Shown here in pieces: positions 1 to 64,000 of a DNA stretch of 64,000 nt. Numbering within the stretch: the first letter of the stretch is position 1; every line of letters starts with the position of its first letter. The DNA is taken from assembly GCA_964422025.1 (NCBI GenBank), contig CAYQYZ010000003.1, positions 4,280 through 68,279 of the forward strand, in the 5' to 3' direction. Made by a program: the position numbers and the translations under genes. This stretch comes from an uncultured Gammaproteobacteria bacterium (GTDB lineage Bacteria; Patescibacteriota; Microgenomatia; UBA1406; HO2-37-13b). The notes under the pieces are model-generated. The model was not told the DNA's origin. It ran no database searches and saw only the letters and a program-made list of their open reading frames with translations.

Positions 1-1
1 C

Positions 2-583
2 ACACAGGCAATTGTAAAATCCTTTCATAATGTGAAATTAGTAATTGCCGATAAGCCAGTTGGAAATCAGCGAACACGAGGAGGGGAGTTGGCCAAAGGA
101 GATATGATTCTTTTTTTAGATGCTGATGTAAGACTAGATTCTCATTTTATAAAAGCTTCATTGCAAGAAATGGCGCAAAGGAAATTATCCGTTGCCTGCC
201 CATTGTATATTCCATATCCAGGCTCATATACTATTAATCTCTTTTACAAATTTTTCAATGCACTATTTAAGTTTTCCGAAAAAACTCTGCCATCTGGGGC
301 AGGTTCAGGCATTTTTGTTTCAAAAAAAATATTCGATGCATGTGGAGGGTTTGATAGTTCTCTTACTTTTGACGACATAAAATTTATAAGAACCGCAGGT
401 AAAATAGGATCTTTTGGAATGCTTCATACATCTATTAAAGTTTCAGATAGACGAATTAGAATGTACGGACTTGTGCGAATTATTATTATATATTTATTTC
501 TCTCAATCTCATTTCTTTTCGGCTTGTATCGACTTACAAATTATGCTCCATATGCATTTGGAATGTTTCGAAGAAGCAAATGA
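2..583 (+). CDS. glycosyltransferase family 2 protein (5' end cut by window edge)
   Basis: The frame is open from the window start. It contains a GT-A-like segment GDMILFLDADVRLD and a hydrophobic C-terminal segment. Confidence 0.6.
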   Translation, partial: TQAIVKSFHNVKLVIADKPVGNQRTRGGELAKGDMILFLDADVRLDSHFIKASLQEMAQRKLSVACPLYIPYPGSYTINLFYKFFNALFKFSEKTLPSGAGSGIFVSKKIFDACGGFDSSLTFDDIKFIRTAGKIGSFGMLHTSIKVSDRRIRMYGLVRIIIIYLFLSISFLFGLYRLTNYAPYAFGMFRRSK

Positions 584-607
584 AGAAATTGCATAAAACA
601 TGTAACT

Positions 608-1666
608 ATGAAATTATTTAATCAATACCAAATCCAACAGCGGGAATTGCTCCATAATCACCTACTTGCGTTATTTGAATCGCAGAATAAAGAAGTCCAT
701 GACGAACTTTCAAAACAGGTACTTGAAAGAATAAAAGATTTTACGACAAGCGGCAAAATGCTTCGAGGAATATTTGTACTACTATCGTATGAAATGTTTG
801 GTGGAGTAATTAATAAAAATATTCTTAATGTAGCAGCTGTTATGGAACTTAGCCAGGCCGCATTACTCATTCACGACGACATCATGGATAACGATACGGT
901 CCGAAGAGGCAGGCGAACAATGTATGCCGAATATATGAACGATGCCCGTGTTCAAAATATTGAAAATCCAGAAGAGTATGGCAAATCTATGGCCATGATT
1001 GTCGCAGATTTGTCATTGTTTTTAACATACGATCTTATTGGATCATTGAATATTCCAATTTCAATCATGTCTCAAGTTATGAAAATATATTCAAAAGAAA
1101 TGCTTAAAGTTGGGCGAGGACAATTTATGGACTACCATTTCGGCAAAACCCCCGATTTTCGTTCAGAAGCTGATATTACTCTTATGTATCAACTAAAAAC
1201 GGGCAGTTATACTTTTTCTTTACCATTTATTTTAGGAGCCTTAATGGCTCGCGCTTCAAAAAAAGACCGTGAAGTTCTTGAAAAAATTACAACCTTTTTA
1301 GGCATAATATTCCAAATTAAAGATGATGAACTTGGACTTTTTGGTAAAACTGAAGATACCGGAAAAAGCCCAGGGGCCGACCTTCAAGAGAATAAAAAAA
1401 CACTTCATATTGCTATGCTTTTGACTAAAGCTAGTGAATCTGAAAAGGAAAAAATTAAGAACATTCTCGGTAAACCAGTGTCTCAAGAAGATGTTGATTA
1501 TGTTTACTCGCTAATGAATTCGTATGGAATCCTTGAAGAAATTGAATTGAAAGTAAGTACCATTTCACATAAAGCAAATGAAGGTCTTATGGAGCTTTCC
1601 CTACACGCTCCATTCCATCAACTTTTTCAAGAACTGATCATATATAATGCCAAACGAGAGCGGTAA
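608..1666 (+). CDS. polyprenyl (trans-isoprenyl) diphosphate synthase
   Basis: 352 aa with both Asp-rich motifs of the family: LIHDDIMDND and FQIKDDELG. Confidence 0.85.
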   Translation: MKLFNQYQIQQRELLHNHLLALFESQNKEVHDELSKQVLERIKDFTTSGKMLRGIFVLLSYEMFGGVINKNILNVAAVMELSQAALLIHDDIMDNDTVRRGRRTMYAEYMNDARVQNIENPEEYGKSMAMIVADLSLFLTYDLIGSLNIPISIMSQVMKIYSKEMLKVGRGQFMDYHFGKTPDFRSEADITLMYQLKTGSYTFSLPFILGALMARASKKDREVLEKITTFLGIIFQIKDDELGLFGKTEDTGKSPGADLQENKKTLHIAMLLTKASESEKEKIKNILGKPVSQEDVDYVYSLMNSYGILEEIELKVSTISHKANEGLMELSLHAPFHQLFQELIIYNAKRER

Positions 1667-1840
1667 CGGTCCAAACGGTCTAAACGGTCACCCTGAACTA
1701 GTTTCAGGGTCCTATTCATTCACCGTTCCCAGAGCCTCACAAGGCTCTACTCACCGTTTCCACCGTTTAACGATTACCCAACCGTTCATTTTGTGCCTAT
1801 TTACGCACCCGTTCAACCGTTGTAACCGTTTGGAAACGGT
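1661..1840. repeat. iteron-like array of AACGGT / ACCGTT hexamers with 9-bp phasing
   Basis: AACGGT occurs at 1665, 1674, 1683 and 1835. ACCGTT occurs at 1722, 1753, 1762, 1781, 1816 and 1825, with a near copy CCCGTT at 1808. An inverted pair ACCGTTT-gg-AAACGGT lies at 1825-1840. Confidence 0.8.
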
Positions 1841-1905
1841 ACCTCTGTCATTCCGAGCGAAGCGAGGAATCTCAGCCCTGTCATCCTGAACTTGTTTCAG
1901 GATCC
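1687..1905. repeat. cluster of short palindromic (REP/MITE-like) hairpin repeats
   Basis: GTCACCCTGAACTAGTTTCAGGGTCC (1687-1712) and GTCATCCTGAACTTGTTTCAGGATCC (1880-1905) share an 8-bp stem and 5-nt loop and differ by a compensatory stem change. AGAGCC-tcacaa-GGCTCT lies at 1731-1748. GTCATTCCGAGCGAAGCGAGGAATCTC lies at 1847-1873. Confidence 0.75.
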
Positions 1906-1949
1906 CAAATCTACATATGTCATTTTAGCTCATTTACATACGCTGGAAG

Positions 1950-1958
1950 TGGTAGAAT
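1950..1958 (+). promoter_or_regulatory. extended -10 element (TGgTAGAAT) of the R-M operon
   Basis: TGGTAGAAT directly abuts ATG 1959, and a second ATG at 1965 lies 6 nt after the hexamer. The same module TAGAAT-ATG-NNN-ATG recurs at 13520-13534. Confidence 0.45.
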
Positions 1959-4493
1959 ATGGCTATGCAGAAAGAGGCAAAATCACGAGTAAAAATAAAT
2001 AAACTTCTCGAAGAATCAGGGTGGCATTTTGAAGATTCCGAAAATGGCAGAGCAAATATACAACTTGAGCCAGGCGTAAAATATTCACAGCTTGGAGATG
2101 ACTTTGAAAACGAAGTTCACGGATTTATCGATTTTCTTCTTCTTGATAAAGACGGACGGGCACTTGTGGTGGTTGAGGCCAAGAAAGAATCTGTTGATCC
2201 ACTTTCAGCCAAGGAACAAGCCAGAAACTACGCTCGCAACGCCGGGGCTCGTTTCGTCATTCTCTCAAACGGCAATATCCATTATTTTTGGGATACAAAA
2301 CACGGAAACCCCGACACCATTTCCCGTTTTCCAACGCAGGATTCCATTACTCAATATGAAAAATACACTCCGAATCCTCTTGAACTTGCACAAACGGTCG
2401 TTGATGAAAATTATATTGTTTCAACACAAATTCCAACCTTCGCCACAGATCCAGCATTTCAAAACGAAGCAACGCGCGTAGAATATTTGAAAAATAATAA
2501 ACTAAAACAACTCCGTCCGTATCAGGTACAGGCAATCAAGGCGCTTCAAGAATCTGCCCAAGGCGGAAGTCAAAGGTTTTTATTTGAAATGGCAACTGGA
2601 ACAGGAAAAACTCTCATTTCTGCAGCTGTCATAAAACTGTTTCTCAAATCCGGCAACGCGCGTCGTGTGCTTTTCCTCGTTGATCGCCTTGAACTAGAAG
2701 ATCAGGCACAAAAAGCGTTTGTCCAATATCTCGGCAAGGATTATCGAAGTGTTATCTATAAAGAAAACAAAGATTCGTGGGCAAATGCTAGTGTCGTTGT
2801 CTCAACTATTCAGACATTTCTCGCAGGCGATCGTTATAAAAAAGAATTTTCGCCAACTGATTTTGAACTTGTTATTTCAGACGAAGCTCATCGTTCTATC
2901 GGTGGCAACAGTCGCGCCGTTTTTGAATATTTTGTTGGTTACAAACTCGGACTTACTGCTACGCCAAAAAATTATTTGCGAGGATTTGACGCAGAAGGCG
3001 CAGATAGTCAAAGAGAATACGAACGTCGACTTTTGATTGATACCTACAAAACTTTTGGATGTGAAGCTGGTAATCCGACTTTTTCCTATGATCTAGAAAA
3101 GGGTGCGGAGGAAGGTTATCTCATCAAACCAACTCTTGTCGATGCGCGCACAAACATTACAACCGAACTTCTCTCGGAAGAAGGATATGCCGTCCACACG
3201 CTCACTGAAAGCGGAGAAACTATCGACGAAACTTTTAATGAAAAGCATTTTGAACGTAAAATTTTCAATGAAGAAACCAATATCGCTATGTGTAAGGCGC
3301 TTATCGACAACGGATTATTTGATCCTGTCGCCAAGCAACTTGGCGTAGATCTTTTTGGAAAAACTATTGTCTTTGCTGTATCTCAAAAACACGCCGCTCG
3401 ACTAACAAATATCTTAAATAAAATCGCTTTTGAAAAATGGCCAGAGCAATACAGCGAATCAAATTTTGCAATGCAAGTTTCTTCGCAAGTTGCAGACGCT
3501 CAGCAAATGACAATAAATTTTGCTAACAATCGCCTTGGCGGACAGGCAAATTCGCCCGAGGGCTACGACACAAGCAAAACACGCGTTGCTGTGACTGTCG
3601 GAATGATGACAACTGGTTACGATTGCCAGGACTTACTCAACATCGCCCTCATGCGTCCTATTTTCTCGCCAACTGATTTCGTGCAGATAAAGGGAAGAGG
3701 TACTAGAAGATACCTATTTGAATATAATGATTACGTTAACGAGCCTTTGAGCGAATCAAAAGAAAAGTTTAAGTTTTTTGATTTTTTTGCGACCTGTGAA
3801 TACTTCGAAAGTGAATTTGAATACGATGAAAAGATTAAGCTTCCTACTCATACTGCACCACCAAGTGGTCCCGGAAAAAATGATCCTATGGGGGATCCTC
3901 CACCAGAATCATTCAAGGGTCCAATAGATCTATCCACCAACGACGAACTTGCTACAATCTCTGAAACTCCCGAAGGTGTGATTATGCGTATTGACCGCGA
4001 AGGCTTCAAGCGTGCTGTAGAGGAAGATGTATTCCGCAATGAAACACTCAAAAATTTGTGGGAGAACGGCAACGCCGAAGAAGCCGAAGACTTTGCCAAA
4101 AAGGAGATCTTTGATCGACCGAAATACTTCCTTAATCTCGATAAAATCCGCAAAATCTTCAATGTTGACCGTCGCATTACCGTTAAAGAATTTTTGCAGG
4201 TAGCTTTTGGTGACAAAGAAACATTTGAAATGAAAGATGAGCTTCTGGAGTCAGAATGGGAAAAGTTTATGGAGGTGAATCCGGTGGACCAAGCGCACTA
4301 CGCACCTGTCAAAATGTTTTTCAAAGCGTATGTAATGGACAAAGATGTGCGCGAAATCATCGCCAGCCGTCAAACTGGTCGCTTCAACACGGAATCATCG
4401 TTCCATTTTGACGAATATCAACAGCTCAACGGATTTAAAACAATCGTTCCGCAATATGTCCGTGATTATGCTTATCATTTAACGAACCTATAA
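1959..4493 (+). CDS. hsdR: type I restriction enzyme R subunit-like protein (N-terminal nuclease domain + SF2 helicase + EcoEI_R_C-like tail)
   Basis: N-terminal FIDFLLLDKDGRALVVVEAKKE is a D...EAK nuclease motif. Helicase motifs are present: MATGTGKT, VISDEAHRS, LGLTATP, QIKGRGTR. The start may be ATG 1965 if the transcript is leaderless. Confidence 0.85.
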   Translation: MAMQKEAKSRVKINKLLEESGWHFEDSENGRANIQLEPGVKYSQLGDDFENEVHGFIDFLLLDKDGRALVVVEAKKESVDPLSAKEQARNYARNAGARFVILSNGNIHYFWDTKHGNPDTISRFPTQDSITQYEKYTPNPLELAQTVVDENYIVSTQIPTFATDPAFQNEATRVEYLKNNKLKQLRPYQVQAIKALQESAQGGSQRFLFEMATGTGKTLISAAVIKLFLKSGNARRVLFLVDRLELEDQAQKAFVQYLGKDYRSVIYKENKDSWANASVVVSTIQTFLAGDRYKKEFSPTDFELVISDEAHRSIGGNSRAVFEYFVGYKLGLTATPKNYLRGFDAEGADSQREYERRLLIDTYKTFGCEAGNPTFSYDLEKGAEEGYLIKPTLVDARTNITTELLSEEGYAVHTLTESGETIDETFNEKHFERKIFNEETNIAMCKALIDNGLFDPVAKQLGVDLFGKTIVFAVSQKHAARLTNILNKIAFEKWPEQYSESNFAMQVSSQVADAQQMTINFANNRLGGQANSPEGYDTSKTRVAVTVGMMTTGYDCQDLLNIALMRPIFSPTDFVQIKGRGTRRYLFEYNDYVNEPLSESKEKFKFFDFFATCEYFESEFEYDEKIKLPTHTAPPSGPGKNDPMGDPPPESFKGPIDLSTNDELATISETPEGVIMRIDREGFKRAVEEDVFRNETLKNLWENGNAEEAEDFAKKEIFDRPKYFLNLDKIRKIFNVDRRITVKEFLQVAFGDKETFEMKDELLESEWEKFMEVNPVDQAHYAPVKMFFKAYVMDKDVREIIASRQTGRFNTESSFHFDEYQQLNGFKTIVPQYVRDYAYHLTNL

Positions 4494-4505
4494 AGGAATA
4501 AAATT

Positions 4506-6950
4506 ATGAATACAGATACAAAACGACATATTGATTCCGCTCGCCAAGTGCTGGTTGGCGTAGTGCCAAACCCGACTTCGCAGATCGACCAGATCACCAA
4601 CGCGCTCATCTATAAATTTATGGATGACATGGATCAGGCAGCTATCAAACAAGGCGATGAACCCTCGTTTTTCGTTGATGATTTAGAAAACTACGCCTGG
4701 ACGCGCCTTATGGATCCGCGCATGGGTAATCAAGAGCGCATGAATCTCTATTCCGAGGCGCTTATCAAATTCTCCCAAGCAAAACAACTTCCAGAGCTTT
4801 TCCGCGGGATTTTCAAATCTGCCTTTTTGCCATATCGCTCACCTGAAACGCTCGGACTATTTTTAAAAGAGATTGATTATTTTGACTACTCACATCCCGA
4901 AGAACTTGGCAATGCTTACGAATATCTGCTTTCCATAATGTCGTCCCAAGGCGATGCCGGACAATTCCGCACACCTCGCCATATTATTGACTTCATCGTG
5001 GAAGTTGTGAACCCAACGAAAGACGATAAAGTGTTAGACCCTGCTTGTGGAACAGGCGGATTTTTGGTCAGCTCGTATACACATATTTTGGCACAGCACG
5101 ATGGTAAAGACGACCCAAAGAAAAAAGAAAAGCCACTCACACCCGACGAACGCAAGAAATTGATGGCGAATTTTGAGGGCTATGACATAGACCCGACGAT
5201 GGTGCGTATTGCACAGGTCAATATGTATTTGCACCAATTCAAAAATCCCAAAATTTTTCAATATAATACTCTTGCTGATGAAGGATTTTGGAATGATAAA
5301 TTTGATGTCATTCTTGCTAATCCACCGTTTATGTCTCCGAAGGGAGCGGGAAAGCCACATAGTAAATTCACTATTCCCTCCAGTCGTTCGGAAGTTTTGT
5401 TCGTGGATTACATAATGAATCACCTGCGACCAAAAGGCCGTGCTGGCATCATTGTGCCAGAAGGAATTATCTTTCAATCCAGTACTGGACATAAACAACT
5501 TAGAAAAAACCTCATACAAGATGGTCTCTATGCTGTTGTCAGTTTGCCTTCAGGAGTATTCGCACCATACAGCGGTGTTAAGACCAGTATTTTGCTTTTT
5601 GATATAGAGTTATCAAAACAGAAAAATGATATTTTATTCATTGATATAAAAGACGTTGGTGTTAGTCTTGGGGCAACTCAAAGAGCTATTGATGTAAATG
5701 ATTTAATCCCTGCATTGTTGGTAATAAGATCCTTTCAAAGCGGCGAAACATTTGAACCAAGCAAATTAGCATTCACAACCACTAAACAAGAAATAATTAA
5801 TAACGCCTACGATCTTTCATCTGCCAAATATAGAAAACGAACTATTGTAAATACGGAAAAACCTTTCGTTCTGCTTTCTGATGTGTGTAATATTACAAAA
5901 GGGAAATCATCTAGCACCAAAACAGAAAGTGGGCCATATCCACTTTATTTGACAGCAGAAAATAACAAGTCATCCGACCATTTTGATTTTGATGGTGAAG
6001 GAGTTGCTGTGCCACTAATTTCTGCAACTGGGCATGGTAAGGCAGCAATTAACCGAGTTCACTTTGTGACAGGCAGATTTGCACTGGCTAATTTATTAGC
6101 TTTTCTTGAACCAAGAAATGCACAAGAATTGAGCGCAGAATATCTTTATCATATTTTAGATAGTGCAAAAAATGAAATAGCAAGGCTCATGAAGGGGGCA
6201 GCAAATGTTTCGATGAAAACGAGCGATCTTGAGGTCTTTCAAATCCCACTTCCTTCCATAGAAATCCAAGAGCAAATAGTAGCGGAGCTTAACGGCTACG
6301 CAGGCATCATCGCCGGCGCCAAACAAATCGCCCAAAACTGGAAGCCTAAAATAAATATTGATCCGAATTGGGCGAAGGTGAAGTTGGGGGAAATTGCCGA
6401 TTTTATTGGTGGCTATGCGTTTAAGAGTGAGGAATTAAAAAAAGAAAAATCTAGCGATATAGACTTACCTGTAATTAAAATTGGAAATGTCGGCAGAAAT
6501 GGAAATGTTGAGATCGAGGACGCGCAATATTTTCCAAACAATAAATCACTAGAAAAGTTTATTGTAAATAAAGACGATATTGTTATCGCCATGACTGGTG
6601 CAACCGTTGGGAAAGTTGCTGTTTCTAAATTTGATAATTTACTTCTCAACCAGCGTGTTGGTCTTGTTAGACCAAATGAGCAGCGACTTTCTAAATATTT
6701 TCTAAAGTCAGTTTTATTTTCTAATGAATTTTACGAATACTGTCAGGTGACTGCAGGTGGTGGAGCTCAAGGAAATATTTCCCCAAATCAAATAAAAGAA
6801 TATGAAATTCCTCTCCCATCTCTCGCCATTCAAAAACAAATTGTGGAAAAAATAGAAGCCGAGCGCGCCCTCGTCGAATCCGCTAAAAAACTGATTGATA
6901 TTTACGAACAAAAGGCCAAAGAAACCATTGCTAAACTTTGGAAAGAATAG
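4506..6950 (+). CDS. hsdM: fused type I N6-adenine DNA methyltransferase and specificity subunit (HsdM-HsdS fusion, two TRDs)
   Basis: Carries VLDPACGTGGFL (AdoMet motif I) and ILANPPF (motif IV). The C-terminal half holds two HsdS-type target-recognition regions, each followed by the conserved helix (LPSIEIQEQIVAEL and LPSLAIQKQIVEKIEAE). Confidence 0.85.
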   Translation: MNTDTKRHIDSARQVLVGVVPNPTSQIDQITNALIYKFMDDMDQAAIKQGDEPSFFVDDLENYAWTRLMDPRMGNQERMNLYSEALIKFSQAKQLPELFRGIFKSAFLPYRSPETLGLFLKEIDYFDYSHPEELGNAYEYLLSIMSSQGDAGQFRTPRHIIDFIVEVVNPTKDDKVLDPACGTGGFLVSSYTHILAQHDGKDDPKKKEKPLTPDERKKLMANFEGYDIDPTMVRIAQVNMYLHQFKNPKIFQYNTLADEGFWNDKFDVILANPPFMSPKGAGKPHSKFTIPSSRSEVLFVDYIMNHLRPKGRAGIIVPEGIIFQSSTGHKQLRKNLIQDGLYAVVSLPSGVFAPYSGVKTSILLFDIELSKQKNDILFIDIKDVGVSLGATQRAIDVNDLIPALLVIRSFQSGETFEPSKLAFTTTKQEIINNAYDLSSAKYRKRTIVNTEKPFVLLSDVCNITKGKSSSTKTESGPYPLYLTAENNKSSDHFDFDGEGVAVPLISATGHGKAAINRVHFVTGRFALANLLAFLEPRNAQELSAEYLYHILDSAKNEIARLMKGAANVSMKTSDLEVFQIPLPSIEIQEQIVAELNGYAGIIAGAKQIAQNWKPKINIDPNWAKVKLGEIADFIGGYAFKSEELKKEKSSDIDLPVIKIGNVGRNGNVEIEDAQYFPNNKSLEKFIVNKDDIVIAMTGATVGKVAVSKFDNLLLNQRVGLVRPNEQRLSKYFLKSVLFSNEFYEYCQVTAGGGAQGNISPNQIKEYEIPLPSLAIQKQIVEKIEAERALVESAKKLIDIYEQKAKETIAKLWKE

Positions 6951-6952
6951 GT

Positions 6953-7504
6953 ATGAATAATCAAAAAATGCAATTATATTTATGGGAAGGGTTGCATTGG
7001 GATATTGATTATGACATTAACGGTAATCTCTACTCACAAATTCCACTTTGTCCTAAACAGAAGTGTAATTGTAAATTAAAGAAATCCAAAGAGAAATATT
7101 CTATTGGAGAATATAAATATTGTTGTTCAAGGTGTGATTTCAAACTAACCTTAAATAAATCTATAGAGGAAAAAGCTTCAGATCTTTTGGATATTATTGA
7201 ATCTCAAAAATATAAAGATGCCGAAATTATTAATATCGATGGTGAACTTGTAAAAGTACAAAGAGAGCAAATCACAGATTTTGACTACTGGGTAGATGTA
7301 AAGATATCAAAGAATAGAAAAGATGAAGTGCAACTTATGGTACTTGCTGGAAGTAAAAAATTAAAAGACAAAACGCAATTATTTTTAGATCCAAAGAATG
7401 AAAAGGTTTCATTTGATCAGAATAATGACCACCCAACAAAGATTTTTTCAAAAGTTGTAGCAAGGTTTAAAAATTCAAAGATGGAAATTTCAGATGATAA
7501 TTAA
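6953..7504 (+). CDS. hypothetical zinc-ribbon protein, translationally coupled to hsdMS
   Basis: The ATG is 2 nt after the hsdMS stop. The Cys pattern C-x4-C-x-C...CC-x2-C lies at aa 33-61. No family recognised. Confidence 0.6.
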   Translation: MNNQKMQLYLWEGLHWDIDYDINGNLYSQIPLCPKQKCNCKLKKSKEKYSIGEYKYCCSRCDFKLTLNKSIEEKASDLLDIIESQKYKDAEIINIDGELVKVQREQITDFDYWVDVKISKNRKDEVQLMVLAGSKKLKDKTQLFLDPKNEKVSFDQNNDHPTKIFSKVVARFKNSKMEISDDN

Positions 7505-7509
7505 GTTTT

Positions 7510-8319
7510 ATGTATGAAGATGCACAAGAAATTTTTGACTATTTGCCCATCCGCCGAAATCTACCAGAAAACGACTATATCGACCACCTCTGGCAGTCAT
7601 ACACTGCACTAGAAAACAGCGGAAATGATGCTCGTTTTTTCTCAATAATGCCTTTTCATTTACTATTTATGCTAGGCCTTCAATATAAGGTTATTAGACT
7701 TGCAAAATGCCATAAGCAAGCGATAGATCTATTCTTTTCTGGAGTTGGTGGACGAAATAAGAACAAGCTCATTTTAAATCAACGATCAGTTTTTGATATT
7801 GCGTTAATTGGTGAAAAGACACTAATAGACGTATTCCAATTGATCAACCTTCAACAGATTGATATAAAAAGAATCAAGGAGCTAATTGATAAAAGGAACG
7901 ATACTCTTGCACATGCGAAAGGGTCGATTGATCGTGAACCTGAAAAGAGAATTGCTAACTATATAGATTCACTAAGTGTAATTCAGAAGCAGTGCTATCA
8001 GTTAAATCAGGATTTTGTTGAGAGGTTTATAGCTGAAATACAATCAAACGATGACACGGGGTTATTGTTGGACGTTCAGTTTCTTAAGTTGGGATTATGT
8101 CTTCATGATATAGATGACATAATTCAGATAATATTGGAAAGTCAGAAATTAAACATGCCGCATTGGGAACAGATTACAAATCTAGGGCTAGCATTATCAT
8201 ATGATAAAACCATACGAATTCTTCGGGATGTTTCTACTGGGAATTTTAATGAAAAATATAAAATATTGGCTAGGTCAATATTAAGTAAATATGATGATGA
8301 AGATTCTATTATTTTGTAA
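7510..8319 (+). CDS. hypothetical helical protein with HEPN-like RX5H motif
   Basis: Starts 5 nt after the preceding stop. The motif KRNDTLAH (R129...H135, nt 7894-7914) fits the HEPN Rx4-6H signature. The fold assignment is inference. Confidence 0.55.
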   Translation: MYEDAQEIFDYLPIRRNLPENDYIDHLWQSYTALENSGNDARFFSIMPFHLLFMLGLQYKVIRLAKCHKQAIDLFFSGVGGRNKNKLILNQRSVFDIALIGEKTLIDVFQLINLQQIDIKRIKELIDKRNDTLAHAKGSIDREPEKRIANYIDSLSVIQKQCYQLNQDFVERFIAEIQSNDDTGLLLDVQFLKLGLCLHDIDDIIQIILESQKLNMPHWEQITNLGLALSYDKTIRILRDVSTGNFNEKYKILARSILSKYDDEDSIIL

Positions 8320-8619
8320 TCTTACCTCAAATCCTAAGTCGCATCTTGGATAAGTACTCTCTCTGATCGACTATAAAATATACTCTGCGTCCCACCAATC
8401 CATGCTATACTGTTCCCCACATAAATCATACGACAACGTTTTAAAATAATTACTGAAGCATTTGTCAGATTTGGGATTCCATCAGACAAAATCCCATATA
8501 CTAAAGTTGATGAAGTCAATCGAAGACATGTTGATATTGACAGTTTTTCAACAAACTAAGGACTAATAGAATATATATCAATATTTAAAAAATACATTCT
8601 TAGTAAGTAATAGAACAAT

Positions 8620-9204
8620 ATGACAGAATCACAAATACTTAACACAGTTTCAGTTTACTTTAAAGAACATGGTTATGTTCCAAAAAGAGTAGTAGCTAAA
8701 AAACTGCTGATTGGTCAGAAATCACCTGATTTTGAAATATATTACTCTGGTGAATTGGACTACTATTGTGAGGTTAAAAGTCCTTTACTATTAATAAATA
8801 ATAAAACGCAACTTTTTCAGTGGACCACTACTATTTCAAAATTAAGAAATTTTATTCAATCTGCAGTACTTCAATTTACAGACATGGATTCTGATCACAA
8901 TAAACCATGGGTGCTACTCTTTACTTCAGATCATATGCAATTAAATTGGACAAACATGACTCATGCAATAACAGGTATTGTGGGATACGGTCAAACTATA
9001 ATTCGTGACTTAAGAGAATATGTAAAAGATAGTGAAATAGATTTAAAGAAAATAGACATGTTTATTTGGTTTCAAATGAATCAAAGCACGGACATTCATC
9101 AGGTCAGATTCTTCATTAATGCTGGCTCAAAATTTAAGAGAAGATGCGAAAATATACAGGAAAAACTTAGACCGGTTGCAGGTGAAGTCTCTTTTAATAA
9201 TTGA
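8620..9204 (+). CDS. hypothetical PD-(D/E)xK nuclease-fold-like protein
   Basis: SPDFEIYYSGELDYYCEVKSP matches the PD...(13 aa)...E-x-K core motif (nt 8725-8778). Confidence 0.5.
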   Translation: MTESQILNTVSVYFKEHGYVPKRVVAKKLLIGQKSPDFEIYYSGELDYYCEVKSPLLLINNKTQLFQWTTTISKLRNFIQSAVLQFTDMDSDHNKPWVLLFTSDHMQLNWTNMTHAITGIVGYGQTIIRDLREYVKDSEIDLKKIDMFIWFQMNQSTDIHQVRFFINAGSKFKRRCENIQEKLRPVAGEVSFNN

Positions 9205-9260
9205 TATACTGTGCTTAGAAAGCTTGAAGTGGGTTCCTGAAGATAAATCAAAAGTAGTAA

Positions 9261-9884
9261 ATGAATAATATGAATGACGCATATAAAACAGAGCGAAAAG
9301 CAGTACAAGTAGATACAATGTGGAATGCCGACACAATCGGGCCTGCTTACTTTTGTATTTATTGCTTCCATGAAAATAAAGATTATCCAGCATATTGTTC
9401 TCACTGTGGACATGTCTCAACAATTTATAAGGCACCTAGTGATGTAAAAAAATTTACTCGATGTCATAATCATAAAGATAAAAATGCTGTCGGATGGTGT
9501 GCATTGTGTGCTAAACCAATCTGCGAGATTTGTGATAGTGAAGGCAAGAAACCAGATGATTATTTCGACTACACTGTTAATTTGAAATGTAAGACATGCG
9601 TTGAAGAATCAAATAGGCTACAGCAAGAACATGAACAACATGTTATTGCGGAAAAAGCTTGTTCTAGACATGAAGAAATAGATTACATTAATAAATGTAC
9701 AACATGTGGTACTCAGATGTGTTCTAACTGTTCCTATGGTTTAGTAACAATAAAAGGTAGATTCTTTAAAAGCGAAGAAGTAACTGGGCCTTATTGCCTT
9801 CTTTGTTTAAGGCAGGCGCGAGTAGAAAAAACATCTAGCAATAGTGGGAGTTGGAAGCCATACGAAGCAGATAAAAAGTTCTAG
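9261..9884 (+). CDS. Cys-rich zinc-finger protein: N-terminal zinc ribbon plus two B-box-like modules
   Basis: C-x2-C-x10-C-x2-C is followed by two copies of C-x2-H-x8-C-x2-C-x4-C-x2-C (C68-C91 and C134-C157). Each copy is followed by a distal CxxC. Confidence 0.6.
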   Translation: MNNMNDAYKTERKAVQVDTMWNADTIGPAYFCIYCFHENKDYPAYCSHCGHVSTIYKAPSDVKKFTRCHNHKDKNAVGWCALCAKPICEICDSEGKKPDDYFDYTVNLKCKTCVEESNRLQQEHEQHVIAEKACSRHEEIDYINKCTTCGTQMCSNCSYGLVTIKGRFFKSEEVTGPYCLLCLRQARVEKTSSNSGSWKPYEADKKF

Positions 9885-9940
9885 TTTGTCCCATTGAATG
9901 GGCACATGTAAAATCCCCTCACCTCCTGTATACTATCCCC

Positions 9941-11443
9941 ATGCCTCTTTCAAAATCCGACTTCATGCTGTATCTTCGCCATCCGGGTTGGTTGTGGCTT
10001 AAAAAGCATAATAAGGAAATTCTTCCGATTGTGGATACTGTTTTGCAATCTATGTTTGACGAAGGTAATGTGTTTGAACAGTATGCGAGCCAATTGTTTC
10101 CCAGTGGAGAACGGGTTGGTTTTAGCATGCAAGAACGCAATTACGGATCAATGCCAGTGCGTACCATGCAGGTAATTAAACAAGGAGCTAGCACAATTTT
10201 CCAAGGTCGACTTGAAGCAATTAATTGCACCTGTATATTTGATGTTATACAGCGGGTAGGCGATAGCGAAACGGAATTTGATCTCTATGAAATTAAATCG
10301 AGTACGAGTGTTAAGGTTGATCATATTCACGATCTAGCATTCCAAACAATTGTATTAGAAGAAGCCGGTTTAACCATACGCAATATCTATGTAATCTATG
10401 TGAATAATGAATATGCCCGATCCGGAGAAATTGATGTGAATTTGATTACAAAACAATCAGAAGTTACGCAAGAAGTTCGCCAGCATTTAGATGAAACACG
10501 CGAATCTATTAAGAATGCATTATTAGTGGCAGCCAGTCCAACTCCTCCGGATTTTTCACCACGTCATGTTGGTTTGGGCGCGTTAAAAGAATGGCTTGAT
10601 ATTCATAAACTACTGCATCCTGCAAAACATGACTATCCAATTTCTAAATTAACCCGAATTTCTGCACAGCTCTATGGTGAATTGGAAGATTTAGGAATTG
10701 ATCATATAGCTAATATTCCCGAAACGCTCGATCTTCATCCAAAACAAAAAACGCAAATTACTGCAACAAAAAATAATGCGCGGGCAGTCGATACAAAAGC
10801 TATTTCGTCATTTCTGGAATCCATAAGCTACCCATTGTATTTTTTAGATTACGAAACGTATGCGCAAGTAATTCCACGATACGACGGTTTTGTTCCGTAT
10901 CAACAGGTGCCATTTCAATATTCGCTTCACATACTATCAAAACCAAATGGAGAAGTAACGCATAAAGAATTTCTTCATCTTTCTACTTCTAATCCGGTAG
11001 TTCCATTGGTTGAGCAACTCCAAAAAGATATCGGCTCAACAGGAACCGTCATGGTGTGGTATGAAAAGTTTGAAAAAACGCGAAATACTGAAATGGGAAA
11101 GCTAGTGCCAGAATATGCCCCATTTTTAGAACAACTTAATAATCGAATTATCGATTTAATGGTTCCTTTTTCGACTGATTTATTTATCGATAAAGATTTT
11201 TATGGAAGCGCATCGATTAAGAAAGTGTTACCGGTGTTAATTCCTGAGCTGTCGCATAAGGATTTAGCAATTCAAGAAGGAATGACCGCATCGCTTACGT
11301 GGAAAAAGCTTGTATTTGACAATGCCTATTCAGAAAATAAAGATGAAATTATTTCCCAATTATTAGAATATTGTAAGCTCGACACCTTAGCGATGGTAAA
11401 ATTATATGAGTTTTTGATTAACATTAAACAATTTGAATCATAA
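9941..11443 (+). CDS. DUF2779-type protein: N-terminal RecB/Cas4-like PD-(D/E)xK nuclease fused to C-terminal DEDD (RNase H-like) exonuclease
   Basis: Contains FDVI...DLYEIKSS (D...ExK), then YFLDYETY (DxE exo motif I), and near the C-terminus YCKLDTLAMVKLYEFL (exo motif III-like). TATACT at 9929-9934 lies 6 nt before the ATG. Confidence 0.65.
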   Translation: MPLSKSDFMLYLRHPGWLWLKKHNKEILPIVDTVLQSMFDEGNVFEQYASQLFPSGERVGFSMQERNYGSMPVRTMQVIKQGASTIFQGRLEAINCTCIFDVIQRVGDSETEFDLYEIKSSTSVKVDHIHDLAFQTIVLEEAGLTIRNIYVIYVNNEYARSGEIDVNLITKQSEVTQEVRQHLDETRESIKNALLVAASPTPPDFSPRHVGLGALKEWLDIHKLLHPAKHDYPISKLTRISAQLYGELEDLGIDHIANIPETLDLHPKQKTQITATKNNARAVDTKAISSFLESISYPLYFLDYETYAQVIPRYDGFVPYQQVPFQYSLHILSKPNGEVTHKEFLHLSTSNPVVPLVEQLQKDIGSTGTVMVWYEKFEKTRNTEMGKLVPEYAPFLEQLNNRIIDLMVPFSTDLFIDKDFYGSASIKKVLPVLIPELSHKDLAIQEGMTASLTWKKLVFDNAYSENKDEIISQLLEYCKLDTLAMVKLYEFLINIKQFES

Positions 11444-11453
11444 ATACCCATTC

Positions 11454-12593
11454 ATGCTTCGTCATACAAATAATAAATCACTCGGTCATCGTATCCTGAA
11501 TATCGTAATGGCTTTTGCAAAAATTGCATTCGTATTGTTTGTCTTAACCTTTCTTCTTGAACTGCAATTGGAGAATGATGACCTATCAAAACGGTTAGAA
11601 AATATTGAAAACAAACTTGGTGGTTCGTCAAAGATTACGTGTAATGAAGCTGATTCAATCAAAAAAGCTCGGCGGTCAGTTGTTCGAGTTGTTGGCGGTG
11701 AAGCGGAAGGCTCAGGTTTTGCGCTGAATTTTATTCAGAACACGATTATTACCAACTTTCATGTTATCGAATTTGAACCAAGTCCCAAGGTAATTTTTCC
11801 CGATAACACATTTGCAACCGCAACAATTATGATGGCTGATAAAGATGCTGATATTGCCGTTCTTAAAATTGATAAAGTCCTTCCTAAACTCTCATTGGGA
11901 TCATCAAACGATCTTACGTCACCATCATCAGTGTTGGCTCTTGGATACCCTCTTGGTGGACAACTTATTGGAGAGACGTCAGTTGTTAAAGGATCATATT
12001 CAGCACAAAGGATTGCCAAGGATATTGATGTCTCCTATATTCAAACAGATGCTACATATAATGGTGGCATGAGCGGAGGACCGATGATCGATGAGTGCGG
12101 TGCGGTAGTGGGTATGACAACGGCAGGAACCGGTGGTCTTGGCCTTGGGATTTCAATTGAATCGCTTAAGGACAAAATTATTCAAATGAAACTTGCATCA
12201 GACCCAGTGCATGATATTGTGCGGATTGATTTTCAACCGAATAAAAGCCCACTCGATGCCGTTTCTTCTTTTTATAACTATCTTAAAATTAGAAAGCTTG
12301 AAAGTGCGTTTGCATTGTTGTCTGACAATTTTCTAAAAGGGGGTAGTTTTGCCCAATGGAAAAAAGGGTATCAGTCGCTTCTTGATACGACTGTTATTAA
12401 AATTGTGGCAGATGAAACAAAGGAAAATGTAGTGAATGTCAAATTATCCACTAAAAATATGATCGATGATGAAATTGTATATAAATATTTTGAGGGTTCG
12501 TGGGAAGTGAAAGAAGTTAATGGTAACCTTACGCTTTGGCAACCAAAGATCCGCGAAGTAGAAGATCCAAGCCCTATCTGGTTTTATGAGTAG
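11454..12593 (+). CDS. membrane-anchored trypsin-like (S1/DegP-type) serine protease with uncharacterised C-terminal domain
   Basis: An N-terminal TM helix is followed by triad contexts TNFHV, DIAVLKI and GMSGGPM. The ATG is 10 nt after the DUF2779 stop, and the TTG-extended ORF from 11433 overlaps that stop. Confidence 0.7.
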   Translation: MLRHTNNKSLGHRILNIVMAFAKIAFVLFVLTFLLELQLENDDLSKRLENIENKLGGSSKITCNEADSIKKARRSVVRVVGGEAEGSGFALNFIQNTIITNFHVIEFEPSPKVIFPDNTFATATIMMADKDADIAVLKIDKVLPKLSLGSSNDLTSPSSVLALGYPLGGQLIGETSVVKGSYSAQRIAKDIDVSYIQTDATYNGGMSGGPMIDECGAVVGMTTAGTGGLGLGISIESLKDKIIQMKLASDPVHDIVRIDFQPNKSPLDAVSSFYNYLKIRKLESAFALLSDNFLKGGSFAQWKKGYQSLLDTTVIKIVADETKENVVNVKLSTKNMIDDEIVYKYFEGSWEVKEVNGNLTLWQPKIREVEDPSPIWFYE

Positions 12594-12631
12594 TATACTT
12601 TACGCGACAGTAAACCTATTTTGAGATATAT

Positions 12632-12979
12632 ATGAACTACACCAACTTACTTCTCGTCATCCTAATACCAATCCTTTTGTATATTCTATATCATTTACGG
12701 ATTCTTACTGGTTTACTGCGCACGCGAAATGAAATAGAAGCGCAAGAGTTGGATCTGTTGCTATCCGAAGATGATAGAAAACCAGATCCGTTATTTAATG
12801 AGGTAATCAGCATTACACAAGAACACGATAAAATTACGACCGAATTGCTGCAAAATATATTTGATATCGGGTATGCCCGAGCATGTCAAATAATTGACCA
12901 GCTTGAAGAAGTAGGAATTGTATCAGCGCAGGTTGGCAATGAACCACGCAAGGTAATACGGAAGGTGCGAACTAATTAG
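12632..12979 (+). CDS. membrane-anchored stand-alone FtsK-gamma (winged-helix) domain protein
   Basis: An N-terminal TM helix is followed by LLQNIFDIGYARACQIIDQLEEVGIVSAQVGNEPRKVI. This aligns without gaps to the gamma domain of the ftsK in this window ([38 protein letters not shown]). Confidence 0.7.
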   Translation: MNYTNLLLVILIPILLYILYHLRILTGLLRTRNEIEAQELDLLLSEDDRKPDPLFNEVISITQEHDKITTELLQNIFDIGYARACQIIDQLEEVGIVSAQVGNEPRKVIRKVRTN

Positions 12980-12995
12980 TGAACTACTAAAAAAC

Positions 12996-13484
12996 ATGAA
13001 AAATAACACCATAATTCACCCACAAGTAAAAATTGGTCACGTGCATTTAACCGTTGCTGATCTTGATCGGTCTTTGGCTTTTTATCGTGACATTCTAGGA
13101 TTTCAAGTAACCGCGCAATATGGTGACCAGGCGGTGTTTTTATCGGCAGGCGGGTATCATCATCATATTGGCCTTAATACCTAGGCCGGAAAAGGGGTAA
13201 CTCCGCCACCTGCGCAGCATTCGGGTTTGTATCATTTTGCAATTTTATTTCCAACGCGGCGCGAATTGGCAACCGTTTATAAGCGGCTTAAAGACGCGCA
13301 GTATCCACTATCTGGCGCATCTGACCACGGTGTTTCTGAAGCTATTTACTTAGAAGACCCCGATTCTATTGGTATTGAACTATACGTTGATCGACCAGAA
13401 AAAGAATGGATCTGGGAAAATGGAAAAGTTGCTATGACCAGCAAACCGCTTGATTTGGAAGCGTTGCTTAAAACTCTCGATTAG
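12996..13484 (+). pseudogene. VOC/glyoxalase-dioxygenase family gene interrupted by a single in-frame TAG
   Basis: ORFs 12996-13184 and 13227-13484 are in the same frame. Read-through gives GGYHHHIGLNT-*-AGKGVTPPPAQHSGLYHFAILFP. The TAG at 13182 sits where I recall family members having Trp (TGG). Confidence 0.6.
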
Positions 13485-13531
13485 CAACGATAATATATCG
13501 ATAAATGATACTACGGTAGTAGAATATGATC

Positions 13532-14008
13532 ATGAAAAAAGGTTCAACGTTATTTTTAAAGATTGTTATTGTACTTATCGCAATCGGAGTGCTTGCGGGC
13601 TTAATTATTTTTCCTCAAACAGAAGGAAGAGCTGCTAACCTGGGTCTCATCGACATCTATAAAGATCCCCTTATCATTTTCGTTTATATCGGCTCAACTC
13701 CATTCTTCATCGGGCTGTATCAAGCGTTCAAATTGCTAAATCTTATCGATAAAGGCAAAGCATTTTCTCACGGTGCTATTACTACATTCAGGAATATGAA
13801 AATTGCTTCTTTTACACTTATTGGATTTATTGTGGCGGTACTACTTTTAATCCGTTTTAATGCTCCTGGCGAAGACGCAGCCGGTCCAACAGGATTGGGA
13901 ATAATTGTGTGTTTGATAACTGCTGTTATTGGAACTGCTGCTGCTATTTTTCAAAAACTTCTACAAAATGCGGTGGAAATAAAATCGGAAAATGATCTTA
14001 CTGTATAA
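13532..14008 (+). CDS. DUF2975-like membrane protein
   Basis: Four predicted TM segments, and the typical pairing with the downstream YozG-like small HTH regulator. TAGAAT at 13520-13525 suggests a leaderless start at the second ATG. The ORF track starts at 13526. Confidence 0.55.
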   Translation: MKKGSTLFLKIVIVLIAIGVLAGLIIFPQTEGRAANLGLIDIYKDPLIIFVYIGSTPFFIGLYQAFKLLNLIDKGKAFSHGAITTFRNMKIASFTLIGFIVAVLLLIRFNAPGEDAAGPTGLGIIVCLITAVIGTAAAIFQKLLQNAVEIKSENDLTV

Positions 14009-14014
14009 AAAAAT

Positions 14015-14221
14015 ATGGCAATAATAATCAATATCGATGTAATGTTGGCTAAACGTAAAATGAGCGTTACGCAGCTTACCGAAAAAGTAGGGATAACAAT
14101 GGCCAATCTTTCTATCTTAAAAAATGGAAAGGCAAAAGCTATCCGTTTTTCAACGTTGGAAGCGATCTGTGAAGCATTAGATTGCCAACCAGGAGATATT
14201 TTGGAATATAGAAAAGATTAA
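14015..14221 (+). CDS. small Cro/C1-type HTH transcriptional regulator (YozG-like)
   Basis: 68 aa containing MSVTQLTEKVGITMANLSILKNGKAKAIRFSTLEAICEALDCQPGDILEY. Confidence 0.8.
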   Translation: MAIIINIDVMLAKRKMSVTQLTEKVGITMANLSILKNGKAKAIRFSTLEAICEALDCQPGDILEYRKD

Positions 14222-14237
14222 TGCTATACTCAAATAT

Positions 14238-14852
14238 ATGGACCTCCTTCCCCAACTACTCAGCATATTTACACTCGGCTTTATTGGTGGATCAATTCCC
14301 GGATCTATTTTAGCTTCTACTTTTACTGAAGCTCTTAGAAAAGGCTTCATGGGAAGTCTACGAGTAATTATATTTGCACTAATTTCTGAAACCATCGTAG
14401 CCTCGTTAATAATGTTCGCACTCTTTTCGGTAAATATTCCTCAAAGTATTTATTACGGAATTTCCCTTATCGGTGCAGGAGTGTTAGTATGGCTTGCAAA
14501 GCAGGTATGGTCAATCACAAAAATAAACGATAAAGGAGAGCTATTCAGTTTCAAAAAAATCTTTTTGTTAACCATATTTAATGGGCCCCTTTGGATCGTG
14601 TGGTCCACAGTATGTGTTCCGCAAGCGTATGAATTAAATCAACAGATCTCAGGGGGACTCATAATTTTCATGATTCTTTTTGAGCTCGGATGGCTTACTG
14701 CAACACTTTTGTTAACATTCCTATTTTCCCGTTTTAGAACGTTACTTATAAAAGGCAAAATGATATCAGTCGTATTTAAAATATTTGCTTTTACCCTACT
14801 ATTCTTTGCAATTCGATTATTTCTGACAAGCGTCACATTTTTTTCTAAATAA
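14238..14852 (+). CDS. LysE-family-like exporter membrane protein
   Basis: About six TM segments with N-terminal FTLGFIGGSIPGS, like the LysE PGP motif. TATACT at 14225-14230 lies 7 nt before the ATG. Confidence 0.45.
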   Translation: MDLLPQLLSIFTLGFIGGSIPGSILASTFTEALRKGFMGSLRVIIFALISETIVASLIMFALFSVNIPQSIYYGISLIGAGVLVWLAKQVWSITKINDKGELFSFKKIFLLTIFNGPLWIVWSTVCVPQAYELNQQISGGLIIFMILFELGWLTATLLLTFLFSRFRTLLIKGKMISVVFKIFAFTLLFFAIRLFLTSVTFFSK

Positions 14853-15130
14853 TTCTTACACCTACCACTTTCTAAGCATGAGCATCATTTCATAATTTGA
14901 ACTTGAAAGAATGGGAAGTAAGTACAATAGCTATTTCAAGTATTCTCCAAAAGATTTTCGTGCCGTCGATCCATTCGGTTATTATTTGCGATTTGTAGAG
15001 CGATATAATTGGGTTGACGGTAGAGATGAAAAGGGAGACTCTGTTTCCAAATAAGAAGTCCGAACTTAGTCCAGTCGGGGAGCAAATAAACCTGTTTATA
15101 GAATTACTTTAATTTGCTAACATATAATAT

Positions 15131-15559
15131 ATGTCAACACTAAATCCTTGGATTAACTTCAACGGTAATGCGCAAGAAGCATTTACGTTTTATAAATCAG
15201 TATTCGGCACGGAGTTTGCCAAAGTAGTACGTTTCAAAGACATTGCGAGTGCTGAATTTCCAATACCAGAAAAAGAGGAAAATAAAATAATGTACATTGC
15301 ATTACCTATCGGTACAGATTCTATGCTGATTGCAAATGATGTTCCGGAGGTTATGGGGCAAGTAAATGAGCGTGAAAATAGAAGCAAGATTCTAGTAAGT
15401 ACGGAAAGTAAAGAAGAGGCTGACAGATTATTTACGGGCCTCTCGGCTGGAGCAGAAGTAGAAGGACCTATGGGAGACAGTCCATGGGGCACATACGCAG
15501 GTATGTTTCGAGATAAATTTGGTATTGAATGGATAATAGAATTTTCTCCTGATAATTAA
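15131..15559 (+). CDS. VOC family protein (PhnB/YjdN-like)
   Basis: 142 aa with N-terminus LNPWINFNGNAQEAFTFYKSVFG and a C-terminal DKFGIEW-type motif. Confidence 0.65.
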   Translation: MSTLNPWINFNGNAQEAFTFYKSVFGTEFAKVVRFKDIASAEFPIPEKEENKIMYIALPIGTDSMLIANDVPEVMGQVNERENRSKILVSTESKEEADRLFTGLSAGAEVEGPMGDSPWGTYAGMFRDKFGIEWIIEFSPDN

Positions 15560-15562
15560 ATT

Positions 15563-15943
15563 ATGGCAAAATATGTAGACGGATTTGTGCTGGTAGTTCC
15601 AAAAGACAAAACTGAGGAATATAAAAAAATGGCGCAAGACGGCCGTGATACATGGATGAAACATGGTGCGCTTGAATACTATGAATGTCGTGGTGATGAC
15701 CTTGTTCCACAAGAAATGGGCGGCCAAAAAGCCCGTGCATTTACTGAAATGACTGGAGCAACGGGTGATGAAACAGTGTGGTTTTCTTATATAGTTTTTA
15801 ATTCCAAAGAACATCGCGACGAGGTCAATGCTAAAGTGATGGAAGAAATGAATAAGCAGATGGAAGGAAAAACAGACATGACAATGCCTTTTGACATGAA
15901 ACGGATGGCGTACGGTGGTTTTCAAGTTGAAGTAGAAGGATAG
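15563..15943 (+). CDS. DUF1428 family protein
   Basis: 126 aa. Starts MAKYVDGFVLVVPKDKTEEYKKMA and ends GGFQVEV. Confidence 0.6.
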   Translation: MAKYVDGFVLVVPKDKTEEYKKMAQDGRDTWMKHGALEYYECRGDDLVPQEMGGQKARAFTEMTGATGDETVWFSYIVFNSKEHRDEVNAKVMEEMNKQMEGKTDMTMPFDMKRMAYGGFQVEVEG

Positions 15944-15984
15944 AATAGATGAGCGCGGTGAGTTCGTGCATTTAACGGAGCTAT

Positions 15985-16173
15985 CTACTTCCTAATCAAC
16001 CCAACCCTACGCAACACCTGATAAAAATTAATTGCATATCCCCATCCAAAAACGCGAGGAGTAATAATTCGTGTATCATCACGATTCCACCACCGCTCTT
16101 GTATTTTGGCTACCGTAGGTCTTCGAAAATCATACGGAATTTTTAGAAACATTCCATGCTTTAATTTACTCAT
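15985..16173 (-). CDS. small DUF5808-like protein
   Basis: Contains KIPYDFRRPTVAKIQERWWNRDDTRIITPRVFGWGYAINF. The start is refined to ATG 16173, preceded by TACAAT and a 6-nt spacer. The ORF track extends to 16275. Confidence 0.45.
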   Translation of the reverse strand: MSKLKHGMFLKIPYDFRRPTVAKIQERWWNRDDTRIITPRVFGWGYAINFYQVLRRVGLIRK

Positions 16174-16265
16174 GTATATATTGTACTCCTTTACTGTTTC
16201 TACCGGAGCATGTACGCCTGGGGTAATTTTATATTTTCTGCAGTATGTATATGGTACTATGTAGT

Positions 16266-16871
16266 ATGTCGTCATTAAGTAAATCGAACATGAAGTTCGT
16301 TATCGGAAGTATTTTTCTTTTAGTGATCGGCATTTTCATATATTTATATCAACGACCGTTCGCATTTTTCCTTAGAAATAGTAATTCTGTTCAGATGGAA
16401 GAAGTTACATTTAAGGACATGAAGCTGAAGTTGCCTTTGGAAAGCATTCAAACAAACCGTTACAACGGACTTGGAGCATTCTACACATTAGGAATCGATA
16501 AAAAGCAATTACAGAAAAATCAGTCGCCAATCGAATTCTCTGTAAATATTGATATGCGTGATTATGGCACACTTCCAGAAGATGAATTCCAAAAGTCGAT
16601 AATGGAGTATATTAAGGATGATCACGTATATCACGATAGTGTATGTGGATCAGGCCGTGTTGAGAAGCTCGGGAAAATTACTAGTGAATCATTGATGGGT
16701 TGGCAGTTTGAAGCTGATTGTTTGGGCAAAGTATACACATATTATATTATCGGTCCTGCACAGCAACTCTATACTATTTCAATGAAAATTGAACCTAAAA
16801 CGTATAAGGAGTCTTTCTATCGGGATATTATAGATACGTCTATTAAAAGTATCCGATTCGAACGGATCTGA
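16266..16871 (+). CDS. hypothetical membrane-anchored protein
   Basis: Has an N-terminal TM helix. The start is refined to ATG 16266, preceded by the extended -10 TGgTACTAT (16252-16260) and a 5-nt spacer. Confidence 0.5.
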   Translation: MSSLSKSNMKFVIGSIFLLVIGIFIYLYQRPFAFFLRNSNSVQMEEVTFKDMKLKLPLESIQTNRYNGLGAFYTLGIDKKQLQKNQSPIEFSVNIDMRDYGTLPEDEFQKSIMEYIKDDHVYHDSVCGSGRVEKLGKITSESLMGWQFEADCLGKVYTYYIIGPAQQLYTISMKIEPKTYKESFYRDIIDTSIKSIRFERI

Positions 16872-16992
16872 ATTTTTCATCATAAAAACATGAAGTATAA
16901 CTGCATACACTTCTGAAAGAGACCAAACACCAAAAATCCATAAGTAAAACTCTTGACAGTATACTAATGCTCGTAGTAAACTCATATCCTAT

Positions 16993-17598
16993 ATGAGTGA
17001 CTTGGGGAATGAAACATTAGGAGCAGCTCCCCAAACCGAGGCTTTTACTCCGACATGGGCACCAGAAGTAATTCCTTTTGTTGAAAGACCTGCGCAACAA
17101 GGTGCAATAACTCGGTATTTCAGAAAAGATGGTCAAGAAGTATATCAACCCAGTGAAAATGATATGCGATTGCCAGACTATATAAAAGTAGCGACTAATA
17201 AAATAGAACCAGGTGATGCGCAGTATGAGGAATATGCAAGAGAGCAGAGAGTTGCTCAGAGTTGGGTTACCACATCCAAGGCTAATAGCCGCGAAGAGAA
17301 TCGAAGGAGAAATGATTTTTTTTATGATGACGAGGGAAGGCTTGTATGTGTACGCGTCGTAAATGAAACAACTCTTCCAATAAGTGAATTTAGTCCATCA
17401 ACTGGTCCTACGATTCTTGATGAACCAGTTGAGTTTGAGCTTTTTACGTATAACGAAGATGGATCAGAAGTTGCAGGTGCAACCGTGAGAAACAAAGGTC
17501 AGCCAGTAAATTACGGGCGTTACAGATATTCCGACGAAGGAAGTGTTGCTCAAGCTTTTTTACCACCGCAAGCGGGTAGATTTTCCCTAACGTATTAG
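16993..17598 (+). CDS. hypothetical protein
   Basis: 201-aa ORF with no recognisable motif. Confidence 0.5.
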   Translation: MSDLGNETLGAAPQTEAFTPTWAPEVIPFVERPAQQGAITRYFRKDGQEVYQPSENDMRLPDYIKVATNKIEPGDAQYEEYAREQRVAQSWVTTSKANSREENRRRNDFFYDDEGRLVCVRVVNETTLPISEFSPSTGPTILDEPVEFELFTYNEDGSEVAGATVRNKGQPVNYGRYRYSDEGSVAQAFLPPQAGRFSLTY

Positions 17599-17616
17599 TA
17601 CTGCTATAATGTAGGT

Positions 17617-19257
17617 ATGAAAAAACTCCTATTGTCCGCTCTTCTTACTTTATCATTTTGCATAGGTGCACCTTCTGTACATGCAGAAATAATCGATTCA
17701 TTTGATACAAACATTGTTGCTCATAAAAATGGAGACCTTACGATTACTGAAAAAATTTCATATGATTTTGAAGAAAATATTCGCCATGGTATTTTTCGAA
17801 CAATCCCTCTTTATACCTCGGTTGGAGATAAGTTTCGTATAATTACCATCGACTCAGTCTCGGTTCTTAGAGATTCTCAACCAGAACCGTTTTCAATTTC
17901 GTCAAATGCAAAAACATTTACAATTAAAATAGGAGACGCTAATAAAACCATAACAGGACCTCATACATACGTTCTTTCATATTCTGTTTCAAATGGCATT
18001 GGAAGTAATTTTGCCGATCACGACGAAATTTATTGGAATACGACGGGTAACGAATGGACAGTTCCGATTGCACGAGCACAGGCAACAGTAACTAACGACT
18101 TTGGCGCTGTTACGATTGATGAACTATGTTTTACCGGCAATTATGCTAGTACCGCTCGTGAATGCACTGCACAAGATTCAGTTTTTACAACATGGGGTTT
18201 TTTGAATCCAGGTCAGGGAATGAGTATTGTTGCATCATATCCACGCTCTACGTTTCCAACAAGTGTATTAACAAATGCCGCACCGCAAGAAGCGTCAGAA
18301 AAATTCATTCGCACGTTTTGGTCAGTGTATAAAAATATACTTGTGGTTTTAAATCTCATAGTTGCACCTATTTTATTATTGTGGTTTTTTGTTAAAAAAA
18401 GTAAAAAGAATACCGGTCCGGCAACCGTACGTTTTGATTTACCGACTGATTCTGAAGGAAAAATTGTAAGTCCGGCAATAAGCGGTGTAATTGAACGTGG
18501 CGGTTTTACCAACGTACATTTTGTTGCGACTTTGTTTAGTTTGGCTATTAGAAAATATATTCATTTGCGTGAAGAAAAAGTGGTTAAGAAATTCATGCCC
18601 GACATACAAGAACAATACATTTCTAAATTAAAAGATGCTGATAAACACGTAACTGAATTTGAAAAAATTATTATGGATGCACTGTTTAAAACGAGCAATG
18701 AAGTGGCTGTGTCGTCACTTAAAAGTTCATTCCCCAAAATTATAAAAGATGTACGAAGTAGTGTACAAAAAACAGTAGTAACTCAAAAATATTTCGTATC
18801 GAATTTTCATTATTACCCTGTGTATTTTGTACTCGCAATAGTTTTCTTACTACTAACGGGCAATATTGTACTAGGTGTACTTTTTTCATATTTTGCAGGA
18901 GTACTAAAAGGACGAACAAAATCGGGCGATGACATTGTAAAACAAATAGAAGGTCTTAAAATATTTCTTGCCACGCGTGATACAAATTACACATGGCAAG
19001 CGCGAAAATTTTATGTCGTTGAAGCGATGATACCGTACGCAATTGCATTTGGCATGATCGAAAAATTTATGGAACAATTAAAAAGTATTCGACCCGATTA
19101 TCATCCAACTTGGTACAGTGGAAGCAGTCCTTTTTATCGCAGTTATACTGGTTTTTATACGGGTGTAAGTTCCAATTTGGTAACATCTACTTCATCGGGA
19201 AGGTCGGGCGGATTTTCCGGTGGAGGAGGCGGAGGTGGAGGCGGCGGTAGTTGGTGA
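17617..19257 (+). CDS. DUF2207-like membrane protein with poly-Gly C-terminus
   Basis: Signal peptide, extracellular N-domain, TM helices and a C-terminal tail GGFSGGGGGGGGGGSW. A perfect extended -10 TGcTATAAT (17602-17610) lies 6 nt before the ATG. Confidence 0.7.
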   Translation: MKKLLLSALLTLSFCIGAPSVHAEIIDSFDTNIVAHKNGDLTITEKISYDFEENIRHGIFRTIPLYTSVGDKFRIITIDSVSVLRDSQPEPFSISSNAKTFTIKIGDANKTITGPHTYVLSYSVSNGIGSNFADHDEIYWNTTGNEWTVPIARAQATVTNDFGAVTIDELCFTGNYASTARECTAQDSVFTTWGFLNPGQGMSIVASYPRSTFPTSVLTNAAPQEASEKFIRTFWSVYKNILVVLNLIVAPILLLWFFVKKSKKNTGPATVRFDLPTDSEGKIVSPAISGVIERGGFTNVHFVATLFSLAIRKYIHLREEKVVKKFMPDIQEQYISKLKDADKHVTEFEKIIMDALFKTSNEVAVSSLKSSFPKIIKDVRSSVQKTVVTQKYFVSNFHYYPVYFVLAIVFLLLTGNIVLGVLFSYFAGVLKGRTKSGDDIVKQIEGLKIFLATRDTNYTWQARKFYVVEAMIPYAIAFGMIEKFMEQLKSIRPDYHPTWYSGSSPFYRSYTGFYTGVSSNLVTSTSSGRSGGFSGGGGGGGGGGSW

Positions 19258-19280
19258 CCCTAAAACTATTTGAAAGCATG

Positions 19281-19829
19281 CTATTTTGGAATGCTTTTGT
19301 ACCAGTTTGCAAATTCTTTCCAAAATTCGTTATCCGGAAATGGATTCAATTTGTTTTCCAAATATTCTGCTACTGACTTGCCGTCTGGTGTCATAGAAAC
19401 AACACGCATAGCAGCAAATCCATTGCCTTGAATTGAATTGATAAAGTACCCTTCATAAGTAGCGACAAATGTTTTGCTATGTATCCCATCTGTGTAACAC
19501 AAAGCTACTGTTTTAATAATTCGTTTGTCAGCATGATCTTTCATTAGATTCAAAAAGTCGGTTGGAGTTAACCAATCATTCATGTATTTCATGTATGGAC
19601 CGGGAAAGCCATGTAAGGCAGGAATCAACCATCCTTCATCATTTACAAATAAAGGAGTACGAAGCATTTCAAAAGCTTGTTTTGCTTTATGTTGTGCTAT
19701 TTCTTCAGTTGATGTTGATTGGATTTCAACCATATCCACTGCTTTTGCTTCAAAAGAAATTCCATAATCCTTCAGACGACTTTTTGCAATAAATATTTTG
19801 TCACTGTTTGAGGTTATATAGAGGAGCAT
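19281..19829 (-). CDS. non-canonical purine NTP pyrophosphatase (ITPA/HAM1 family)
   Basis: Contains ITSNSDK, VEIQ and NDEGWLIPALHGFPGPYMKYM. The start is refined to ATG 19829, preceded by TATACT (19836-19841, minus strand) and a 6-nt spacer. Confidence 0.7.
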   Translation of the reverse strand: MLLYITSNSDKIFIAKSRLKDYGISFEAKAVDMVEIQSTSTEEIAQHKAKQAFEMLRTPLFVNDEGWLIPALHGFPGPYMKYMNDWLTPTDFLNLMKDHADKRIIKTVALCYTDGIHSKTFVATYEGYFINSIQGNGFAAMRVVSMTPDGKSVAEYLENKLNPFPDNEFWKEFANWYKSIPK

Positions 19830-19939
19830 GTAGTTAGTATACAATAATGGAGGGGTAAGGAGGGGGTGGCGGCGGAAGTTGGTAAAGATGCTTTTTTCTC
19901 CTTGCAAAAAATATACAACCTGGTATTATAAACTCTAAT

Positions 19940-20329
19940 ATGCACGACCATCATCACGACCACGGTACCTTAATGCAAAATGTTGCCGCAGAATATGCCG
20001 ACATCTTTGAAAACTCTGATCAAGGAATTTATGTATTTCTCGATGATGAAAACAAAGTGTGTAACAAGAAATTTGCAACAATGCTCGGATACGAATCGCC
20101 AGAAGCATGGACGAAAGTAGAAGAATCGTTCCCAATGGCATTTGTCGCACCTGAAAGTCACAAAACACTTATTGGCGCGTATCAAGATGCCATGGATAAA
20201 GTAGAGGGTTCAGTAAATTCAATTACCTGGAAGAAAAAAGACGGAAGTACAACGAGCAGCAGCGTCATCCTTGTCCCAATCGTATACGAAAATCATCTCC
20301 TTGCCCTGCATTTTGTAACGGGGAATTGA
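19940..20329 (+). CDS. PAS-domain-like small protein with His-rich N-terminus
   Basis: Starts MHDHHHDHG, followed by a PAS-like segment (IFENSDQGIYVFLDDENKVCNKKFATMLGY). Confidence 0.4.
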   Translation: MHDHHHDHGTLMQNVAAEYADIFENSDQGIYVFLDDENKVCNKKFATMLGYESPEAWTKVEESFPMAFVAPESHKTLIGAYQDAMDKVEGSVNSITWKKKDGSTTSSSVILVPIVYENHLLALHFVTGN

Positions 20330-20334
20330 GTCTT

Positions 20335-20508
20335 TCAGAAACTGCTTCTCACTATTTGATACGCAATATAAATCCCTACGATTCCCCCAACCGTATTTCC
20401 AACAAGTGACCATATTGAAAGAAATGATGCCCCAAAAAATGTAGGAATATATCCGCCGATAAGTGATCCAATAGTTAGCCCAACCAAAACCCAAAATTTA
20501 GGCGTCAT
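20335..20508 (-). CDS. small two-TM membrane protein (GlsB/YeaQ/YmgE-like)
   Basis: 57 aa, Gly-rich and hydrophobic. ATG 20508 is preceded by TACACT and a 6-nt spacer. Confidence 0.4.
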   Translation of the reverse strand: MTPKFWVLVGLTIGSLIGGYIPTFFGASFLSIWSLVGNTVGGIVGIYIAYQIVRSSF

Positions 20509-20590
20509 ATAACTAGTGTACACTATTTGTACTTCTTTACTCTTGCCTTCAAAACCTGTATAGTTACATCGTTATATATCCCACATAATT

Positions 20591-21211
20591 ATGAAAAAAT
20601 TTGATGAATTAGCTAATGACGAATCACTTACAAAAACAGTTGCGAATTTGAAAGCGCATAACATCGACTCAGTTGTTGTCGAAAATGGAAAGGAAGCCCA
20701 GGAAAAGATTCTTACCCTTATTCCCAATGGAGCTTCAATAATGAACGGTTCATCGCGAACACTTGAACAAATCGGATTTATTGAACTTTTGAAATCGAAT
20801 GAGCATCAGTGGAATAATCATCACGGTCAGATTGTCGCAGAAACTGATCCGGCAAAACAAGCCCAACTTCGACAACAAGCGCTTCTGTCAGATTACTACC
20901 TGGGAAGCGTGCATGCGGTTACTGAAGAAGGGGAATTTGTTGTTGCTTCAAATACCGGAAGCCAATTACCGCATATTGCGTATTCTTCAGCTAATTTAGT
21001 ACTGGTTGTCGGTACTCAAAAAATCGTGGCGAACATTGCCGAAGCCTTCAAGCGTATTGATGAATATGTCATTCCTTTGGAAGATGAGAATATGCAACAA
21101 AAATATGGCATGGGAACACAACTTAATAAGATGCTTATTTTCAAAGGCGAAAATCCAATGTTCGGTCGAAAAGTAACTATGATATTTGTTAAAGAAGTGC
21201 TAGGATTTTAA
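20591..21211 (+). CDS. LUD domain (YkgG/LutC-like) protein
   Basis: 206 aa with the overall LUD/DUF162 pattern (GSSRTLEQIG ... VVGTQKIV). Confidence 0.55.
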   Translation: MKKFDELANDESLTKTVANLKAHNIDSVVVENGKEAQEKILTLIPNGASIMNGSSRTLEQIGFIELLKSNEHQWNNHHGQIVAETDPAKQAQLRQQALLSDYYLGSVHAVTEEGEFVVASNTGSQLPHIAYSSANLVLVVGTQKIVANIAEAFKRIDEYVIPLEDENMQQKYGMGTQLNKMLIFKGENPMFGRKVTMIFVKEVLGF

Positions 21212-21254
21212 TATTACACGTTGGAAATTCAGCACAACCTAATGGGAATGTACT

Positions 21255-21716
21255 ATGGATCATGTACTTAATAAAACTTACTTACATCAATTTTTACAAC
21301 AAAATTTACTTGGTGTTTTGTCGACCGTAACGAGCGATAATATTCCCGATGCTGCCCCTATTTATTTTATTCCACATGCATCATTTGAAATATACTTCAT
21401 CACAGCCGCTTCATCACAAAAAGTAAAAAACATTAATCATGCAAATGATGTGGTGCTAACAATTATGAATAAGGATCTAACAGAAACCGTACGAGTTTGT
21501 GGAAAAGCCGAAATTACGGATAACGATGCAACAAAATCGTTGGGAGAATTAGCACGATCATTGCAATATAAGGAAAACTTTTTAGAAGCGCTACCTGTTT
21601 TAAAATATAAAGATCAAAAAAAACTTGTTATTAAAATTGTTCCAACTGAAATACGAATTCGCCAATATACTGAATATTCTTTTGCAGAAAAAAAATTTGA
21701 TTTTACTTCTCAATAG
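21255..21716 (+). CDS. pyridoxamine 5'-phosphate oxidase-like FMN-binding family protein
   Basis: 153 aa. N-terminal LLGVLSTVTSDNIPDAAPIYF is typical of the split-barrel family. Confidence 0.5.
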   Translation: MDHVLNKTYLHQFLQQNLLGVLSTVTSDNIPDAAPIYFIPHASFEIYFITAASSQKVKNINHANDVVLTIMNKDLTETVRVCGKAEITDNDATKSLGELARSLQYKENFLEALPVLKYKDQKKLVIKIVPTEIRIRQYTEYSFAEKKFDFTSQ

Positions 21717-21739
21717 CCAATTGGAAATCTGTAAAAAAA

Positions 21740-23320
21740 TTAATCCCCATTTTCCATGTCAAATACTTCATCTATTCGAATTTGCTCTACAAATTCTGGT
21801 ACGTGAGAAACCATAATCATCATTCCTTTATATTCACTTAGTGCTTGTGCAATTACCGGTAAGTGTCGGAAATTTATATGATTTGTTGGTTCATCAAGAA
21901 TAAGAAGCCCCGGTTTTAACAGAACAAGCCGTGCAAATGAAACGAGACCTTTTTGACCTTCGGATAACATGCCGATTTTAGAATGAATGTGTTGGGAAGT
22001 GATTAAAAATCCAGAAGCGACCGATCTGATTTCTTGTTCAAGAATTTTTCCGTCAGCCGCAACCATAGCCTTAGTAAATGTGGCGTAAACCGTATCATTA
22101 AAATCAAGTGATGAAAAGTCTTGAGCGTATGAACCAACACGAACACCCGAGCTCATTTGCACATCGTCTGCGGTGCCATCAACAAGCGATCTAATAAAAC
22201 TGCTTTTGCCAATACCATTTGGCCCTTTAATAAGTACATGTTTTCCCTTTTCCAAAAAAATACTTTTCTTTTTGGTAATAACTTGATGATCCTGCATTAC
22301 TTTAATTGAAGAAATTCGTAATTCTTCATTTACTAAATCTTCTTGAGAAATAATAGTAAACGGTCGTATTGTTTTATCTTCGCGGCGAATATCGACTTTA
22401 GCTTCTTCCATTTCTTCTGCTTTATTTCTCATTTTTTTTGCCACAAGTCGCATTCGTCCCCCTTTATTTGCAAAAAAGTTTGCGCTATCCTTATTTTCTT
22501 GAATCACCCGTTCCATTTGAGCATTCTGCCTTCGGTCACGTTCAAGGCGAAGTTGAATTTGTTCGAGCACATCATTATAGTCTCCGGCATACTGCTCAAC
22601 TTTTTTTGTAAAGTTATCTAAATACAAAACACCTTCGGTAAATGCATTCAAAAATTGCGCATCGTGTGAAATGACAATAACACTTTTTTCGTAATAAATA
22701 AGAAATTCTGTTAAATGGTCAATTCCCGTATGATCAAGATTGTTAGTAGGCTCGTCAAGAAGTAGTAAATCAGGATCTTGAATAAGCGCGGCTGCCAAAA
22801 GTAACCGAGCTTGCTGGCCTCCGGAAAACTGACGAATGGTTTTATCAGTAGGTGCAATTAGATTGACTACTCCAAGTACGTCGCTAATTTTTTTTAACAA
22901 CTCATGTTTTTGTACATTGGGTACATATTGTGAAAAGAAGTCTTGAACCGAAAGATCCATATTTGCCGGGTCCATAACTTGATGAGCAGTCGCTACAACA
23001 AGTCGTTTGTCGAGTGAGATTGAGCCGGAAGTAGGTTGTAATTTGCCAACAAGTAGTTTGAATAAAGTGCTTTTTCCTGCGCCATTTTGTCCCATGAGCG
23101 CAATTTTCATACCTTTGCGCACAGAAAAGCTAGCCTCGTCAATAATGGTCTTATCGTGTCCGAAGTCAAAACAAACTTGTGTGAATCTAATAATAGTTTC
23201 CAGAGCTTCTATTTTACCATATTTTGTGCGTAGCTCCAAGGGGGTCGTGTACTGGTATACTCTATATATGAAAGAAACTTTTGCAATTATCGCTTCGATA
23301 ATGGCCATATTTGGCAACAT
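21740..23320 (-). CDS. ABC-F family ATPase (two ABC cassettes)
   Basis: Two Walker A motifs (GQNGAGKST, GPNGIGKSS), two signature motifs (FSGGQQ, LSEGQK) and an inter-domain linker. The start is uncertain. The maximal ORF overlaps the divergent gene at 23268, and an internal TTG at 23239 is an alternative. Confidence 0.85.
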   Translation of the reverse strand: MLPNMAIIEAIIAKVSFIYRVYQYTTPLELRTKYGKIEALETIIRFTQVCFDFGHDKTIIDEASFSVRKGMKIALMGQNGAGKSTLFKLLVGKLQPTSGSISLDKRLVVATAHQVMDPANMDLSVQDFFSQYVPNVQKHELLKKISDVLGVVNLIAPTDKTIRQFSGGQQARLLLAAALIQDPDLLLLDEPTNNLDHTGIDHLTEFLIYYEKSVIVISHDAQFLNAFTEGVLYLDNFTKKVEQYAGDYNDVLEQIQLRLERDRRQNAQMERVIQENKDSANFFANKGGRMRLVAKKMRNKAEEMEEAKVDIRREDKTIRPFTIISQEDLVNEELRISSIKVMQDHQVITKKKSIFLEKGKHVLIKGPNGIGKSSFIRSLVDGTADDVQMSSGVRVGSYAQDFSSLDFNDTVYATFTKAMVAADGKILEQEIRSVASGFLITSQHIHSKIGMLSEGQKGLVSFARLVLLKPGLLILDEPTNHINFRHLPVIAQALSEYKGMMIMVSHVPEFVEQIRIDEVFDMENGD

Positions 23321-23849
23321 ATCGTATTTACGCGATGTGTTGTCGAAGCGGATAAAGCCTCATCCGTATACGTGGCTCGTGTGGACAATTGTATCGGGCG
23401 TAACATTTTTCGGACAATTAGCAAAAGGAGCAGGGATCGGGGCACTACCTACTGGGGTAGCTGAATCATTTACAGTAATAATTTTTTTGTTTTCGTTGCA
23501 ATATGGATTTAAATATATAACAAGAACCGATACATATTTTCTAATTGCTGCACTTGCTGGCCTTATTCCGTGGGCTATTTATAAAGACCCAACAATATCG
23601 GTTATTATTGTTGTTGCAATTGATCTGATCGCATTTATTCCAACGCTTCGTAAAACAGAGAAACATCCAACTTCTGAAGCGCCAATGTTGTATACAATGA
23701 ATGTAGGAAGACACGTCTTAACACTCATGTCTTTGCAAGCGTACAATGTGGCGACCGTTCTTCATTCAATCGCTATGATTATTACTAATACCTTTATGGC
23801 GTTTTTGATAGTTAGGAAGAAAAGTTTCCCCCTTGCCCCTCGCAAATAA
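23268..23849 (+). CDS. hypothetical integral membrane protein (about 6 TM)
   Basis: The start is refined to ATG 23268, preceded by the extended -10 TGgTATACT (23253-23261) and a 6-nt spacer. The upstream part of the track ORF is antisense to the ABC-F gene. Confidence 0.6.
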   Translation: MKETFAIIASIMAIFGNISYLRDVLSKRIKPHPYTWLVWTIVSGVTFFGQLAKGAGIGALPTGVAESFTVIIFLFSLQYGFKYITRTDTYFLIAALAGLIPWAIYKDPTISVIIVVAIDLIAFIPTLRKTEKHPTSEAPMLYTMNVGRHVLTLMSLQAYNVATVLHSIAMIITNTFMAFLIVRKKSFPLAPRK

Positions 23850-23871
23850 TCGGAGTATAATCCCACCAAGT

Positions 23872-25029
23872 ATGAATTATAGAATCATCCGTTCTTTACT
23901 ACTGATCGCCCTTTTTTCAGTATTTTTTACCACAATTTCCTCACCAGTTTTGGCAGCGCAACCTTTGAATAAATGTTTTAAGGTGTTATGGTTTACCATC
24001 TGTGTTCCTATTCCTCCTAAGCCTACATTTCCTAATTCGTTCCCATTTCCTACAAGAATTCTAACCCCATCGCCAACGGTTAATCCGACCATGATTCCAA
24101 CTCCTACGGTTACTCCTTCGCCTACTGTTACTCCAAGCCCAACACCAACACCAACGCCGTTACGCATTGGAGCCAAGTTAAACGACTACGTTCAACCATC
24201 AGGTTCTGACTGTGATGTTAACGTTCCATTAAATTATGCGACTATTCAAGCAGGGGTAAATGCTGCTGCTTCAGGAGATACCGTATGTGTTGATGAAGGA
24301 ATATATAACGAAAACATATATATTAGCAAGGCAATTCAGCTTTCTGGAAGTGGCTCGAGCAAGTCTATTATAAATGGGCAGGGAGCAAATTATTTAGGGT
24401 ATGGTGTGTCAACAATTGTAATTCCTGACAGTTCAGAAAATAACATTACCATTGAAGGATTCAAAGTACATGGTGCTGGAACAGGATCCCGTGACTCTAC
24501 TGTTTTGCTATTGGGAGGATCGTCTGGAGCAAAAATACAATATAATCATATCGTTTCAGGAATGAATGGTTATGCGTTCAAAGTAGAATGGATACGAAAT
24601 AATGACATTTATGAAAATAATATTTTTGAAGGAAACGATTCAAATCAAATAGCAACATTCAATCACAATGGTCCTCCAGAGAATGTTCAAATTTCCAACA
24701 ACACCTTTACGGGAACAGTTACCTCACATAGTGCTATAAGCGACAGCGGAGTGGTCCTTTCGTTCGGAGGTAAAAATAGTGTTATTAGTCAAAATGCTTT
24801 TAATACTAACGGTACAGTATTGTATTTAATGGGGATTGCATTCACTCCAAACACAGTTTCAGAAAACAATTTTAATAGTCCTACCGATAGAAAACTCTAT
24901 CTTTCAGGAGGTAATGCAGTCCCTTTGAATGCAGAAAATAACTGGTGGGGAGACACAGATCCATCAGACAATGTGACCGGGGATGTTGATTTTACTCCAT
25001 TTGCAACGGTGCCATATCTTGAAAACTAA
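23872..25029 (+). CDS. secreted right-handed parallel beta-helix repeat protein with Pro/Thr linker
   Basis: Signal peptide MNYRIIRSLLLIALFSVFF...LAA, a PTPTVTPSPTVTPSPTPTPTP linker, then NosD/pectate-lyase-like repeats. Confidence 0.6.
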   Translation: MNYRIIRSLLLIALFSVFFTTISSPVLAAQPLNKCFKVLWFTICVPIPPKPTFPNSFPFPTRILTPSPTVNPTMIPTPTVTPSPTVTPSPTPTPTPLRIGAKLNDYVQPSGSDCDVNVPLNYATIQAGVNAAASGDTVCVDEGIYNENIYISKAIQLSGSGSSKSIINGQGANYLGYGVSTIVIPDSSENNITIEGFKVHGAGTGSRDSTVLLLGGSSGAKIQYNHIVSGMNGYAFKVEWIRNNDIYENNIFEGNDSNQIATFNHNGPPENVQISNNTFTGTVTSHSAISDSGVVLSFGGKNSVISQNAFNTNGTVLYLMGIAFTPNTVSENNFNSPTDRKLYLSGGNAVPLNAENNWWGDTDPSDNVTGDVDFTPFATVPYLEN

Positions 25030-25055
25030 TTTATTTTTTTCGGTAGTGTAAATAA

Positions 25056-25607
25056 ATGAAAACTACATATATTCTTCACGGAGGATTTACTCCAAATACT
25101 GTACAAATTAACGATCTGTTCTTTGCGGAAATATCGATGAGGTCGCCAGAGAATCCCACCATACTCATGGTCTACTTTGCTACTGACAATGGTGATAAAT
25201 ATTTTGCAGAAGATAGCGAGCAGTTTATTAAAAACAGCCACGGACAAAAATTGACTTTAATAAAAGCAACAGAGGAAGATTTTGAAAATCAACTAATCAA
25301 TGCGGATGTAGTTTATTTACGCGGTGGCCGTTCAGAAAAATTGTTAGAAGCTTTAAAAAGATTCCCTAACTTTTCACAACTTGTTAAGGGTAAAGTTGTG
25401 GTAGGCGACTCGGCTGGTGCTAAAGTACTTTGTAAGACCTTCCATACTTCAAGCCACGAGTGCGTTTCAGGATTAGGCTTGCTTCCTAATACGCTAATTT
25501 GTCATTACGAAGATTCTGATAAAGAAACTCTCAAAGACCTTGAGTCGGAGCAAGATGCTATTTATTTACGTGAATACGAGTATAAAGTTATATCATTAGA
25601 AGAATAA
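25056..25607 (+). CDS. peptidase S51 (dipeptidase E-like) family protein
   Basis: Contains VVYLRGGRSEKLL and the nucleophile context VVVGDSAGAKVL. Confidence 0.6.
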   Translation: MKTTYILHGGFTPNTVQINDLFFAEISMRSPENPTILMVYFATDNGDKYFAEDSEQFIKNSHGQKLTLIKATEEDFENQLINADVVYLRGGRSEKLLEALKRFPNFSQLVKGKVVVGDSAGAKVLCKTFHTSSHECVSGLGLLPNTLICHYEDSDKETLKDLESEQDAIYLREYEYKVISLEE

Positions 25608-25613
25608 AAGTAT

Positions 25614-25949
25614 ATGCAATTTCTCATTATCGGCAAAGATGGAACAGATGAAAATGCACCAAAGCGGCGGCTTGATGCTCGGCAAGCCCATATGGAGCTT
25701 GGAGAGAAACTCAGGCAATCCGGGAACATGTGGTACGGAGCAGCTCTGTGGGACGACAACAATGAAATGTGTGGATCTGCGCTGCTGATGGATTTTCCAA
25801 GTGAAAAAGAACTGCATGAATGGCTTAATAGCGAACCCTATAAAACTCAAGGAGTTTGGCAGTCAATAGAGATTCTTAAATGCAATGTTCGCGACCCGTG
25901 GCAATTTAATAGGGACAAAGAGTTTTTTGATAAAAAAAAGTCACTATAA
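25614..25949 (+). CDS. YciI family protein
   Basis: 111 aa. Starts MQFLIIGKDG, with ...RQAHME... and ...EPY... further on. Confidence 0.6.
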   Translation: MQFLIIGKDGTDENAPKRRLDARQAHMELGEKLRQSGNMWYGAALWDDNNEMCGSALLMDFPSEKELHEWLNSEPYKTQGVWQSIEILKCNVRDPWQFNRDKEFFDKKKSL

Positions 25950-25981
25950 TTTCTCCAACACATAATGCATAATATAAGCAT

Positions 25982-26464
25982 ATGAAAAAATCCACAATGT
26001 TTGTTGGGGTTGGTGTTTTATTAATTGTAGTTGCGCTTCTTTTAATGAAAGGGCAGTCGCCATCGGAAATGCCGGCACAAGAGAGTGCAACGGAAACAGA
26101 AAGCACTACTCAAGAAATGACTAATGATGACACAACTACTCAATCGCGCTACGTAACATACACTCCTGATCTTTTAGAGTCTACTTCCTCTACACGAAGA
26201 GTGCTATTTTTTTATGCATCGTGGTGCCCAACCTGTATTCCGGCTGACGCCGATTTGCAGGCAAACAGCGCACAAATTCCTGCCGATGTAACTGTAATTC
26301 GAGTAAATTATAACGACCCCGACACAGATGCTACCGAAAAAGAATTAGCTAAGAAATATGGAGTAACGTATCAACATACCTTTGTTCAAATTGACTCATC
26401 AGGAAACAGTGTTGTTACATGGAATGGTGGAAAGACTGACGAGTTACTCGCAAAAATAAAATAA
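25982..26464 (+). CDS. membrane-anchored thioredoxin-like protein
   Basis: N-terminal TM helix and active site FFYASWCPTC. Adjacent to ccdA. Confidence 0.75.
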   Translation: MKKSTMFVGVGVLLIVVALLLMKGQSPSEMPAQESATETESTTQEMTNDDTTTQSRYVTYTPDLLESTSSTRRVLFFYASWCPTCIPADADLQANSAQIPADVTVIRVNYNDPDTDATEKELAKKYGVTYQHTFVQIDSSGNSVVTWNGGKTDELLAKIK

Positions 26465-26466
26465 TA

Positions 26467-27228
26467 ATGATTTTGTTAATGCTATTCTCTTTTCTCGCAG
26501 GAATTATTACGGTTTTGTCACCGTGTATTTTGCCAATATTACCCATCATATTGTCATCGGGACTTGCAGGACAACATACAAGCAAAGCTCGACCGCTAGG
26601 CGTTGTCCTTGGATTCATTGCAAGCTTCACATTTTTTACGCTTTTTTTATCGACTATTGTGCGGCTCAGTGGAATTTCGTCAGATTCTCTGCGACTAGTA
26701 TCTGTTTTCGTTATAGGATTGTTTGGAGTATCGCTTCTAATTCCAAAATTTCAAGTATTGCTTGAGCGCTTATTTTCTACTCTTTCACGCTTTGTACCGT
26801 CAACACAAAATAAAACGGGTTTTGGTGGCGGATTATTTATTGGTTTTTCAATTGGATTATTGTGGACGCCATGTGTTGGTCCAATTCTTGCATCCGTTAT
26901 ATCACTTGCAATTGCCGGGTCAGTTACGTTTGATGCATTTTTTATAACGCTTGCATATTCACTAGGAACTGCAATTCCCATGTTTATTATTATGATTGGC
27001 GGACAAAAAGTATTGCGCCGAGTGCCATGGCTTTTGACCCATTTGCAAAGTATTCAAAAACTATTTGGTGTTTTTATGATTCTTACGGCAGTTGGAATAT
27101 ACTTTGGTATCGACAAAGTGTTTCAAGTATATATTCTTGAAACATTTCCTGAATATGGAATTGGACTTATTCAATTTGAAGAAAATAGTACGATTAAAAA
27201 ACTTCTAGAACAGAGAATGGTACAATAG
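26467..27228 (+). CDS. ccdA: cytochrome c biogenesis protein CcdA / DsbD-family thiol-disulfide transporter
   Basis: Six TM segments, with conserved Cys motifs LSPCILP and WTPCVGP. Confidence 0.8.
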   Translation: MILLMLFSFLAGIITVLSPCILPILPIILSSGLAGQHTSKARPLGVVLGFIASFTFFTLFLSTIVRLSGISSDSLRLVSVFVIGLFGVSLLIPKFQVLLERLFSTLSRFVPSTQNKTGFGGGLFIGFSIGLLWTPCVGPILASVISLAIAGSVTFDAFFITLAYSLGTAIPMFIIMIGGQKVLRRVPWLLTHLQSIQKLFGVFMILTAVGIYFGIDKVFQVYILETFPEYGIGLIQFEENSTIKKLLEQRMVQ

Positions 27229-27232
27229 GTTC

Positions 27233-27580
27233 ATGCTAGCTGAAATATTTGATGACGCCAGTGATTTCTTTGAAGATATTTATGAAAATCTTTTTGAACG
27301 CGAAGCGCTTAGTCGTAAAGACCACTCTGCTGTAGTTGCTCGCACAAAGCACGCCTATCAGTACACGGAGCGAGTAGAGAGTGTGTTAAAAATGATTTTT
27401 GGCATTTCAATCGTTGTATCTGCTATTGTTGCTACGGTATGGGGATTTTCAAGCGTTGGCGAAATGGTAAAAGCACTCGTGAGTAGCTGGTACGGCCGAC
27501 TCGCATTGGGCATAATTGGCGTGAGTTATTTTTTAAACGGATTATGGCGCTATTTGCATATACAAAGCAAAGATATATAA
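27233..27580 (+). CDS. hypothetical membrane protein
   Basis: 115 aa with two predicted TM helices. Confidence 0.5.
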   Translation: MLAEIFDDASDFFEDIYENLFEREALSRKDHSAVVARTKHAYQYTERVESVLKMIFGISIVVSAIVATVWGFSSVGEMVKALVSSWYGRLALGIIGVSYFLNGLWRYLHIQSKDI

Positions 27581-27653
27581 TTACTTTATGAACAAAACTA
27601 AAAGAGTTATCTCTATTTCAAATTGATACTATTTTTTCAGAGTTATAATCTCT

Positions 27654-28034
27654 GTGTCAGTCCTGTATTTCGCTTATATTTTTTTTTCAGCTGTTGTATA
27701 CGAGTTGCGTTACGTACTAACCGGCTTGCTTGGAATTATCCTTTTTGTGCAATACACGTTGTATTGGCTTAAATCAGGCATTTATATTACGAGCGAAGGT
27801 GATCATATTGTGAAATGGGCAGGGTGGGTTGCTAAAGAAGATAAATTATTAAATGGAGTAGTTATTTCCAACCAAGTTGTTCGAGGTCCACTTGATCAGC
27901 TTTTAGGAATGGCAACATTGACTACCGGAATTTTCGCCGCCCGAAAATTAATTGATGTTCGATATGCCGATATTGGGAAATACGATGAATTAATGCGGCA
28001 AGGTAGTACTCAAACGTTCGTTTCGCCATTCTAA
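27654..28034 (+). CDS. membrane protein with bacterial PH (YdbS/YdbT-like) domain
   Basis: Two N-terminal TM helices followed by a bPH-like segment. GTG start lies 4 nt after a TATAAT. Confidence 0.35.
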   Translation: MSVLYFAYIFFSAVVYELRYVLTGLLGIILFVQYTLYWLKSGIYITSEGDHIVKWAGWVAKEDKLLNGVVISNQVVRGPLDQLLGMATLTTGIFAARKLIDVRYADIGKYDELMRQGSTQTFVSPF

Positions 28035-28051
28035 CATTCTTTACCTTTCTA

Positions 28052-29896
28052 TTAGAGTAGATCAAATGCAAAGATCTTTCCATTGTTTGTTGTCGTAAAT
28101 ACCCGATTATTTTCTACTGCTGGCGCCTGGCTTACTACGCTTCCTGCAATTGTATACGTAGACTGTTTTTGAGTGCTTTCATCAAACACATACCATGTAT
28201 GTTGGTTTGAGCTAAAATCATTATTTGCAAAGAACAATTTTTTATCTTTATACGTATAGGTGTCAGGCGTAACCAATCCTGAACCGATTAAAGTGCTCCA
28301 ATTCACACTTTGTTTAAATGGGTCCATGTTATATACGTCGCTACTTCCACTTTGACGAATAAAATATACGTTGTCACCGGCTGATAGAAATCGCATGTTA
28401 CGTACATTTGATTGCGTCTGGGTAAATGTTATCGATTTTTGTTGGCCGGTTTTTTTATCAAGTTCATACAAACGATTAAAATCATATCCACCTACAAATA
28501 AACTTTCTTTCTTAAAATCAGTAAAATCGATTCCGGTCATTTCGTGGGAATAAAAGACCCGACTCCATAATTGTTTCATTTCAGGGTATGAGTACACAGT
28601 TATGTTATTTGTTTTATTCTCGCTGTTCCAATATAAGTAGCTTGTAAATACATATATCGTATTGTCATGAAAAATAATATCTCGTGGCGAGCTGGGTGTT
28701 GTAACCACTTCTTCAGGGTGAAAATAGCGCAGGCCAGGTACAGTTCCAAGATTTTGTCCAGATTGTGGATCTAATATTTTGATTGTGTCATCAATATAAA
28801 ATAGTTTTTTATCGATTAACGCAACGGGGACTTTGTCCGACGATGGTATATCAATTGTAGAATCGTGGTACCATGCAATACGTTTTTGCGCAACTGAAAT
28901 AGCAGACAGTCTATTTTTTTCGCTTGTATCAGCGGCCTTAGAAAGAACGTACAGCGTGTCTTCAATAAGACGAGGTTGTGCGGTAATGGGTCCGCCGACA
29001 TCCGATTTCCACAAAACAGCTCCACTATTTTTATCAATCATATACACATCTCCTGTTGAATCAGCGGTCAAAAGTAATGAGTCGTAAATAATCGGCGCAA
29101 ATAGCGTTATATTTTCTCCATCTTCTTTGAGTGTTGATTCCCAAACTTTGTTAGCTTTATTATTTGGAGAAATCTGGGGACCAGAAGCTGATCCATTATA
29201 TATGTCCTTACGTAAATCAAAACTTTTTAATATGTATGCAATCTCATTTTTATGAAGCTGTGAAATTGTTGGCGCATTTAAATGAACGCTAATGTAAATA
29301 CGACTATCATTTTTTTCTAGCACAAACTCTTGTACGGGTACTGAACGTGGTTTGTTTTGAAATGAATCAATTTCAGTTCGTACATATGTAATACCCTTAA
29401 AACCATTAAATGCAACGCGCAAAGTATATTGCGGTGTATGAGAATCTTTTTTCCATTGCTCAAAAATAGAGTCTACCGTTTGAAAAGGGATTTTATCGGA
29501 ATGGGTAGTAATTTCAATTAATGGACTTTCATGCTTTTGTTTGTCTTGCAACCAAATTGTTGTAGGATTATCGCGCCAGCCTTCCGGATGCTTGAAAGCA
29601 TATTTTGTCTGAAAGTCAACAATTGATGTGGTAGGTTTATCTGAAGCTGCATTTAAAATATCTTCTTCTGAAATGAATGTATCACTGTCTTTGGTTAGAA
29701 TATTTTTACTTTGTGATGAAAGTGTTCCCACCAATGATGATCCTGATGGAAAAAACTTGTGCCTATTTAGAAATAATATTCCAACGCTTACCAAAAGCAC
29801 AATTCCTAAAAGTCCAAAAAAACTCTTTCTCCATGCAGTTTCGGGAAGAGGGGCAGGTACTGTAGGTTCATTAGTTACTAAATGATCTTCATCCAT
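28052..29896 (-). CDS. membrane-anchored PQQ-like beta-propeller repeat protein
   Basis: N-terminal TM helix. Repeats of the BamB/PQQ type (GDVYMIDKNSGAVLWKSDVGGPITAQP). Confidence 0.65.
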   Translation of the reverse strand: MDEDHLVTNEPTVPAPLPETAWRKSFFGLLGIVLLVSVGILFLNRHKFFPSGSSLVGTLSSQSKNILTKDSDTFISEEDILNAASDKPTTSIVDFQTKYAFKHPEGWRDNPTTIWLQDKQKHESPLIEITTHSDKIPFQTVDSIFEQWKKDSHTPQYTLRVAFNGFKGITYVRTEIDSFQNKPRSVPVQEFVLEKNDSRIYISVHLNAPTISQLHKNEIAYILKSFDLRKDIYNGSASGPQISPNNKANKVWESTLKEDGENITLFAPIIYDSLLLTADSTGDVYMIDKNSGAVLWKSDVGGPITAQPRLIEDTLYVLSKAADTSEKNRLSAISVAQKRIAWYHDSTIDIPSSDKVPVALIDKKLFYIDDTIKILDPQSGQNLGTVPGLRYFHPEEVVTTPSSPRDIIFHDNTIYVFTSYLYWNSENKTNNITVYSYPEMKQLWSRVFYSHEMTGIDFTDFKKESLFVGGYDFNRLYELDKKTGQQKSITFTQTQSNVRNMRFLSAGDNVYFIRQSGSSDVYNMDPFKQSVNWSTLIGSGLVTPDTYTYKDKKLFFANNDFSSNQHTWYVFDESTQKQSTYTIAGSVVSQAPAVENNRVFTTTNNGKIFAFDLL

Positions 29897-29897
29897 G

Positions 29898-30593
29898 TTA
29901 TTCAGCTAAAAGTGTATTAATCTCATTTTCAACCACATAATAACTTCCCGCACCCTGATGGTGTTTACGAATATACCCTTCCTTATCGATTACAAAAAAG
30001 TCTGGCCACGATGAAATGTTGTAAGCTTTTCGTAGCGTTTCATTGGTATCTTGTGCATAAGGAAATGTGATTGCGTTCTTATTTACAAATGCTTGGCCTT
30101 CTACATCGTAATTTGCATCGCCCGCTCGGTCGTGACCTGCATAAGGAGTATTTATTCCCAAAACCACCAGTCCTTTGCTAGAATATAGCTCGTGCCATTT
30201 TTTCAGTTCAGGCAGTGGCTGTACACAGTATGTGTAAATTTTAGGTGTACAAAAATACATAACGACCACTTTTCCGCGTAAATCTTGAATTGACAATGGA
30301 TCGGTATTTATCCATTTAGTAATACCTACAATTTCAGGTGCGAGTGTAAATGAGTCTTTTGAAACTTTTGGACCCTTTTTTTGAACTTGTTCAGTTGTTG
30401 GCTTTAATGACTTCGAAGCTGTTGTATTTGTTTCAAGCGTATTTTGTGCGGATCGATTGGGAATGAGCCAATATATTATGGCAAGGAGCGAAATAATGAA
30501 AAGAACGGTAACTCCAATAAATGCATGTTTCCACATGGCTGCAGAAGATGATGCTTGGGGAAGTATTTCTGACTCAGTTTGTTCTGGTTGCAT
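29898..30593 (-). CDS. membrane-anchored redoxin/TlpA-like protein with atypical active-site region
   Basis: Thioredoxin-fold context GKVVVMYFCTPKIYTYC in place of WCxxC. TATAAT (30599-30604, minus strand) lies 5 nt before the ATG. Confidence 0.5.
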   Translation of the reverse strand: MQPEQTESEILPQASSSAAMWKHAFIGVTVLFIISLLAIIYWLIPNRSAQNTLETNTTASKSLKPTTEQVQKKGPKVSKDSFTLAPEIVGITKWINTDPLSIQDLRGKVVVMYFCTPKIYTYCVQPLPELKKWHELYSSKGLVVLGINTPYAGHDRAGDANYDVEGQAFVNKNAITFPYAQDTNETLRKAYNISSWPDFFVIDKEGYIRKHHQGAGSYYVVENEINTLLAE

Positions 30594-30651
30594 AGTATAT
30601 TATATATCTAAATTGTGTATTTATGGTGGGTAAGTACGGTATACTATTCCC

Positions 30652-31221
30652 ATGCCTTTAGTCATTATTATTTCTGGTCCACCGGGAAGCGGAAAAACAA
30701 CACTTGCTCATAAGTTGGCTGCAACGTTACAGTTACCATTGGTAAGTAGGGATGCGATTAAAGAAACGCTTGCACAAACATTCGGCAAATCAAATACACG
30801 GTTTAGTAAACAAATTTCCAAAGAATCATACGAAATACTACTTTCCAAGTGTGAGCAACTTTTGGAGTCCGATAATTCGTTTATTGTAGAAAGTAATTTC
30901 CAACCAGCATTTGCAAATGCCACGTTTAAGAAGCTGCAACAAAAACATTATTTCACCGCCGTGCAAATTTATTTTACAGCTGCAGTTGAAATTCTTTATG
31001 AACGGTTCAAGGGAAGAGTTGATAATGGAGAGCGTCATCCAGCGCACAATGATGAAAATGTAACATTTGAAAAATTCAAAACTACCATTGAAAATAAATA
31101 TAACCCGTTAAATATTAACGGGCGATTGATTCAACTAAATACGAATGATTTTGCCCACGTTAATATGACTCGACTTATTCAGGAAATGCAGACTGCTCTT
31201 GCGCAAACTGATACACTTTAG
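30652..31221 (+). CDS. P-loop ATPase/kinase (AAA_33/zeta-toxin-like fold)
   Basis: Walker A motif IIISGPPGSGKTTLA. TATACT at 30640-30645 lies 6 nt before the ATG. Confidence 0.6.
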   Translation: MPLVIIISGPPGSGKTTLAHKLAATLQLPLVSRDAIKETLAQTFGKSNTRFSKQISKESYEILLSKCEQLLESDNSFIVESNFQPAFANATFKKLQQKHYFTAVQIYFTAAVEILYERFKGRVDNGERHPAHNDENVTFEKFKTTIENKYNPLNINGRLIQLNTNDFAHVNMTRLIQEMQTALAQTDTL

Positions 31222-31261
31222 AGATTGTGATACCATACATAATTTTTGTTATACTTCAATC

Positions 31262-31648
31262 ATGAAAACTATCTTGGTAGATGCAGTAAATACATTTGTA
31301 ATCGAGGGAGAGGGTGTATATGGACCAATGCAAGACCTCCTTGAGACGTATCCCAATACAAAAATCATCGTTTCAAATGCCAATGATGAAGAATTTGAAC
31401 TGTTTAGCTTAACCAATCTCCCATACGAATTATATACGCTTAAACACAATCCAAATAAAACTGATTCCGACTATTTTAAACAATTATTTGCACACTATAA
31501 TTTAACCGCAAGTGATGTAATCTACTTTGAACATAATCCGGAAGCAGTAAAAAGTGCTCAATCATTAGGAATACCTTCGTTTTGGTATGATCCTGATAAA
31601 AGAGATTTGGAAGAGTTGAAAAATTTCCTTGATACGAACCTCTCGTAA
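31262..31648 (+). CDS. HAD-like domain protein (degenerate motif I)
   Basis: MKTILVDAVNTF is a DxVxT variant of motif I, with VSNA as motif II. The start is refined by the extended -10 TGtTATACT (31247-31255) and a 6-nt spacer. Confidence 0.35.
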   Translation: MKTILVDAVNTFVIEGEGVYGPMQDLLETYPNTKIIVSNANDEEFELFSLTNLPYELYTLKHNPNKTDSDYFKQLFAHYNLTASDVIYFEHNPEAVKSAQSLGIPSFWYDPDKRDLEELKNFLDTNLS

Positions 31649-31681
31649 GCTTATTCAGCCTTAAATTTGATATAATACAGC

Positions 31682-33004
31682 ATGTTCCTTATTCAATTTC
31701 TTCTGGTTATATCCCTCGTTTTACTTAACGGATTTTTTGTTGCATCCGAATTTGCCCTCGTCGCTATTCGAAAAACACGCATTGAAGAGCTCGTGAAACG
31801 TGGTAATAAATCTGCAAACCTTGTTCTTATAGCTATTAATGATTTAGAAAGTTACATATCGGCCACCCAGCTTGGAATCACGCTTTCAAGCCTTGCATTA
31901 GGTTGGATCGGAGAACCCGCTATTGCCCATTTTCTAGAACCGTATTTCACATTCCTGCCTCACAATGCTGCATTTTTCACCGCTCATACCGTAGCAGTTA
32001 TTATTGCATTTTCGATTATTACCTTCTTGCATATCGTGCTGGGTGAACTTGCTCCAAAAACTGTCGCACTGCAAAGTGCCGAAAAAACATCATTAGTTAT
32101 CATCGCCCCACTCATGGTTTTCACAAAAGTTTTCAGACCTGTTGTTTGGTTACTCAATGGAGCCGGATCACTTATTTTAAAACTCTTCGGGTTCACCGCT
32201 CCTACCGGGCATCAATTAGTACATTCAGAAGATGAAATTAAATTGATTCTTGCCCAAAGCGAAGCCGGTGGAGCGCTTGAAAAAAGGGAAGTGGCCATGA
32301 TTCACAAAGTTTTGCAACTGGGCGATATTCCAGTAAAAAATATCATGATGCCTCGAACCGAAATTAAAGCGCTGGACGCGGGAATTGTGATTAAAGAATT
32401 ACGGAAAGTAATTCGGGGAGACTCGGTCAGTCGATATCCGGTGTATGACGGCACCATAGATACAATTATTGGATATATTCATGAAAAAGATATTTCACAA
32501 TTAAGTGCTGATAAAAAAGATGTAATGCTGGTAGAAAGTGGCGCAATAAGAAACATTATTAGTGTTCCTGAGCTTCGTCGAATCGATGACGTATTACACG
32601 CAATGCGAAAACAAAAAGTGCATATGGCTATTGTGACCGATGAATATGGTGGCACATCGGGGATTATTACGTTGGAAGACATACTTGAAAGCATAGTCGG
32701 AGAAATTTATGACGAATTTGATAAGACTGAATCCACCATGCAACGATTGTCGAATGGATCATATATCGTTGATGCATTAGTTCCAATTACGGCTATCCAA
32801 CAAAAATTTAGCGTGCCGATTAAAGGATATGGATATGTAACAATTGGTGGGGTTGTATATGGCCAGCTTGGTAAGGAACCAAATATTGATGATGTTGTTC
32901 AACTGGGAACGCTTCAATTTACGGTGAAGGATATTGAAAAGAAGCGAATAAAAACGCTCCTGTTAAAGATTCTAAAAAAGAATGAGAAAGTTCCAGCTAA
33001 ATAA
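31682..33004 (+). CDS. hemolysin/CNNM family protein (DUF21-CBS pair-CorC_HlyC)
   Basis: N-terminal four-TM DUF21 domain, a CBS pair, and a C-terminal CorC/HlyC transporter-associated domain. Confidence 0.8.
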   Translation: MFLIQFLLVISLVLLNGFFVASEFALVAIRKTRIEELVKRGNKSANLVLIAINDLESYISATQLGITLSSLALGWIGEPAIAHFLEPYFTFLPHNAAFFTAHTVAVIIAFSIITFLHIVLGELAPKTVALQSAEKTSLVIIAPLMVFTKVFRPVVWLLNGAGSLILKLFGFTAPTGHQLVHSEDEIKLILAQSEAGGALEKREVAMIHKVLQLGDIPVKNIMMPRTEIKALDAGIVIKELRKVIRGDSVSRYPVYDGTIDTIIGYIHEKDISQLSADKKDVMLVESGAIRNIISVPELRRIDDVLHAMRKQKVHMAIVTDEYGGTSGIITLEDILESIVGEIYDEFDKTESTMQRLSNGSYIVDALVPITAIQQKFSVPIKGYGYVTIGGVVYGQLGKEPNIDDVVQLGTLQFTVKDIEKKRIKTLLLKILKKNEKVPAK

Positions 33005-33626
33005 ATTAGTCAGGGATAAAATTGTAGATGAGATGATTACGATTGGTGATACGCCTACTTGGAGGAAATTGTCGCAAAAGGAGTATATACTGGCATTGAA
33101 GAAAAAATTAGTCGAAGAATCGAACGAGGTTTTGAAAGCTTCTAATAAAGATATATTGGATGAACTTGCTGCTACACAGGAGATTATCGATTCTATCTTA
33201 AATACTCTTCAAATATCCAAAAGTGATTTTGCCAAAATTCAGAAGAAGAAAAACACAGAGAAAGGTTCATTTAAAAAAAAACTATTTGTTGAGTTTTTAG
33301 AAGCAGAAGCGGGGTCTAAATGGGCAAACTACTTTGGTGCAGATCCAAAGAAATATCCAGAAGTCAAAGCGTTAAACAAAAAATCGCCCTATTATTTTTA
33401 CATGTTAAGATGTGCCGATAACTCTCTATACTGTGGAATAACGAATGATGTGCAAAGTCGGTTAAAGGAGCATAATGCTAGTAAGGGCTCAAAATACGTT
33501 CGATCTCGCCTGCCCGCTACTCTCGCGTATGCTGAGGAGTATACCGATATCTCACGCGCTTTAAAACGCGAAGCAGAAGTGAAAAAATGGAGTAAAATTA
33601 GGAAAGAGGAATTAGTAAAAGTATGA
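32982..33626 (+). CDS. fusion of MazG-like all-alpha NTP pyrophosphohydrolase domain and GIY-YIG nuclease domain
   Basis: The N-terminus NKLVRDKIVDEM...LKKKLVEESNEV is MazG-like. The C-terminus YYFYMLRCADNSLYCGITNDVQSRLKEHN...EAEVKKW is GIY-YIG/UPF0213-like. Confidence 0.6.
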   Translation: MRKFQLNKLVRDKIVDEMITIGDTPTWRKLSQKEYILALKKKLVEESNEVLKASNKDILDELAATQEIIDSILNTLQISKSDFAKIQKKKNTEKGSFKKKLFVEFLEAEAGSKWANYFGADPKKYPEVKALNKKSPYYFYMLRCADNSLYCGITNDVQSRLKEHNASKGSKYVRSRLPATLAYAEEYTDISRALKREAEVKKWSKIRKEELVKV

Positions 33627-34204
33627 ACATTGAATTCGAAGCAACATTCACAAATATTGATAAAGATGAAATTCGTGCAAAACTCTCCGCAGTGGGAGCT
33701 AAATTAATACGGTCAGAATACCTGCAAAAAAGGTTTGTTTTTACGCTTCCAAAAGGACATGAAATTCCTGGTGGATGGTTGCGTGTTCGCGATGAGGGCG
33801 ACAAAATTACCATGAGTTTGAAAGTTGTTAGTGGAAATACCATCGAAGATCAAAAAGAGATTTGTTTAACAGTTAATGATTTTAATGAAGCCGTTTTGTT
33901 TTTGGAATCAATGGGTTGTGATAAAAAGGCATATCAGGAAAGTAAACGAGAATTATGGACGCTCGATGATGTAGAAATTACGATCGATGAGTGGCCGTTT
34001 CTGGAACCACTCGTTGAGATCGAGGGGAAATCGAAAACAGAAGTTGAAAGTGTTTCAAAAAAACTTGGATTCGATTTTTCAAAAGCAATCTTCGATACAG
34101 TTGGTAAATTGTATGATGATAAATATGGAATAAAGCCAGGTACCTTTAATAAGCAGGCTCCGCCGATCCTGAAATTTGGCGATAAAAATCCATTTATAAA
34201 GTGA
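33623..34204 (+). CDS. CYTH domain protein (class IV adenylate cyclase / triphosphatase family)
   Basis: N-terminal NIEFEATF matches the ExExK-type motif, with LRVRDEGDKITMSLK further on. Confidence 0.6.
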   Translation: MNIEFEATFTNIDKDEIRAKLSAVGAKLIRSEYLQKRFVFTLPKGHEIPGGWLRVRDEGDKITMSLKVVSGNTIEDQKEICLTVNDFNEAVLFLESMGCDKKAYQESKRELWTLDDVEITIDEWPFLEPLVEIEGKSKTEVESVSKKLGFDFSKAIFDTVGKLYDDKYGIKPGTFNKQAPPILKFGDKNPFIK

Positions 34205-34229
34205 TTATCGATTCTATATAATCAAACCT

Positions 34230-34877
34230 ATGCTTAAAGCAATAATATTCGACATGAACGGCGTCATCATCAATGACGAGCACTATCATAATGAATCGTG
34301 GAATGAATTCTTGGAAAAGTATGGTTTTACTCTAACAACCGAAGAATTTGAAACACAAATAATGGGGAAGCGTGATAAAGATACGCTGCAATATTTATTC
34401 AAAAGATCTTTAACTCCTGAGGAGATAACAATGTATTGCAACGAGCGTGATGCGATTGTTCAAAAATTGGTTGAGGGTAAATTGCAACTGACGTCAGGAT
34501 TGCGTGAGTTTTTAGATTCAGTTCGGCAGGCTCATATTCCCCTTGCAATAGCCACAAGTTCTCGAAAGGAATACATGGATTTTATTGTTGATACATATGA
34601 TATTCGAAAATACTTTCAATTTATTGTGACGGGTGATGAGGTGGTACATGGAAAACCGGATCCTGAGATTTATTTAAAGGCTGCAAATCTCTTGGGAGTC
34701 GAGCCAACAGATTGCTTGGTATTCGAAGATTCTGCATCGGGAATTAAAGCAGCAAAAGCCGCAGGTATGAAAGTTGTAGGAATCACGACGAGTTTGTCGC
34801 ATGATGTGCTGAGTTCGGTAGATAAAATTATTGATGATTTTACTGAGGTTTCTATCGAAGAATTAAAGCAATTGTAA
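34230..34877 (+). CDS. HAD-IA family hydrolase (beta-phosphoglucomutase-like)
   Basis: Motif I is IIFDMNGVII, followed by TSS and a C-terminal FEDSASGIKAAKAAGM. Confidence 0.75.
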   Translation: MLKAIIFDMNGVIINDEHYHNESWNEFLEKYGFTLTTEEFETQIMGKRDKDTLQYLFKRSLTPEEITMYCNERDAIVQKLVEGKLQLTSGLREFLDSVRQAHIPLAIATSSRKEYMDFIVDTYDIRKYFQFIVTGDEVVHGKPDPEIYLKAANLLGVEPTDCLVFEDSASGIKAAKAAGMKVVGITTSLSHDVLSSVDKIIDDFTEVSIEELKQL

Positions 34878-34886
34878 TCAAATCAT

Positions 34887-35528
34887 TTAATTATCGAATA
34901 ACTTCATCAGTTCTTCTACATTATATTCCGTCACGATCACATCTGCTCCATCAAGCTCTTGATCTTCGTTATTATTGCGAGCTACGCAAAAGAATTCTCC
35001 ATTTTTTGCGGCCTGTACTCCGCTTGTTGCATCTTCGAATACAATACAATCAACAGCGGTTAATCCTAATCGAGATGCTGATTTTAAGAATAATTCTGGA
35101 TTAGGCTTTCCTAAAGTTACATCTTCTGCAAACAATGTTGATTCAAAGAAATGCATAACATCTTTTCCTAACAAAAGAGCGGTTTGTTTCGAGGCACTTG
35201 TCGCTAGAGCTATCTTAATATTTTTACTAGTCAGTTCAGTCAAAAGTTCCAGGACACCTGGAAAGACTTTCACTGGATTCTTTTTAAGTTCTTCTATAAC
35301 GATTTCATCTTTCTCTTGGGAAAGCGCATTAATATCAAGCTCTAGTCGTTCTTTATTTTTTAAAATTATCTCAATAAATAAAATATTCTTCTTTCCGGCT
35401 TGCCACACCAATTCTTCGTCGGTGAGGTCAATATTGTATCTTTTAAAGAGCTTTGTCCAAGCATTTAAATGTAAACTTGCCGTATTTACGAGGGTTCCAT
35501 CGAGGTCAAAAATTGCACCTGTTTTCAT
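34887..35528 (-). CDS. HAD-IA family hydrolase
   Basis: Motif I is AIFDLDGTLVNT, followed by ATSA and FEDATSGVQAAKNG. Confidence 0.75.
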   Translation of the reverse strand: MKTGAIFDLDGTLVNTASLHLNAWTKLFKRYNIDLTDEELVWQAGKKNILFIEIILKNKERLELDINALSQEKDEIVIEELKKNPVKVFPGVLELLTELTSKNIKIALATSASKQTALLLGKDVMHFFESTLFAEDVTLGKPNPELFLKSASRLGLTAVDCIVFEDATSGVQAAKNGEFFCVARNNNEDQELDGADVIVTEYNVEELMKLFDN

Positions 35529-35537
35529 AAAAAGTAT

Positions 35538-36098
35538 TTACGGTCGGGGAGCTACTCTACGTATATCGTCACTAATACATCGAGGATCATTCGTTGGATT
35601 TTTTGGGTCGCAGCACATAAAGTAACTACCTCCTGTAAGTCGTACTACGTGTTTACATTCCACTCCATAGCCACATGCAACTGCTACAGAAGCATCGGGC
35701 AATCTTCTGTTAGCTCGTACCGTTGATCGATGATCACAGTAATCAAATTCTTTTGCTTGGCCCAAAGGAACCATACAATCTCGCTTTGCTTTTTCACCGA
35801 TTATGCAATTGGTACCGTATCCACATAAGCAAAGCCCTTTTTTATCAGTTGATTTGGTTTTTGTGCATGTAGTTCCTACAGCACAGTCTTTGTCGGAAGA
35901 ACAGCTTAGATTACATCCAATGGCAGCTTTTTTTGCAGCTGATGAAGGAAGTGTGATTTGTGAAGTTAATACTGCTGATGAAACCAAAAAAGCAAGAATT
36001 AGAAGAATTCCAATCGTCAAAACAGGCAGAAGCATTGGATTGAATTTGCTTCGGTATATATATACGTTCTTCTTTGATTTTACCTTAGTCTTTTTCAT
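35538..36098 (-). CDS. Cys-rich secreted/membrane-anchored hypothetical protein
   Basis: N-terminal TM/signal segment followed by a mature region with many Cys residues. Confidence 0.5.
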   Translation of the reverse strand: MKKTKVKSKKNVYIYRSKFNPMLLPVLTIGILLILAFLVSSAVLTSQITLPSSAAKKAAIGCNLSCSSDKDCAVGTTCTKTKSTDKKGLCLCGYGTNCIIGEKAKRDCMVPLGQAKEFDYCDHRSTVRANRRLPDASVAVACGYGVECKHVVRLTGGSYFMCCDPKNPTNDPRCISDDIRRVAPRP

Positions 36099-36134
36099 GG
36101 TTAGTTTGATTATACGAGTATTAATTTACGAATG

Positions 36135-38900
36135 TCAAGGTTTAGGTTGTTTCTTAATTGTTTTTTTGATTACTTTTGGAGCAGTCTTTTTAATTGGTTT
36201 TACCACTTTGGTTTTTTGAGGAATGTATTTTGTACTTACGCCGAGCGTTCCGGTGTTGGCTGGAGCCACACCTCCACACGATGAGACAATTGCGTAATAT
36301 CCACCAACTTTGCCAATCGTCGCCACAGAGTTGTTAACTTGATCAACAACTGATGGTAGTAGCTTCCAGTTCGAGCCATCTAATGAATGCGCCAACTTAA
36401 GCGAGCCTTCTCTAAAGCTATTCGCTTTATTGCCCGGTGGAATGAGATCTAAATCGTTGTAGCCCAATGAGATTATTGATGATTTGAGTTGTAGTTCAGG
36501 AATGATGGCTGCAGGAGAAGAAGATGATCCTTTGGGCGGATATGCTTTAAACCACATTTTCTGCACCCTACCTACTTGCCACGATATACATGATCCTGAC
36601 CTGATTCCCAAGATATTTCCGGCAAAGACCATATTCGCATTTTTATTTAAAATTGATTGGCCGGTGATTGGATTTACGAATAGGGAATTGCCTGACGAAG
36701 GAATGCTTGCCTGCGATGACAAGAATGCATTCATGGTGAGCGTGTTGGGAGATAAGATGACGGAAGCCTTTTGTCCTTGAGTATTTGAGTCTCTGATTGG
36801 CGATAGCGCTCCCCCCGATGCATTGCTGCCACTTGATCCAAGAGAGACTTGTGGGGCATCATCTCCCGGTGCAGCCTGTTGTGCCGGACAGCCACTTGTT
36901 TTAAATTCACTGTCAGAACCAGTAGTAGTATTTCCTTCTGCATCTGTCGATTTCGCTCGATAATGATATGTGGTACATGTTGCAAGCCCGGTGAGCGTAA
37001 CACTATGTGATGTTACGCGTGGAGATGTGTCTGCTTCAATAGTTGTTGTTCCATAACTCGTTGTTGTTCCATATTCAACTTGTGAGCTTGAGGCTTCATT
37101 TGTGGTCCATGCAATGGTTACATCTGCAGCAGCGGTTGAAGTAATTGACGACGCTGAAGGGGACGTAACATCAGGGCTCCAAAATGAGATAAACCCCGTA
37201 TAGTCTGCTGCGTACACCTCGCCACCATCTAAGAAATCTCCGTCCCCATTAAGATCTGCATTTGAAGCAGTATACCCTGATGCGGCAATACGACCATCGC
37301 TATCGGTGGCAATATATTCCACATTATCATCGTCTGTTCCACCAATCCTACGAGCCCATTGATGGACGCCTGATCCACTAAATACTGACAAAAACCCATC
37401 TTCAGAACCAAGATTCGTCTCAGCAGTATCTAATATATCTTGATCTCCATTAATATCAAATGCAGAAGAATTATAGCCAGCAATAAGAAGCTCTGTATTA
37501 TAGAAATATGTAGGTGCATAGGTTCGTGGAGTATCCCCAAACCGCTTAGCCCAGGCATGAGTACCGTCAGAATTAAAAACTGATATAAAATTTAAGTAGC
37601 TTGAGTTAACGTCTTCTGCTCCGCCGTCTGTTGAATCTCCATCTCCATTCAAATCAGTGGCAGCGCCTTGATTGTAAAAGTTCACAGTCAGTTTGTTTTC
37701 TGATGTATATTGAGTTGAAAGTGAAAAGTTATCGCTCGTGTCAAGGCCAGTACTTCCTAAGCGCTTAGACCACTGATAACTTCCTGAAGAGTCAAAAACA
37801 GAGATTACCCAATCAGTAGATCCATAGCCGGTTGCACTTTCACCGTTGTTATCATTTGTGTCATCATCGCCCGTTAAATCCCTCGCGCCAGTAACGCTTC
37901 CGCTATAGGCAATGTTTCCGTTACTATCCACGTCTATTGCAAAATTATTTTGCATTCCAATCCTTTCAGCCCACTGATGAGTTCCTGAAGAATTAAAAAC
38001 TGAAATTGCAGCTGTGCCTGTGGCTGTTTCGTTTGAATCAGACATGTCGCCATCGCCATTAAGATCAGCATTACCACTGAGGATTGCTGCTATGACAATG
38101 TTATTGTTAGGTGCAATTTCGATATTTTGCAGTGAATCACTTGTAGTGGTCCCAAGTCGTTTTGTCCATTGATTAACTCCGGCTGAATTAAATACGGTTA
38201 CGCCTATATCGTCCGAACCATAACCTACCGCACTCTCTCCAGAATCTGTAAAATCGCCATCGCCGTTTAAATCGAACGATGCAGCTGGTATTTCTCCATA
38301 TAGCACAAGATTGTTGTTTGAATCGGCTTTTACTTTTAATGCAGAGTCTCCACTTGTGCTTCCAAGTCGCTTTGACCATTGGTGTGTCCCTGAAGAATTA
38401 AATACTGTGATAAAACGATCGTTACTCCCGTAACCCGTTGCACTTTCACCAGTATCAGTCTTATCGCCATCATTGTTCAAATCAGCGTCTCCAGTGACTG
38501 AGCCAACGACGATAATATTTCCATTACCATCGACTATGGCAGATGGCGTGTTATCTAAACCAGTACCACCCAGACGCTTTGCCCATTGAAAAGTACCCGT
38601 GTAATCGAACACTGAAACCAAAATATCTAAACTTCCAAACCCCGCATTGTTTTCCGCACTGTCATTTGAATCTTCATCGCCGTTTAGATCAAGTAGAGCA
38701 TCACTGTCAGCCATGGTGACCACGACGCGTTCAGAACCCATAGAGATACTTCTTATATACGCACTGTTGGGATAGCCAAGACGCTTACTCCACTTGGAAG
38801 TTGGCGCAGCAGCAAAAAGGGAGCGAGGGAATGATCCAATAAGAATGGTAAGTAGAAAGACAGCTAGAAGTTTTTGATAATAAGATTTGTGATTGGTCAT
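36135..38900 (-). CDS. large secreted repeat protein: beta-propeller-type repeats with DxNGDGD calcium-binding-like loops, an FN3-like domain and a Lys-rich C-terminal tail
   Basis: Signal peptide. About eight repeats of VFNSSGTHQWSKRLG...DLNGDGD. An FN3-like segment IAWTTNEASSSQVEYGTTTSYG...YHYRAKSTDAEGN. The C-terminus is KKTAPKVIKKTIKKQPKP. Confidence 0.65.
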   Translation of the reverse strand: MTNHKSYYQKLLAVFLLTILIGSFPRSLFAAAPTSKWSKRLGYPNSAYIRSISMGSERVVVTMADSDALLDLNGDEDSNDSAENNAGFGSLDILVSVFDYTGTFQWAKRLGGTGLDNTPSAIVDGNGNIIVVGSVTGDADLNNDGDKTDTGESATGYGSNDRFITVFNSSGTHQWSKRLGSTSGDSALKVKADSNNNLVLYGEIPAASFDLNGDGDFTDSGESAVGYGSDDIGVTVFNSAGVNQWTKRLGTTTSDSLQNIEIAPNNNIVIAAILSGNADLNGDGDMSDSNETATGTAAISVFNSSGTHQWAERIGMQNNFAIDVDSNGNIAYSGSVTGARDLTGDDDTNDNNGESATGYGSTDWVISVFDSSGSYQWSKRLGSTGLDTSDNFSLSTQYTSENKLTVNFYNQGAATDLNGDGDSTDGGAEDVNSSYLNFISVFNSDGTHAWAKRFGDTPRTYAPTYFYNTELLIAGYNSSAFDINGDQDILDTAETNLGSEDGFLSVFSGSGVHQWARRIGGTDDDNVEYIATDSDGRIAASGYTASNADLNGDGDFLDGGEVYAADYTGFISFWSPDVTSPSASSITSTAAADVTIAWTTNEASSSQVEYGTTTSYGTTTIEADTSPRVTSHSVTLTGLATCTTYHYRAKSTDAEGNTTTGSDSEFKTSGCPAQQAAPGDDAPQVSLGSSGSNASGGALSPIRDSNTQGQKASVILSPNTLTMNAFLSSQASIPSSGNSLFVNPITGQSILNKNANMVFAGNILGIRSGSCISWQVGRVQKMWFKAYPPKGSSSSPAAIIPELQLKSSIISLGYNDLDLIPPGNKANSFREGSLKLAHSLDGSNWKLLPSVVDQVNNSVATIGKVGGYYAIVSSCGGVAPANTGTLGVSTKYIPQKTKVVKPIKKTAPKVIKKTIKKQPKP

Positions 38901-38961
38901 ATGATTAGAACATTTTCATAATTTAAGTGTAGTCATCTTGAATAAAAAAATCAATTGGTCC

Positions 38962-40902
38962 TTAGCATCCATAACTCGTAAACGATTGTACATCAGATGT
39001 AAATGTATTACTGCTTGCATCAATAGAATGAACTTTATAAAAGTATTCCGAACATGATTGTAAACCTCTTAAATACACGGTATGTGAAGTTACGCGAGTA
39101 GACGAATCGGAAACAGCGGTAGTGCTTCCCAGTGAGCTTGTTCTGCCATACTCCACACGAGATGATGATGCTTCATCGGTTGTCCAGGTAATTTTCTGAA
39201 TAAGAGATGAGCTTGTACCAATACTATTAATGGTTGGTGCTCCTACGTCGGGCGTTGTGTCGATGCCCCCGCTTCCGGCAACGCCAACTGCTTTCCAATA
39301 GCTTTGCGAATTAATTATTACTTTGGAAACAGTTACGCTTGAACCGCCAACAGTGGCGGTATCGCCGCTTTGAAACCGTACGCCACCTGTGCATGATGTA
39401 CTGACATCGCTGAGCGAAGAGGCGCTTGGACAAATAACGACATCAGTTCCACTGGATCCGGAAGGAATGGGCACATAGAGCGTATGAGTTGTCGCAGCAC
39501 CTGATATGCTGGTAACATTATTTATATATGATTTTCCTGTTGTACTATTGCTATCTGCCGTAACCCCACTCCAGCTGCGATTTGCTGTCATGTCAGTCGC
39601 AATATCGGAAACTACCAAGCCATCGTCAGTTTTTACTCGAGCTGTTTTATAGGTGCCGTAATTAAATACTGATGCGGCTGTTAAATCTCGGTCTGAATGG
39701 GGATCGATAAGATCCAAACTGCTGTCGAGCCCTGTCGCCGAAACTGAAGTGAACGAGTCTAAATCAACATATTTAATCTTTGCGCCATTTCCTCGTTCGC
39801 CGGCCAGAATCCATTTTTCTTGTGGCCAATAACCAATTGAAACGTAGGTGCTTGCCGATTCTGAAATAGTTTCCCAGTGATCAAGGTCATATGAACGTTT
39901 AATAGCGCCGTCACTGGTTACCACATATAAATACCCTTCAACCGAAACCATTTGATTGTAATTTGCGTAATATGTTTCGGCGTATGAATATCCTACCGAG
40001 AAACTTAAATCATGGGTTGTGAGTGAATTATTTTCGTCGACTGAAATAAGTTTGTTTTTACTTGTCGATCCTCCCAAAACGACTAACGTATTATTATGAA
40101 CTACCGGACTTGTTCGATTAATGGTACGGTCTGATGTTGAGGTAAGCCGCGTCCAGGTTACCCCGTTGTTTGAACTAACGAAAAGATCGTTAAAGGTGGT
40201 GTCGCTATCGGCCAACGCATAGAGTTTGCTATTATACGCTTGAATCGCATACGCTCGATAATCTCCTAATGTTGCCGTTTTTGTCCATGATTGACCGTTA
40301 TTGGTGCTTTTATATATTTCTCCAAAACAGGTTGTTCCAAGGGCGCACGATACGGGTTGTGATCCATCGTGAGATGACGTGGCCGCGAATAATGTTCCAT
40401 CAGTAGTTTTCGCCAAATCCCACATGTGAAATACATTTGTAAGCCCACTTGTTGCGCGGTATTTTGTGAGCGTGGTTCCGTTATGGGTATATACGTTTCC
40501 ATAGGTCCAATCATCTGTAGGATCGGATCCGGCGATCACCAAATTTCCATTATCAGCCGTTACCATAGCATGTACTCCTTGTTCGTTTAACACTCCTGAT
40601 GCGCTTACTGTTGAACCATCAAATTTAACAAGCATTGCTCCATCACTTTCAGCCGGCCGTCCTTCGGCGAGTCCAATATATAAATTGCTGCCGATTGCTT
40701 CAAAAGCGTATGCACCAAAATTTGTGGCTGTTCCCGAAGCTCCAGTAGCAGTATTAAGTACTGTGCCCCAATCAGTTCCACTCGAAAGATCTTGTTCGTT
40801 ATCAATAAGCCCAGCAGCATTTACAAAAGTACTTCCAAAATAGGCTATACAAAGGGTAATGAGAATAAATAGTGCATGAGCCTTATAAAACCTTTTTTTC
40901 AT
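38962..40902 (-). CDS. secreted BNR/Asp-box repeat protein with C-terminal FN3-like domain
   Basis: Signal peptide and Asp-box motifs STNNGQSWTK and SSNNGVTWTR. The C-terminal segment ITWTTDEASSSRVEYGRTSSLG...FYKVHSIDASSN is paralogous to the FN3-like domain of the neighbouring gene. Confidence 0.6.
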   Translation of the reverse strand: MKKRFYKAHALFILITLCIAYFGSTFVNAAGLIDNEQDLSSGTDWGTVLNTATGASGTATNFGAYAFEAIGSNLYIGLAEGRPAESDGAMLVKFDGSTVSASGVLNEQGVHAMVTADNGNLVIAGSDPTDDWTYGNVYTHNGTTLTKYRATSGLTNVFHMWDLAKTTDGTLFAATSSHDGSQPVSCALGTTCFGEIYKSTNNGQSWTKTATLGDYRAYAIQAYNSKLYALADSDTTFNDLFVSSNNGVTWTRLTSTSDRTINRTSPVVHNNTLVVLGGSTSKNKLISVDENNSLTTHDLSFSVGYSYAETYYANYNQMVSVEGYLYVVTSDGAIKRSYDLDHWETISESASTYVSIGYWPQEKWILAGERGNGAKIKYVDLDSFTSVSATGLDSSLDLIDPHSDRDLTAASVFNYGTYKTARVKTDDGLVVSDIATDMTANRSWSGVTADSNSTTGKSYINNVTSISGAATTHTLYVPIPSGSSGTDVVICPSASSLSDVSTSCTGGVRFQSGDTATVGGSSVTVSKVIINSQSYWKAVGVAGSGGIDTTPDVGAPTINSIGTSSSLIQKITWTTDEASSSRVEYGRTSSLGSTTAVSDSSTRVTSHTVYLRGLQSCSEYFYKVHSIDASSNTFTSDVQSFTSYGC

Positions 40903-41005
40903 ACAAAAACCTACTTAATAAATAAGTATATAAGCTATAGTACTAGATTTTTCAATAAATGTCACAGGGGTTGTAAAAAAGAAGTAGTGGGTCTACAATA
41001 CCACT

Positions 41006-41503
41006 ATGGCAAAAGCTGATACAGAACAAACAGAAGTCGCTGAAAAAAAACAGTCAACATTTACTCGCCTACGTGCAAGTCATAATTTCCGTTTAGGTTT
41101 GATTTTGGTCCTCATGGCGATCACGGCTATTCTGTTTTACTTCTGGGAAAAGGGTCGTATTCTTTTAGTTGTGGCGTTTATAACTCTTTTGGCCGCCTTT
41201 GGACTTGAAGTAGGAAAAACAGATTATGATTTAGGAAAACTGTGGGATACAAAATCGTTGCAAGAATCTAAAGTTTCACGCGATGAATCTGGAAATATCC
41301 TCTTCGACAAACTTGGAAACGTAACAACTGACAGTTCAAAAGGCAAAGCTGCCGATGAATATAATTGCGACGACTTTGAAACGAATCCAGAAGCGCAAGC
41401 ATTCTATATGAAAGTAGGGGGAACTAAAAACGATGTAAATCGACTCGATGGTAACAAAGACGGTCAAGCGTGTGAAAGTCTGCCTCAAGGTTCTGGAAAT
41501 TAA
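41006..41503 (+). CDS. membrane protein with C-terminal Excalibur calcium-binding domain
   Basis: Contains CDDFETNPEAQAFYMKVGG...LDGNKDGQACESL. TACAAT at 40994-40999 lies 6 nt before the ATG. Confidence 0.6.
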   Translation: MAKADTEQTEVAEKKQSTFTRLRASHNFRLGLILVLMAITAILFYFWEKGRILLVVAFITLLAAFGLEVGKTDYDLGKLWDTKSLQESKVSRDESGNILFDKLGNVTTDSSKGKAADEYNCDDFETNPEAQAFYMKVGGTKNDVNRLDGNKDGQACESLPQGSGN

Positions 41504-41522
41504 CGAATTCGTTTAGAATACT

Positions 41523-41651
41523 ATGCAAGCGTTTAAAGATGTAGATGATTATATCTCCAAGGCTCCCGAAGATATCCAACCAACTCTCCAAGAACTACGT
41601 GCAGCAATAAAACAAGCCGCTCCTAAAGGGAATGAAGAGAGAGTAAAATGA
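41523..41651 (+). pseudogene. N-terminal fragment of a DUF1801 (YdhG-like) gene
   Basis: The 42-aa ORF MQAFKDVDDYISKAPEDIQPTLQELRAAIKQAAPKGNEE... matches only the first third of the family as I recall it, then stops. Confidence 0.4.
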
Positions 41652-41670
41652 CGTGGGTGTATAATAAGAC

Positions 41671-41778
41671 ATGTCAGAAAAAGATAAATCAAAGTTCCTG
41701 TGGGTTGAAAAAGATACCTGGAAAAAGGTGGGAATTGGTGCGCTTGCTGTTGGAGTCCTTGGAATGATTTTGCTTTAA
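41671..41778 (+). CDS. candidate small (35 aa) single-TM protein, leaderless
   Basis: MSEKDKSKFLWVEKDTWKKVGIGALAVGVLGMILL. A perfect TATAAT (41660-41665) lies 5 nt before the ATG. Below the ORF-track length cutoff. Confidence 0.35.
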   Translation: MSEKDKSKFLWVEKDTWKKVGIGALAVGVLGMILL

Positions 41779-42518
41779 TGATGAAATGCGGTGATTAGAA
41801 TGTATCCGACCATGAGTCCCATAATGAATGGCAAGCTTTGCTTCCATCTACGCTGCTTTTTAAATTCTGTGTGCATATCGGGAATTAAGTCAGAACACGC
41901 AATGTAAATGAACATTCCTGCACTAAAGGCTAAGAGCGTAGGTAGGAGCGACTCAACTCTACTCAAGAAGTAATATCCAGCGAAGGCTCCGGCGAACGCA
42001 GTAAGAGCAGAAAGGAAATTATAATACAGTGCTTTCTCTTTGCTAAGACCTCCGTGAATTAGTACCGTAAAATCAGCAATTTCTTGTGGAATTTCGTGCG
42101 CGGCGATGGCGAGTGTCGTAACAACTCCTACGGTTGGATTAGTCATAAATGCAGCTGCAATTGCAACTCCATCGAACATATTATGAAAACTATCGCCAAT
42201 AAGAATGAGGACAGAGGAAGGTTTTGATCCGTGATATTCATCGTGATGATGGAACCATAAAACGTAGCGTTCCATAAAGAAGAAAACCACGATTCCAGCT
42301 AAAACCCAGGTAAAAATAGGCGTTTGTTGAATATGTTCAGCAGCTTCGGGTAGAAGATCTAGGAATGCAGTTGTTAACATCATTCCAGCAGCAAAGCTTA
42401 CAAAGTTGGTTGAAAGATGTTCGCTTGAAATTTTCTTTCGAAGGATATATATGTTGGCGATAATCGAAATGCAGCTGATGACAGTAGTAGCCAGAAGGAT
42501 TTGAAATAAAATAGGCAT
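41775..42518 (-). CDS. ZIP family metal (Zn/Fe) transporter
   Basis: Eight TM segments, with HNMFDGVAIAAAF and AIAAHEIPQEIADF motifs. Confidence 0.8.
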   Translation of the reverse strand: MPILFQILLATTVISCISIIANIYILRKKISSEHLSTNFVSFAAGMMLTTAFLDLLPEAAEHIQQTPIFTWVLAGIVVFFFMERYVLWFHHHDEYHGSKPSSVLILIGDSFHNMFDGVAIAAAFMTNPTVGVVTTLAIAAHEIPQEIADFTVLIHGGLSKEKALYYNFLSALTAFAGAFAGYYFLSRVESLLPTLLAFSAGMFIYIACSDLIPDMHTEFKKQRRWKQSLPFIMGLMVGYILITAFHH

Positions 42519-42564
42519 GAGTATAGTATATCATGCATGGCTCGCCGAGTGTTATACTCTTATT

Positions 42565-43140
42565 ATGACCGGTCGAACACACGATTTATTCGCATTTACC
42601 GCACTTTCTTGCATTCTTGCAACACAACCTATTCCCAAAATGTCATTGGCTACTGGCCTTGTAGCGCTCTGCGCATGCTTTATTGGCGGACTTGCCCCTG
42701 ATATTGATCAACCTACGGCAGATTTATGGGGACGGTTGCCTGCGGGCAATGTTATTAGCCGAGTTTTTACGCCTTTTTTAGGCGGTCATCGCTGGATTTC
42801 TCACTCGCTCATTGGAGTGGCGCTATTTGCAATTATTACAAAAGTACTTCTTAATCTGCTAGGAACGTTTATTTTGGTCGACATGCACATTGTATGGCTG
42901 GCATTTATGATTGGATTCGTCTCTCACTTAGTCATTGATATGATTACTAAAGAGGGAATTGCGTGGCTTTTTCCGCTACCCTTACATTTTGGCTTTCCTC
43001 CTTTGCGAGCATTTCGTATTCAATCAGCCGGTATGTTTGAAAAATCAGTCATTTTTCCGGGTCTTTTGTTTTTTAACGTCTTCTTGTATTCTCACTATTA
43101 CAAAGTCTTTTATTCACTACTGAAGTCATTCGCTCCCTAA
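42565..43140 (+). CDS. membrane-bound metal-dependent hydrolase YdjM/DUF457 family
   Basis: MTGRTHDLFAF with further His motifs. The start is refined by the extended -10 TGtTATACT (42550-42558) and a 6-nt spacer. Confidence 0.6.
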   Translation: MTGRTHDLFAFTALSCILATQPIPKMSLATGLVALCACFIGGLAPDIDQPTADLWGRLPAGNVISRVFTPFLGGHRWISHSLIGVALFAIITKVLLNLLGTFILVDMHIVWLAFMIGFVSHLVIDMITKEGIAWLFPLPLHFGFPPLRAFRIQSAGMFEKSVIFPGLLFFNVFLYSHYYKVFYSLLKSFAP

Positions 43141-43146
43141 TCTTGA

Positions 43147-43214
43147 CAACCTCTTAGGTTAGTAGTGCGTGTTCAACCTCTTAGGTTAGTAGTGCGTGTT
43201 CAACCTCTTAGGTT
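43147..43214. repeat. 2.5 copies of a 27-bp tandem repeat, each carrying the palindrome AACCT-ctt-AGGTT
   Basis: CAACCTCTTAGGTTAGTAGTGCGTGTT occurs at 43147-43173 and, identical, at 43174-43200. A partial third copy lies at 43201-43214. Confidence 0.9.
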
Positions 43215-43271
43215 GTTTTGTATGCATCTATCGGCTTAAATCTGATATAATAGGTTCTTCTTTGTATTAAT

Positions 43272-45095
43272 ATGAATATTCGAAACATAGCCATTATTGC
43301 GCACGTTGATCATGGAAAAACCACATTGGTGGACGCGCTTTTAAAGCAAACACACACATTCCGCGATAATCAGAAGGAAATGGATCAAACCCTGATCATG
43401 GACTCAAATGATTTGGAGCGAGAAAAGGGAATTACTATTCTTGCTAAAAATACGAGTGTTTTTTATAAAGGCGAAAAGATTAACATTATCGATACTCCCG
43501 GCCACGCTGATTTTGGTGGAGAAGTCGAACGAACCATTAATATGGCAAGTGGCGCCATCCTTTTAGTCGATGCCGCCGAAGGACCCCTTCCACAAACTCG
43601 ATTTGTTCTAAAAAAAGCCCTAGAAGCGAAACTTAAAATCATTCTCGTTATTAACAAAATTGATAAGAAAGACGAGCGTTCAGAAGAAGTTATTAATGAA
43701 GTTGAAAATCTCTTTTTGGAATTGGCTCACGACGAAGACGCGCTCCATTTTACAAAACTTTACGCAGTAGGTCGTGATGGAAAAATGTTTTTTGAAAAAC
43801 CAGAAAATTATTCTTCAGAAACGCCAGGTGACTTAACTCCTCTTTTTGATACCATTCTTGAACAAGTTCCCAATAGTGCAATTGACGAAGATAAACCATT
43901 TCAAATGTTGATATCAACATTAGATCACGATCTATATGTAGGTAAATTATGTATTGGAAAAGTAAATCAAGGAAAATTAACGAAAGGATCAAAAATAGTA
44001 GTAGTCAATGAATCGGGTGTTTTGGGGAATTTTACTGCTTCAAAACTGTACACAAGTGAAGGATTAGCAAAGGTCGAAGTAAACGAAATTACTGCCGGCG
44101 ACATTGTAGCTCTTGCCGGAATTTCAGAACTGACGATTGGTCAAACAGTGGCCGATCCTGCAAACCCCGTTGCACTTCCTACCATTGAAATCGAAGAACC
44201 AACTATTAAAGTTACCATTGCTCCAAACACTTCCCCACTCGGCGGTAAAGAAGGCCAGTTTACCACTTCCCGACAAATTCGTGAGCGATTAATGAAAGAA
44301 ATGCAAACAAATCTCGGCTTGAGATTTGAAGATGATCCAGAACGTGGAGGCTTTATGGTAAGTGGTCGAGGTGAACTTCATTTGGCTATTCTTATTGAAA
44401 CCATGCGCCGCGAAGGATTTGAACTTGAAGTTTCGCGTCCACAGGTTATTTACAAAAAAATCGATGGGGAAACGTGTGAACCATATGAAGAAGTAACGAT
44501 TGATGTTCATAAAGATCACATGGGAGCAGTAAGTGAAGAACTTGGAAAACGAAAAGCCAGCATGATCGACCTTATTACTGATCGAAGCGAGCATGTGCGA
44601 ATGATTTATAAAATTTCTAGCCAAAATTTAATTGGAATTCGAAGTTCATTACTTACTAAAACCCGCGGAACACTTGTTATGAGCTCATATTTGCTTGGTT
44701 ATGAGAAAAAGGGAGGCAACATGGAATCAATTCGAAATGGAGCGCTTATTGCTACTCAATCGGGGCCTTCGATGACATACGGATTGGTGAATGCCCAAGA
44801 GCGTGGGACAATGTTTATTGGTCCAACTGTTCAGGTATACCAAGGAATGGTAGTTGGTTTGGCTTCCAAAGACGATGACGTTGAAGTTAATGTATGCCGC
44901 GAAAAGAAATTAACCAATAATCGCTCATCCGGAGAAGGAGTTTCGGTTGCATTAATTCCGCCAACAATTCTTTCACTTGAACAGTGCTTAGATTTTATTG
45001 GTGACGATGAATTGCTTGAAGTAACTCCAATAAATTTGCGAATCCGCAAACGATATCTTACACAAAGTGCCCGAAAAGTGGCAGAAAGAAGCTAA
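43272..45095 (+). CDS. typA: translational GTPase TypA/BipA
   Basis: Starts MNIRNIAIIAHVDHGKTTLVDALL, then DTPGHADFGGEV and NKID. The 607-aa length and domain order are typical. Confidence 0.95.
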   Translation: MNIRNIAIIAHVDHGKTTLVDALLKQTHTFRDNQKEMDQTLIMDSNDLEREKGITILAKNTSVFYKGEKINIIDTPGHADFGGEVERTINMASGAILLVDAAEGPLPQTRFVLKKALEAKLKIILVINKIDKKDERSEEVINEVENLFLELAHDEDALHFTKLYAVGRDGKMFFEKPENYSSETPGDLTPLFDTILEQVPNSAIDEDKPFQMLISTLDHDLYVGKLCIGKVNQGKLTKGSKIVVVNESGVLGNFTASKLYTSEGLAKVEVNEITAGDIVALAGISELTIGQTVADPANPVALPTIEIEEPTIKVTIAPNTSPLGGKEGQFTTSRQIRERLMKEMQTNLGLRFEDDPERGGFMVSGRGELHLAILIETMRREGFELEVSRPQVIYKKIDGETCEPYEEVTIDVHKDHMGAVSEELGKRKASMIDLITDRSEHVRMIYKISSQNLIGIRSSLLTKTRGTLVMSSYLLGYEKKGGNMESIRNGALIATQSGPSMTYGLVNAQERGTMFIGPTVQVYQGMVVGLASKDDDVEVNVCREKKLTNNRSSGEGVSVALIPPTILSLEQCLDFIGDDELLEVTPINLRIRKRYLTQSARKVAERS

Positions 45096-45155
45096 TCTAC
45101 CGCCTCCTAATAATCTTCACTGACATTCCCTATAATATCCTCTATTATCGTAGTA

Positions 45156-45941
45156 ATGGACGATATTGCACAAGTAAAAAGTCACGTTGCTAAACAACGA
45201 TTAATGTTGTGGCTTTTGGTTGGTTTTATTTCTTTCTTCGTTATTTTACTCACCATTTCTACCAGGTCATTGCAAGAACAGGCAGTGAATTTAAATTCTA
45301 ATGCAGCTGAGGTTAAAAGCAAACCAGTAGCAAATACTCAGAATACTCCTGATAGTTTTGATGCGGCAAGCAACTGTATCGCTGCTATAACGGACCTTAC
45401 GTTTAAACAAGCAATTGGTGGTGAATCATGCTATTCTCGAGCAAGTTTCACGTGTATGGGTGGTGCTAATCATGGAAAAAAAATGGCACAAGATGCCCCG
45501 GCTCAAAGTGGCGGATGCTTATCACGTGACAAATGGGCTGAACTTGCAAATAACAGTTGTGGATGTGGAGGTGAATCGGGAAGTTGTACGTATAAAAAAA
45601 TCGACTATCGATCTTACGGTGCGGTTCGTGAAAGTATTTCATGCAATCGAGCAAGTACAAGTTCGTGTAATTATGAAGCTGTTATTACGTGTGCTGATAA
45701 TAAGGAGTATAAAGCATTCAGACCAACATGTATGGGGTCAAAAGTTAATAAAGATAAGAGTCCTGATACCTGGGATTTTTATGCAAATATGATTTGCTGC
45801 TACAATGTTGGAAAACCTGCCTGTAGAGAATTTGCATTAAGCGATTACGGTGTTTGTAGTGCCTATTGTTCTGCTCGTAATACGAAATGTGTCCCCGGAG
45901 GCGATGTCGGATTGCACTGCGCTAATCAAGTGTGTCCTTAA
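45156..45941 (+). CDS. Cys-rich membrane-anchored/secreted hypothetical protein
   Basis: N-terminal TM helix followed by a mature region with numerous Cys residues. No family recognised. Confidence 0.5.
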   Translation: MDDIAQVKSHVAKQRLMLWLLVGFISFFVILLTISTRSLQEQAVNLNSNAAEVKSKPVANTQNTPDSFDAASNCIAAITDLTFKQAIGGESCYSRASFTCMGGANHGKKMAQDAPAQSGGCLSRDKWAELANNSCGCGGESGSCTYKKIDYRSYGAVRESISCNRASTSSCNYEAVITCADNKEYKAFRPTCMGSKVNKDKSPDTWDFYANMICCYNVGKPACREFALSDYGVCSAYCSARNTKCVPGGDVGLHCANQVCP

Positions 45942-46558
45942 TGAAGTTTGCATTCATTCCACAATCCCTGTTTATTTTCTTGCGCAGTTTTTTGAGCCAG
46001 TGACAATGTATCCTTGAATTTAATATCCGGAGGATATGTGCTTGCAAATGCATAGCCGGATTCTACGAGGCGCTGATTGATGAAAGTATTATCGAGGTAA
46101 ACATATCGTAACAACCGGCCGAATCGATCAGTTTCTGAAATATCTTTTTCCATGCGAATTTTTTTGTTCAAAATTAAATCGCTTAGTTGTTGAGCTGCTT
46201 GTATGCCAAAACATTCCGGGTCACGGGCATTTGCTTTGTTAAGTTCGGGGGTATCGATACCAATTAACCGAACTTTTTGTTTTGTTTCGATTTGGAAAGT
46301 ATCGCCATCGATAATGCGGGTGACGAGAGTAATCTCGTTTGTCGGGAGAGGTAGTAGGGGAGTGAGTATTGGATTTGATGTCGGACTTATGTTTGGAGTT
46401 GTCCCCTGAACTTTAGAGTCTGGTACTGAGTCTGCACGAGTCGAGACCGTTTGCGATAGGTGTGTTTTTTCGTATTGGTACGAATACTGAACTCCAAGGA
46501 CAAGGAGTATAAAAACGGTAATAACAAGTGTAGAACTAAATTTCTGTTTAAACGACAT
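45938..46558 (-). CDS. thermonuclease (SNase-like) family secreted nuclease
   Basis: Contains IIDGDTFQI, VRLIGIDTPE, RLLRYVYLD and NQRLVESGYA. Confidence 0.75.
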   Translation of the reverse strand: MSFKQKFSSTLVITVFILLVLGVQYSYQYEKTHLSQTVSTRADSVPDSKVQGTTPNISPTSNPILTPLLPLPTNEITLVTRIIDGDTFQIETKQKVRLIGIDTPELNKANARDPECFGIQAAQQLSDLILNKKIRMEKDISETDRFGRLLRYVYLDNTFINQRLVESGYAFASTYPPDIKFKDTLSLAQKTAQENKQGLWNECKLH

Positions 46559-46560
46559 GA

Positions 46561-47403
46561 TCAGGCAATAGTATACACCTGGTTTTTGTGAGTTATCATA
46601 CCTTCTTTCTCGAGCGAGGAAAGGATTTCAATGATCTCCAGCTCTTCTCGATCAATTAATGACAGTAACTCCACTTTTGAGAGCGATTTTCTTTCAAGAA
46701 GTAACTTAATAATCTCCCCGCGAACTTGTCTTTTCGATCCCTCAAACTTACTCTGCTTGGAGTATGAACTGCTTTTTCGTGAAGGATTTTTAAAATTCTT
46801 TTTTAAATAGACTCCATAATCCATAAGCGCATAGTACCAATTTCGAGGATCTAAATTTTCATCTCCCGAGGTAGTTGAGAGCAGTGCTTTCTTAATTATT
46901 AGGAGAATGTCTTTATCATTTACAGATTCTTTACTAGTAAAAAAATGATGAATAAAAACTGTTCGAATATTTGTTTCAATAAAAACAACCGGTTTGTTAA
47001 ACGCGAATGCTGCTATTGCGCACGCGGTGTTGTATCCAATTCCAGGAAGTTTTTGTAATTGCTCAATGTCATCTGGAACTACTCCATGATAATCAGTAGT
47101 AATTTGTTGGGCGGTTTTTTTCAGAAAGATTCCTCTGCGATTGTAACCCAACCCTTGCCACACTCTTAAAACACTCTCATTAGATGCATCTGCAAGAGAC
47201 TGTACTGTCGGAAAAAGTTTGATAAATTCTTCATATTTTTCAATCACTCGATGAGCTTGCGTTTGTTGCAGCATTATTTCTGAAACTAGAATAAAGTACG
47301 GATTATCAATATCTCTCCAGGGGAAATGGCGTTTATGAAAATGGTAAAAGTCGTACACGGCTTTCTTGAAGATTAAGAGAGGTTTTTCAGAAGCTAATTT
47401 CAC
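46561..47403 (-). CDS. HhH-GPD base-excision glycosylase, MutY-like, without Fe-S cluster cysteines
   Basis: Contains VSEIMLQQTQ, LGYNRRG and LPGIGYNTACAIAAFAF. The C-terminal region has no Cys ligands but has FEGSKRQVRG and a winged-helix-like tail. Confidence 0.65.
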   Translation of the reverse strand: MKLASEKPLLIFKKAVYDFYHFHKRHFPWRDIDNPYFILVSEIMLQQTQAHRVIEKYEEFIKLFPTVQSLADASNESVLRVWQGLGYNRRGIFLKKTAQQITTDYHGVVPDDIEQLQKLPGIGYNTACAIAAFAFNKPVVFIETNIRTVFIHHFFTSKESVNDKDILLIIKKALLSTTSGDENLDPRNWYYALMDYGVYLKKNFKNPSRKSSSYSKQSKFEGSKRQVRGEIIKLLLERKSLSKVELLSLIDREELEIIEILSSLEKEGMITHKNQVYTIA

Positions 47404-47933
47404 GGTTTCTTATATACTAAAACTGACTTGATTTCTGAATTTGGTAAAAATATCGCATTCCCCTTTACATCTTTTAATTCTGTAGTTCGAAGATTGATTT
47501 TTCGAACTTCCCCTTTTGTGTCATTAATTTTTACATCATCGCCAATATTGTATTGATTTTCTACAATTATAAAAAATCCAGAAATTAAATCACGAACTAT
47601 CGTTTGAGCTCCAAACGAAATTGCTAGTCCAATAATTCCAGCACCGGTAATAATTGGCGTAACGTCAAGTCCGATTTTTCGCATGGAAATTAACAGAGCC
47701 ATACTTAAAACGACAAACATAATCGTATTATTTATTAAACTCTCCATAGTATTGATTCGAGATACATATGAGGTTAAACGTGATCTGTTTTTCAGCCCGC
47801 CAAAGAATAATCCAACCGCTCGCTGAAGGAGTAAGATTATGGATAGGCTTGCAATAAAAATGATCGTTATTTGAATGGCTTTTTCGATTGCGGCAGGAGA
47901 CAGTTTAAGAACAATTCTATTGTAGTAATCCAT
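47400..47933 (-). CDS. small mechanosensitive ion channel (MscS family)
   Basis: Contains GAGIIGLAISFGAQTIVRDLISGFFIIVENQYNIGD. Confidence 0.75.
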   Translation of the reverse strand: MDYYNRIVLKLSPAAIEKAIQITIIFIASLSIILLLQRAVGLFFGGLKNRSRLTSYVSRINTMESLINNTIMFVVLSMALLISMRKIGLDVTPIITGAGIIGLAISFGAQTIVRDLISGFFIIVENQYNIGDDVKINDTKGEVRKINLRTTELKDVKGNAIFLPNSEIKSVLVYKKP

Positions 47934-47936
47934 GTA

Positions 47937-48500
47937 TTATGCGACCCGTTCAACATACTCTCCGGTTTCGGGGTTTACTACGATTGTATCACCTTTTTTT
48001 ATGAAAAGGGGAACTTTCACGGTAATGCCCGTTTCGAGAGTAACGTCTTTTTTTGCGTTGGTTGCCGTGTCGCCTTTTACAGCATCATCAGCCTGTGTTA
48101 CAACAAGTCGAACGCTTTGCGGAGGTCGAACACTAAATGGTTCATCGTTATACATAAGAATGTAAATTAGGTCACCTTCTTTCAAGAAATCAGCAATGTT
48201 ATCAGTCTTTTTGCTTTCAACCTCAAGTTGCTCATACGTTATTGGATTCATAAAATACAACTTTGTTGCATCCTTATATAAATACTGACCTTGCACTTGT
48301 TCAATATCGGGAATTTCGTATTCGAAATTTGACTTTGTGCCGTTTTCAATTGTTGTTCCTTTTAACACATTTCGGATCCGTGCAGATACGTTTGCAGAAC
48401 CGCGCCCTTGGTAATTAAATTCAGTTTTTTGAATTTGCCAAATTTCTCCGTTATGGAGAATGTAGTCGCCTTTTTTTAATGAACTTGCTTCTTTTTTCAT
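47937..48500 (-). CDS. efp: elongation factor P
   Basis: 187 aa with a KOW-like N-domain, KGDTATNAKKDVTLETG and VPLFIKKGD. Confidence 0.9.
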   Translation of the reverse strand: MKKEASSLKKGDYILHNGEIWQIQKTEFNYQGRGSANVSARIRNVLKGTTIENGTKSNFEYEIPDIEQVQGQYLYKDATKLYFMNPITYEQLEVESKKTDNIADFLKEGDLIYILMYNDEPFSVRPPQSVRLVVTQADDAVKGDTATNAKKDVTLETGITVKVPLFIKKGDTIVVNPETGEYVERVA

Positions 48501-48670
48501 AATATCTAATTGTTTAATTATAAACTCCGCTCGATATCCTGCTTCTCAACCAGGGTGAGACCGCCTCAATTATAGAACAATCAAGGTAGCACTCTCAACT
48601 GGTCTCGAATCAGATATCTCGCGCCGCTAAATTTGATGAACATTAGATATTATACTACAGAGGGGCTTTT

Positions 48671-49522
48671 TTACGCATCTAATTCTTCAATCAGCTCTTT
48701 CTGACGGGAAGTAAGTCGTTCAGGAATTTTGATTTTAAAGATAACATATTGATCTCCGTGTCGATTGGAATTTGGATACGCTAGTCCTTTTCCGGCAAGT
48801 CGCACAGCAGAATTTGGTTGCGTTGCTGGTCGTACTTTGAGTTTCACTCCTTTTTTATCAAGCGATGGAACCGTAACTTCTCCACCTAATATTGCAATTT
48901 TCAGAGAGAGGGGAAATTCCACATATACATCCTGACCTTCTCGTTTGAAATCACGACTTGGTCGTACTTGTACTGAAATATCAAAATCTGAGAAGCGAAT
49001 TCTAGAACCCGAATCAACGCCGGCGGGGATTTTTACTGTCTTGCGCTCGTTACTAATTTCAAATGTTTTAGTAACTCCGGCAACAGCTTCTTCGAACGTA
49101 ATATCTATTTGATACACCGGATGAGGCTGGCGTCGGCCTTGTTGGGAACCGAATCCAAAGAATTGTTCAAAAATATCGAATGGATCTGCTCCACCAACTC
49201 CTTCAAACGGGTTGCCGCCTGAAGTTGAATAAGTATACGTAAATGGTCCGCCTCCTTGTTGTCCGCCAAACGGGTTTCCGCCACTTGCCGAGTTGCCGCC
49301 GCGAGCATTAAAACCTTCATGCCCAACCTGGTCATACATTTGCTTTTTTTTGGAGTCTGAAAGTACTTCGTAGGCCTGATTTATTTCTTTGAATTTGTCT
49401 TCTGCCCCTGCATCTTTATTACGATCTGGGTGCCATTTAAGTGCGAGCTTTCGATACGCCGCTTTTATTTGCGCCGTAGTCGCACCTTTTGGGACACCCA
49501 GAGTTTCGTAATAACTTGCCAT
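48671..49522 (-). CDS. dnaJ: J-domain co-chaperone (DnaJ/CbpA type, no zinc-finger domain)
   Basis: Starts YYETLGV..., then [11 protein letters not shown], a Gly-rich linker and the C-terminal substrate-binding domains. No CxxCxGxG repeats. Confidence 0.85.
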
Positions 49523-49527
49523 AAAAC

Positions 49528-51432
49528 TTAGTTGACGACTTCTCCTTCTTCAACATCTGCTTTTTTCTCGTCGCCGACGGTCTCCGCACTCTCGCTTGGA
49601 GCGCCATCTGCGGCAGCATCAGTCGGAGCACTCTCCGCGCTTTGCTTGCTCATATGTTCGCCAATTTTTTGTAACGATGTTGAAAGTTCACTCGATTTGG
49701 AATCAATTTCCTCTTTAGAGCCTGACTCGAGGATATCTTTAAGCGCTTTCATCTTCTCTTCGATTTCGGTTTTAAGTTCTGCTGGAACTTTGTCACCGGC
49801 ATCTTTAAGCGACTTTTCAGAAGTGAAAAGCAAATTGTCTGCCATATTTCGTGCAGTAATTTTTTCTACTTCTGCTTTATCTTCATCAGCGTGCTTTTCA
49901 GCCTCTTCTTTCATTTTCTCAATCTCATCTTTGGTAAGGCCTGTTGAACCGGTAATTTTAATACTTTGTTCTTTACTGGTTGCTTTATCCTTGGCCGTTA
50001 CCGTAAGAATTCCGTTAGCATCAAGGTCAAACGTTACCTCGACTTGAGGAATTCCCCGAGGTGCCGGTGGAATACCTTCCAAAACGAATCGGCCAAGCGA
50101 TTTATTATCGCGGGCCAGAGGGCGCTCACCTTGCAAAACATGAATTTCAACTTGCGTTTGATTGTCCGCAGCGGTTGAAAATACTTCCGACTTTGAAGTA
50201 GGCACCGATGTGTTTTTATTAATTAATGGCGTAGTTACTCCACCCAAGGTCTCAAGACCCAGGGTAAGTGGAGTTACGTCCAAAAGGACTACATCTTTAA
50301 CTTCTCCGCCAATAATTCCTGCCTGAATTGCTGCTCCAATAGCAACGGCTTCATCAGGATTTACTGATTTGTTGGGTTCTTTTTCAAAGAACGCTTTTAC
50401 TTTTTCTTGAATCAGGGGCATTCGAGTCATACCTCCGACCAGAATTACTTCCTGAATATCTTTTTTATCGATCTTTGAATCTTTCAAGGCCTCTTTTACT
50501 GGTGTAAATGATTTTTCAACCAGTGCGGCGACAACAGATTCAAATTTGGCTCGGGTAATTTTTGTAACAAAATGCAATGGCTGACCGTCTTTTACCGTTA
50601 CAAACGGCAAATTAATCTCACTTTCCATCGAACTTGATAGTTCAATTTTTGCTTTTTCAGCAGCATCGCGTAATCGTTGCAATGCCTGAACATCTTTGGA
50701 AAGATCAATGCCATGTTCATTTTTGAATTCGCCAACTAAATAGTCAACGAGTTCTTTATCAAAGTCATCTCCTCCTAAATGAGTATCACCGTTGGTTGAC
50801 TTGACTTCAAATACACCGTCACCAAGCTCTAGAATAGTGATATCAAATGTGCCTCCACCAAAGTCGTACACAGCAATATTATGTGCATCTTTTCGATCAA
50901 GTCCATATGCAAGTGCTGCTGCGGTAGGTTCATTTACAATACGAATGACCTCTAAACCCGCAACTTCTCCAGCTTGTTTGGTCGCTTGGCGCTGAGCGTC
51001 ATCGAAATACGCAGGGACCGTAATAACGGCTTTATCAACCGTTTCACCCAAATAATCTTCAGCATCTTTTTTGGCCTTTGCCAAAATCATGGAAGAAAGT
51101 TCTTGTGGGGTATACTCTTTTCCTTCAACCGATACGACGGCCATACCATCCCGTCCTTCTTTAACGGTGTAGGGAAGCCATTTCATGTCTTTTTGGACTG
51201 ATGCATCGCTGAATTTGCGACCAACTAACCGTTTAATCGAGAAAATAATTTCTTTTGGTTTCATTACCATTTGACGTTTTGCAACGTCACCAACTACGCG
51301 GCTTTTTGGATCCACGACGGATGGAATGGTATTTCGACCTTCTTTTGAATGAATAATTTTTGGTTTGCCGGCTTCCATAACGGCAACGACTGAATTTGTT
51401 GTTCCTAAATCAATACCTATTGTTTTTGCCAT
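49528..51432 (-). CDS. dnaK: molecular chaperone DnaK (Hsp70)
   Basis: Contains [17 protein letters not shown] and [11 protein letters not shown]. Confidence 0.97.
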
Positions 51433-51463
51433 ATATTTTGATTGAAATTTATAATTAATTTAT

Positions 51464-51538
51464 GTCATTCTGAGCGTTAGCGAAGAATCTCGGTCTAGTT
51501 TTTAACACCTAGATCCTTCACCTTCAGTTCAGGATGAC
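51464..51538. repeat. second locus of the two hairpin-repeat families seen at 1847-1905
   Basis: GTCATTCTGAGCGTTAGCGAAGAATCTC lies at 51464-51491 on the plus strand. A degenerate GTCATCCTGAAC...GGATC lies on the minus strand at 51538-51512 and overlaps the grpE stop codon. Confidence 0.7.
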
Positions 51539-52017
51539 ACCCTAACTTGTGCATGACGCAGTACTTCGTCATGTAACGTATAACCATTTTTTACTACTTC
51601 AGAAACGGTGTTTGAATTGCCACCAGCTACCATCTCAATAACTTCTGCAACATACGGATCATATTCTTTACCTTCAAGTTCCATACGTTTTACTCCTTCG
51701 CCGGCCAAGAGCTTTTCAAATTCATCTTTTACTAATTTTAATCCTGCGTCTTTAACAAATACTTCTGCCTGGTTAATTACATCTAAAATGTCGATTAATT
51801 TAAGTAAAATCTTTTTGTTTGCTCTCTTATATATATCAGTTGTCTGATTTTCCGTCCTTTTTTCTAAATTTTCGTAATCTGCTAGTGCTCGTAAATATTT
51901 GTTTTTCCAGATCATCGATTCGTCCGTGTCATGCTCATCGACAGTATTGTCATGCTGAACTTGTTGCAGCATCTCATCCTCCTCGGGAGCGTCATTTGTT
52001 TGTTGTTGTTTTTTCAT
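51529..52017 (-). CDS. grpE: nucleotide exchange factor GrpE
   Basis: 162 aa with KYLRALADYENLEKR. Sits between hrcA and dnaK. Confidence 0.9.
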   Translation of the reverse strand: MKKQQQTNDAPEEDEMLQQVQHDNTVDEHDTDESMIWKNKYLRALADYENLEKRTENQTTDIYKRANKKILLKLIDILDVINQAEVFVKDAGLKLVKDEFEKLLAGEGVKRMELEGKEYDPYVAEVIEMVAGGNSNTVSEVVKNGYTLHDEVLRHAQVRVSS

Positions 52018-52742
52018 AATCCTTCTTGTTCTACTATTGTATTAATTAAATTGGTAAAGTAACGAACGCTGGGAACCACCACATCATATCTCATTCGTCG
52101 TGGACCCATAACCCCAATTGCTCCGCTTATGTTTTTTCCCTTAAATTCTCCGAATACTGAAGCGCTAATGCTTTTGGTATCTTGTTCTTCGAACATAAAT
52201 AACAATTCATTCTCAATTCGAGCTAATTCTTGTAAAACAGATGCACAAAATGCACTTTCATCGAATCTGCTAAATATTAAACGAGCTTCTGCAATATCTT
52301 GGAATTCTCGATTTGCAAGCAAATTATTAATTCCAAAATAGTAAATATCGCCTCGATCAGTGGTTGTTACGGCTAGTAAGCCGGTACGACGAGCTAAAAC
52401 TCGGGTTGCGGTTTGCAACAGTTCGCTCAAATCGTGCTTATGATCCCACACATCGTTTTTATACGACACTTCATCGGTCGTAGAAAGTTCCTTTTCCTGC
52501 ATTATATTGTTAATATAAAATCGGAAGGCTTTGGCTGTTGGAACTCGGCCCGATGAGAAGTGCTCCTTTTTGAGATACCCCTTTTTAGAGAGTTCCACCA
52601 TCTCGTTGCGAATAGTCGCCGGCGAGACGCCCAAATTGTATTTCTTATCCAGAATTTCCGAACCAACAGCCTCACCCTTATCGGTATACTGGGCAATGAT
52701 TGTCTTTAAAATCTCGGTCTGTCTAGGCGTTAGATCATCCAT
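52014..52742 (-). CDS. hrcA: heat-inducible transcription repressor HrcA (short form)
   Basis: MDDLTPRQTEILKTII...SPATIRNEMVELSKKGYL. The start is refined to ATG 52742, because the upstream extension of the track ORF begins in the -35 box. Confidence 0.85.
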   Translation of the reverse strand: MDDLTPRQTEILKTIIAQYTDKGEAVGSEILDKKYNLGVSPATIRNEMVELSKKGYLKKEHFSSGRVPTAKAFRFYINNIMQEKELSTTDEVSYKNDVWDHKHDLSELLQTATRVLARRTGLLAVTTTDRGDIYYFGINNLLANREFQDIAEARLIFSRFDESAFCASVLQELARIENELLFMFEEQDTKSISASVFGEFKGKNISGAIGVMGPRRMRYDVVVPSVRYFTNLINTIVEQEGL

Positions 52743-52744
52743 AA

Positions 52745-52771
52745 TTAGCACTAGTCTACACCCTCTGCTAA
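52745..52771 (-). promoter_or_regulatory. CIRCE-like operator (9-N9-9 geometry, degenerate inner stems)
   Basis: TTAGCACTA-GTCTACACC-CTCTGCTAA compared with the consensus TTAGCACTC-N9-GAGTGCTAA. The outer TTAGCA/TGCTAA halves are perfectly inverted. Confidence 0.6.
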
Positions 52772-52781
52772 TGTTTGTCAA
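52753..52781 (-). promoter_or_regulatory. sigma70-type promoter of the hrcA-grpE-dnaK-dnaJ operon
   Basis: On the minus strand, TTGACA (52781-52776), a 17-nt spacer, then TAGACT (52758-52753). It overlaps the CIRCE-like element. Confidence 0.55.
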
Positions 52782-52791
52782 GAGGAAATTA

Positions 52792-53643
52792 TTAGTTAAT
52801 TGAACGTTGTTCTTTTAAAGCCATTTGGCCATTTGTATCAGCGATATATTCTCGAGCAACAAAAAACTTGTCATCCAAAGGATACAATTTTTTATAGATT
52901 GCAAAATCTCTATCGAGTCTTTCCCTATTAGCAAGTAGCGCTTTGATTCCTTCCCAATGTACCGGTGGATAGAGAAGTAAAAGATTTTTACCTGCCATTT
53001 CCGGGCGTTCACTTAAATCTATAAGTCCACGAGCAATCACACATCGTCTAAAATGTGCCTCATTAGGAATAAATGGAATTGGCTTTGACATGGTGTCTTC
53101 AGTGGCATGAGAGAGCATATTTGTGGTTCCAAAAACTGCAACTCCTGCTGCCGCACTTCCTGTAAGACCCATAAATCGTCTTCGTGTTAAACTCACTGGT
53201 TCTGACTGTTTTTTTCCTAACGTAGCTCCTAAAACAGAGACAAGGGTACCTGTCAAACCAGAAGTCATTTGTGAAAAATTATTTGCTACAGCAAATGAAA
53301 TGTCATATGCTGGATCAAGCGCAAACGCTTCTTTTTTTTGATCCATGCAAGCTTGTTCAAAAGGACCAAAATAATTAAAATATTGTTCTGGTTTTGTTGG
53401 GCTCTTTTCTCTGATTTCGTGAGGAAGATATTCAAAGATTACTCCATCAGCTTCAGCTACAATTGATGAAACCTGGTCTTTTAAGGTTGATGTTTGACCG
53501 TCCACTTGGACTGTTTGGTCTATCCCGCTTTTGTGCTCAAGTGGCAATGCTTGAATGTTTATGCGACCTAATTGAACAGTTTCGACAATACTAGGAGTAT
53601 TATTTGAAACTTCATGAGGAGACCTATCTAGTAGTGTATCCAT
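52792..53643 (-). CDS. hypothetical membrane protein
   Basis: 283 aa with central hydrophobic segments, including TRRRFMGLTGSAAAGVAVFG. Confidence 0.5.
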   Translation of the reverse strand: MDTLLDRSPHEVSNNTPSIVETVQLGRINIQALPLEHKSGIDQTVQVDGQTSTLKDQVSSIVAEADGVIFEYLPHEIREKSPTKPEQYFNYFGPFEQACMDQKKEAFALDPAYDISFAVANNFSQMTSGLTGTLVSVLGATLGKKQSEPVSLTRRRFMGLTGSAAAGVAVFGTTNMLSHATEDTMSKPIPFIPNEAHFRRCVIARGLIDLSERPEMAGKNLLLLYPPVHWEGIKALLANRERLDRDFAIYKKLYPLDDKFFVAREYIADTNGQMALKEQRSIN

Positions 53644-53701
53644 GTTGAGATATCAGATTAGCACGTTCTAGAGGCGAATGCAACCTTCATGGTATTACCA
53701 T

Positions 53702-53730
53702 TTGCATAAATCGCCCCATTACAGTATAAT
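53702..53730 (+). promoter_or_regulatory. sigma70-type promoter of rpsO
   Basis: TTGCAT (53702-53707), a 17-nt spacer, then TATAAT (53725-53730). The ATG follows 10 nt later with no SD. Confidence 0.6.
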
Positions 53731-53740
53731 TTGAGCAATT

Positions 53741-54175
53741 ATGGCAGATAAAAAAGTAAAGAAAGCTCCTACCAAGGCTCCTGTTAAAGCTAAAAAGGTT
53801 GAAAAAGCTTCAGAAGAAAAGGCTCCAAAAGCTGTTAAAACTGAAGTCGTAGCAGAAGCTCCTGTTGCAAAAGAAACCAAAGTTCCTGCAGGTGCAAAAA
53901 GCCCCGAATGGATTGCTGGTGCTTCTAAACAAGAACTTATTGTTGAATTTGCTACCAAAGGTGGCGACACTGGTTCTCCAGAAGTTCAAGTTGCGTTGGC
54001 TACCCATAAAATTCTTAACTTAACAATGCATTTGGAACAAAATCCAAAAGATAATCATTCACGACGAGGACTATTAAAAGTCATTTCAAAACGACGAAGA
54101 ATTTTGAACTACTTAAACGAAAAAGACAATGATCGCTACAAAGCGCTCATTAAAAAGGTAAACTTATCTAAGTAA
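53741..54175 (+). CDS. rpsO: 30S ribosomal protein S15 with about 55-aa Lys/Ala/Pro-rich N-terminal extension
   Basis: The C-terminal 89 aa are canonical S15 ([23 protein letters not shown]...HSRRGLL). The N-terminus is [22 protein letters not shown]... Confidence 0.9.
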
Positions 54176-54214
54176 TTAGGCACATTTATAATTTATTGTT
54201 GATTTAGCGGAGCG

Positions 54215-54272
54215 TGGATGTTGAAATTCGGAATTAATGCCAGATGGTATTAGCTTCAAATCTCAATATCCA
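54215..54272 (+). promoter_or_regulatory. long imperfect hairpin in the rpsO-pnp spacer
   Basis: TGGATGTTGAAATT (54215-54228) pairs with AAATCTCAATATCCA (54258-54272) when G-U pairs are allowed. Confidence 0.4.
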
Positions 54273-54314
54273 AACCACTTCTGCTTGTACTCGACAGTGC
54301 TTTCTTAACATATT

Positions 54315-56426
54315 ATGAACATGATTGAAGAATCAATCGTCATCGACGATAAAAAACTTACGTTACAATTCGGAAAACTTGCTCAAGCGGTAGACTCATC
54401 GGTTTACGCAACTCTTGGCGATACTGCAGTGTTAGTAACTGTTGCCGTTGGAGCTGAAAATCCAAGCATCGATTACTTCCCACTTTCAGTAGAATACGCA
54501 GAAAAACTGTATGCAGGTGGCGTTATTAAAGGATCACGATGGGTAAAACGCGAAGGACGACCTTCCGACGAAGCTGTTTTGACGGGCCGATTAATCGATC
54601 GTTCAATTCGACCGTTGTTTCCAAAAAACTACAAAAACCAAGTGCAGGTCGTTATTACCTTGCTCTCGATTGATGGAGTAAATTCCCCAGAAATTTTATC
54701 GGCAATTGCAGTTTCTGCAGCTTTGCATGTTTCAAGTATTCCATGGGCTGGTCCAATTAGCACAATGCGAGTTGGATATGTACAATCAGCTACGCAAGGC
54801 ACCGATGCAGGATTAATTTTGAATCCTACGGATCTTGAACAAGAGCATTCTAGTTTGAATTTAGTAGTGTCATCAACGGGCGATAAAGTACTTATGATTG
54901 AAACAGACGCCAAAATGGTTTCTGAAGATATTATTAAGCAGGGAATCGAGATGGCAAAGGCCGAAAACAAAAAAATTATCGATTTTATTGGTGGATTAAC
55001 CGCTAAAGTTGGAAAAGAAAAGCAAGTTGCTAAAGAAGCTCCAACATATGATGAAGTTATTGCCCTCATTAAGAGCGACTATGTAGACGTTCTTGATAAA
55101 GCAATCAAGAGTGCGGCGGTCACCGCTGGTTCTGACAGCGAACTCCTAAACGAAGTTGTTGAAGATATTTATGGCAAGTTAGAAGAAAAATACGATAAAA
55201 AGCAGATTCTTTCAGCCGTAACGTATTATAACTACGCAAACATTAAAGAAAATATCTTGACGAACAAAAGACGTCCTGATGGCCGCGGCCTTGATGAAGT
55301 TCGACCAATCGTTGTTGAAACCTCTTTGCTGCCACGAACGCATGGTTCTGCGCTATTCCAACGAGGTCAAACACAAGTATTATCAACAGTAACGCTTGGT
55401 TCCTCAACTCTTGAGCAAACCATTGAAGGTCCAGATGGCATGGAAACCAAACGATACATGCATCATTATTCTGATGGTCCATATTCATATGGAACTGTTG
55501 GTCGTATGATGAGTCCAAGTCGCCGAGCAATTGGACACGGTGCACTGGCTGAAAAAGCATTAGAACCGGTGTTGCCAAGTGTTGATGAATTTCCCTATGC
55601 CATGCGTGTTGTTTCTGAAATTTTGGCAGAAAACGGCTCATCGTCAATGGGGTCCGTATGTGGATCATCGCTTGCTCTTATGGATGCTGGTGTAAAGATT
55701 ACAGAAGCAGTTGCCGGTGTTGCTATGGGAATCGTAAGCAGATCAGACGACGATTATGCTATTTTGACCGACATTGTTGGTTTGGAAGATTTCTCAGGCG
55801 AAATGGATTTCAAAATTGCCGGAACAAAAACGGGAATTACTGCTATTCAGCTTGACGTTAAGAATAAAGGGTTAACCGAAAAAATGATCGAGCAGATTTT
55901 TGAACAAGGTAAAAAAGCTCGACTTCATATTCTTGAAAAAATGGAGAGTGTAATTAGCGCTCCAAAAGCTGATGTTTCACCATTTGCTCCAAAAGTAGTC
56001 GTCTTGACTCCTCCGGAAGACAAGATTGGCGAAATCATTGGACCAGGTGGAAAGAATATTAAACGTGTTATTGCTCAAACCCAAACTGAAATTAACATTA
56101 CCGACGACGGTAAAGTAAGCATTTCAGGTGTAGACCGAAAAATGGTCGATATGGCAGCAGAACTCGTTCAAAATGTGTATCGCCAAGTACAACCGGGCGA
56201 AGAATTTGATGGCGAAGTGAAACGCATTTTACAATTCGGAGCATTCGTTGAATTCCTACCAGGCAAAGAGGGTTTGGTACATGTTTCCAAAATGGGTCGA
56301 GGATTTGTGAAAGATCCGCATGATGTTGTGCAAATTGGCGACAAAGTACGGGTTAAGGTTGAACAAATCGACCAAATGGGACGCGTGAACTTGATCATGC
56401 TTCCAACAGAAGCTCAAACGCAATAA
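54315..56426 (+). CDS. pnp: polyribonucleotide nucleotidyltransferase (PNPase)
   Basis: 703 aa with two RNase PH domains, a KH domain (IGPGGKNIK) and an S1 domain. Confidence 0.95.
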   Translation: MNMIEESIVIDDKKLTLQFGKLAQAVDSSVYATLGDTAVLVTVAVGAENPSIDYFPLSVEYAEKLYAGGVIKGSRWVKREGRPSDEAVLTGRLIDRSIRPLFPKNYKNQVQVVITLLSIDGVNSPEILSAIAVSAALHVSSIPWAGPISTMRVGYVQSATQGTDAGLILNPTDLEQEHSSLNLVVSSTGDKVLMIETDAKMVSEDIIKQGIEMAKAENKKIIDFIGGLTAKVGKEKQVAKEAPTYDEVIALIKSDYVDVLDKAIKSAAVTAGSDSELLNEVVEDIYGKLEEKYDKKQILSAVTYYNYANIKENILTNKRRPDGRGLDEVRPIVVETSLLPRTHGSALFQRGQTQVLSTVTLGSSTLEQTIEGPDGMETKRYMHHYSDGPYSYGTVGRMMSPSRRAIGHGALAEKALEPVLPSVDEFPYAMRVVSEILAENGSSSMGSVCGSSLALMDAGVKITEAVAGVAMGIVSRSDDDYAILTDIVGLEDFSGEMDFKIAGTKTGITAIQLDVKNKGLTEKMIEQIFEQGKKARLHILEKMESVISAPKADVSPFAPKVVVLTPPEDKIGEIIGPGGKNIKRVIAQTQTEINITDDGKVSISGVDRKMVDMAAELVQNVYRQVQPGEEFDGEVKRILQFGAFVEFLPGKEGLVHVSKMGRGFVKDPHDVVQIGDKVRVKVEQIDQMGRVNLIMLPTEAQTQ

Positions 56427-56469
56427 GAATCGCTTTGACATGCGAGCCGTATATAGCGTACAATGATAT

Positions 56470-58584
56470 TTGTATATGGCTCGAACGAAGAAATTCTTTA
56501 AAATCCGATTGCCTTTTTTAAAGCTCAAAATTAATCAGCGAACGTTTTTTACGATCCTTGGACTGATTACCGTAGGAGCGTCATTACTCCTGTTCCTCTC
56601 GTTTCTACAGCAGGGAAGTGTGCTTATCGAGCTAAATAATCGCTTAGTTACCGGATTTGGCTTTGTGGCACTGTTTGTACCTGTGATTATATTGCTTTTT
56701 GGTTCCCACTTCTTTAATTCAAAGAAGCTAAAGATTGTAAAATTCAATCTTTCGATCGGACTTTTTTTGCTTTTTATCGCAGTGCTCGGACTTCTTCGAT
56801 CAGGGGAATTTGGAAAACTTGTTTTTAATAATCTCGTTCAAGACTTTTCTATGTTTGGTGCGCTTATCATCCTACTTACAACGTTTATTGTAGGACTTAT
56901 CATCTTTTTAAACACCTCCATCGACTCGCTACTCGCATTTGTTGCGGGTATGCTAAAAAATACCTTTTCAGGAGTTGGCGATGTGGCCGGATCATTCTCT
57001 AAACGCAGCACTGATTCTCGTAATGATAATCAGGAATATATTCAAGATAAGAAAAAGCTTCCTACTGTTATTCCAACTCACGCAACTACGACTATTCCGA
57101 ATGATCTTTCAATGCGCCCACTCTCTAAGTCCCAAACACCGTGGGTGTTTCCACCACTTGCGCTGCTTTCAGATGTTACTCAAACCGAAGCTGATCGGGG
57201 AGACGTAAAGAAAAATTCGGAAATTATTGAACAAACACTTGATAGTTTTGGAATTCGTGCGCGAGTTGTAGAAGTAAACAAAGGTCCAACGGTAACGCAA
57301 TATGCGCTTGAAATTGTAATGGGAACGAAGCTGTCAAAAATCATGGCTCTTTCAAACGATTTAGCACTTGCTATTGCGGCAACGACGGGGCAAGTTCGTA
57401 TTGAAGCGCCCATTCCTGGACGATCCTTAGTAGGTATAGAAATCCCAAATAAAAAAGGTGAAATAGTGTCTCTCAAACGCATGCTTTCAGTAGATGTAAT
57501 GACAAAAAACCCAAATCCGCTACTGGTTCCACTTGGTCTTGATGTTTCCGGAATTCCTCAAGTTGCCGACGTTGGGAAAATGCCTCATGTACTAATTGCT
57601 GGAACCACGGGAGCTGGAAAATCAGTTATTTTAAATGCATGGATTTGTGCGTTCTTATTCCGAACGAAGCCAGAAGACTTGCGACTTATTTTAGTCGATC
57701 CAAAACGAGTGGAACTTGGCCTGTACAACGGAATTCCACATTTAATGACTGAAGTTATTGTGGAACCTGAAAAAATCATTTCTGCGCTTAAATGGACCGT
57801 AGCAGAAATGGAAAACCGCTACAAAAAATTCGCAACTGTTGGGGCTCGAAATATTGAAGGGTATAATGCGCTACCTGATATTGAGAAATATCCCTACATC
57901 GTGTTCATTATCGATGAACTTGCAGACCTTATGATGTTTGCTGCGCGTGATGCTGAGGAACTGATTACTCGTATTGCTCAAATGGCCCGAGCCACAGGAA
58001 TTCACTTGATTTTGGCAACGCAGCGACCATCGGTCGATGTTATTACGGGTCTTATGAAAGCTAACATTCCTTCGCGAATTGCGTTTAATGTGGCTAGTAT
58101 GATCGATTCCCGAGTTGTGCTAGATACTCCGGGTGCAGAAAAGCTTCTTGGAAAAGGCGACATGTTATTTTTACCGCCTGACCAAGCAAAGCCACGCAGA
58201 ATTCAAAGTCCATTTTTGTCAGAAAAAGATGCGGCCGCTGTAGTAGCGTTCATAAAGAAAAATGCGCCAGCTGTTCATTACACTGAAGAGGTAATAAGTC
58301 AAGATACAGCCGTACGTGGGCAAGGAGGGCGCATGATTGGTGGGGGTAGTGAAGGGAAGGATTTACTTTTTGGGCAGGCTGTTGAGGTCGTGAGCTCGTT
58401 TGGGAAGGCATCATCATCGCTATTGCAACGGAAACTCTCAATTGGCTATGCCCGTGCAGCAAAACTGTTAGACCAGCTTGAAGAGGCAGGATTTGTGAGT
58501 GCTGCTGAAGGTTCAAAACCTCGTGAAGTACTTCGCCGACAAAGTGCAATGGATGGTGGAGTTGAACCCGATGCGGTAAATTAA
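56470..58584 (+). CDS. ftsK: DNA translocase FtsK/SpoIIIE
   Basis: N-terminal TM helices, Walker A GTTGAGKS, a Walker B-type IVFIIDELADLM, and a C-terminal gamma wHTH domain. The start may be ATG 56476. Confidence 0.93.
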   Translation: MYMARTKKFFKIRLPFLKLKINQRTFFTILGLITVGASLLLFLSFLQQGSVLIELNNRLVTGFGFVALFVPVIILLFGSHFFNSKKLKIVKFNLSIGLFLLFIAVLGLLRSGEFGKLVFNNLVQDFSMFGALIILLTTFIVGLIIFLNTSIDSLLAFVAGMLKNTFSGVGDVAGSFSKRSTDSRNDNQEYIQDKKKLPTVIPTHATTTIPNDLSMRPLSKSQTPWVFPPLALLSDVTQTEADRGDVKKNSEIIEQTLDSFGIRARVVEVNKGPTVTQYALEIVMGTKLSKIMALSNDLALAIAATTGQVRIEAPIPGRSLVGIEIPNKKGEIVSLKRMLSVDVMTKNPNPLLVPLGLDVSGIPQVADVGKMPHVLIAGTTGAGKSVILNAWICAFLFRTKPEDLRLILVDPKRVELGLYNGIPHLMTEVIVEPEKIISALKWTVAEMENRYKKFATVGARNIEGYNALPDIEKYPYIVFIIDELADLMMFAARDAEELITRIAQMARATGIHLILATQRPSVDVITGLMKANIPSRIAFNVASMIDSRVVLDTPGAEKLLGKGDMLFLPPDQAKPRRIQSPFLSEKDAAAVVAFIKKNAPAVHYTEEVISQDTAVRGQGGRMIGGGSEGKDLLFGQAVEVVSSFGKASSSLLQRKLSIGYARAAKLLDQLEEAGFVSAAEGSKPREVLRRQSAMDGGVEPDAVN

Positions 58585-59552
58585 TTCAAATACTTTTCTA
58601 TATTACTATTGTGTTCTTCAAGTGTTCGTCCGTAATGCATTGTTGTTCCATCACGTGATGATATGTAGAACCAATAGGGAGTATTAGGATCCGCTTGCAA
58701 AACTGCGTTTATCGAGTCAAGTCCGGGGTTACAAATTGCCGTAGGAGGAAGACCGACTTTCTTATACGTGTTGTATGGAGAAGTTGTGCTTAGATCGTCG
58801 TGATTAACAGCTTTTTTCCACCAAGTCTTTTTGATTGGATCGTATCCGAGCGCATATTGAATAGTAGCATCCAAATCGAGTGACCACCCTTTTTTATAGC
58901 GTTTTACGATAATTGAGGCTACTTTTACTTTATTCTCAAAGCTTCGTGCCTCTTTCTCTACTAAGGATGCGAGAATGATAACTTCTTCATCGGAAAGCCC
59001 TTTTTGAGCAGCAATACTTTGCATGTCGGGCGTGTATTTTTTATCAAAATTTGATTGTAGAATTGCAAGCACATTCTCTGAAGAAGATCCTTTAGGAATT
59101 AAATACGTGTCAGGAAATAAGTATCCTTCACGACCAAGTTGAATGAATTCTTCGGCATCAATACCAAGCTTTTCACTTAGAATCTGGGCAATTTCCTCTT
59201 TTCGCAATCCTTCAATAATGGTAACCCACTGATCAAGCGTGCCTTTTGTAAGTGTCATGGCTATTTCAGGTGCGCTCATGGACCGACTTAGTCTAAAATC
59301 GCCTGCTTGGATTTTGTTCTCAAGGCCATTGAGTTTTACCACAAAATAAAAAACCAGTTTACTTCGAATAAAATCTTCTTTATCTAAATCATCAGCAATT
59401 CGATTTACACCTGATCCGGGTTCAATTATGAATATCTTGGAAGTATCGTCAGCTTTATCTACTGGCAAACTACCCTCTTTATAAACTAAAAAGGATGAGA
59501 ATCCAACTATGAGCAAAACAAGAAGCAAAATATATCGTTTTTTGAATTTCAT
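58581..59552 (-). CDS. mltG: endolytic murein transglycosylase MltG (YceG-like)
   Basis: N-terminal TM helix, LASLVEKEA, and a YNTYKKVGLPPTAICNPG motif. Confidence 0.85.
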   Translation of the reverse strand: MKFKKRYILLLVLLIVGFSSFLVYKEGSLPVDKADDTSKIFIIEPGSGVNRIADDLDKEDFIRSKLVFYFVVKLNGLENKIQAGDFRLSRSMSAPEIAMTLTKGTLDQWVTIIEGLRKEEIAQILSEKLGIDAEEFIQLGREGYLFPDTYLIPKGSSSENVLAILQSNFDKKYTPDMQSIAAQKGLSDEEVIILASLVEKEARSFENKVKVASIIVKRYKKGWSLDLDATIQYALGYDPIKKTWWKKAVNHDDLSTTSPYNTYKKVGLPPTAICNPGLDSINAVLQADPNTPYWFYISSRDGTTMHYGRTLEEHNSNIEKYLN

Positions 59553-59558
59553 ATATTC

Positions 59559-60848
59559 TTACTCTATAGTATACACTGGAATGTGTTTATATGTATCCAG
59601 TGCCTCTTTTAGTCGATATTTATCAGTTGAATGGAATTCCAGCATGGGTTCATTTTTGTCGATCATTTCATCGCGGCGTTTTAGTAAATATATACCGGCT
59701 TTCTTGTCGATTGGTGCGCCAAGCACTTTGGCAAGCGTATTTAGATTAATATTATTTACTTCTATAATTTTACCTTTTTTTGGCGATTCAATATGTGAAA
59801 CATGCGCAGCAAGACGCAATGAACGTGATGAGATATGCTCATTTCCATCTTGGGCCTTAATGATCTCCTTAAATTTTTCTAGCGCTTTTCCTGATTGTAA
59901 AATAGTACGCGCTTCTTCTTCACCTTGTTTTTTTATTTTTGCATCGGCAAAACAACTATCAAGTAATTTTCCAGCCAGTCGCAGCGCTTTTTCTTCAAGT
60001 TTTAATGGTCGTAGCGGGTCTTGTTCAAGCACTCGCAGCACATCGCGCGCTTCCAGAATCGGACCAACACCTCGACCAGATGGCTCATGCGTTTCGTTGA
60101 TGTCCACCATAATTTCGATACCAAATCGCTTTGCAAGGCGTTTGAATTTTGCTGCAATTTTTTCGGCATCTACAAAATTATGTACTTTCATAGTGGGTCC
60201 TACAGGAATATCAAGAATTAAATGATTTGCGCTAACAGCAATCTTTTTTGCCATAATCGATATTATTACCTTGTCATATGATTCAAAATTAAGAGGCTCT
60301 TCAACCTTAATAATAATGTCATCTGCCGGTGCGATTCCCATATCGCCATTCCACACAATACATCCGCCTACTTTTTCAACAATATGATGAACCTTTTCTA
60401 CAGTAAGCGTAACATCTGCAAGCGTTTCCATAGTGTCAGCCGTACCTGATGCGGAAGTAATGGCTCGTGAGGATAATTTGGGAATTTTAAATCCCGCAGC
60501 TGCAATAATTGGAACCACCAGCATTGTGGTTCGCGTTCCGGAAATTCCACCAATACAGTGTTTGTCGGCAACAATTCCCGTAAAATTAATTTTTTTCCCG
60601 GTTTCGACCATCGCCTTGGTTAAAAAATAAAGTTCCTCATCCGAAAAGCCCTCTCTGAACGAAGACGCTACAAAATATGTGGTTAAAACGTCGCTCATAT
60701 GATGATGCGAAATTTCATCCATCAAATTAAAAATCTCGGCATATGTGATTTTTTTTCCTAGCAGTTGCTTTTGAATTGTCTCAATAGCATCTCGCGTTTT
60801 TTGATCGTGATTTTGCATAAGGTTATCGTCCGTCGGTGTACATTTCAC
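59559..60848 (-). CDS. thymidine phosphorylase family protein of the AMP-phosphorylase (archaeal DeoA) type
   Basis: ADKHCIGGISGTRTTMLVVPIIAAAGFKIPKLSSRAITSASGTADTME resembles the AMP-phosphorylase pattern, not the bacterial TP pattern. An alternative start at ATG 60818 lies 4 nt after the murJ stop. Confidence 0.7.
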   Translation of the reverse strand: MKCTPTDDNLMQNHDQKTRDAIETIQKQLLGKKITYAEIFNLMDEISHHHMSDVLTTYFVASSFREGFSDEELYFLTKAMVETGKKINFTGIVADKHCIGGISGTRTTMLVVPIIAAAGFKIPKLSSRAITSASGTADTMETLADVTLTVEKVHHIVEKVGGCIVWNGDMGIAPADDIIIKVEEPLNFESYDKVIISIMAKKIAVSANHLILDIPVGPTMKVHNFVDAEKIAAKFKRLAKRFGIEIMVDINETHEPSGRGVGPILEARDVLRVLEQDPLRPLKLEEKALRLAGKLLDSCFADAKIKKQGEEEARTILQSGKALEKFKEIIKAQDGNEHISSRSLRLAAHVSHIESPKKGKIIEVNNINLNTLAKVLGAPIDKKAGIYLLKRRDEMIDKNEPMLEFHSTDKYRLKEALDTYKHIPVYTIE

Positions 60849-62451
60849 TCAACATTTTTTTAAGCGCACGCATTTTAATAAGTAGATTTCCCAAAATATA
60901 CATTTCTTCAATATTAAGAAGCCAACAAATGAAGAAGTATAAAGAAGTATAAAGCAAGCCAGTGGTTATAAGCAAGATGAACAAGTTGATCGTGCGTGAT
61001 GTATCGATGATTAGTCCATCGAGAAGTTTCATAATGGGAAATGAAATGGCGGCACATGCAAGAGCGACAAAATAGATTTTACTCGTATTAACAATAAGTT
61101 TGACCGTATCAAATCCCTTGATCTCTCGGTGGAAGGCACGTAGAAGTAAAAGAATATTAATAACAATAGTTATTGAAAATGAGAGTCCAAGAAACCAAAT
61201 AGGCAAATGAAGATATACCACAAATAAAACACTTAGTATTGTATTAATTATACTTGCGGTGAAGTTTATGATGAATGGTGTTTTAGTATTGTGAATCGCA
61301 AAAAAAGCCCGTGTTATGAAATAGAAAATTGTATGAAAAGGGAGGGTGGCTGAAAAGTAGGACAGAACGCGCGCGGTTTGTACGGTTCCTTCCCAGTCAA
61401 ATTTTTGTCCTCCAACAAATAATCGAACAAGTGGTGTTCGAGCAAAAATAAAAAAAAGTGATATGGGAATGGATAAGAAAAGTAATTGTAGAATTGACGA
61501 AACAAATATTTTGCGAATCTCATCCATTTTTTCTTCTTTAAACAAATCACTTAAATACGGCAACGAAGCCTGGCCGAATGCCAAGCCCAAAAATGAAACC
61601 GGGAAAAATTGTAGTCGTTGGGCAAAGAAATAGATAGTGACTCCCGCAGGTCCAAACAGGGTTGCGAGTGAAAGATCAATGGTGAGGTCGATTTGCGTTG
61701 TTAATACAGAAAGTAATCGTGGTGTGAAAATATGCGTAAACTCTCGAAGGACACTCTTCTTGAATGAAAGAAATGCGTATTTAAATTGAACAAAGAAAAT
61801 AACAGGAAGTTGCGTGAGAAAGAAAAGCAAACTCCCAATTACGACCCCGGCAATAGGCGCATACATTCCCAGTGAATCATGTAAAAAAATAGTTCCCAGA
61901 ATGATTCCAACGTTATATAAAACGGGAGCGAGAGCGGAAATAAAGAAAATTTTGTTAGCTTGTGCTATTCCAGAAAAAATATTCCCAATTACCATAAAGG
62001 GAAGTTGACATAATACTAATATTTGAGTGAAAATAATGACATTAGCATTCTTCTGCGCATCAAATCCTGGAGTAATGATGGGAATTATGAATGGGGCAGT
62101 GAAAATGACGACGACTATGAGTGTGAGGAGTGAAACTGCAATAAAATTAATAATTGTAGAAATATTTTCAGTAAGCTTTTCATCGTCTTGACGATATTTT
62201 GTGAAAAGAGGTATAAAAGCGCTACTTAACGCGCCGGTAATAAGCATTTCGAATACAAAATCTGGAATTCGAAAAGCGGCAAAAAAAATGCCCAATTCTT
62301 CTTTAGTATAATATGTAGCCAGTGTATGGAGCCGCACAAAGCCAAATATACTCGACAGTACTGTCATGAGTGATAAAATAATCGCGCCTGCAAGAATGTC
62401 CTTTTGTTTGTGGAAAATGATCTTTTTCGTGTTATTTAGCAGTGTGTCCAT
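60823..62451 (-). CDS. murJ: lipid II flippase MurJ
   Basis: About 14 TM segments with typical MurJ N-terminal motifs. ATG 62451 is preferred over the TTG at 62457 given the -10 element at 62467-62462. Confidence 0.85.
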   Translation of the reverse strand: MDTLLNNTKKIIFHKQKDILAGAIILSLMTVLSSIFGFVRLHTLATYYTKEELGIFFAAFRIPDFVFEMLITGALSSAFIPLFTKYRQDDEKLTENISTIINFIAVSLLTLIVVVIFTAPFIIPIITPGFDAQKNANVIIFTQILVLCQLPFMVIGNIFSGIAQANKIFFISALAPVLYNVGIILGTIFLHDSLGMYAPIAGVVIGSLLFFLTQLPVIFFVQFKYAFLSFKKSVLREFTHIFTPRLLSVLTTQIDLTIDLSLATLFGPAGVTIYFFAQRLQFFPVSFLGLAFGQASLPYLSDLFKEEKMDEIRKIFVSSILQLLFLSIPISLFFIFARTPLVRLFVGGQKFDWEGTVQTARVLSYFSATLPFHTIFYFITRAFFAIHNTKTPFIINFTASIINTILSVLFVVYLHLPIWFLGLSFSITIVINILLLLRAFHREIKGFDTVKLIVNTSKIYFVALACAAISFPIMKLLDGLIIDTSRTINLFILLITTGLLYTSLYFFICWLLNIEEMYILGNLLIKMRALKKMLSEMYTDGR

Positions 62452-62461
62452 GGTCAATTCC

Positions 62462-62494
62462 AGTATAACAGACTGTGGCTAAGTCTGTTATACT
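62462..62494. promoter_or_regulatory. perfect 13-bp inverted repeat containing back-to-back extended -10 elements (divergent murJ / rpsT promoters)
   Basis: AGTATAACAGACT-gtggcta-AGTCTGTTATACT. Each strand reads TGTTATACT pointing outward. Confidence 0.6.
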
Positions 62495-62546
62495 CAACTT
62501 GTATATTTGTTAGCAATTATTTACACTGTAAAAGGAGGTGAATCAT

Positions 62547-62807
62547 ATGCCAATTATTAAATCAGCCAAGAAAAAACTAAAACAAGATAAAAGACGAACT
62601 GCAGAAAATCTTACGTACAAGAAGCAATACAAACTTGCCGTAAAAACCGCTAAAAAGAGCGTCGCAGCAAAAGGAGCCAAAACGATGAGCTTAGTTTCAA
62701 AAGCAATTTCATTGATCGACAAAGCCGCCAAAAAAGGGGTTATGCATAAAAACAAAGCCGCTCGCTTAAAGTCCCGAGTTACGAAATCTGCTAATAAGAA
62801 AAAATGA
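62547..62807 (+). CDS. rpsT: 30S ribosomal protein S20
   Basis: Starts MPIIKSAKKKLKQDKRRTAENL. A strong SD AGGAGG (62533-62538) lies 8 nt before the ATG. Confidence 0.9.
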   Translation: MPIIKSAKKKLKQDKRRTAENLTYKKQYKLAVKTAKKSVAAKGAKTMSLVSKAISLIDKAAKKGVMHKNKAARLKSRVTKSANKKK

Positions 62808-63322
62808 GCAAGCACGTAATAAACCTCTTGCCTGAAAAAAACAAGAGTTTTACCGAGAAGATTCTATATTTTGCACTGCATTATTTGCGGTATATCGTTG
62901 TTATTACCCAAATCGTAGTTATTTCTGTTTTTTTCTTTCGGTTTACCATTGATCAGCAAATTGTCGATTTAAAAGAGCGCGTTAATCAGAAGCAGGAAAT
63001 TATAAAGCTTACTCGGCCGATTATAGTTGAAGCTGCAGAAGTTTCAGAGAAAATGGAGTATGTAAAAAAACAAATCACTACTCAAAATACATTTCAGTCG
63101 CGCCTTGATACTATTTTCACTGTTGTTCCAAAGGAGATTATATTATTTGACTTTAATGTAACTGAGAAAAATATTGCTTTTAAAGGACGGTCGACAACGG
63201 TTGAAGCAGTTAAGTATTTAAACGCGGCACTACAGAAAAAGAAAATATTTAAGTTGGTACGAATTGACACAGTAGTAAAAGGCCAAGATGGCTTTGTTTT
63301 TTCAATGGTGATTGATCTATGA
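62804..63322 (+). CDS. PilN-like type IV pilus assembly protein
   Basis: N-terminal INLLPEK motif followed by a TM helix and a coiled coil. Confidence 0.4.
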   Translation: MSKHVINLLPEKNKSFTEKILYFALHYLRYIVVITQIVVISVFFFRFTIDQQIVDLKERVNQKQEIIKLTRPIIVEAAEVSEKMEYVKKQITTQNTFQSRLDTIFTVVPKEIILFDFNVTEKNIAFKGRSTTVEAVKYLNAALQKKKIFKLVRIDTVVKGQDGFVFSMVIDL

Positions 63323-63894
63323 ATACAAAAGAATTAATTTTAAAATTGACTCAAGATAAAAAAGTAAAGGATTATTCATATGCAATTTTGTTTTTTGCAA
63401 TTTCATCATTCTTTGCGTGGTTTGTTATTAAACCGGTTCTAGGAATTGCATTTTCGTTGGATCGACAAAAAAAAGATTTGGTAACGGTTGATGCGGTATA
63501 TGAAAAGAATTTGAATGAACTCATCGATACACAATCTAAGCTTGAGCTGATACGAGATCGAGTAGATCTATTAGATCAAGCGTTGCCCGAAGGTCCTCAC
63601 ACGCAAAGCGTTTTAATTTCTATGCAAAATGCTGCAGTAAAAACGGGTGTTCGTATGACCAATGTGGGTATCGCCCGAATCAATTTGAAAACAAACGGAA
63701 AAACACCAGAAACATTTAGTGTAAATACGCAAATTGATGGATCGTTTGGACAAGCTCAGGCATTTGTTCGAGAATTATTAAATCAGCGAAGAATAAAGAC
63801 AATTAAAAATTTGCACATGGTAAGTATTAGTGCTACAGCAGAATCGGCGTCATCAGTGCGACTTGATATTGTTGTAGACTTTGCGTATTTATAA
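63319..63894 (+). CDS. PilO-like type IV pilus assembly protein
   Basis: TM helix, coiled coil and a C-terminal alpha/beta region. The start overlaps the PilN-like gene by 4 nt. Confidence 0.35.
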   Translation: MNTKELILKLTQDKKVKDYSYAILFFAISSFFAWFVIKPVLGIAFSLDRQKKDLVTVDAVYEKNLNELIDTQSKLELIRDRVDLLDQALPEGPHTQSVLISMQNAAVKTGVRMTNVGIARINLKTNGKTPETFSVNTQIDGSFGQAQAFVRELLNQRRIKTIKNLHMVSISATAESASSVRLDIVVDFAYL

Positions 63895-63895
63895 T

Positions 63896-64000
63896 ATGAG
63901 ACAAAAAGAATTATTAATCATTTCAGTCACCGTGTTTATTACCATCATTACATGGATTATTGCTGATATTTATCATATTAGTACCACACAGAAAATTGCT
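63896..64000 (+). CDS. hypothetical membrane protein (3' end cut by window edge)
   Basis: MRQKELLIISVTVFITIITWIIADIY... The frame is open to the window end, and the gene starts 1 nt after the previous stop. Confidence 0.35.
   Translation, partial: MRQKELLIISVTVFITIITWIIADIYHISTTQKIA

Follow-up and report, generated by a model that had tools for sequence, protein, structure and literature searches.

A nuclease, protease and FtsK-gamma gene trio beside a restriction-modification island of a Microgenomates bacterium: probably a recombination mosaic

Three consecutive genes of an uncultivated bacterium, encoding a DUF2779 nuclease, a membrane-anchored trypsin-like protease and a small membrane-anchored protein with an FtsK gamma domain, raise the question of whether such a compact group is a functional system or a product of genome rearrangement. 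They lie in a stretch of 64,000 nucleotides (the window), on the same strand, with 10 nt between the nuclease and protease genes and 38 nt between the protease and gamma genes; an ORF check reproduced the coordinates and gaps of the initial annotation, as well as the overlap of the nuclease gene by the protease gene when the latter is read from an alternative TTG start at 11433. The same annotation had proposed that the three products work together, and on that view the trio would represent a novel defence or sensing system coupled to the membrane. The reading favored here, with a probability of about 0.62, is that the locus is a mosaic junction bordering the 3' side of a variable restriction-modification (R-M) island and that there is no dedicated three-gene system. 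Judged from its sequence, the trio is a strain-specific arrangement of members of known families, joined by recent recombination; its genes are probably co-transcribed, and their products would act separately.

The host is a Microgenomates (CPR) bacterium and the locus is chromosomal, the window carrying genes for DnaK, PNPase, FtsK, MurJ and BipA; neither an Rfam nor a tRNA scan of the window gave a match. All features described below lie on the plus strand. A Type I R-M system (HsdR followed by an HsdM-HsdS fusion; 1959..6950; Pfam and PADLOC) constitutes the variable defence island upstream of DUF2779, and in sister strains the same place is taken by another type I system or by one of type III. 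Four more island genes (6938..9884) gave no or weak family matches and encode proteins of 188 aa, 269 aa, 194 aa (with a D..EVK motif) and 207 aa (Cys-rich and B-box-like), while in the sister strain L064 DUF2779 directly follows HsdR. A promoter and terminator scan of positions 6500-15500 detected no plus-strand terminator-like site between the three genes, and beyond that absence it is uninformative on operons, its total being at chance level (38 sites against 34±6 expected).

The first gene (9941..11443) encodes a 500-aa DUF2779 dual nuclease that matches Pfam PF11074 over the whole profile (positions 1-126; E=1.8e-39; 135.3 bits against a cut-off of 23.3). Motifs and fold matches delimit a Cas4-like PD-(D/E)xK half (~10193-10498), with D101, E117, K119 and Q135, and a DEDDy 3'-5' exonuclease half (~10832-11431), with D303, E305, Y477 and D481; all eight residues are invariant in 20 homologues, and there are weak matches to Cas4 (Pfam/PADLOC, 1e-3 to 2e-4) and RNase_H_2 (Pfam). 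Since a sequence search against the PDB gave no match, a fold search was used, in which the N-terminal half of the AlphaFold model (pLDDT 91) matched Cas4 (8D3L_I, 4R5Q), Exo5 and AddB, and the C-terminal half matched MrfB (8UN9) and ERI2. The Pfam match, invariant residues and fold matches bear out the initial assignment of a RecB/Cas4-like core joined to a DEDD exonuclease, and the nuclease and protease motifs singled out at that stage proved to be family-invariant in 20 homologues each. With more than 7,400 matches at about 50-60% identity and a dN/dS of 0.05-0.07, indicating purifying selection, DUF2779 is a strongly conserved, very widely distributed dual nuclease of the cytoplasm in bacteria with small genomes, and its role is most likely in DNA-end processing or degradation. 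The two-nuclease architecture is already published, nuclease activity being a prediction (PMC3985635; PMC13621843), and DUF2779 is quasi-essential in JCVI-syn3.0 (PMC13621843). Related NCBIfam families are UU173 and the TM0106 RecB-like family. A second nuclease family that recurs in these neighborhoods, PDDEXK_1, was considered as a DUF2779 orthologue and rejected (hhalign probability 0.4%, E=0.14); on this comparison the two are treated as different Cas4-superfamily lineages. Upstream of DUF2779, some loci have dnaG-rpoD and others have Type I, ISP or III R-M, GmrSD, SIR2-HerA or helicase-nuclease genes, a variety that fits a core gene flanking a hotspot. A phage origin was not supported, as IMG/VR has 13 DUF2779 contigs and only a single contig with this protease family.

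The second gene (11454..12593) encodes, from its ATG, a 379-aa S1C (HtrA-like) protease (Trypsin_2, E=1.4e-22) with a transmembrane (TM) helix (~11493-11561; hydropathy and model), an S1C core (~11709-12116) containing the catalytic residues H103 (11760-11762), D133 (11850-11852) and S207 (12072-12074), and a C-terminal domain (~12237-12569). The triad is invariant in 20 homologues and, together with the C-terminal domain, in CPR and Omnitrophota homologues at 55-60% identity, a range in which more than 4,400 matches were found. The Trypsin_2 match, triad and hydrophobic N-terminal helix agree with an N-terminally membrane-anchored S1 protease, as originally described. The C-terminal 130 aa do form a separate domain, as had been recognized; they had been left unassigned, and are now modeled as three helices and a four-stranded sheet, an NTF2-like fold. 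The top Foldseek match of the model was the S1C-NTF2 bi-domain of RsgI9 (7SJY, E=1.2e-16), and HtrA structures also matched. About 13 residues precede the helix, its N-terminal flank is rich in K/R and its C-terminal flank acidic, and the catalytic domain is C-terminal to it; under the positive-inside rule the protease domain is therefore predicted to lie outside the cell, where it would act on extracytoplasmic proteins; the S1C-NTF2 part of RsgI9, its nearest structural match, is likewise an ectodomain (PMC12203970). DUF2779 and the protease are both widespread, highly conserved CPR genes and hence unlike variable island cargo.

The gamma domain of FtsK and SpoIIIE is a winged helix-turn-helix (wHTH) that reads KOPS and activates XerD. 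The third gene (12632..12979) encodes a 115-aa protein (FtsK_gamma, E=1.6e-18) with a TM helix (~12647-12715; hydropathy) and a gamma domain (~12782-12958; PF09397, 66.6 bits against a cut-off of 30.6) that aligns to E. coli FtsK gamma (PDB 2J5P). Pfam, this alignment and hydropathy thus sustain its description as one TM helix plus an FtsK-gamma winged helix. Like the protease, it has a single strongly hydrophobic N-terminal helix, here preceded by 5 residues and followed by RTRNE, so that the wHTH is predicted to sit on the cytoplasmic face of the membrane with ~5 residues exposed to the protease side. The domain shares 45% identity with its counterpart in the full-length housekeeping FtsK encoded elsewhere in the window (56470..58584; TM domain, alpha, beta and gamma by HMM), which is the likely source of alpha and gamma paralogues. 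That this FtsK is complete, with a gamma of its own, led us to reject the small gene as a piece split from it, and a dN/dS of 0.09-0.15 over dS up to ~1.2 likewise excluded a decaying pseudogene fragment; the low ratios of both DUF2779 and gamma therefore indicate functional genes, and all three genes of the trio appear to be under purifying selection. Small proteins consisting only of one gamma domain or of tandem gamma domains are common in databases (<=350 aa in 117 of the top 149 representatives), and a literature search on stand-alone FtsK-gamma proteins found nothing.

The origin of the arrangement can be traced in sister strains, which are known from partial contigs. In L064/L065 and L067/L068 the DUF2779 gene is 93% identical in nucleotides and the gamma gene 89-95% (blastn), and homology to the window starts at 9900-9922, stops at 11415 and resumes at 12624-12631. 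These breakpoints define a strain-specific cassette (11416..12623) that runs from the last ~8 codons of DUF2779 through the intergenic spacer and the complete protease gene, and that replaces an FtsK-alpha ORF of the sister strains. In L067/L068 the protease slot holds this motor-less FtsK_alpha ORF, which in L067 is 62% identical to residues 238-321 of the window FtsK; in L064/L065 it holds an internally deleted 32-aa remnant. Deleted in one pair and replaced in the window, the alpha ORF is evidently dispensable. DNA alignment further revealed a recombination scar (11416..11453): the DUF2779 tail (..INIKQFES*) and the spacer share homology with the 3' terminus of the PDDEXK_1 gene (..AVKQFDS*) lying upstream of the protease in L069, whose protease is 87% identical to that of the window. 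Because the cassette carries this PDDEXK_1 tail, the adjacency of DUF2779 and protease is a recent recombination product. In this lineage DUF2779 is followed by an FtsK-derived pair, namely a motor-less alpha ORF and a TM-anchored gamma ORF; in the sequenced strain, as the sequence shows, recombination has put a gene for the S1C-NTF2 protease found across CPR in place of the alpha ORF, and the inserted segment brought with it the 3' tail of the PDDEXK_1 gene that normally precedes the protease. The cassette boundaries show no direct or inverted repeats, and a site-specific (integron- or dif-like) mechanism is thus not indicated.

A neighborhood analysis of DUF2779 homologues, proposed at the outset as a way to find the trio elsewhere, yielded no recurring trio. 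Among 80 metagenome loci anchored on DUF2779, the protease was downstream in none of the 54 informative for it, and gamma adjoined DUF2779 in one of the 66 informative for that gene (L075), with one additional copy 1.1 kb away. A survey anchored on the protease (n=48 with upstream sequence) had a PDDEXK_1 gene as the same-strand immediate neighbor in 8 loci (gaps of -11 to +63 nt) and a DUF2779 gene in 7 (30-84 nt), 15/48 together; two further loci had other DEDD exonucleases in this position, and neither Cas4-family nuclease was immediately upstream in 32/48. Gamma adjoined the protease or lay within two genes of it in 4/57 classified loci, two of these gammas being without a TM helix. The two genes touch in L015, where a PDDEXK_1-gamma fusion is followed by the protease and all three components occur together, and in L016 and L018, where the gamma relatives contain a coiled coil but lack a TM helix. 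The adjacency of nuclease and protease in CPR is not random. A looser pattern is real: Cas4-family nucleases stand at the 3' edge of varied R-M and defence islands in CPR, and recur there beside the S1C-NTF2 protease and small gamma proteins. As these adjacencies recur, the arrangement in the window is another instance of a repeated theme, and selection could favor it. In published surveys, Cas4-like (PF12705) and solo-Cas4 proteins are over-represented in CPR and DPANN and adjoin R-M genes in DPANN genomes (PMC5704561).

Any functional tie at this locus, if real, is more likely to join the Cas4-family nuclease to gamma than to the protease. The real unit might accordingly be a Cas4-family nuclease (DUF2779 or a 4-Cys PDDEXK_1) with a small gamma wHTH and optionally a motor-less alpha, in which gamma would bring the nuclease to DNA or the membrane and the protease would be an optional or unrelated neighbor; such a pair could serve the clean-up of restricted DNA, DNA-end processing or the handling of incoming DNA. 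In favor are the fusion in L015, the retention of DUF2779 and gamma in three sister lineages while the gene between them varies, the overlapping alpha-gamma-PDDEXK_1 ORFs of L066, the adjacent DUF2779 and gamma of L075 and the purifying selection on gamma. Remote small gammas give a divided answer: of five with usable context, two (L170 and L172, only ~36-40% identical) have PDDEXK_1 directly or one gene upstream and three are without such a nuclease. Against the pair, gamma is nearby in only 1-2 of 66-80 DUF2779 loci, no PDDEXK-gamma fusion was found among the top 149 gamma representatives, and the equivalent of arginine R1300 of E. coli FtsK is Q in the window gamma. Cas4-family enzymes do have precedents as accessories of defence systems and beside R-M genes (PMC12094033; PMC5704561). 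On balance we consider such a pair unlikely.

A broader and still more doubtful proposal is that the CPR Cas4-family nuclease (PDDEXK_1 or DUF2779) is the central element of a modular accessory for DNA processing, membrane-associated and as yet undescribed, located at the 3' end of R-M and defence islands. Small gamma, motor-less alpha and the S1C-NTF2 ectoprotease would be its interchangeable partners, the gamma wHTH would provide sequence- or orientation-directed access to DNA, and the window would be one shuffled instance. If true, this would amount to a KOPS-style counterpart of the Chi control of RecBCD and AddAB, in genomes that may lack those enzymes.

That the trio itself forms one membrane system, in which the protease releases or otherwise controls the tethered gamma domain, or the trio senses incoming DNA and fires the nuclease, now seems very improbable. 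The tight same-strand spacing and the absence of a plus-strand terminator-like site between the genes would suit it, as would the presence of all components in L015 and the contact of gamma with the protease in L016 and L018, and the trypsin domain resembles, at the domain level only, those fused to defence proteins. However, the closest relatives have no protease in the slot, and the scar marks its arrival; the trio does not recur in the surveys (0/54 and 1/66 linkage); and the protease shows the conservation of a housekeeping gene and mostly has neither Cas4-family nuclease immediately upstream. Regulated proteolytic release of gamma fares no better, with the protease and gamma domains predicted on opposite sides of the membrane, the linkage absent in sister strains and the TM anchor of gamma not conserved in L016 and L018. 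Nor did PADLOC-DB v2 return any system-level match for the three genes: partner genes are absent, gamma has no match at all, and the remaining matches are to single domains (Cas4, and the trypsin domain of RT-protease, LmuA and Avs1b). Lastly, mis-assembly into a chimeric contig is exceedingly improbable, for although the window comes from a MAG and homology breaks off where genes end, the gene order, including a split VOC gene downstream, is the same in L070, an independent Logan assembly, a chimera would need two precise joins returning to the same synteny, and the joint keeps an intact reading frame and stop codon.

With the mosaic junction as the preferred reading, the locus illustrates cleanly, in the sequence itself, how a cassette was replaced where a defence island ends, in a CPR lineage that is uncultivated. 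With its C-terminal domain assigned as NTF2-like, the protease defines a family of S1C-NTF2 ectoproteases that is very conserved in CPR and Omnitrophota, and the recurring company of nuclease, protease and gamma offers a testable hypothesis on DNA processing after restriction or uptake in genome-reduced bacteria.

Each component has known relatives. PF11074 proteins such as MMSYN1_0389 of JCVI-syn3.0 share the two-nuclease architecture and conserved catalytic residues (PMC3985635; PMC13621843); family and window protein alike have a Cas4-like N-terminal half without the full 4-Cys cluster and a DEDDy C-terminal half of RNase-H fold, the only oddity of the latter protein being its chimeric last ~8 codons, derived from another nuclease gene. 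The 60-residue gamma winged helix of FtsK/SpoIIIE is homologous to that of the window, which stands alone behind a TM helix without the alpha/beta motor domains. HtrA, DegP and DegS have a homologous protease core (E~1e-31 to HTRA1 and DegQ) and an expected extracytoplasmic location in common with the window protease, which differs in having an NTF2-like domain and no PDZ (no Pfam match), and which scores far below the NCBIfam equivalog cut-offs. RsgI9 of Clostridium thermocellum (7SJY) has the same S1C and NTF2 folds in the same order, following one membrane helix. RsgI9 is an anti-sigma factor whose N-terminal domain lies in the cytoplasm and whose S1C domain has been termed protease-like and cellulose-binding (PMC12203970). 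By contrast, the window protein is only ~20% identical to RsgI9 and has no RsgI_N domain (no Pfam match); unlike RsgI9, it has merely ~13 cytoplasmic residues and an invariant His-Asp-Ser triad, and it is therefore probably an active protease. Reports on solo-Cas4 and Cas4-like nucleases mention no protease or gamma neighbors and imply a role in defence; common to them and to these loci is a Cas4-family nuclease on the same strand, directly after varied R-M or defence genes.

Three closely spaced genes on the forward strand of the window encode a DUF2779 nuclease (9941-11443, 500 aa), a protease (11454-12593, 379 aa from its ATG, a TTG further upstream at 11433 overlapping the preceding gene) and a small FtsK-gamma protein (12632-12979, 115 aa), with gaps of 10 and 38 nt between them. 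The initial annotation had these ORFs and spacings exactly right. Each belongs to a known family: Pfam matches DUF2779 in the nuclease (E=1.8e-39, with weak Cas4 and RNase_H_2 matches), Trypsin_2 in the protease (E=1.4e-22) and FtsK_gamma in the 115-aa protein (E=1.6e-18), while NCBIfam adds weak UU173 and TM0106 RecB-like matches to the first and HtrA/DegP-type matches, far under cut-off, to the second. The host is a Microgenomates-group (CPR) bacterium, and the window, with its genes for DnaK, PNPase, FtsK, MurJ and BipA, is part of the chromosome. Purifying selection acts on all three genes: dN/dS values are 0.05-0.07 in DUF2779 and 0.09-0.15 in gamma, and the protease shares 80% protein identity with that of locus L001 against 78% identity in DNA, synonymous sites being saturated. 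We favor, with a probability of roughly 0.6, the reading that these genes are recombined neighbors, probably co-transcribed yet separate in action, and not one system.

The dual-nuclease architecture of DUF2779 is already known from the literature. A Cas4-like domain joined to a 3'-5' exonuclease was inferred for PF11074 by Majorek et al. (2014; PMC3985635), and the same architecture has been analyzed in detail in the quasi-essential MMSYN1_0389 of JCVI-syn3.0, including its Tyr-for-His DEDDy variant and partial loss of Fe-S cysteines (PMC13621843). In a high-confidence AlphaFold model of the window protein (pLDDT 91), the N-terminal half matches Cas4, Exo5, and AddB and the C-terminal half the DEDDh nucleases MrfB and ERI2. 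Residues D101, E117-x-K119, Q135, D303-x-E305, and Y477-x3-D481 are invariant; the motifs originally quoted for both nuclease and protease are indeed catalytic residues conserved throughout each family. Its relatives in the protein database exceed 7,400; the 120 best listed are 51-62% identical over their full length (one sister-strain exception reaches 96%), and those among the 120 with a named source are all from Patescibacteria. The enzyme would process or degrade DNA ends in the cytoplasm.

The protease triad (H103, D133, S207) is likewise invariant in its family. In its model (pLDDT 77), one long helix at the N-terminus precedes an S1C core, and the C-terminal domain is built of three helices and four strands; among PDB entries the model is closest to the S1C-NTF2 bi-domain of Clostridium thermocellum RsgI9 (7SJY, E=1e-16), with HtrA, DegQ, and DegS next. 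On the basis of fold and best match, the 130-aa C-terminal domain is NTF2-like by model; the earlier domain reading holds, and its description of this region as unassigned does not. DUF2779 and the protease are both widespread, highly conserved CPR genes. In locus L069 (8001-10333), the closest protease relative (87%) has been truncated to 307 aa by an IS element with HTH_Tnp_1 and rve transposase domains, its 3' end still being detectable at 10109-10333.

The gamma domain aligns with that of Escherichia coli FtsK and is 45% identical to the gamma domain of the window's complete FtsK (56470-58584). Close relatives of the 115-aa protein number only four among 5.8 billion clusters, all on sister-strain contigs. 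An alpha ORF found in sister strains shares 62% identity with the alpha domain of that FtsK; alpha and gamma are thus motor-less FtsK-derived paralogues, and gamma itself may be a membrane-tethered module that binds DNA or a recombinase. The alpha ORF (164-176 aa; L067 7474-8004, L066 5941-6435 and, as a deleted remnant, L064 7896-7994, in the slot equivalent to window 11416-12623) carries an FtsK alpha domain and a C-terminal hydrophobic helix; its end runs into the start of the TM-gamma gene, and the two form a motor-less alpha/gamma pair. Three database representatives (P0270, P0288, and P0305) also combine gamma with alpha with no recognizable motor match. A full HMMER scan for remote small gamma proteins gave 149 top representatives, of which 117 are at most 350 aa, most being tandem gamma repeats.

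Contigs of the sister strains, which come from samples ERZ27275293 and SRR27787827, match the window by blastn at 93% identity in DUF2779 (9900-11415), at 89-95% in gamma (12624-13007) and at 88-94% in most shared genes further downstream, and contain no counterpart of 11416-12623. In L067 and L068 this slot is occupied by an FtsK_alpha-domain ORF of 176 aa whose stop overlaps the gamma start; in L064 and L065 an internal deletion has left only its first and last codons (32 aa), and the more distant L066 has the genes arranged as alpha, gamma, PDDEXK_1 nuclease. The window's protease cassette has its closest relatives at loci where PDDEXK_1, here a 250-aa, four-cysteine, Cas4-like nuclease, precedes the protease (L069, 87%; L001 and L002, 80%). 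The last DUF2779 codons and spacer of the window (..ATTAAACAATTTGAATCATAA, ..IKQFES and stop) align with the PDDEXK_1 3' end of L069 (..GTAAAACAGTTTGACTCCTAA, ..VKQFDS and stop), and the DUF2779-protease junction is therefore a recombination scar, the protease having come with the tail of its former upstream neighbor and ousted the alpha ORF. No boundary repeats of the cassette were found. These alignments show a strain-specific arrangement that was made by cassette replacement.

Beyond gamma, segment 13008-14221 is also absent from the sister strains. A VOC/glyoxalase-family gene (12996-13484, forward strand) is split into 62- and 85-aa ORFs, sharing one frame, by a single in-frame TAG (13182-13184) that is present in the independent assembly L070 too; it is probably a recent pseudogene within another variable segment, which also holds a two-gene cassette of a DUF2975 membrane protein and a 68-aa HTH_26 (Cro/C1-type) regulator (13526-14221, forward strand). 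Elsewhere, adjacent reverse-strand genes for 921- and 646-aa proteins (36135-38900 and 38962-40902), whose sole match is Pur_ac_phosph_N (FN3-like) close to each C-terminus, possibly encode paralogous surface proteins.

A protease-anchored survey covered 63 genome loci from CPR and Omnitrophota, 48 of them with at least 800 bp upstream. The same-strand gene directly upstream was PDDEXK_1 in 8 of the 48 (once fused to gamma, in L015), DUF2779 in 7, all one group with common other neighbors, gamma in 1 (L018) and another gene in 32, including two DEDD exonucleases (ExoX-like in L020, PolB-exo-like in L023), an AAA_15/21 ATPase and an HD protein preceded by a TPR-PIN protein. In L016 a gamma gene comes after the protease, and in L008 one is two genes away; the L016 and L018 gamma proteins have a coiled coil in place of the TM helix. 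The L015 fusion (Daviesbacteria, 4674-5549), a 4-Cys Cas4-like PDDEXK_1 with a C-terminal FtsK gamma domain, overlaps the S1C-NTF2 protease start by 11 nt and is the sole such fusion among the loci compared. A gene of about 130 aa starting MNIYLDIDGV (weak HAD_SAK_2 match) recurs beside small gamma genes, beside the protease, and at a distance of one or two genes downstream of DUF2779, as a fourth member of this loose neighborhood (L135 1798-2211, L172 1694-2104, L027 7115-7519, L031 1552-1938; also L098, L103, L107, and L110).

Around DUF2779 itself (80 metagenome loci, 32-59% identity), the protease occurred in 0 of the 54 loci that extend 1.2 kb or more downstream and an adjacent gamma in 1 of the 66 that extend at least 400 bp (L075); L135 has a TM-gamma 1.1 kb upstream. 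At remote small gamma loci, PDDEXK_1 lies immediately upstream in L170 and one gene upstream in L172, and is not found nearby in L169, L173, or L178, the last adjoining a type I R-M system. The trio as a whole shows no conserved linkage. The alternative retaining most weight is a genuine pairing of a Cas4-family nuclease with a small gamma protein; the L015 fusion and repeated adjacency at 30-40% gamma identity speak for it, but the pair is rare among DUF2779 loci and we consider it unlikely. The three-part switch of the initial annotation, in which the protease would release the membrane-tethered wHTH, or the module sense incoming DNA and engage the nuclease, is highly improbable, the loci compared having failed to show the linkage such a system implies. 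An assembly artefact has a negligible probability, since the independent assembly L070 has the same gene order and the trio is thus not chimeric.

Upstream of the nuclease lies a variable defence island. Among loci L071-L150, many carry type I, ISP or III R-M, GmrSD, SIR2-HerA, UvrD-type helicases, or helicase-REase fusions there, and some dnaG-rpoD; gaps between defence genes and DUF2779 are often -20 to +9 nt. The pattern extends to the window (type I), L064 (a different type I), L067 and L001 (type III) and L069 (MmeI-type with SNF2/PLD), and the CPR slot before DUF2779 looks like a defence-island hotspot bordered by a core nuclease gene. Solo-Cas4 genes are over-represented in CPR and DPANN genomes, and in several of the latter lie beside R-M genes (Hudaiberdiev et al., 2017; PMC5704561).

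In the window the island spans 1959-9884. It includes an 814-aa fusion of type I methyltransferase and specificity subunits (4506-6950, forward strand; N6_Mtase and two Methylase_S repeats) beside an 844-aa HsdR, where HSDR_N at the N-terminus and helicase-type domains were the only ones detected. A 207-aa Cys-rich protein (9261-9884, forward strand) with no close family matches the B-box-type zinc finger twice (Pfam zf-B_box, E=2e-6), a domain chiefly known from eukaryotes. The forward-strand ORFs 7510-8319 and 8620-9204 have no family matches, and no counterpart was found in L064/L065 or L067/L068, whose blastn homology to the window starts only at 9900-9922; the latter (194 aa) shows a D...E-V-K pattern reminiscent of PD-(D/E)xK nucleases.

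What retains interest is the CPR-wide association of Cas4-family nucleases with the protease and FtsK-gamma fragments at the edge of defence islands. That it is functional seems rather improbable; if it were, bacteria with reduced genomes would have a novel type of DNA-processing accessory. Hydropathy gives one strong helix apiece in protease and gamma, and the positive-inside rule predicts that the membrane separates their soluble domains. In gamma, five uncharged residues lead up to the helix and RTRNE follows it, which would place the wHTH in the cytoplasm, on the DNA's side. The protease has R3, K8, and R13 among the 13 residues preceding its helix and an acidic stretch behind it, so its catalytic and NTF2 domains are predicted to be extracytoplasmic, where the S1C-NTF2 enzyme would act, in agreement with HtrA proteases and the RsgI9 ectodomain (PMC12203970).
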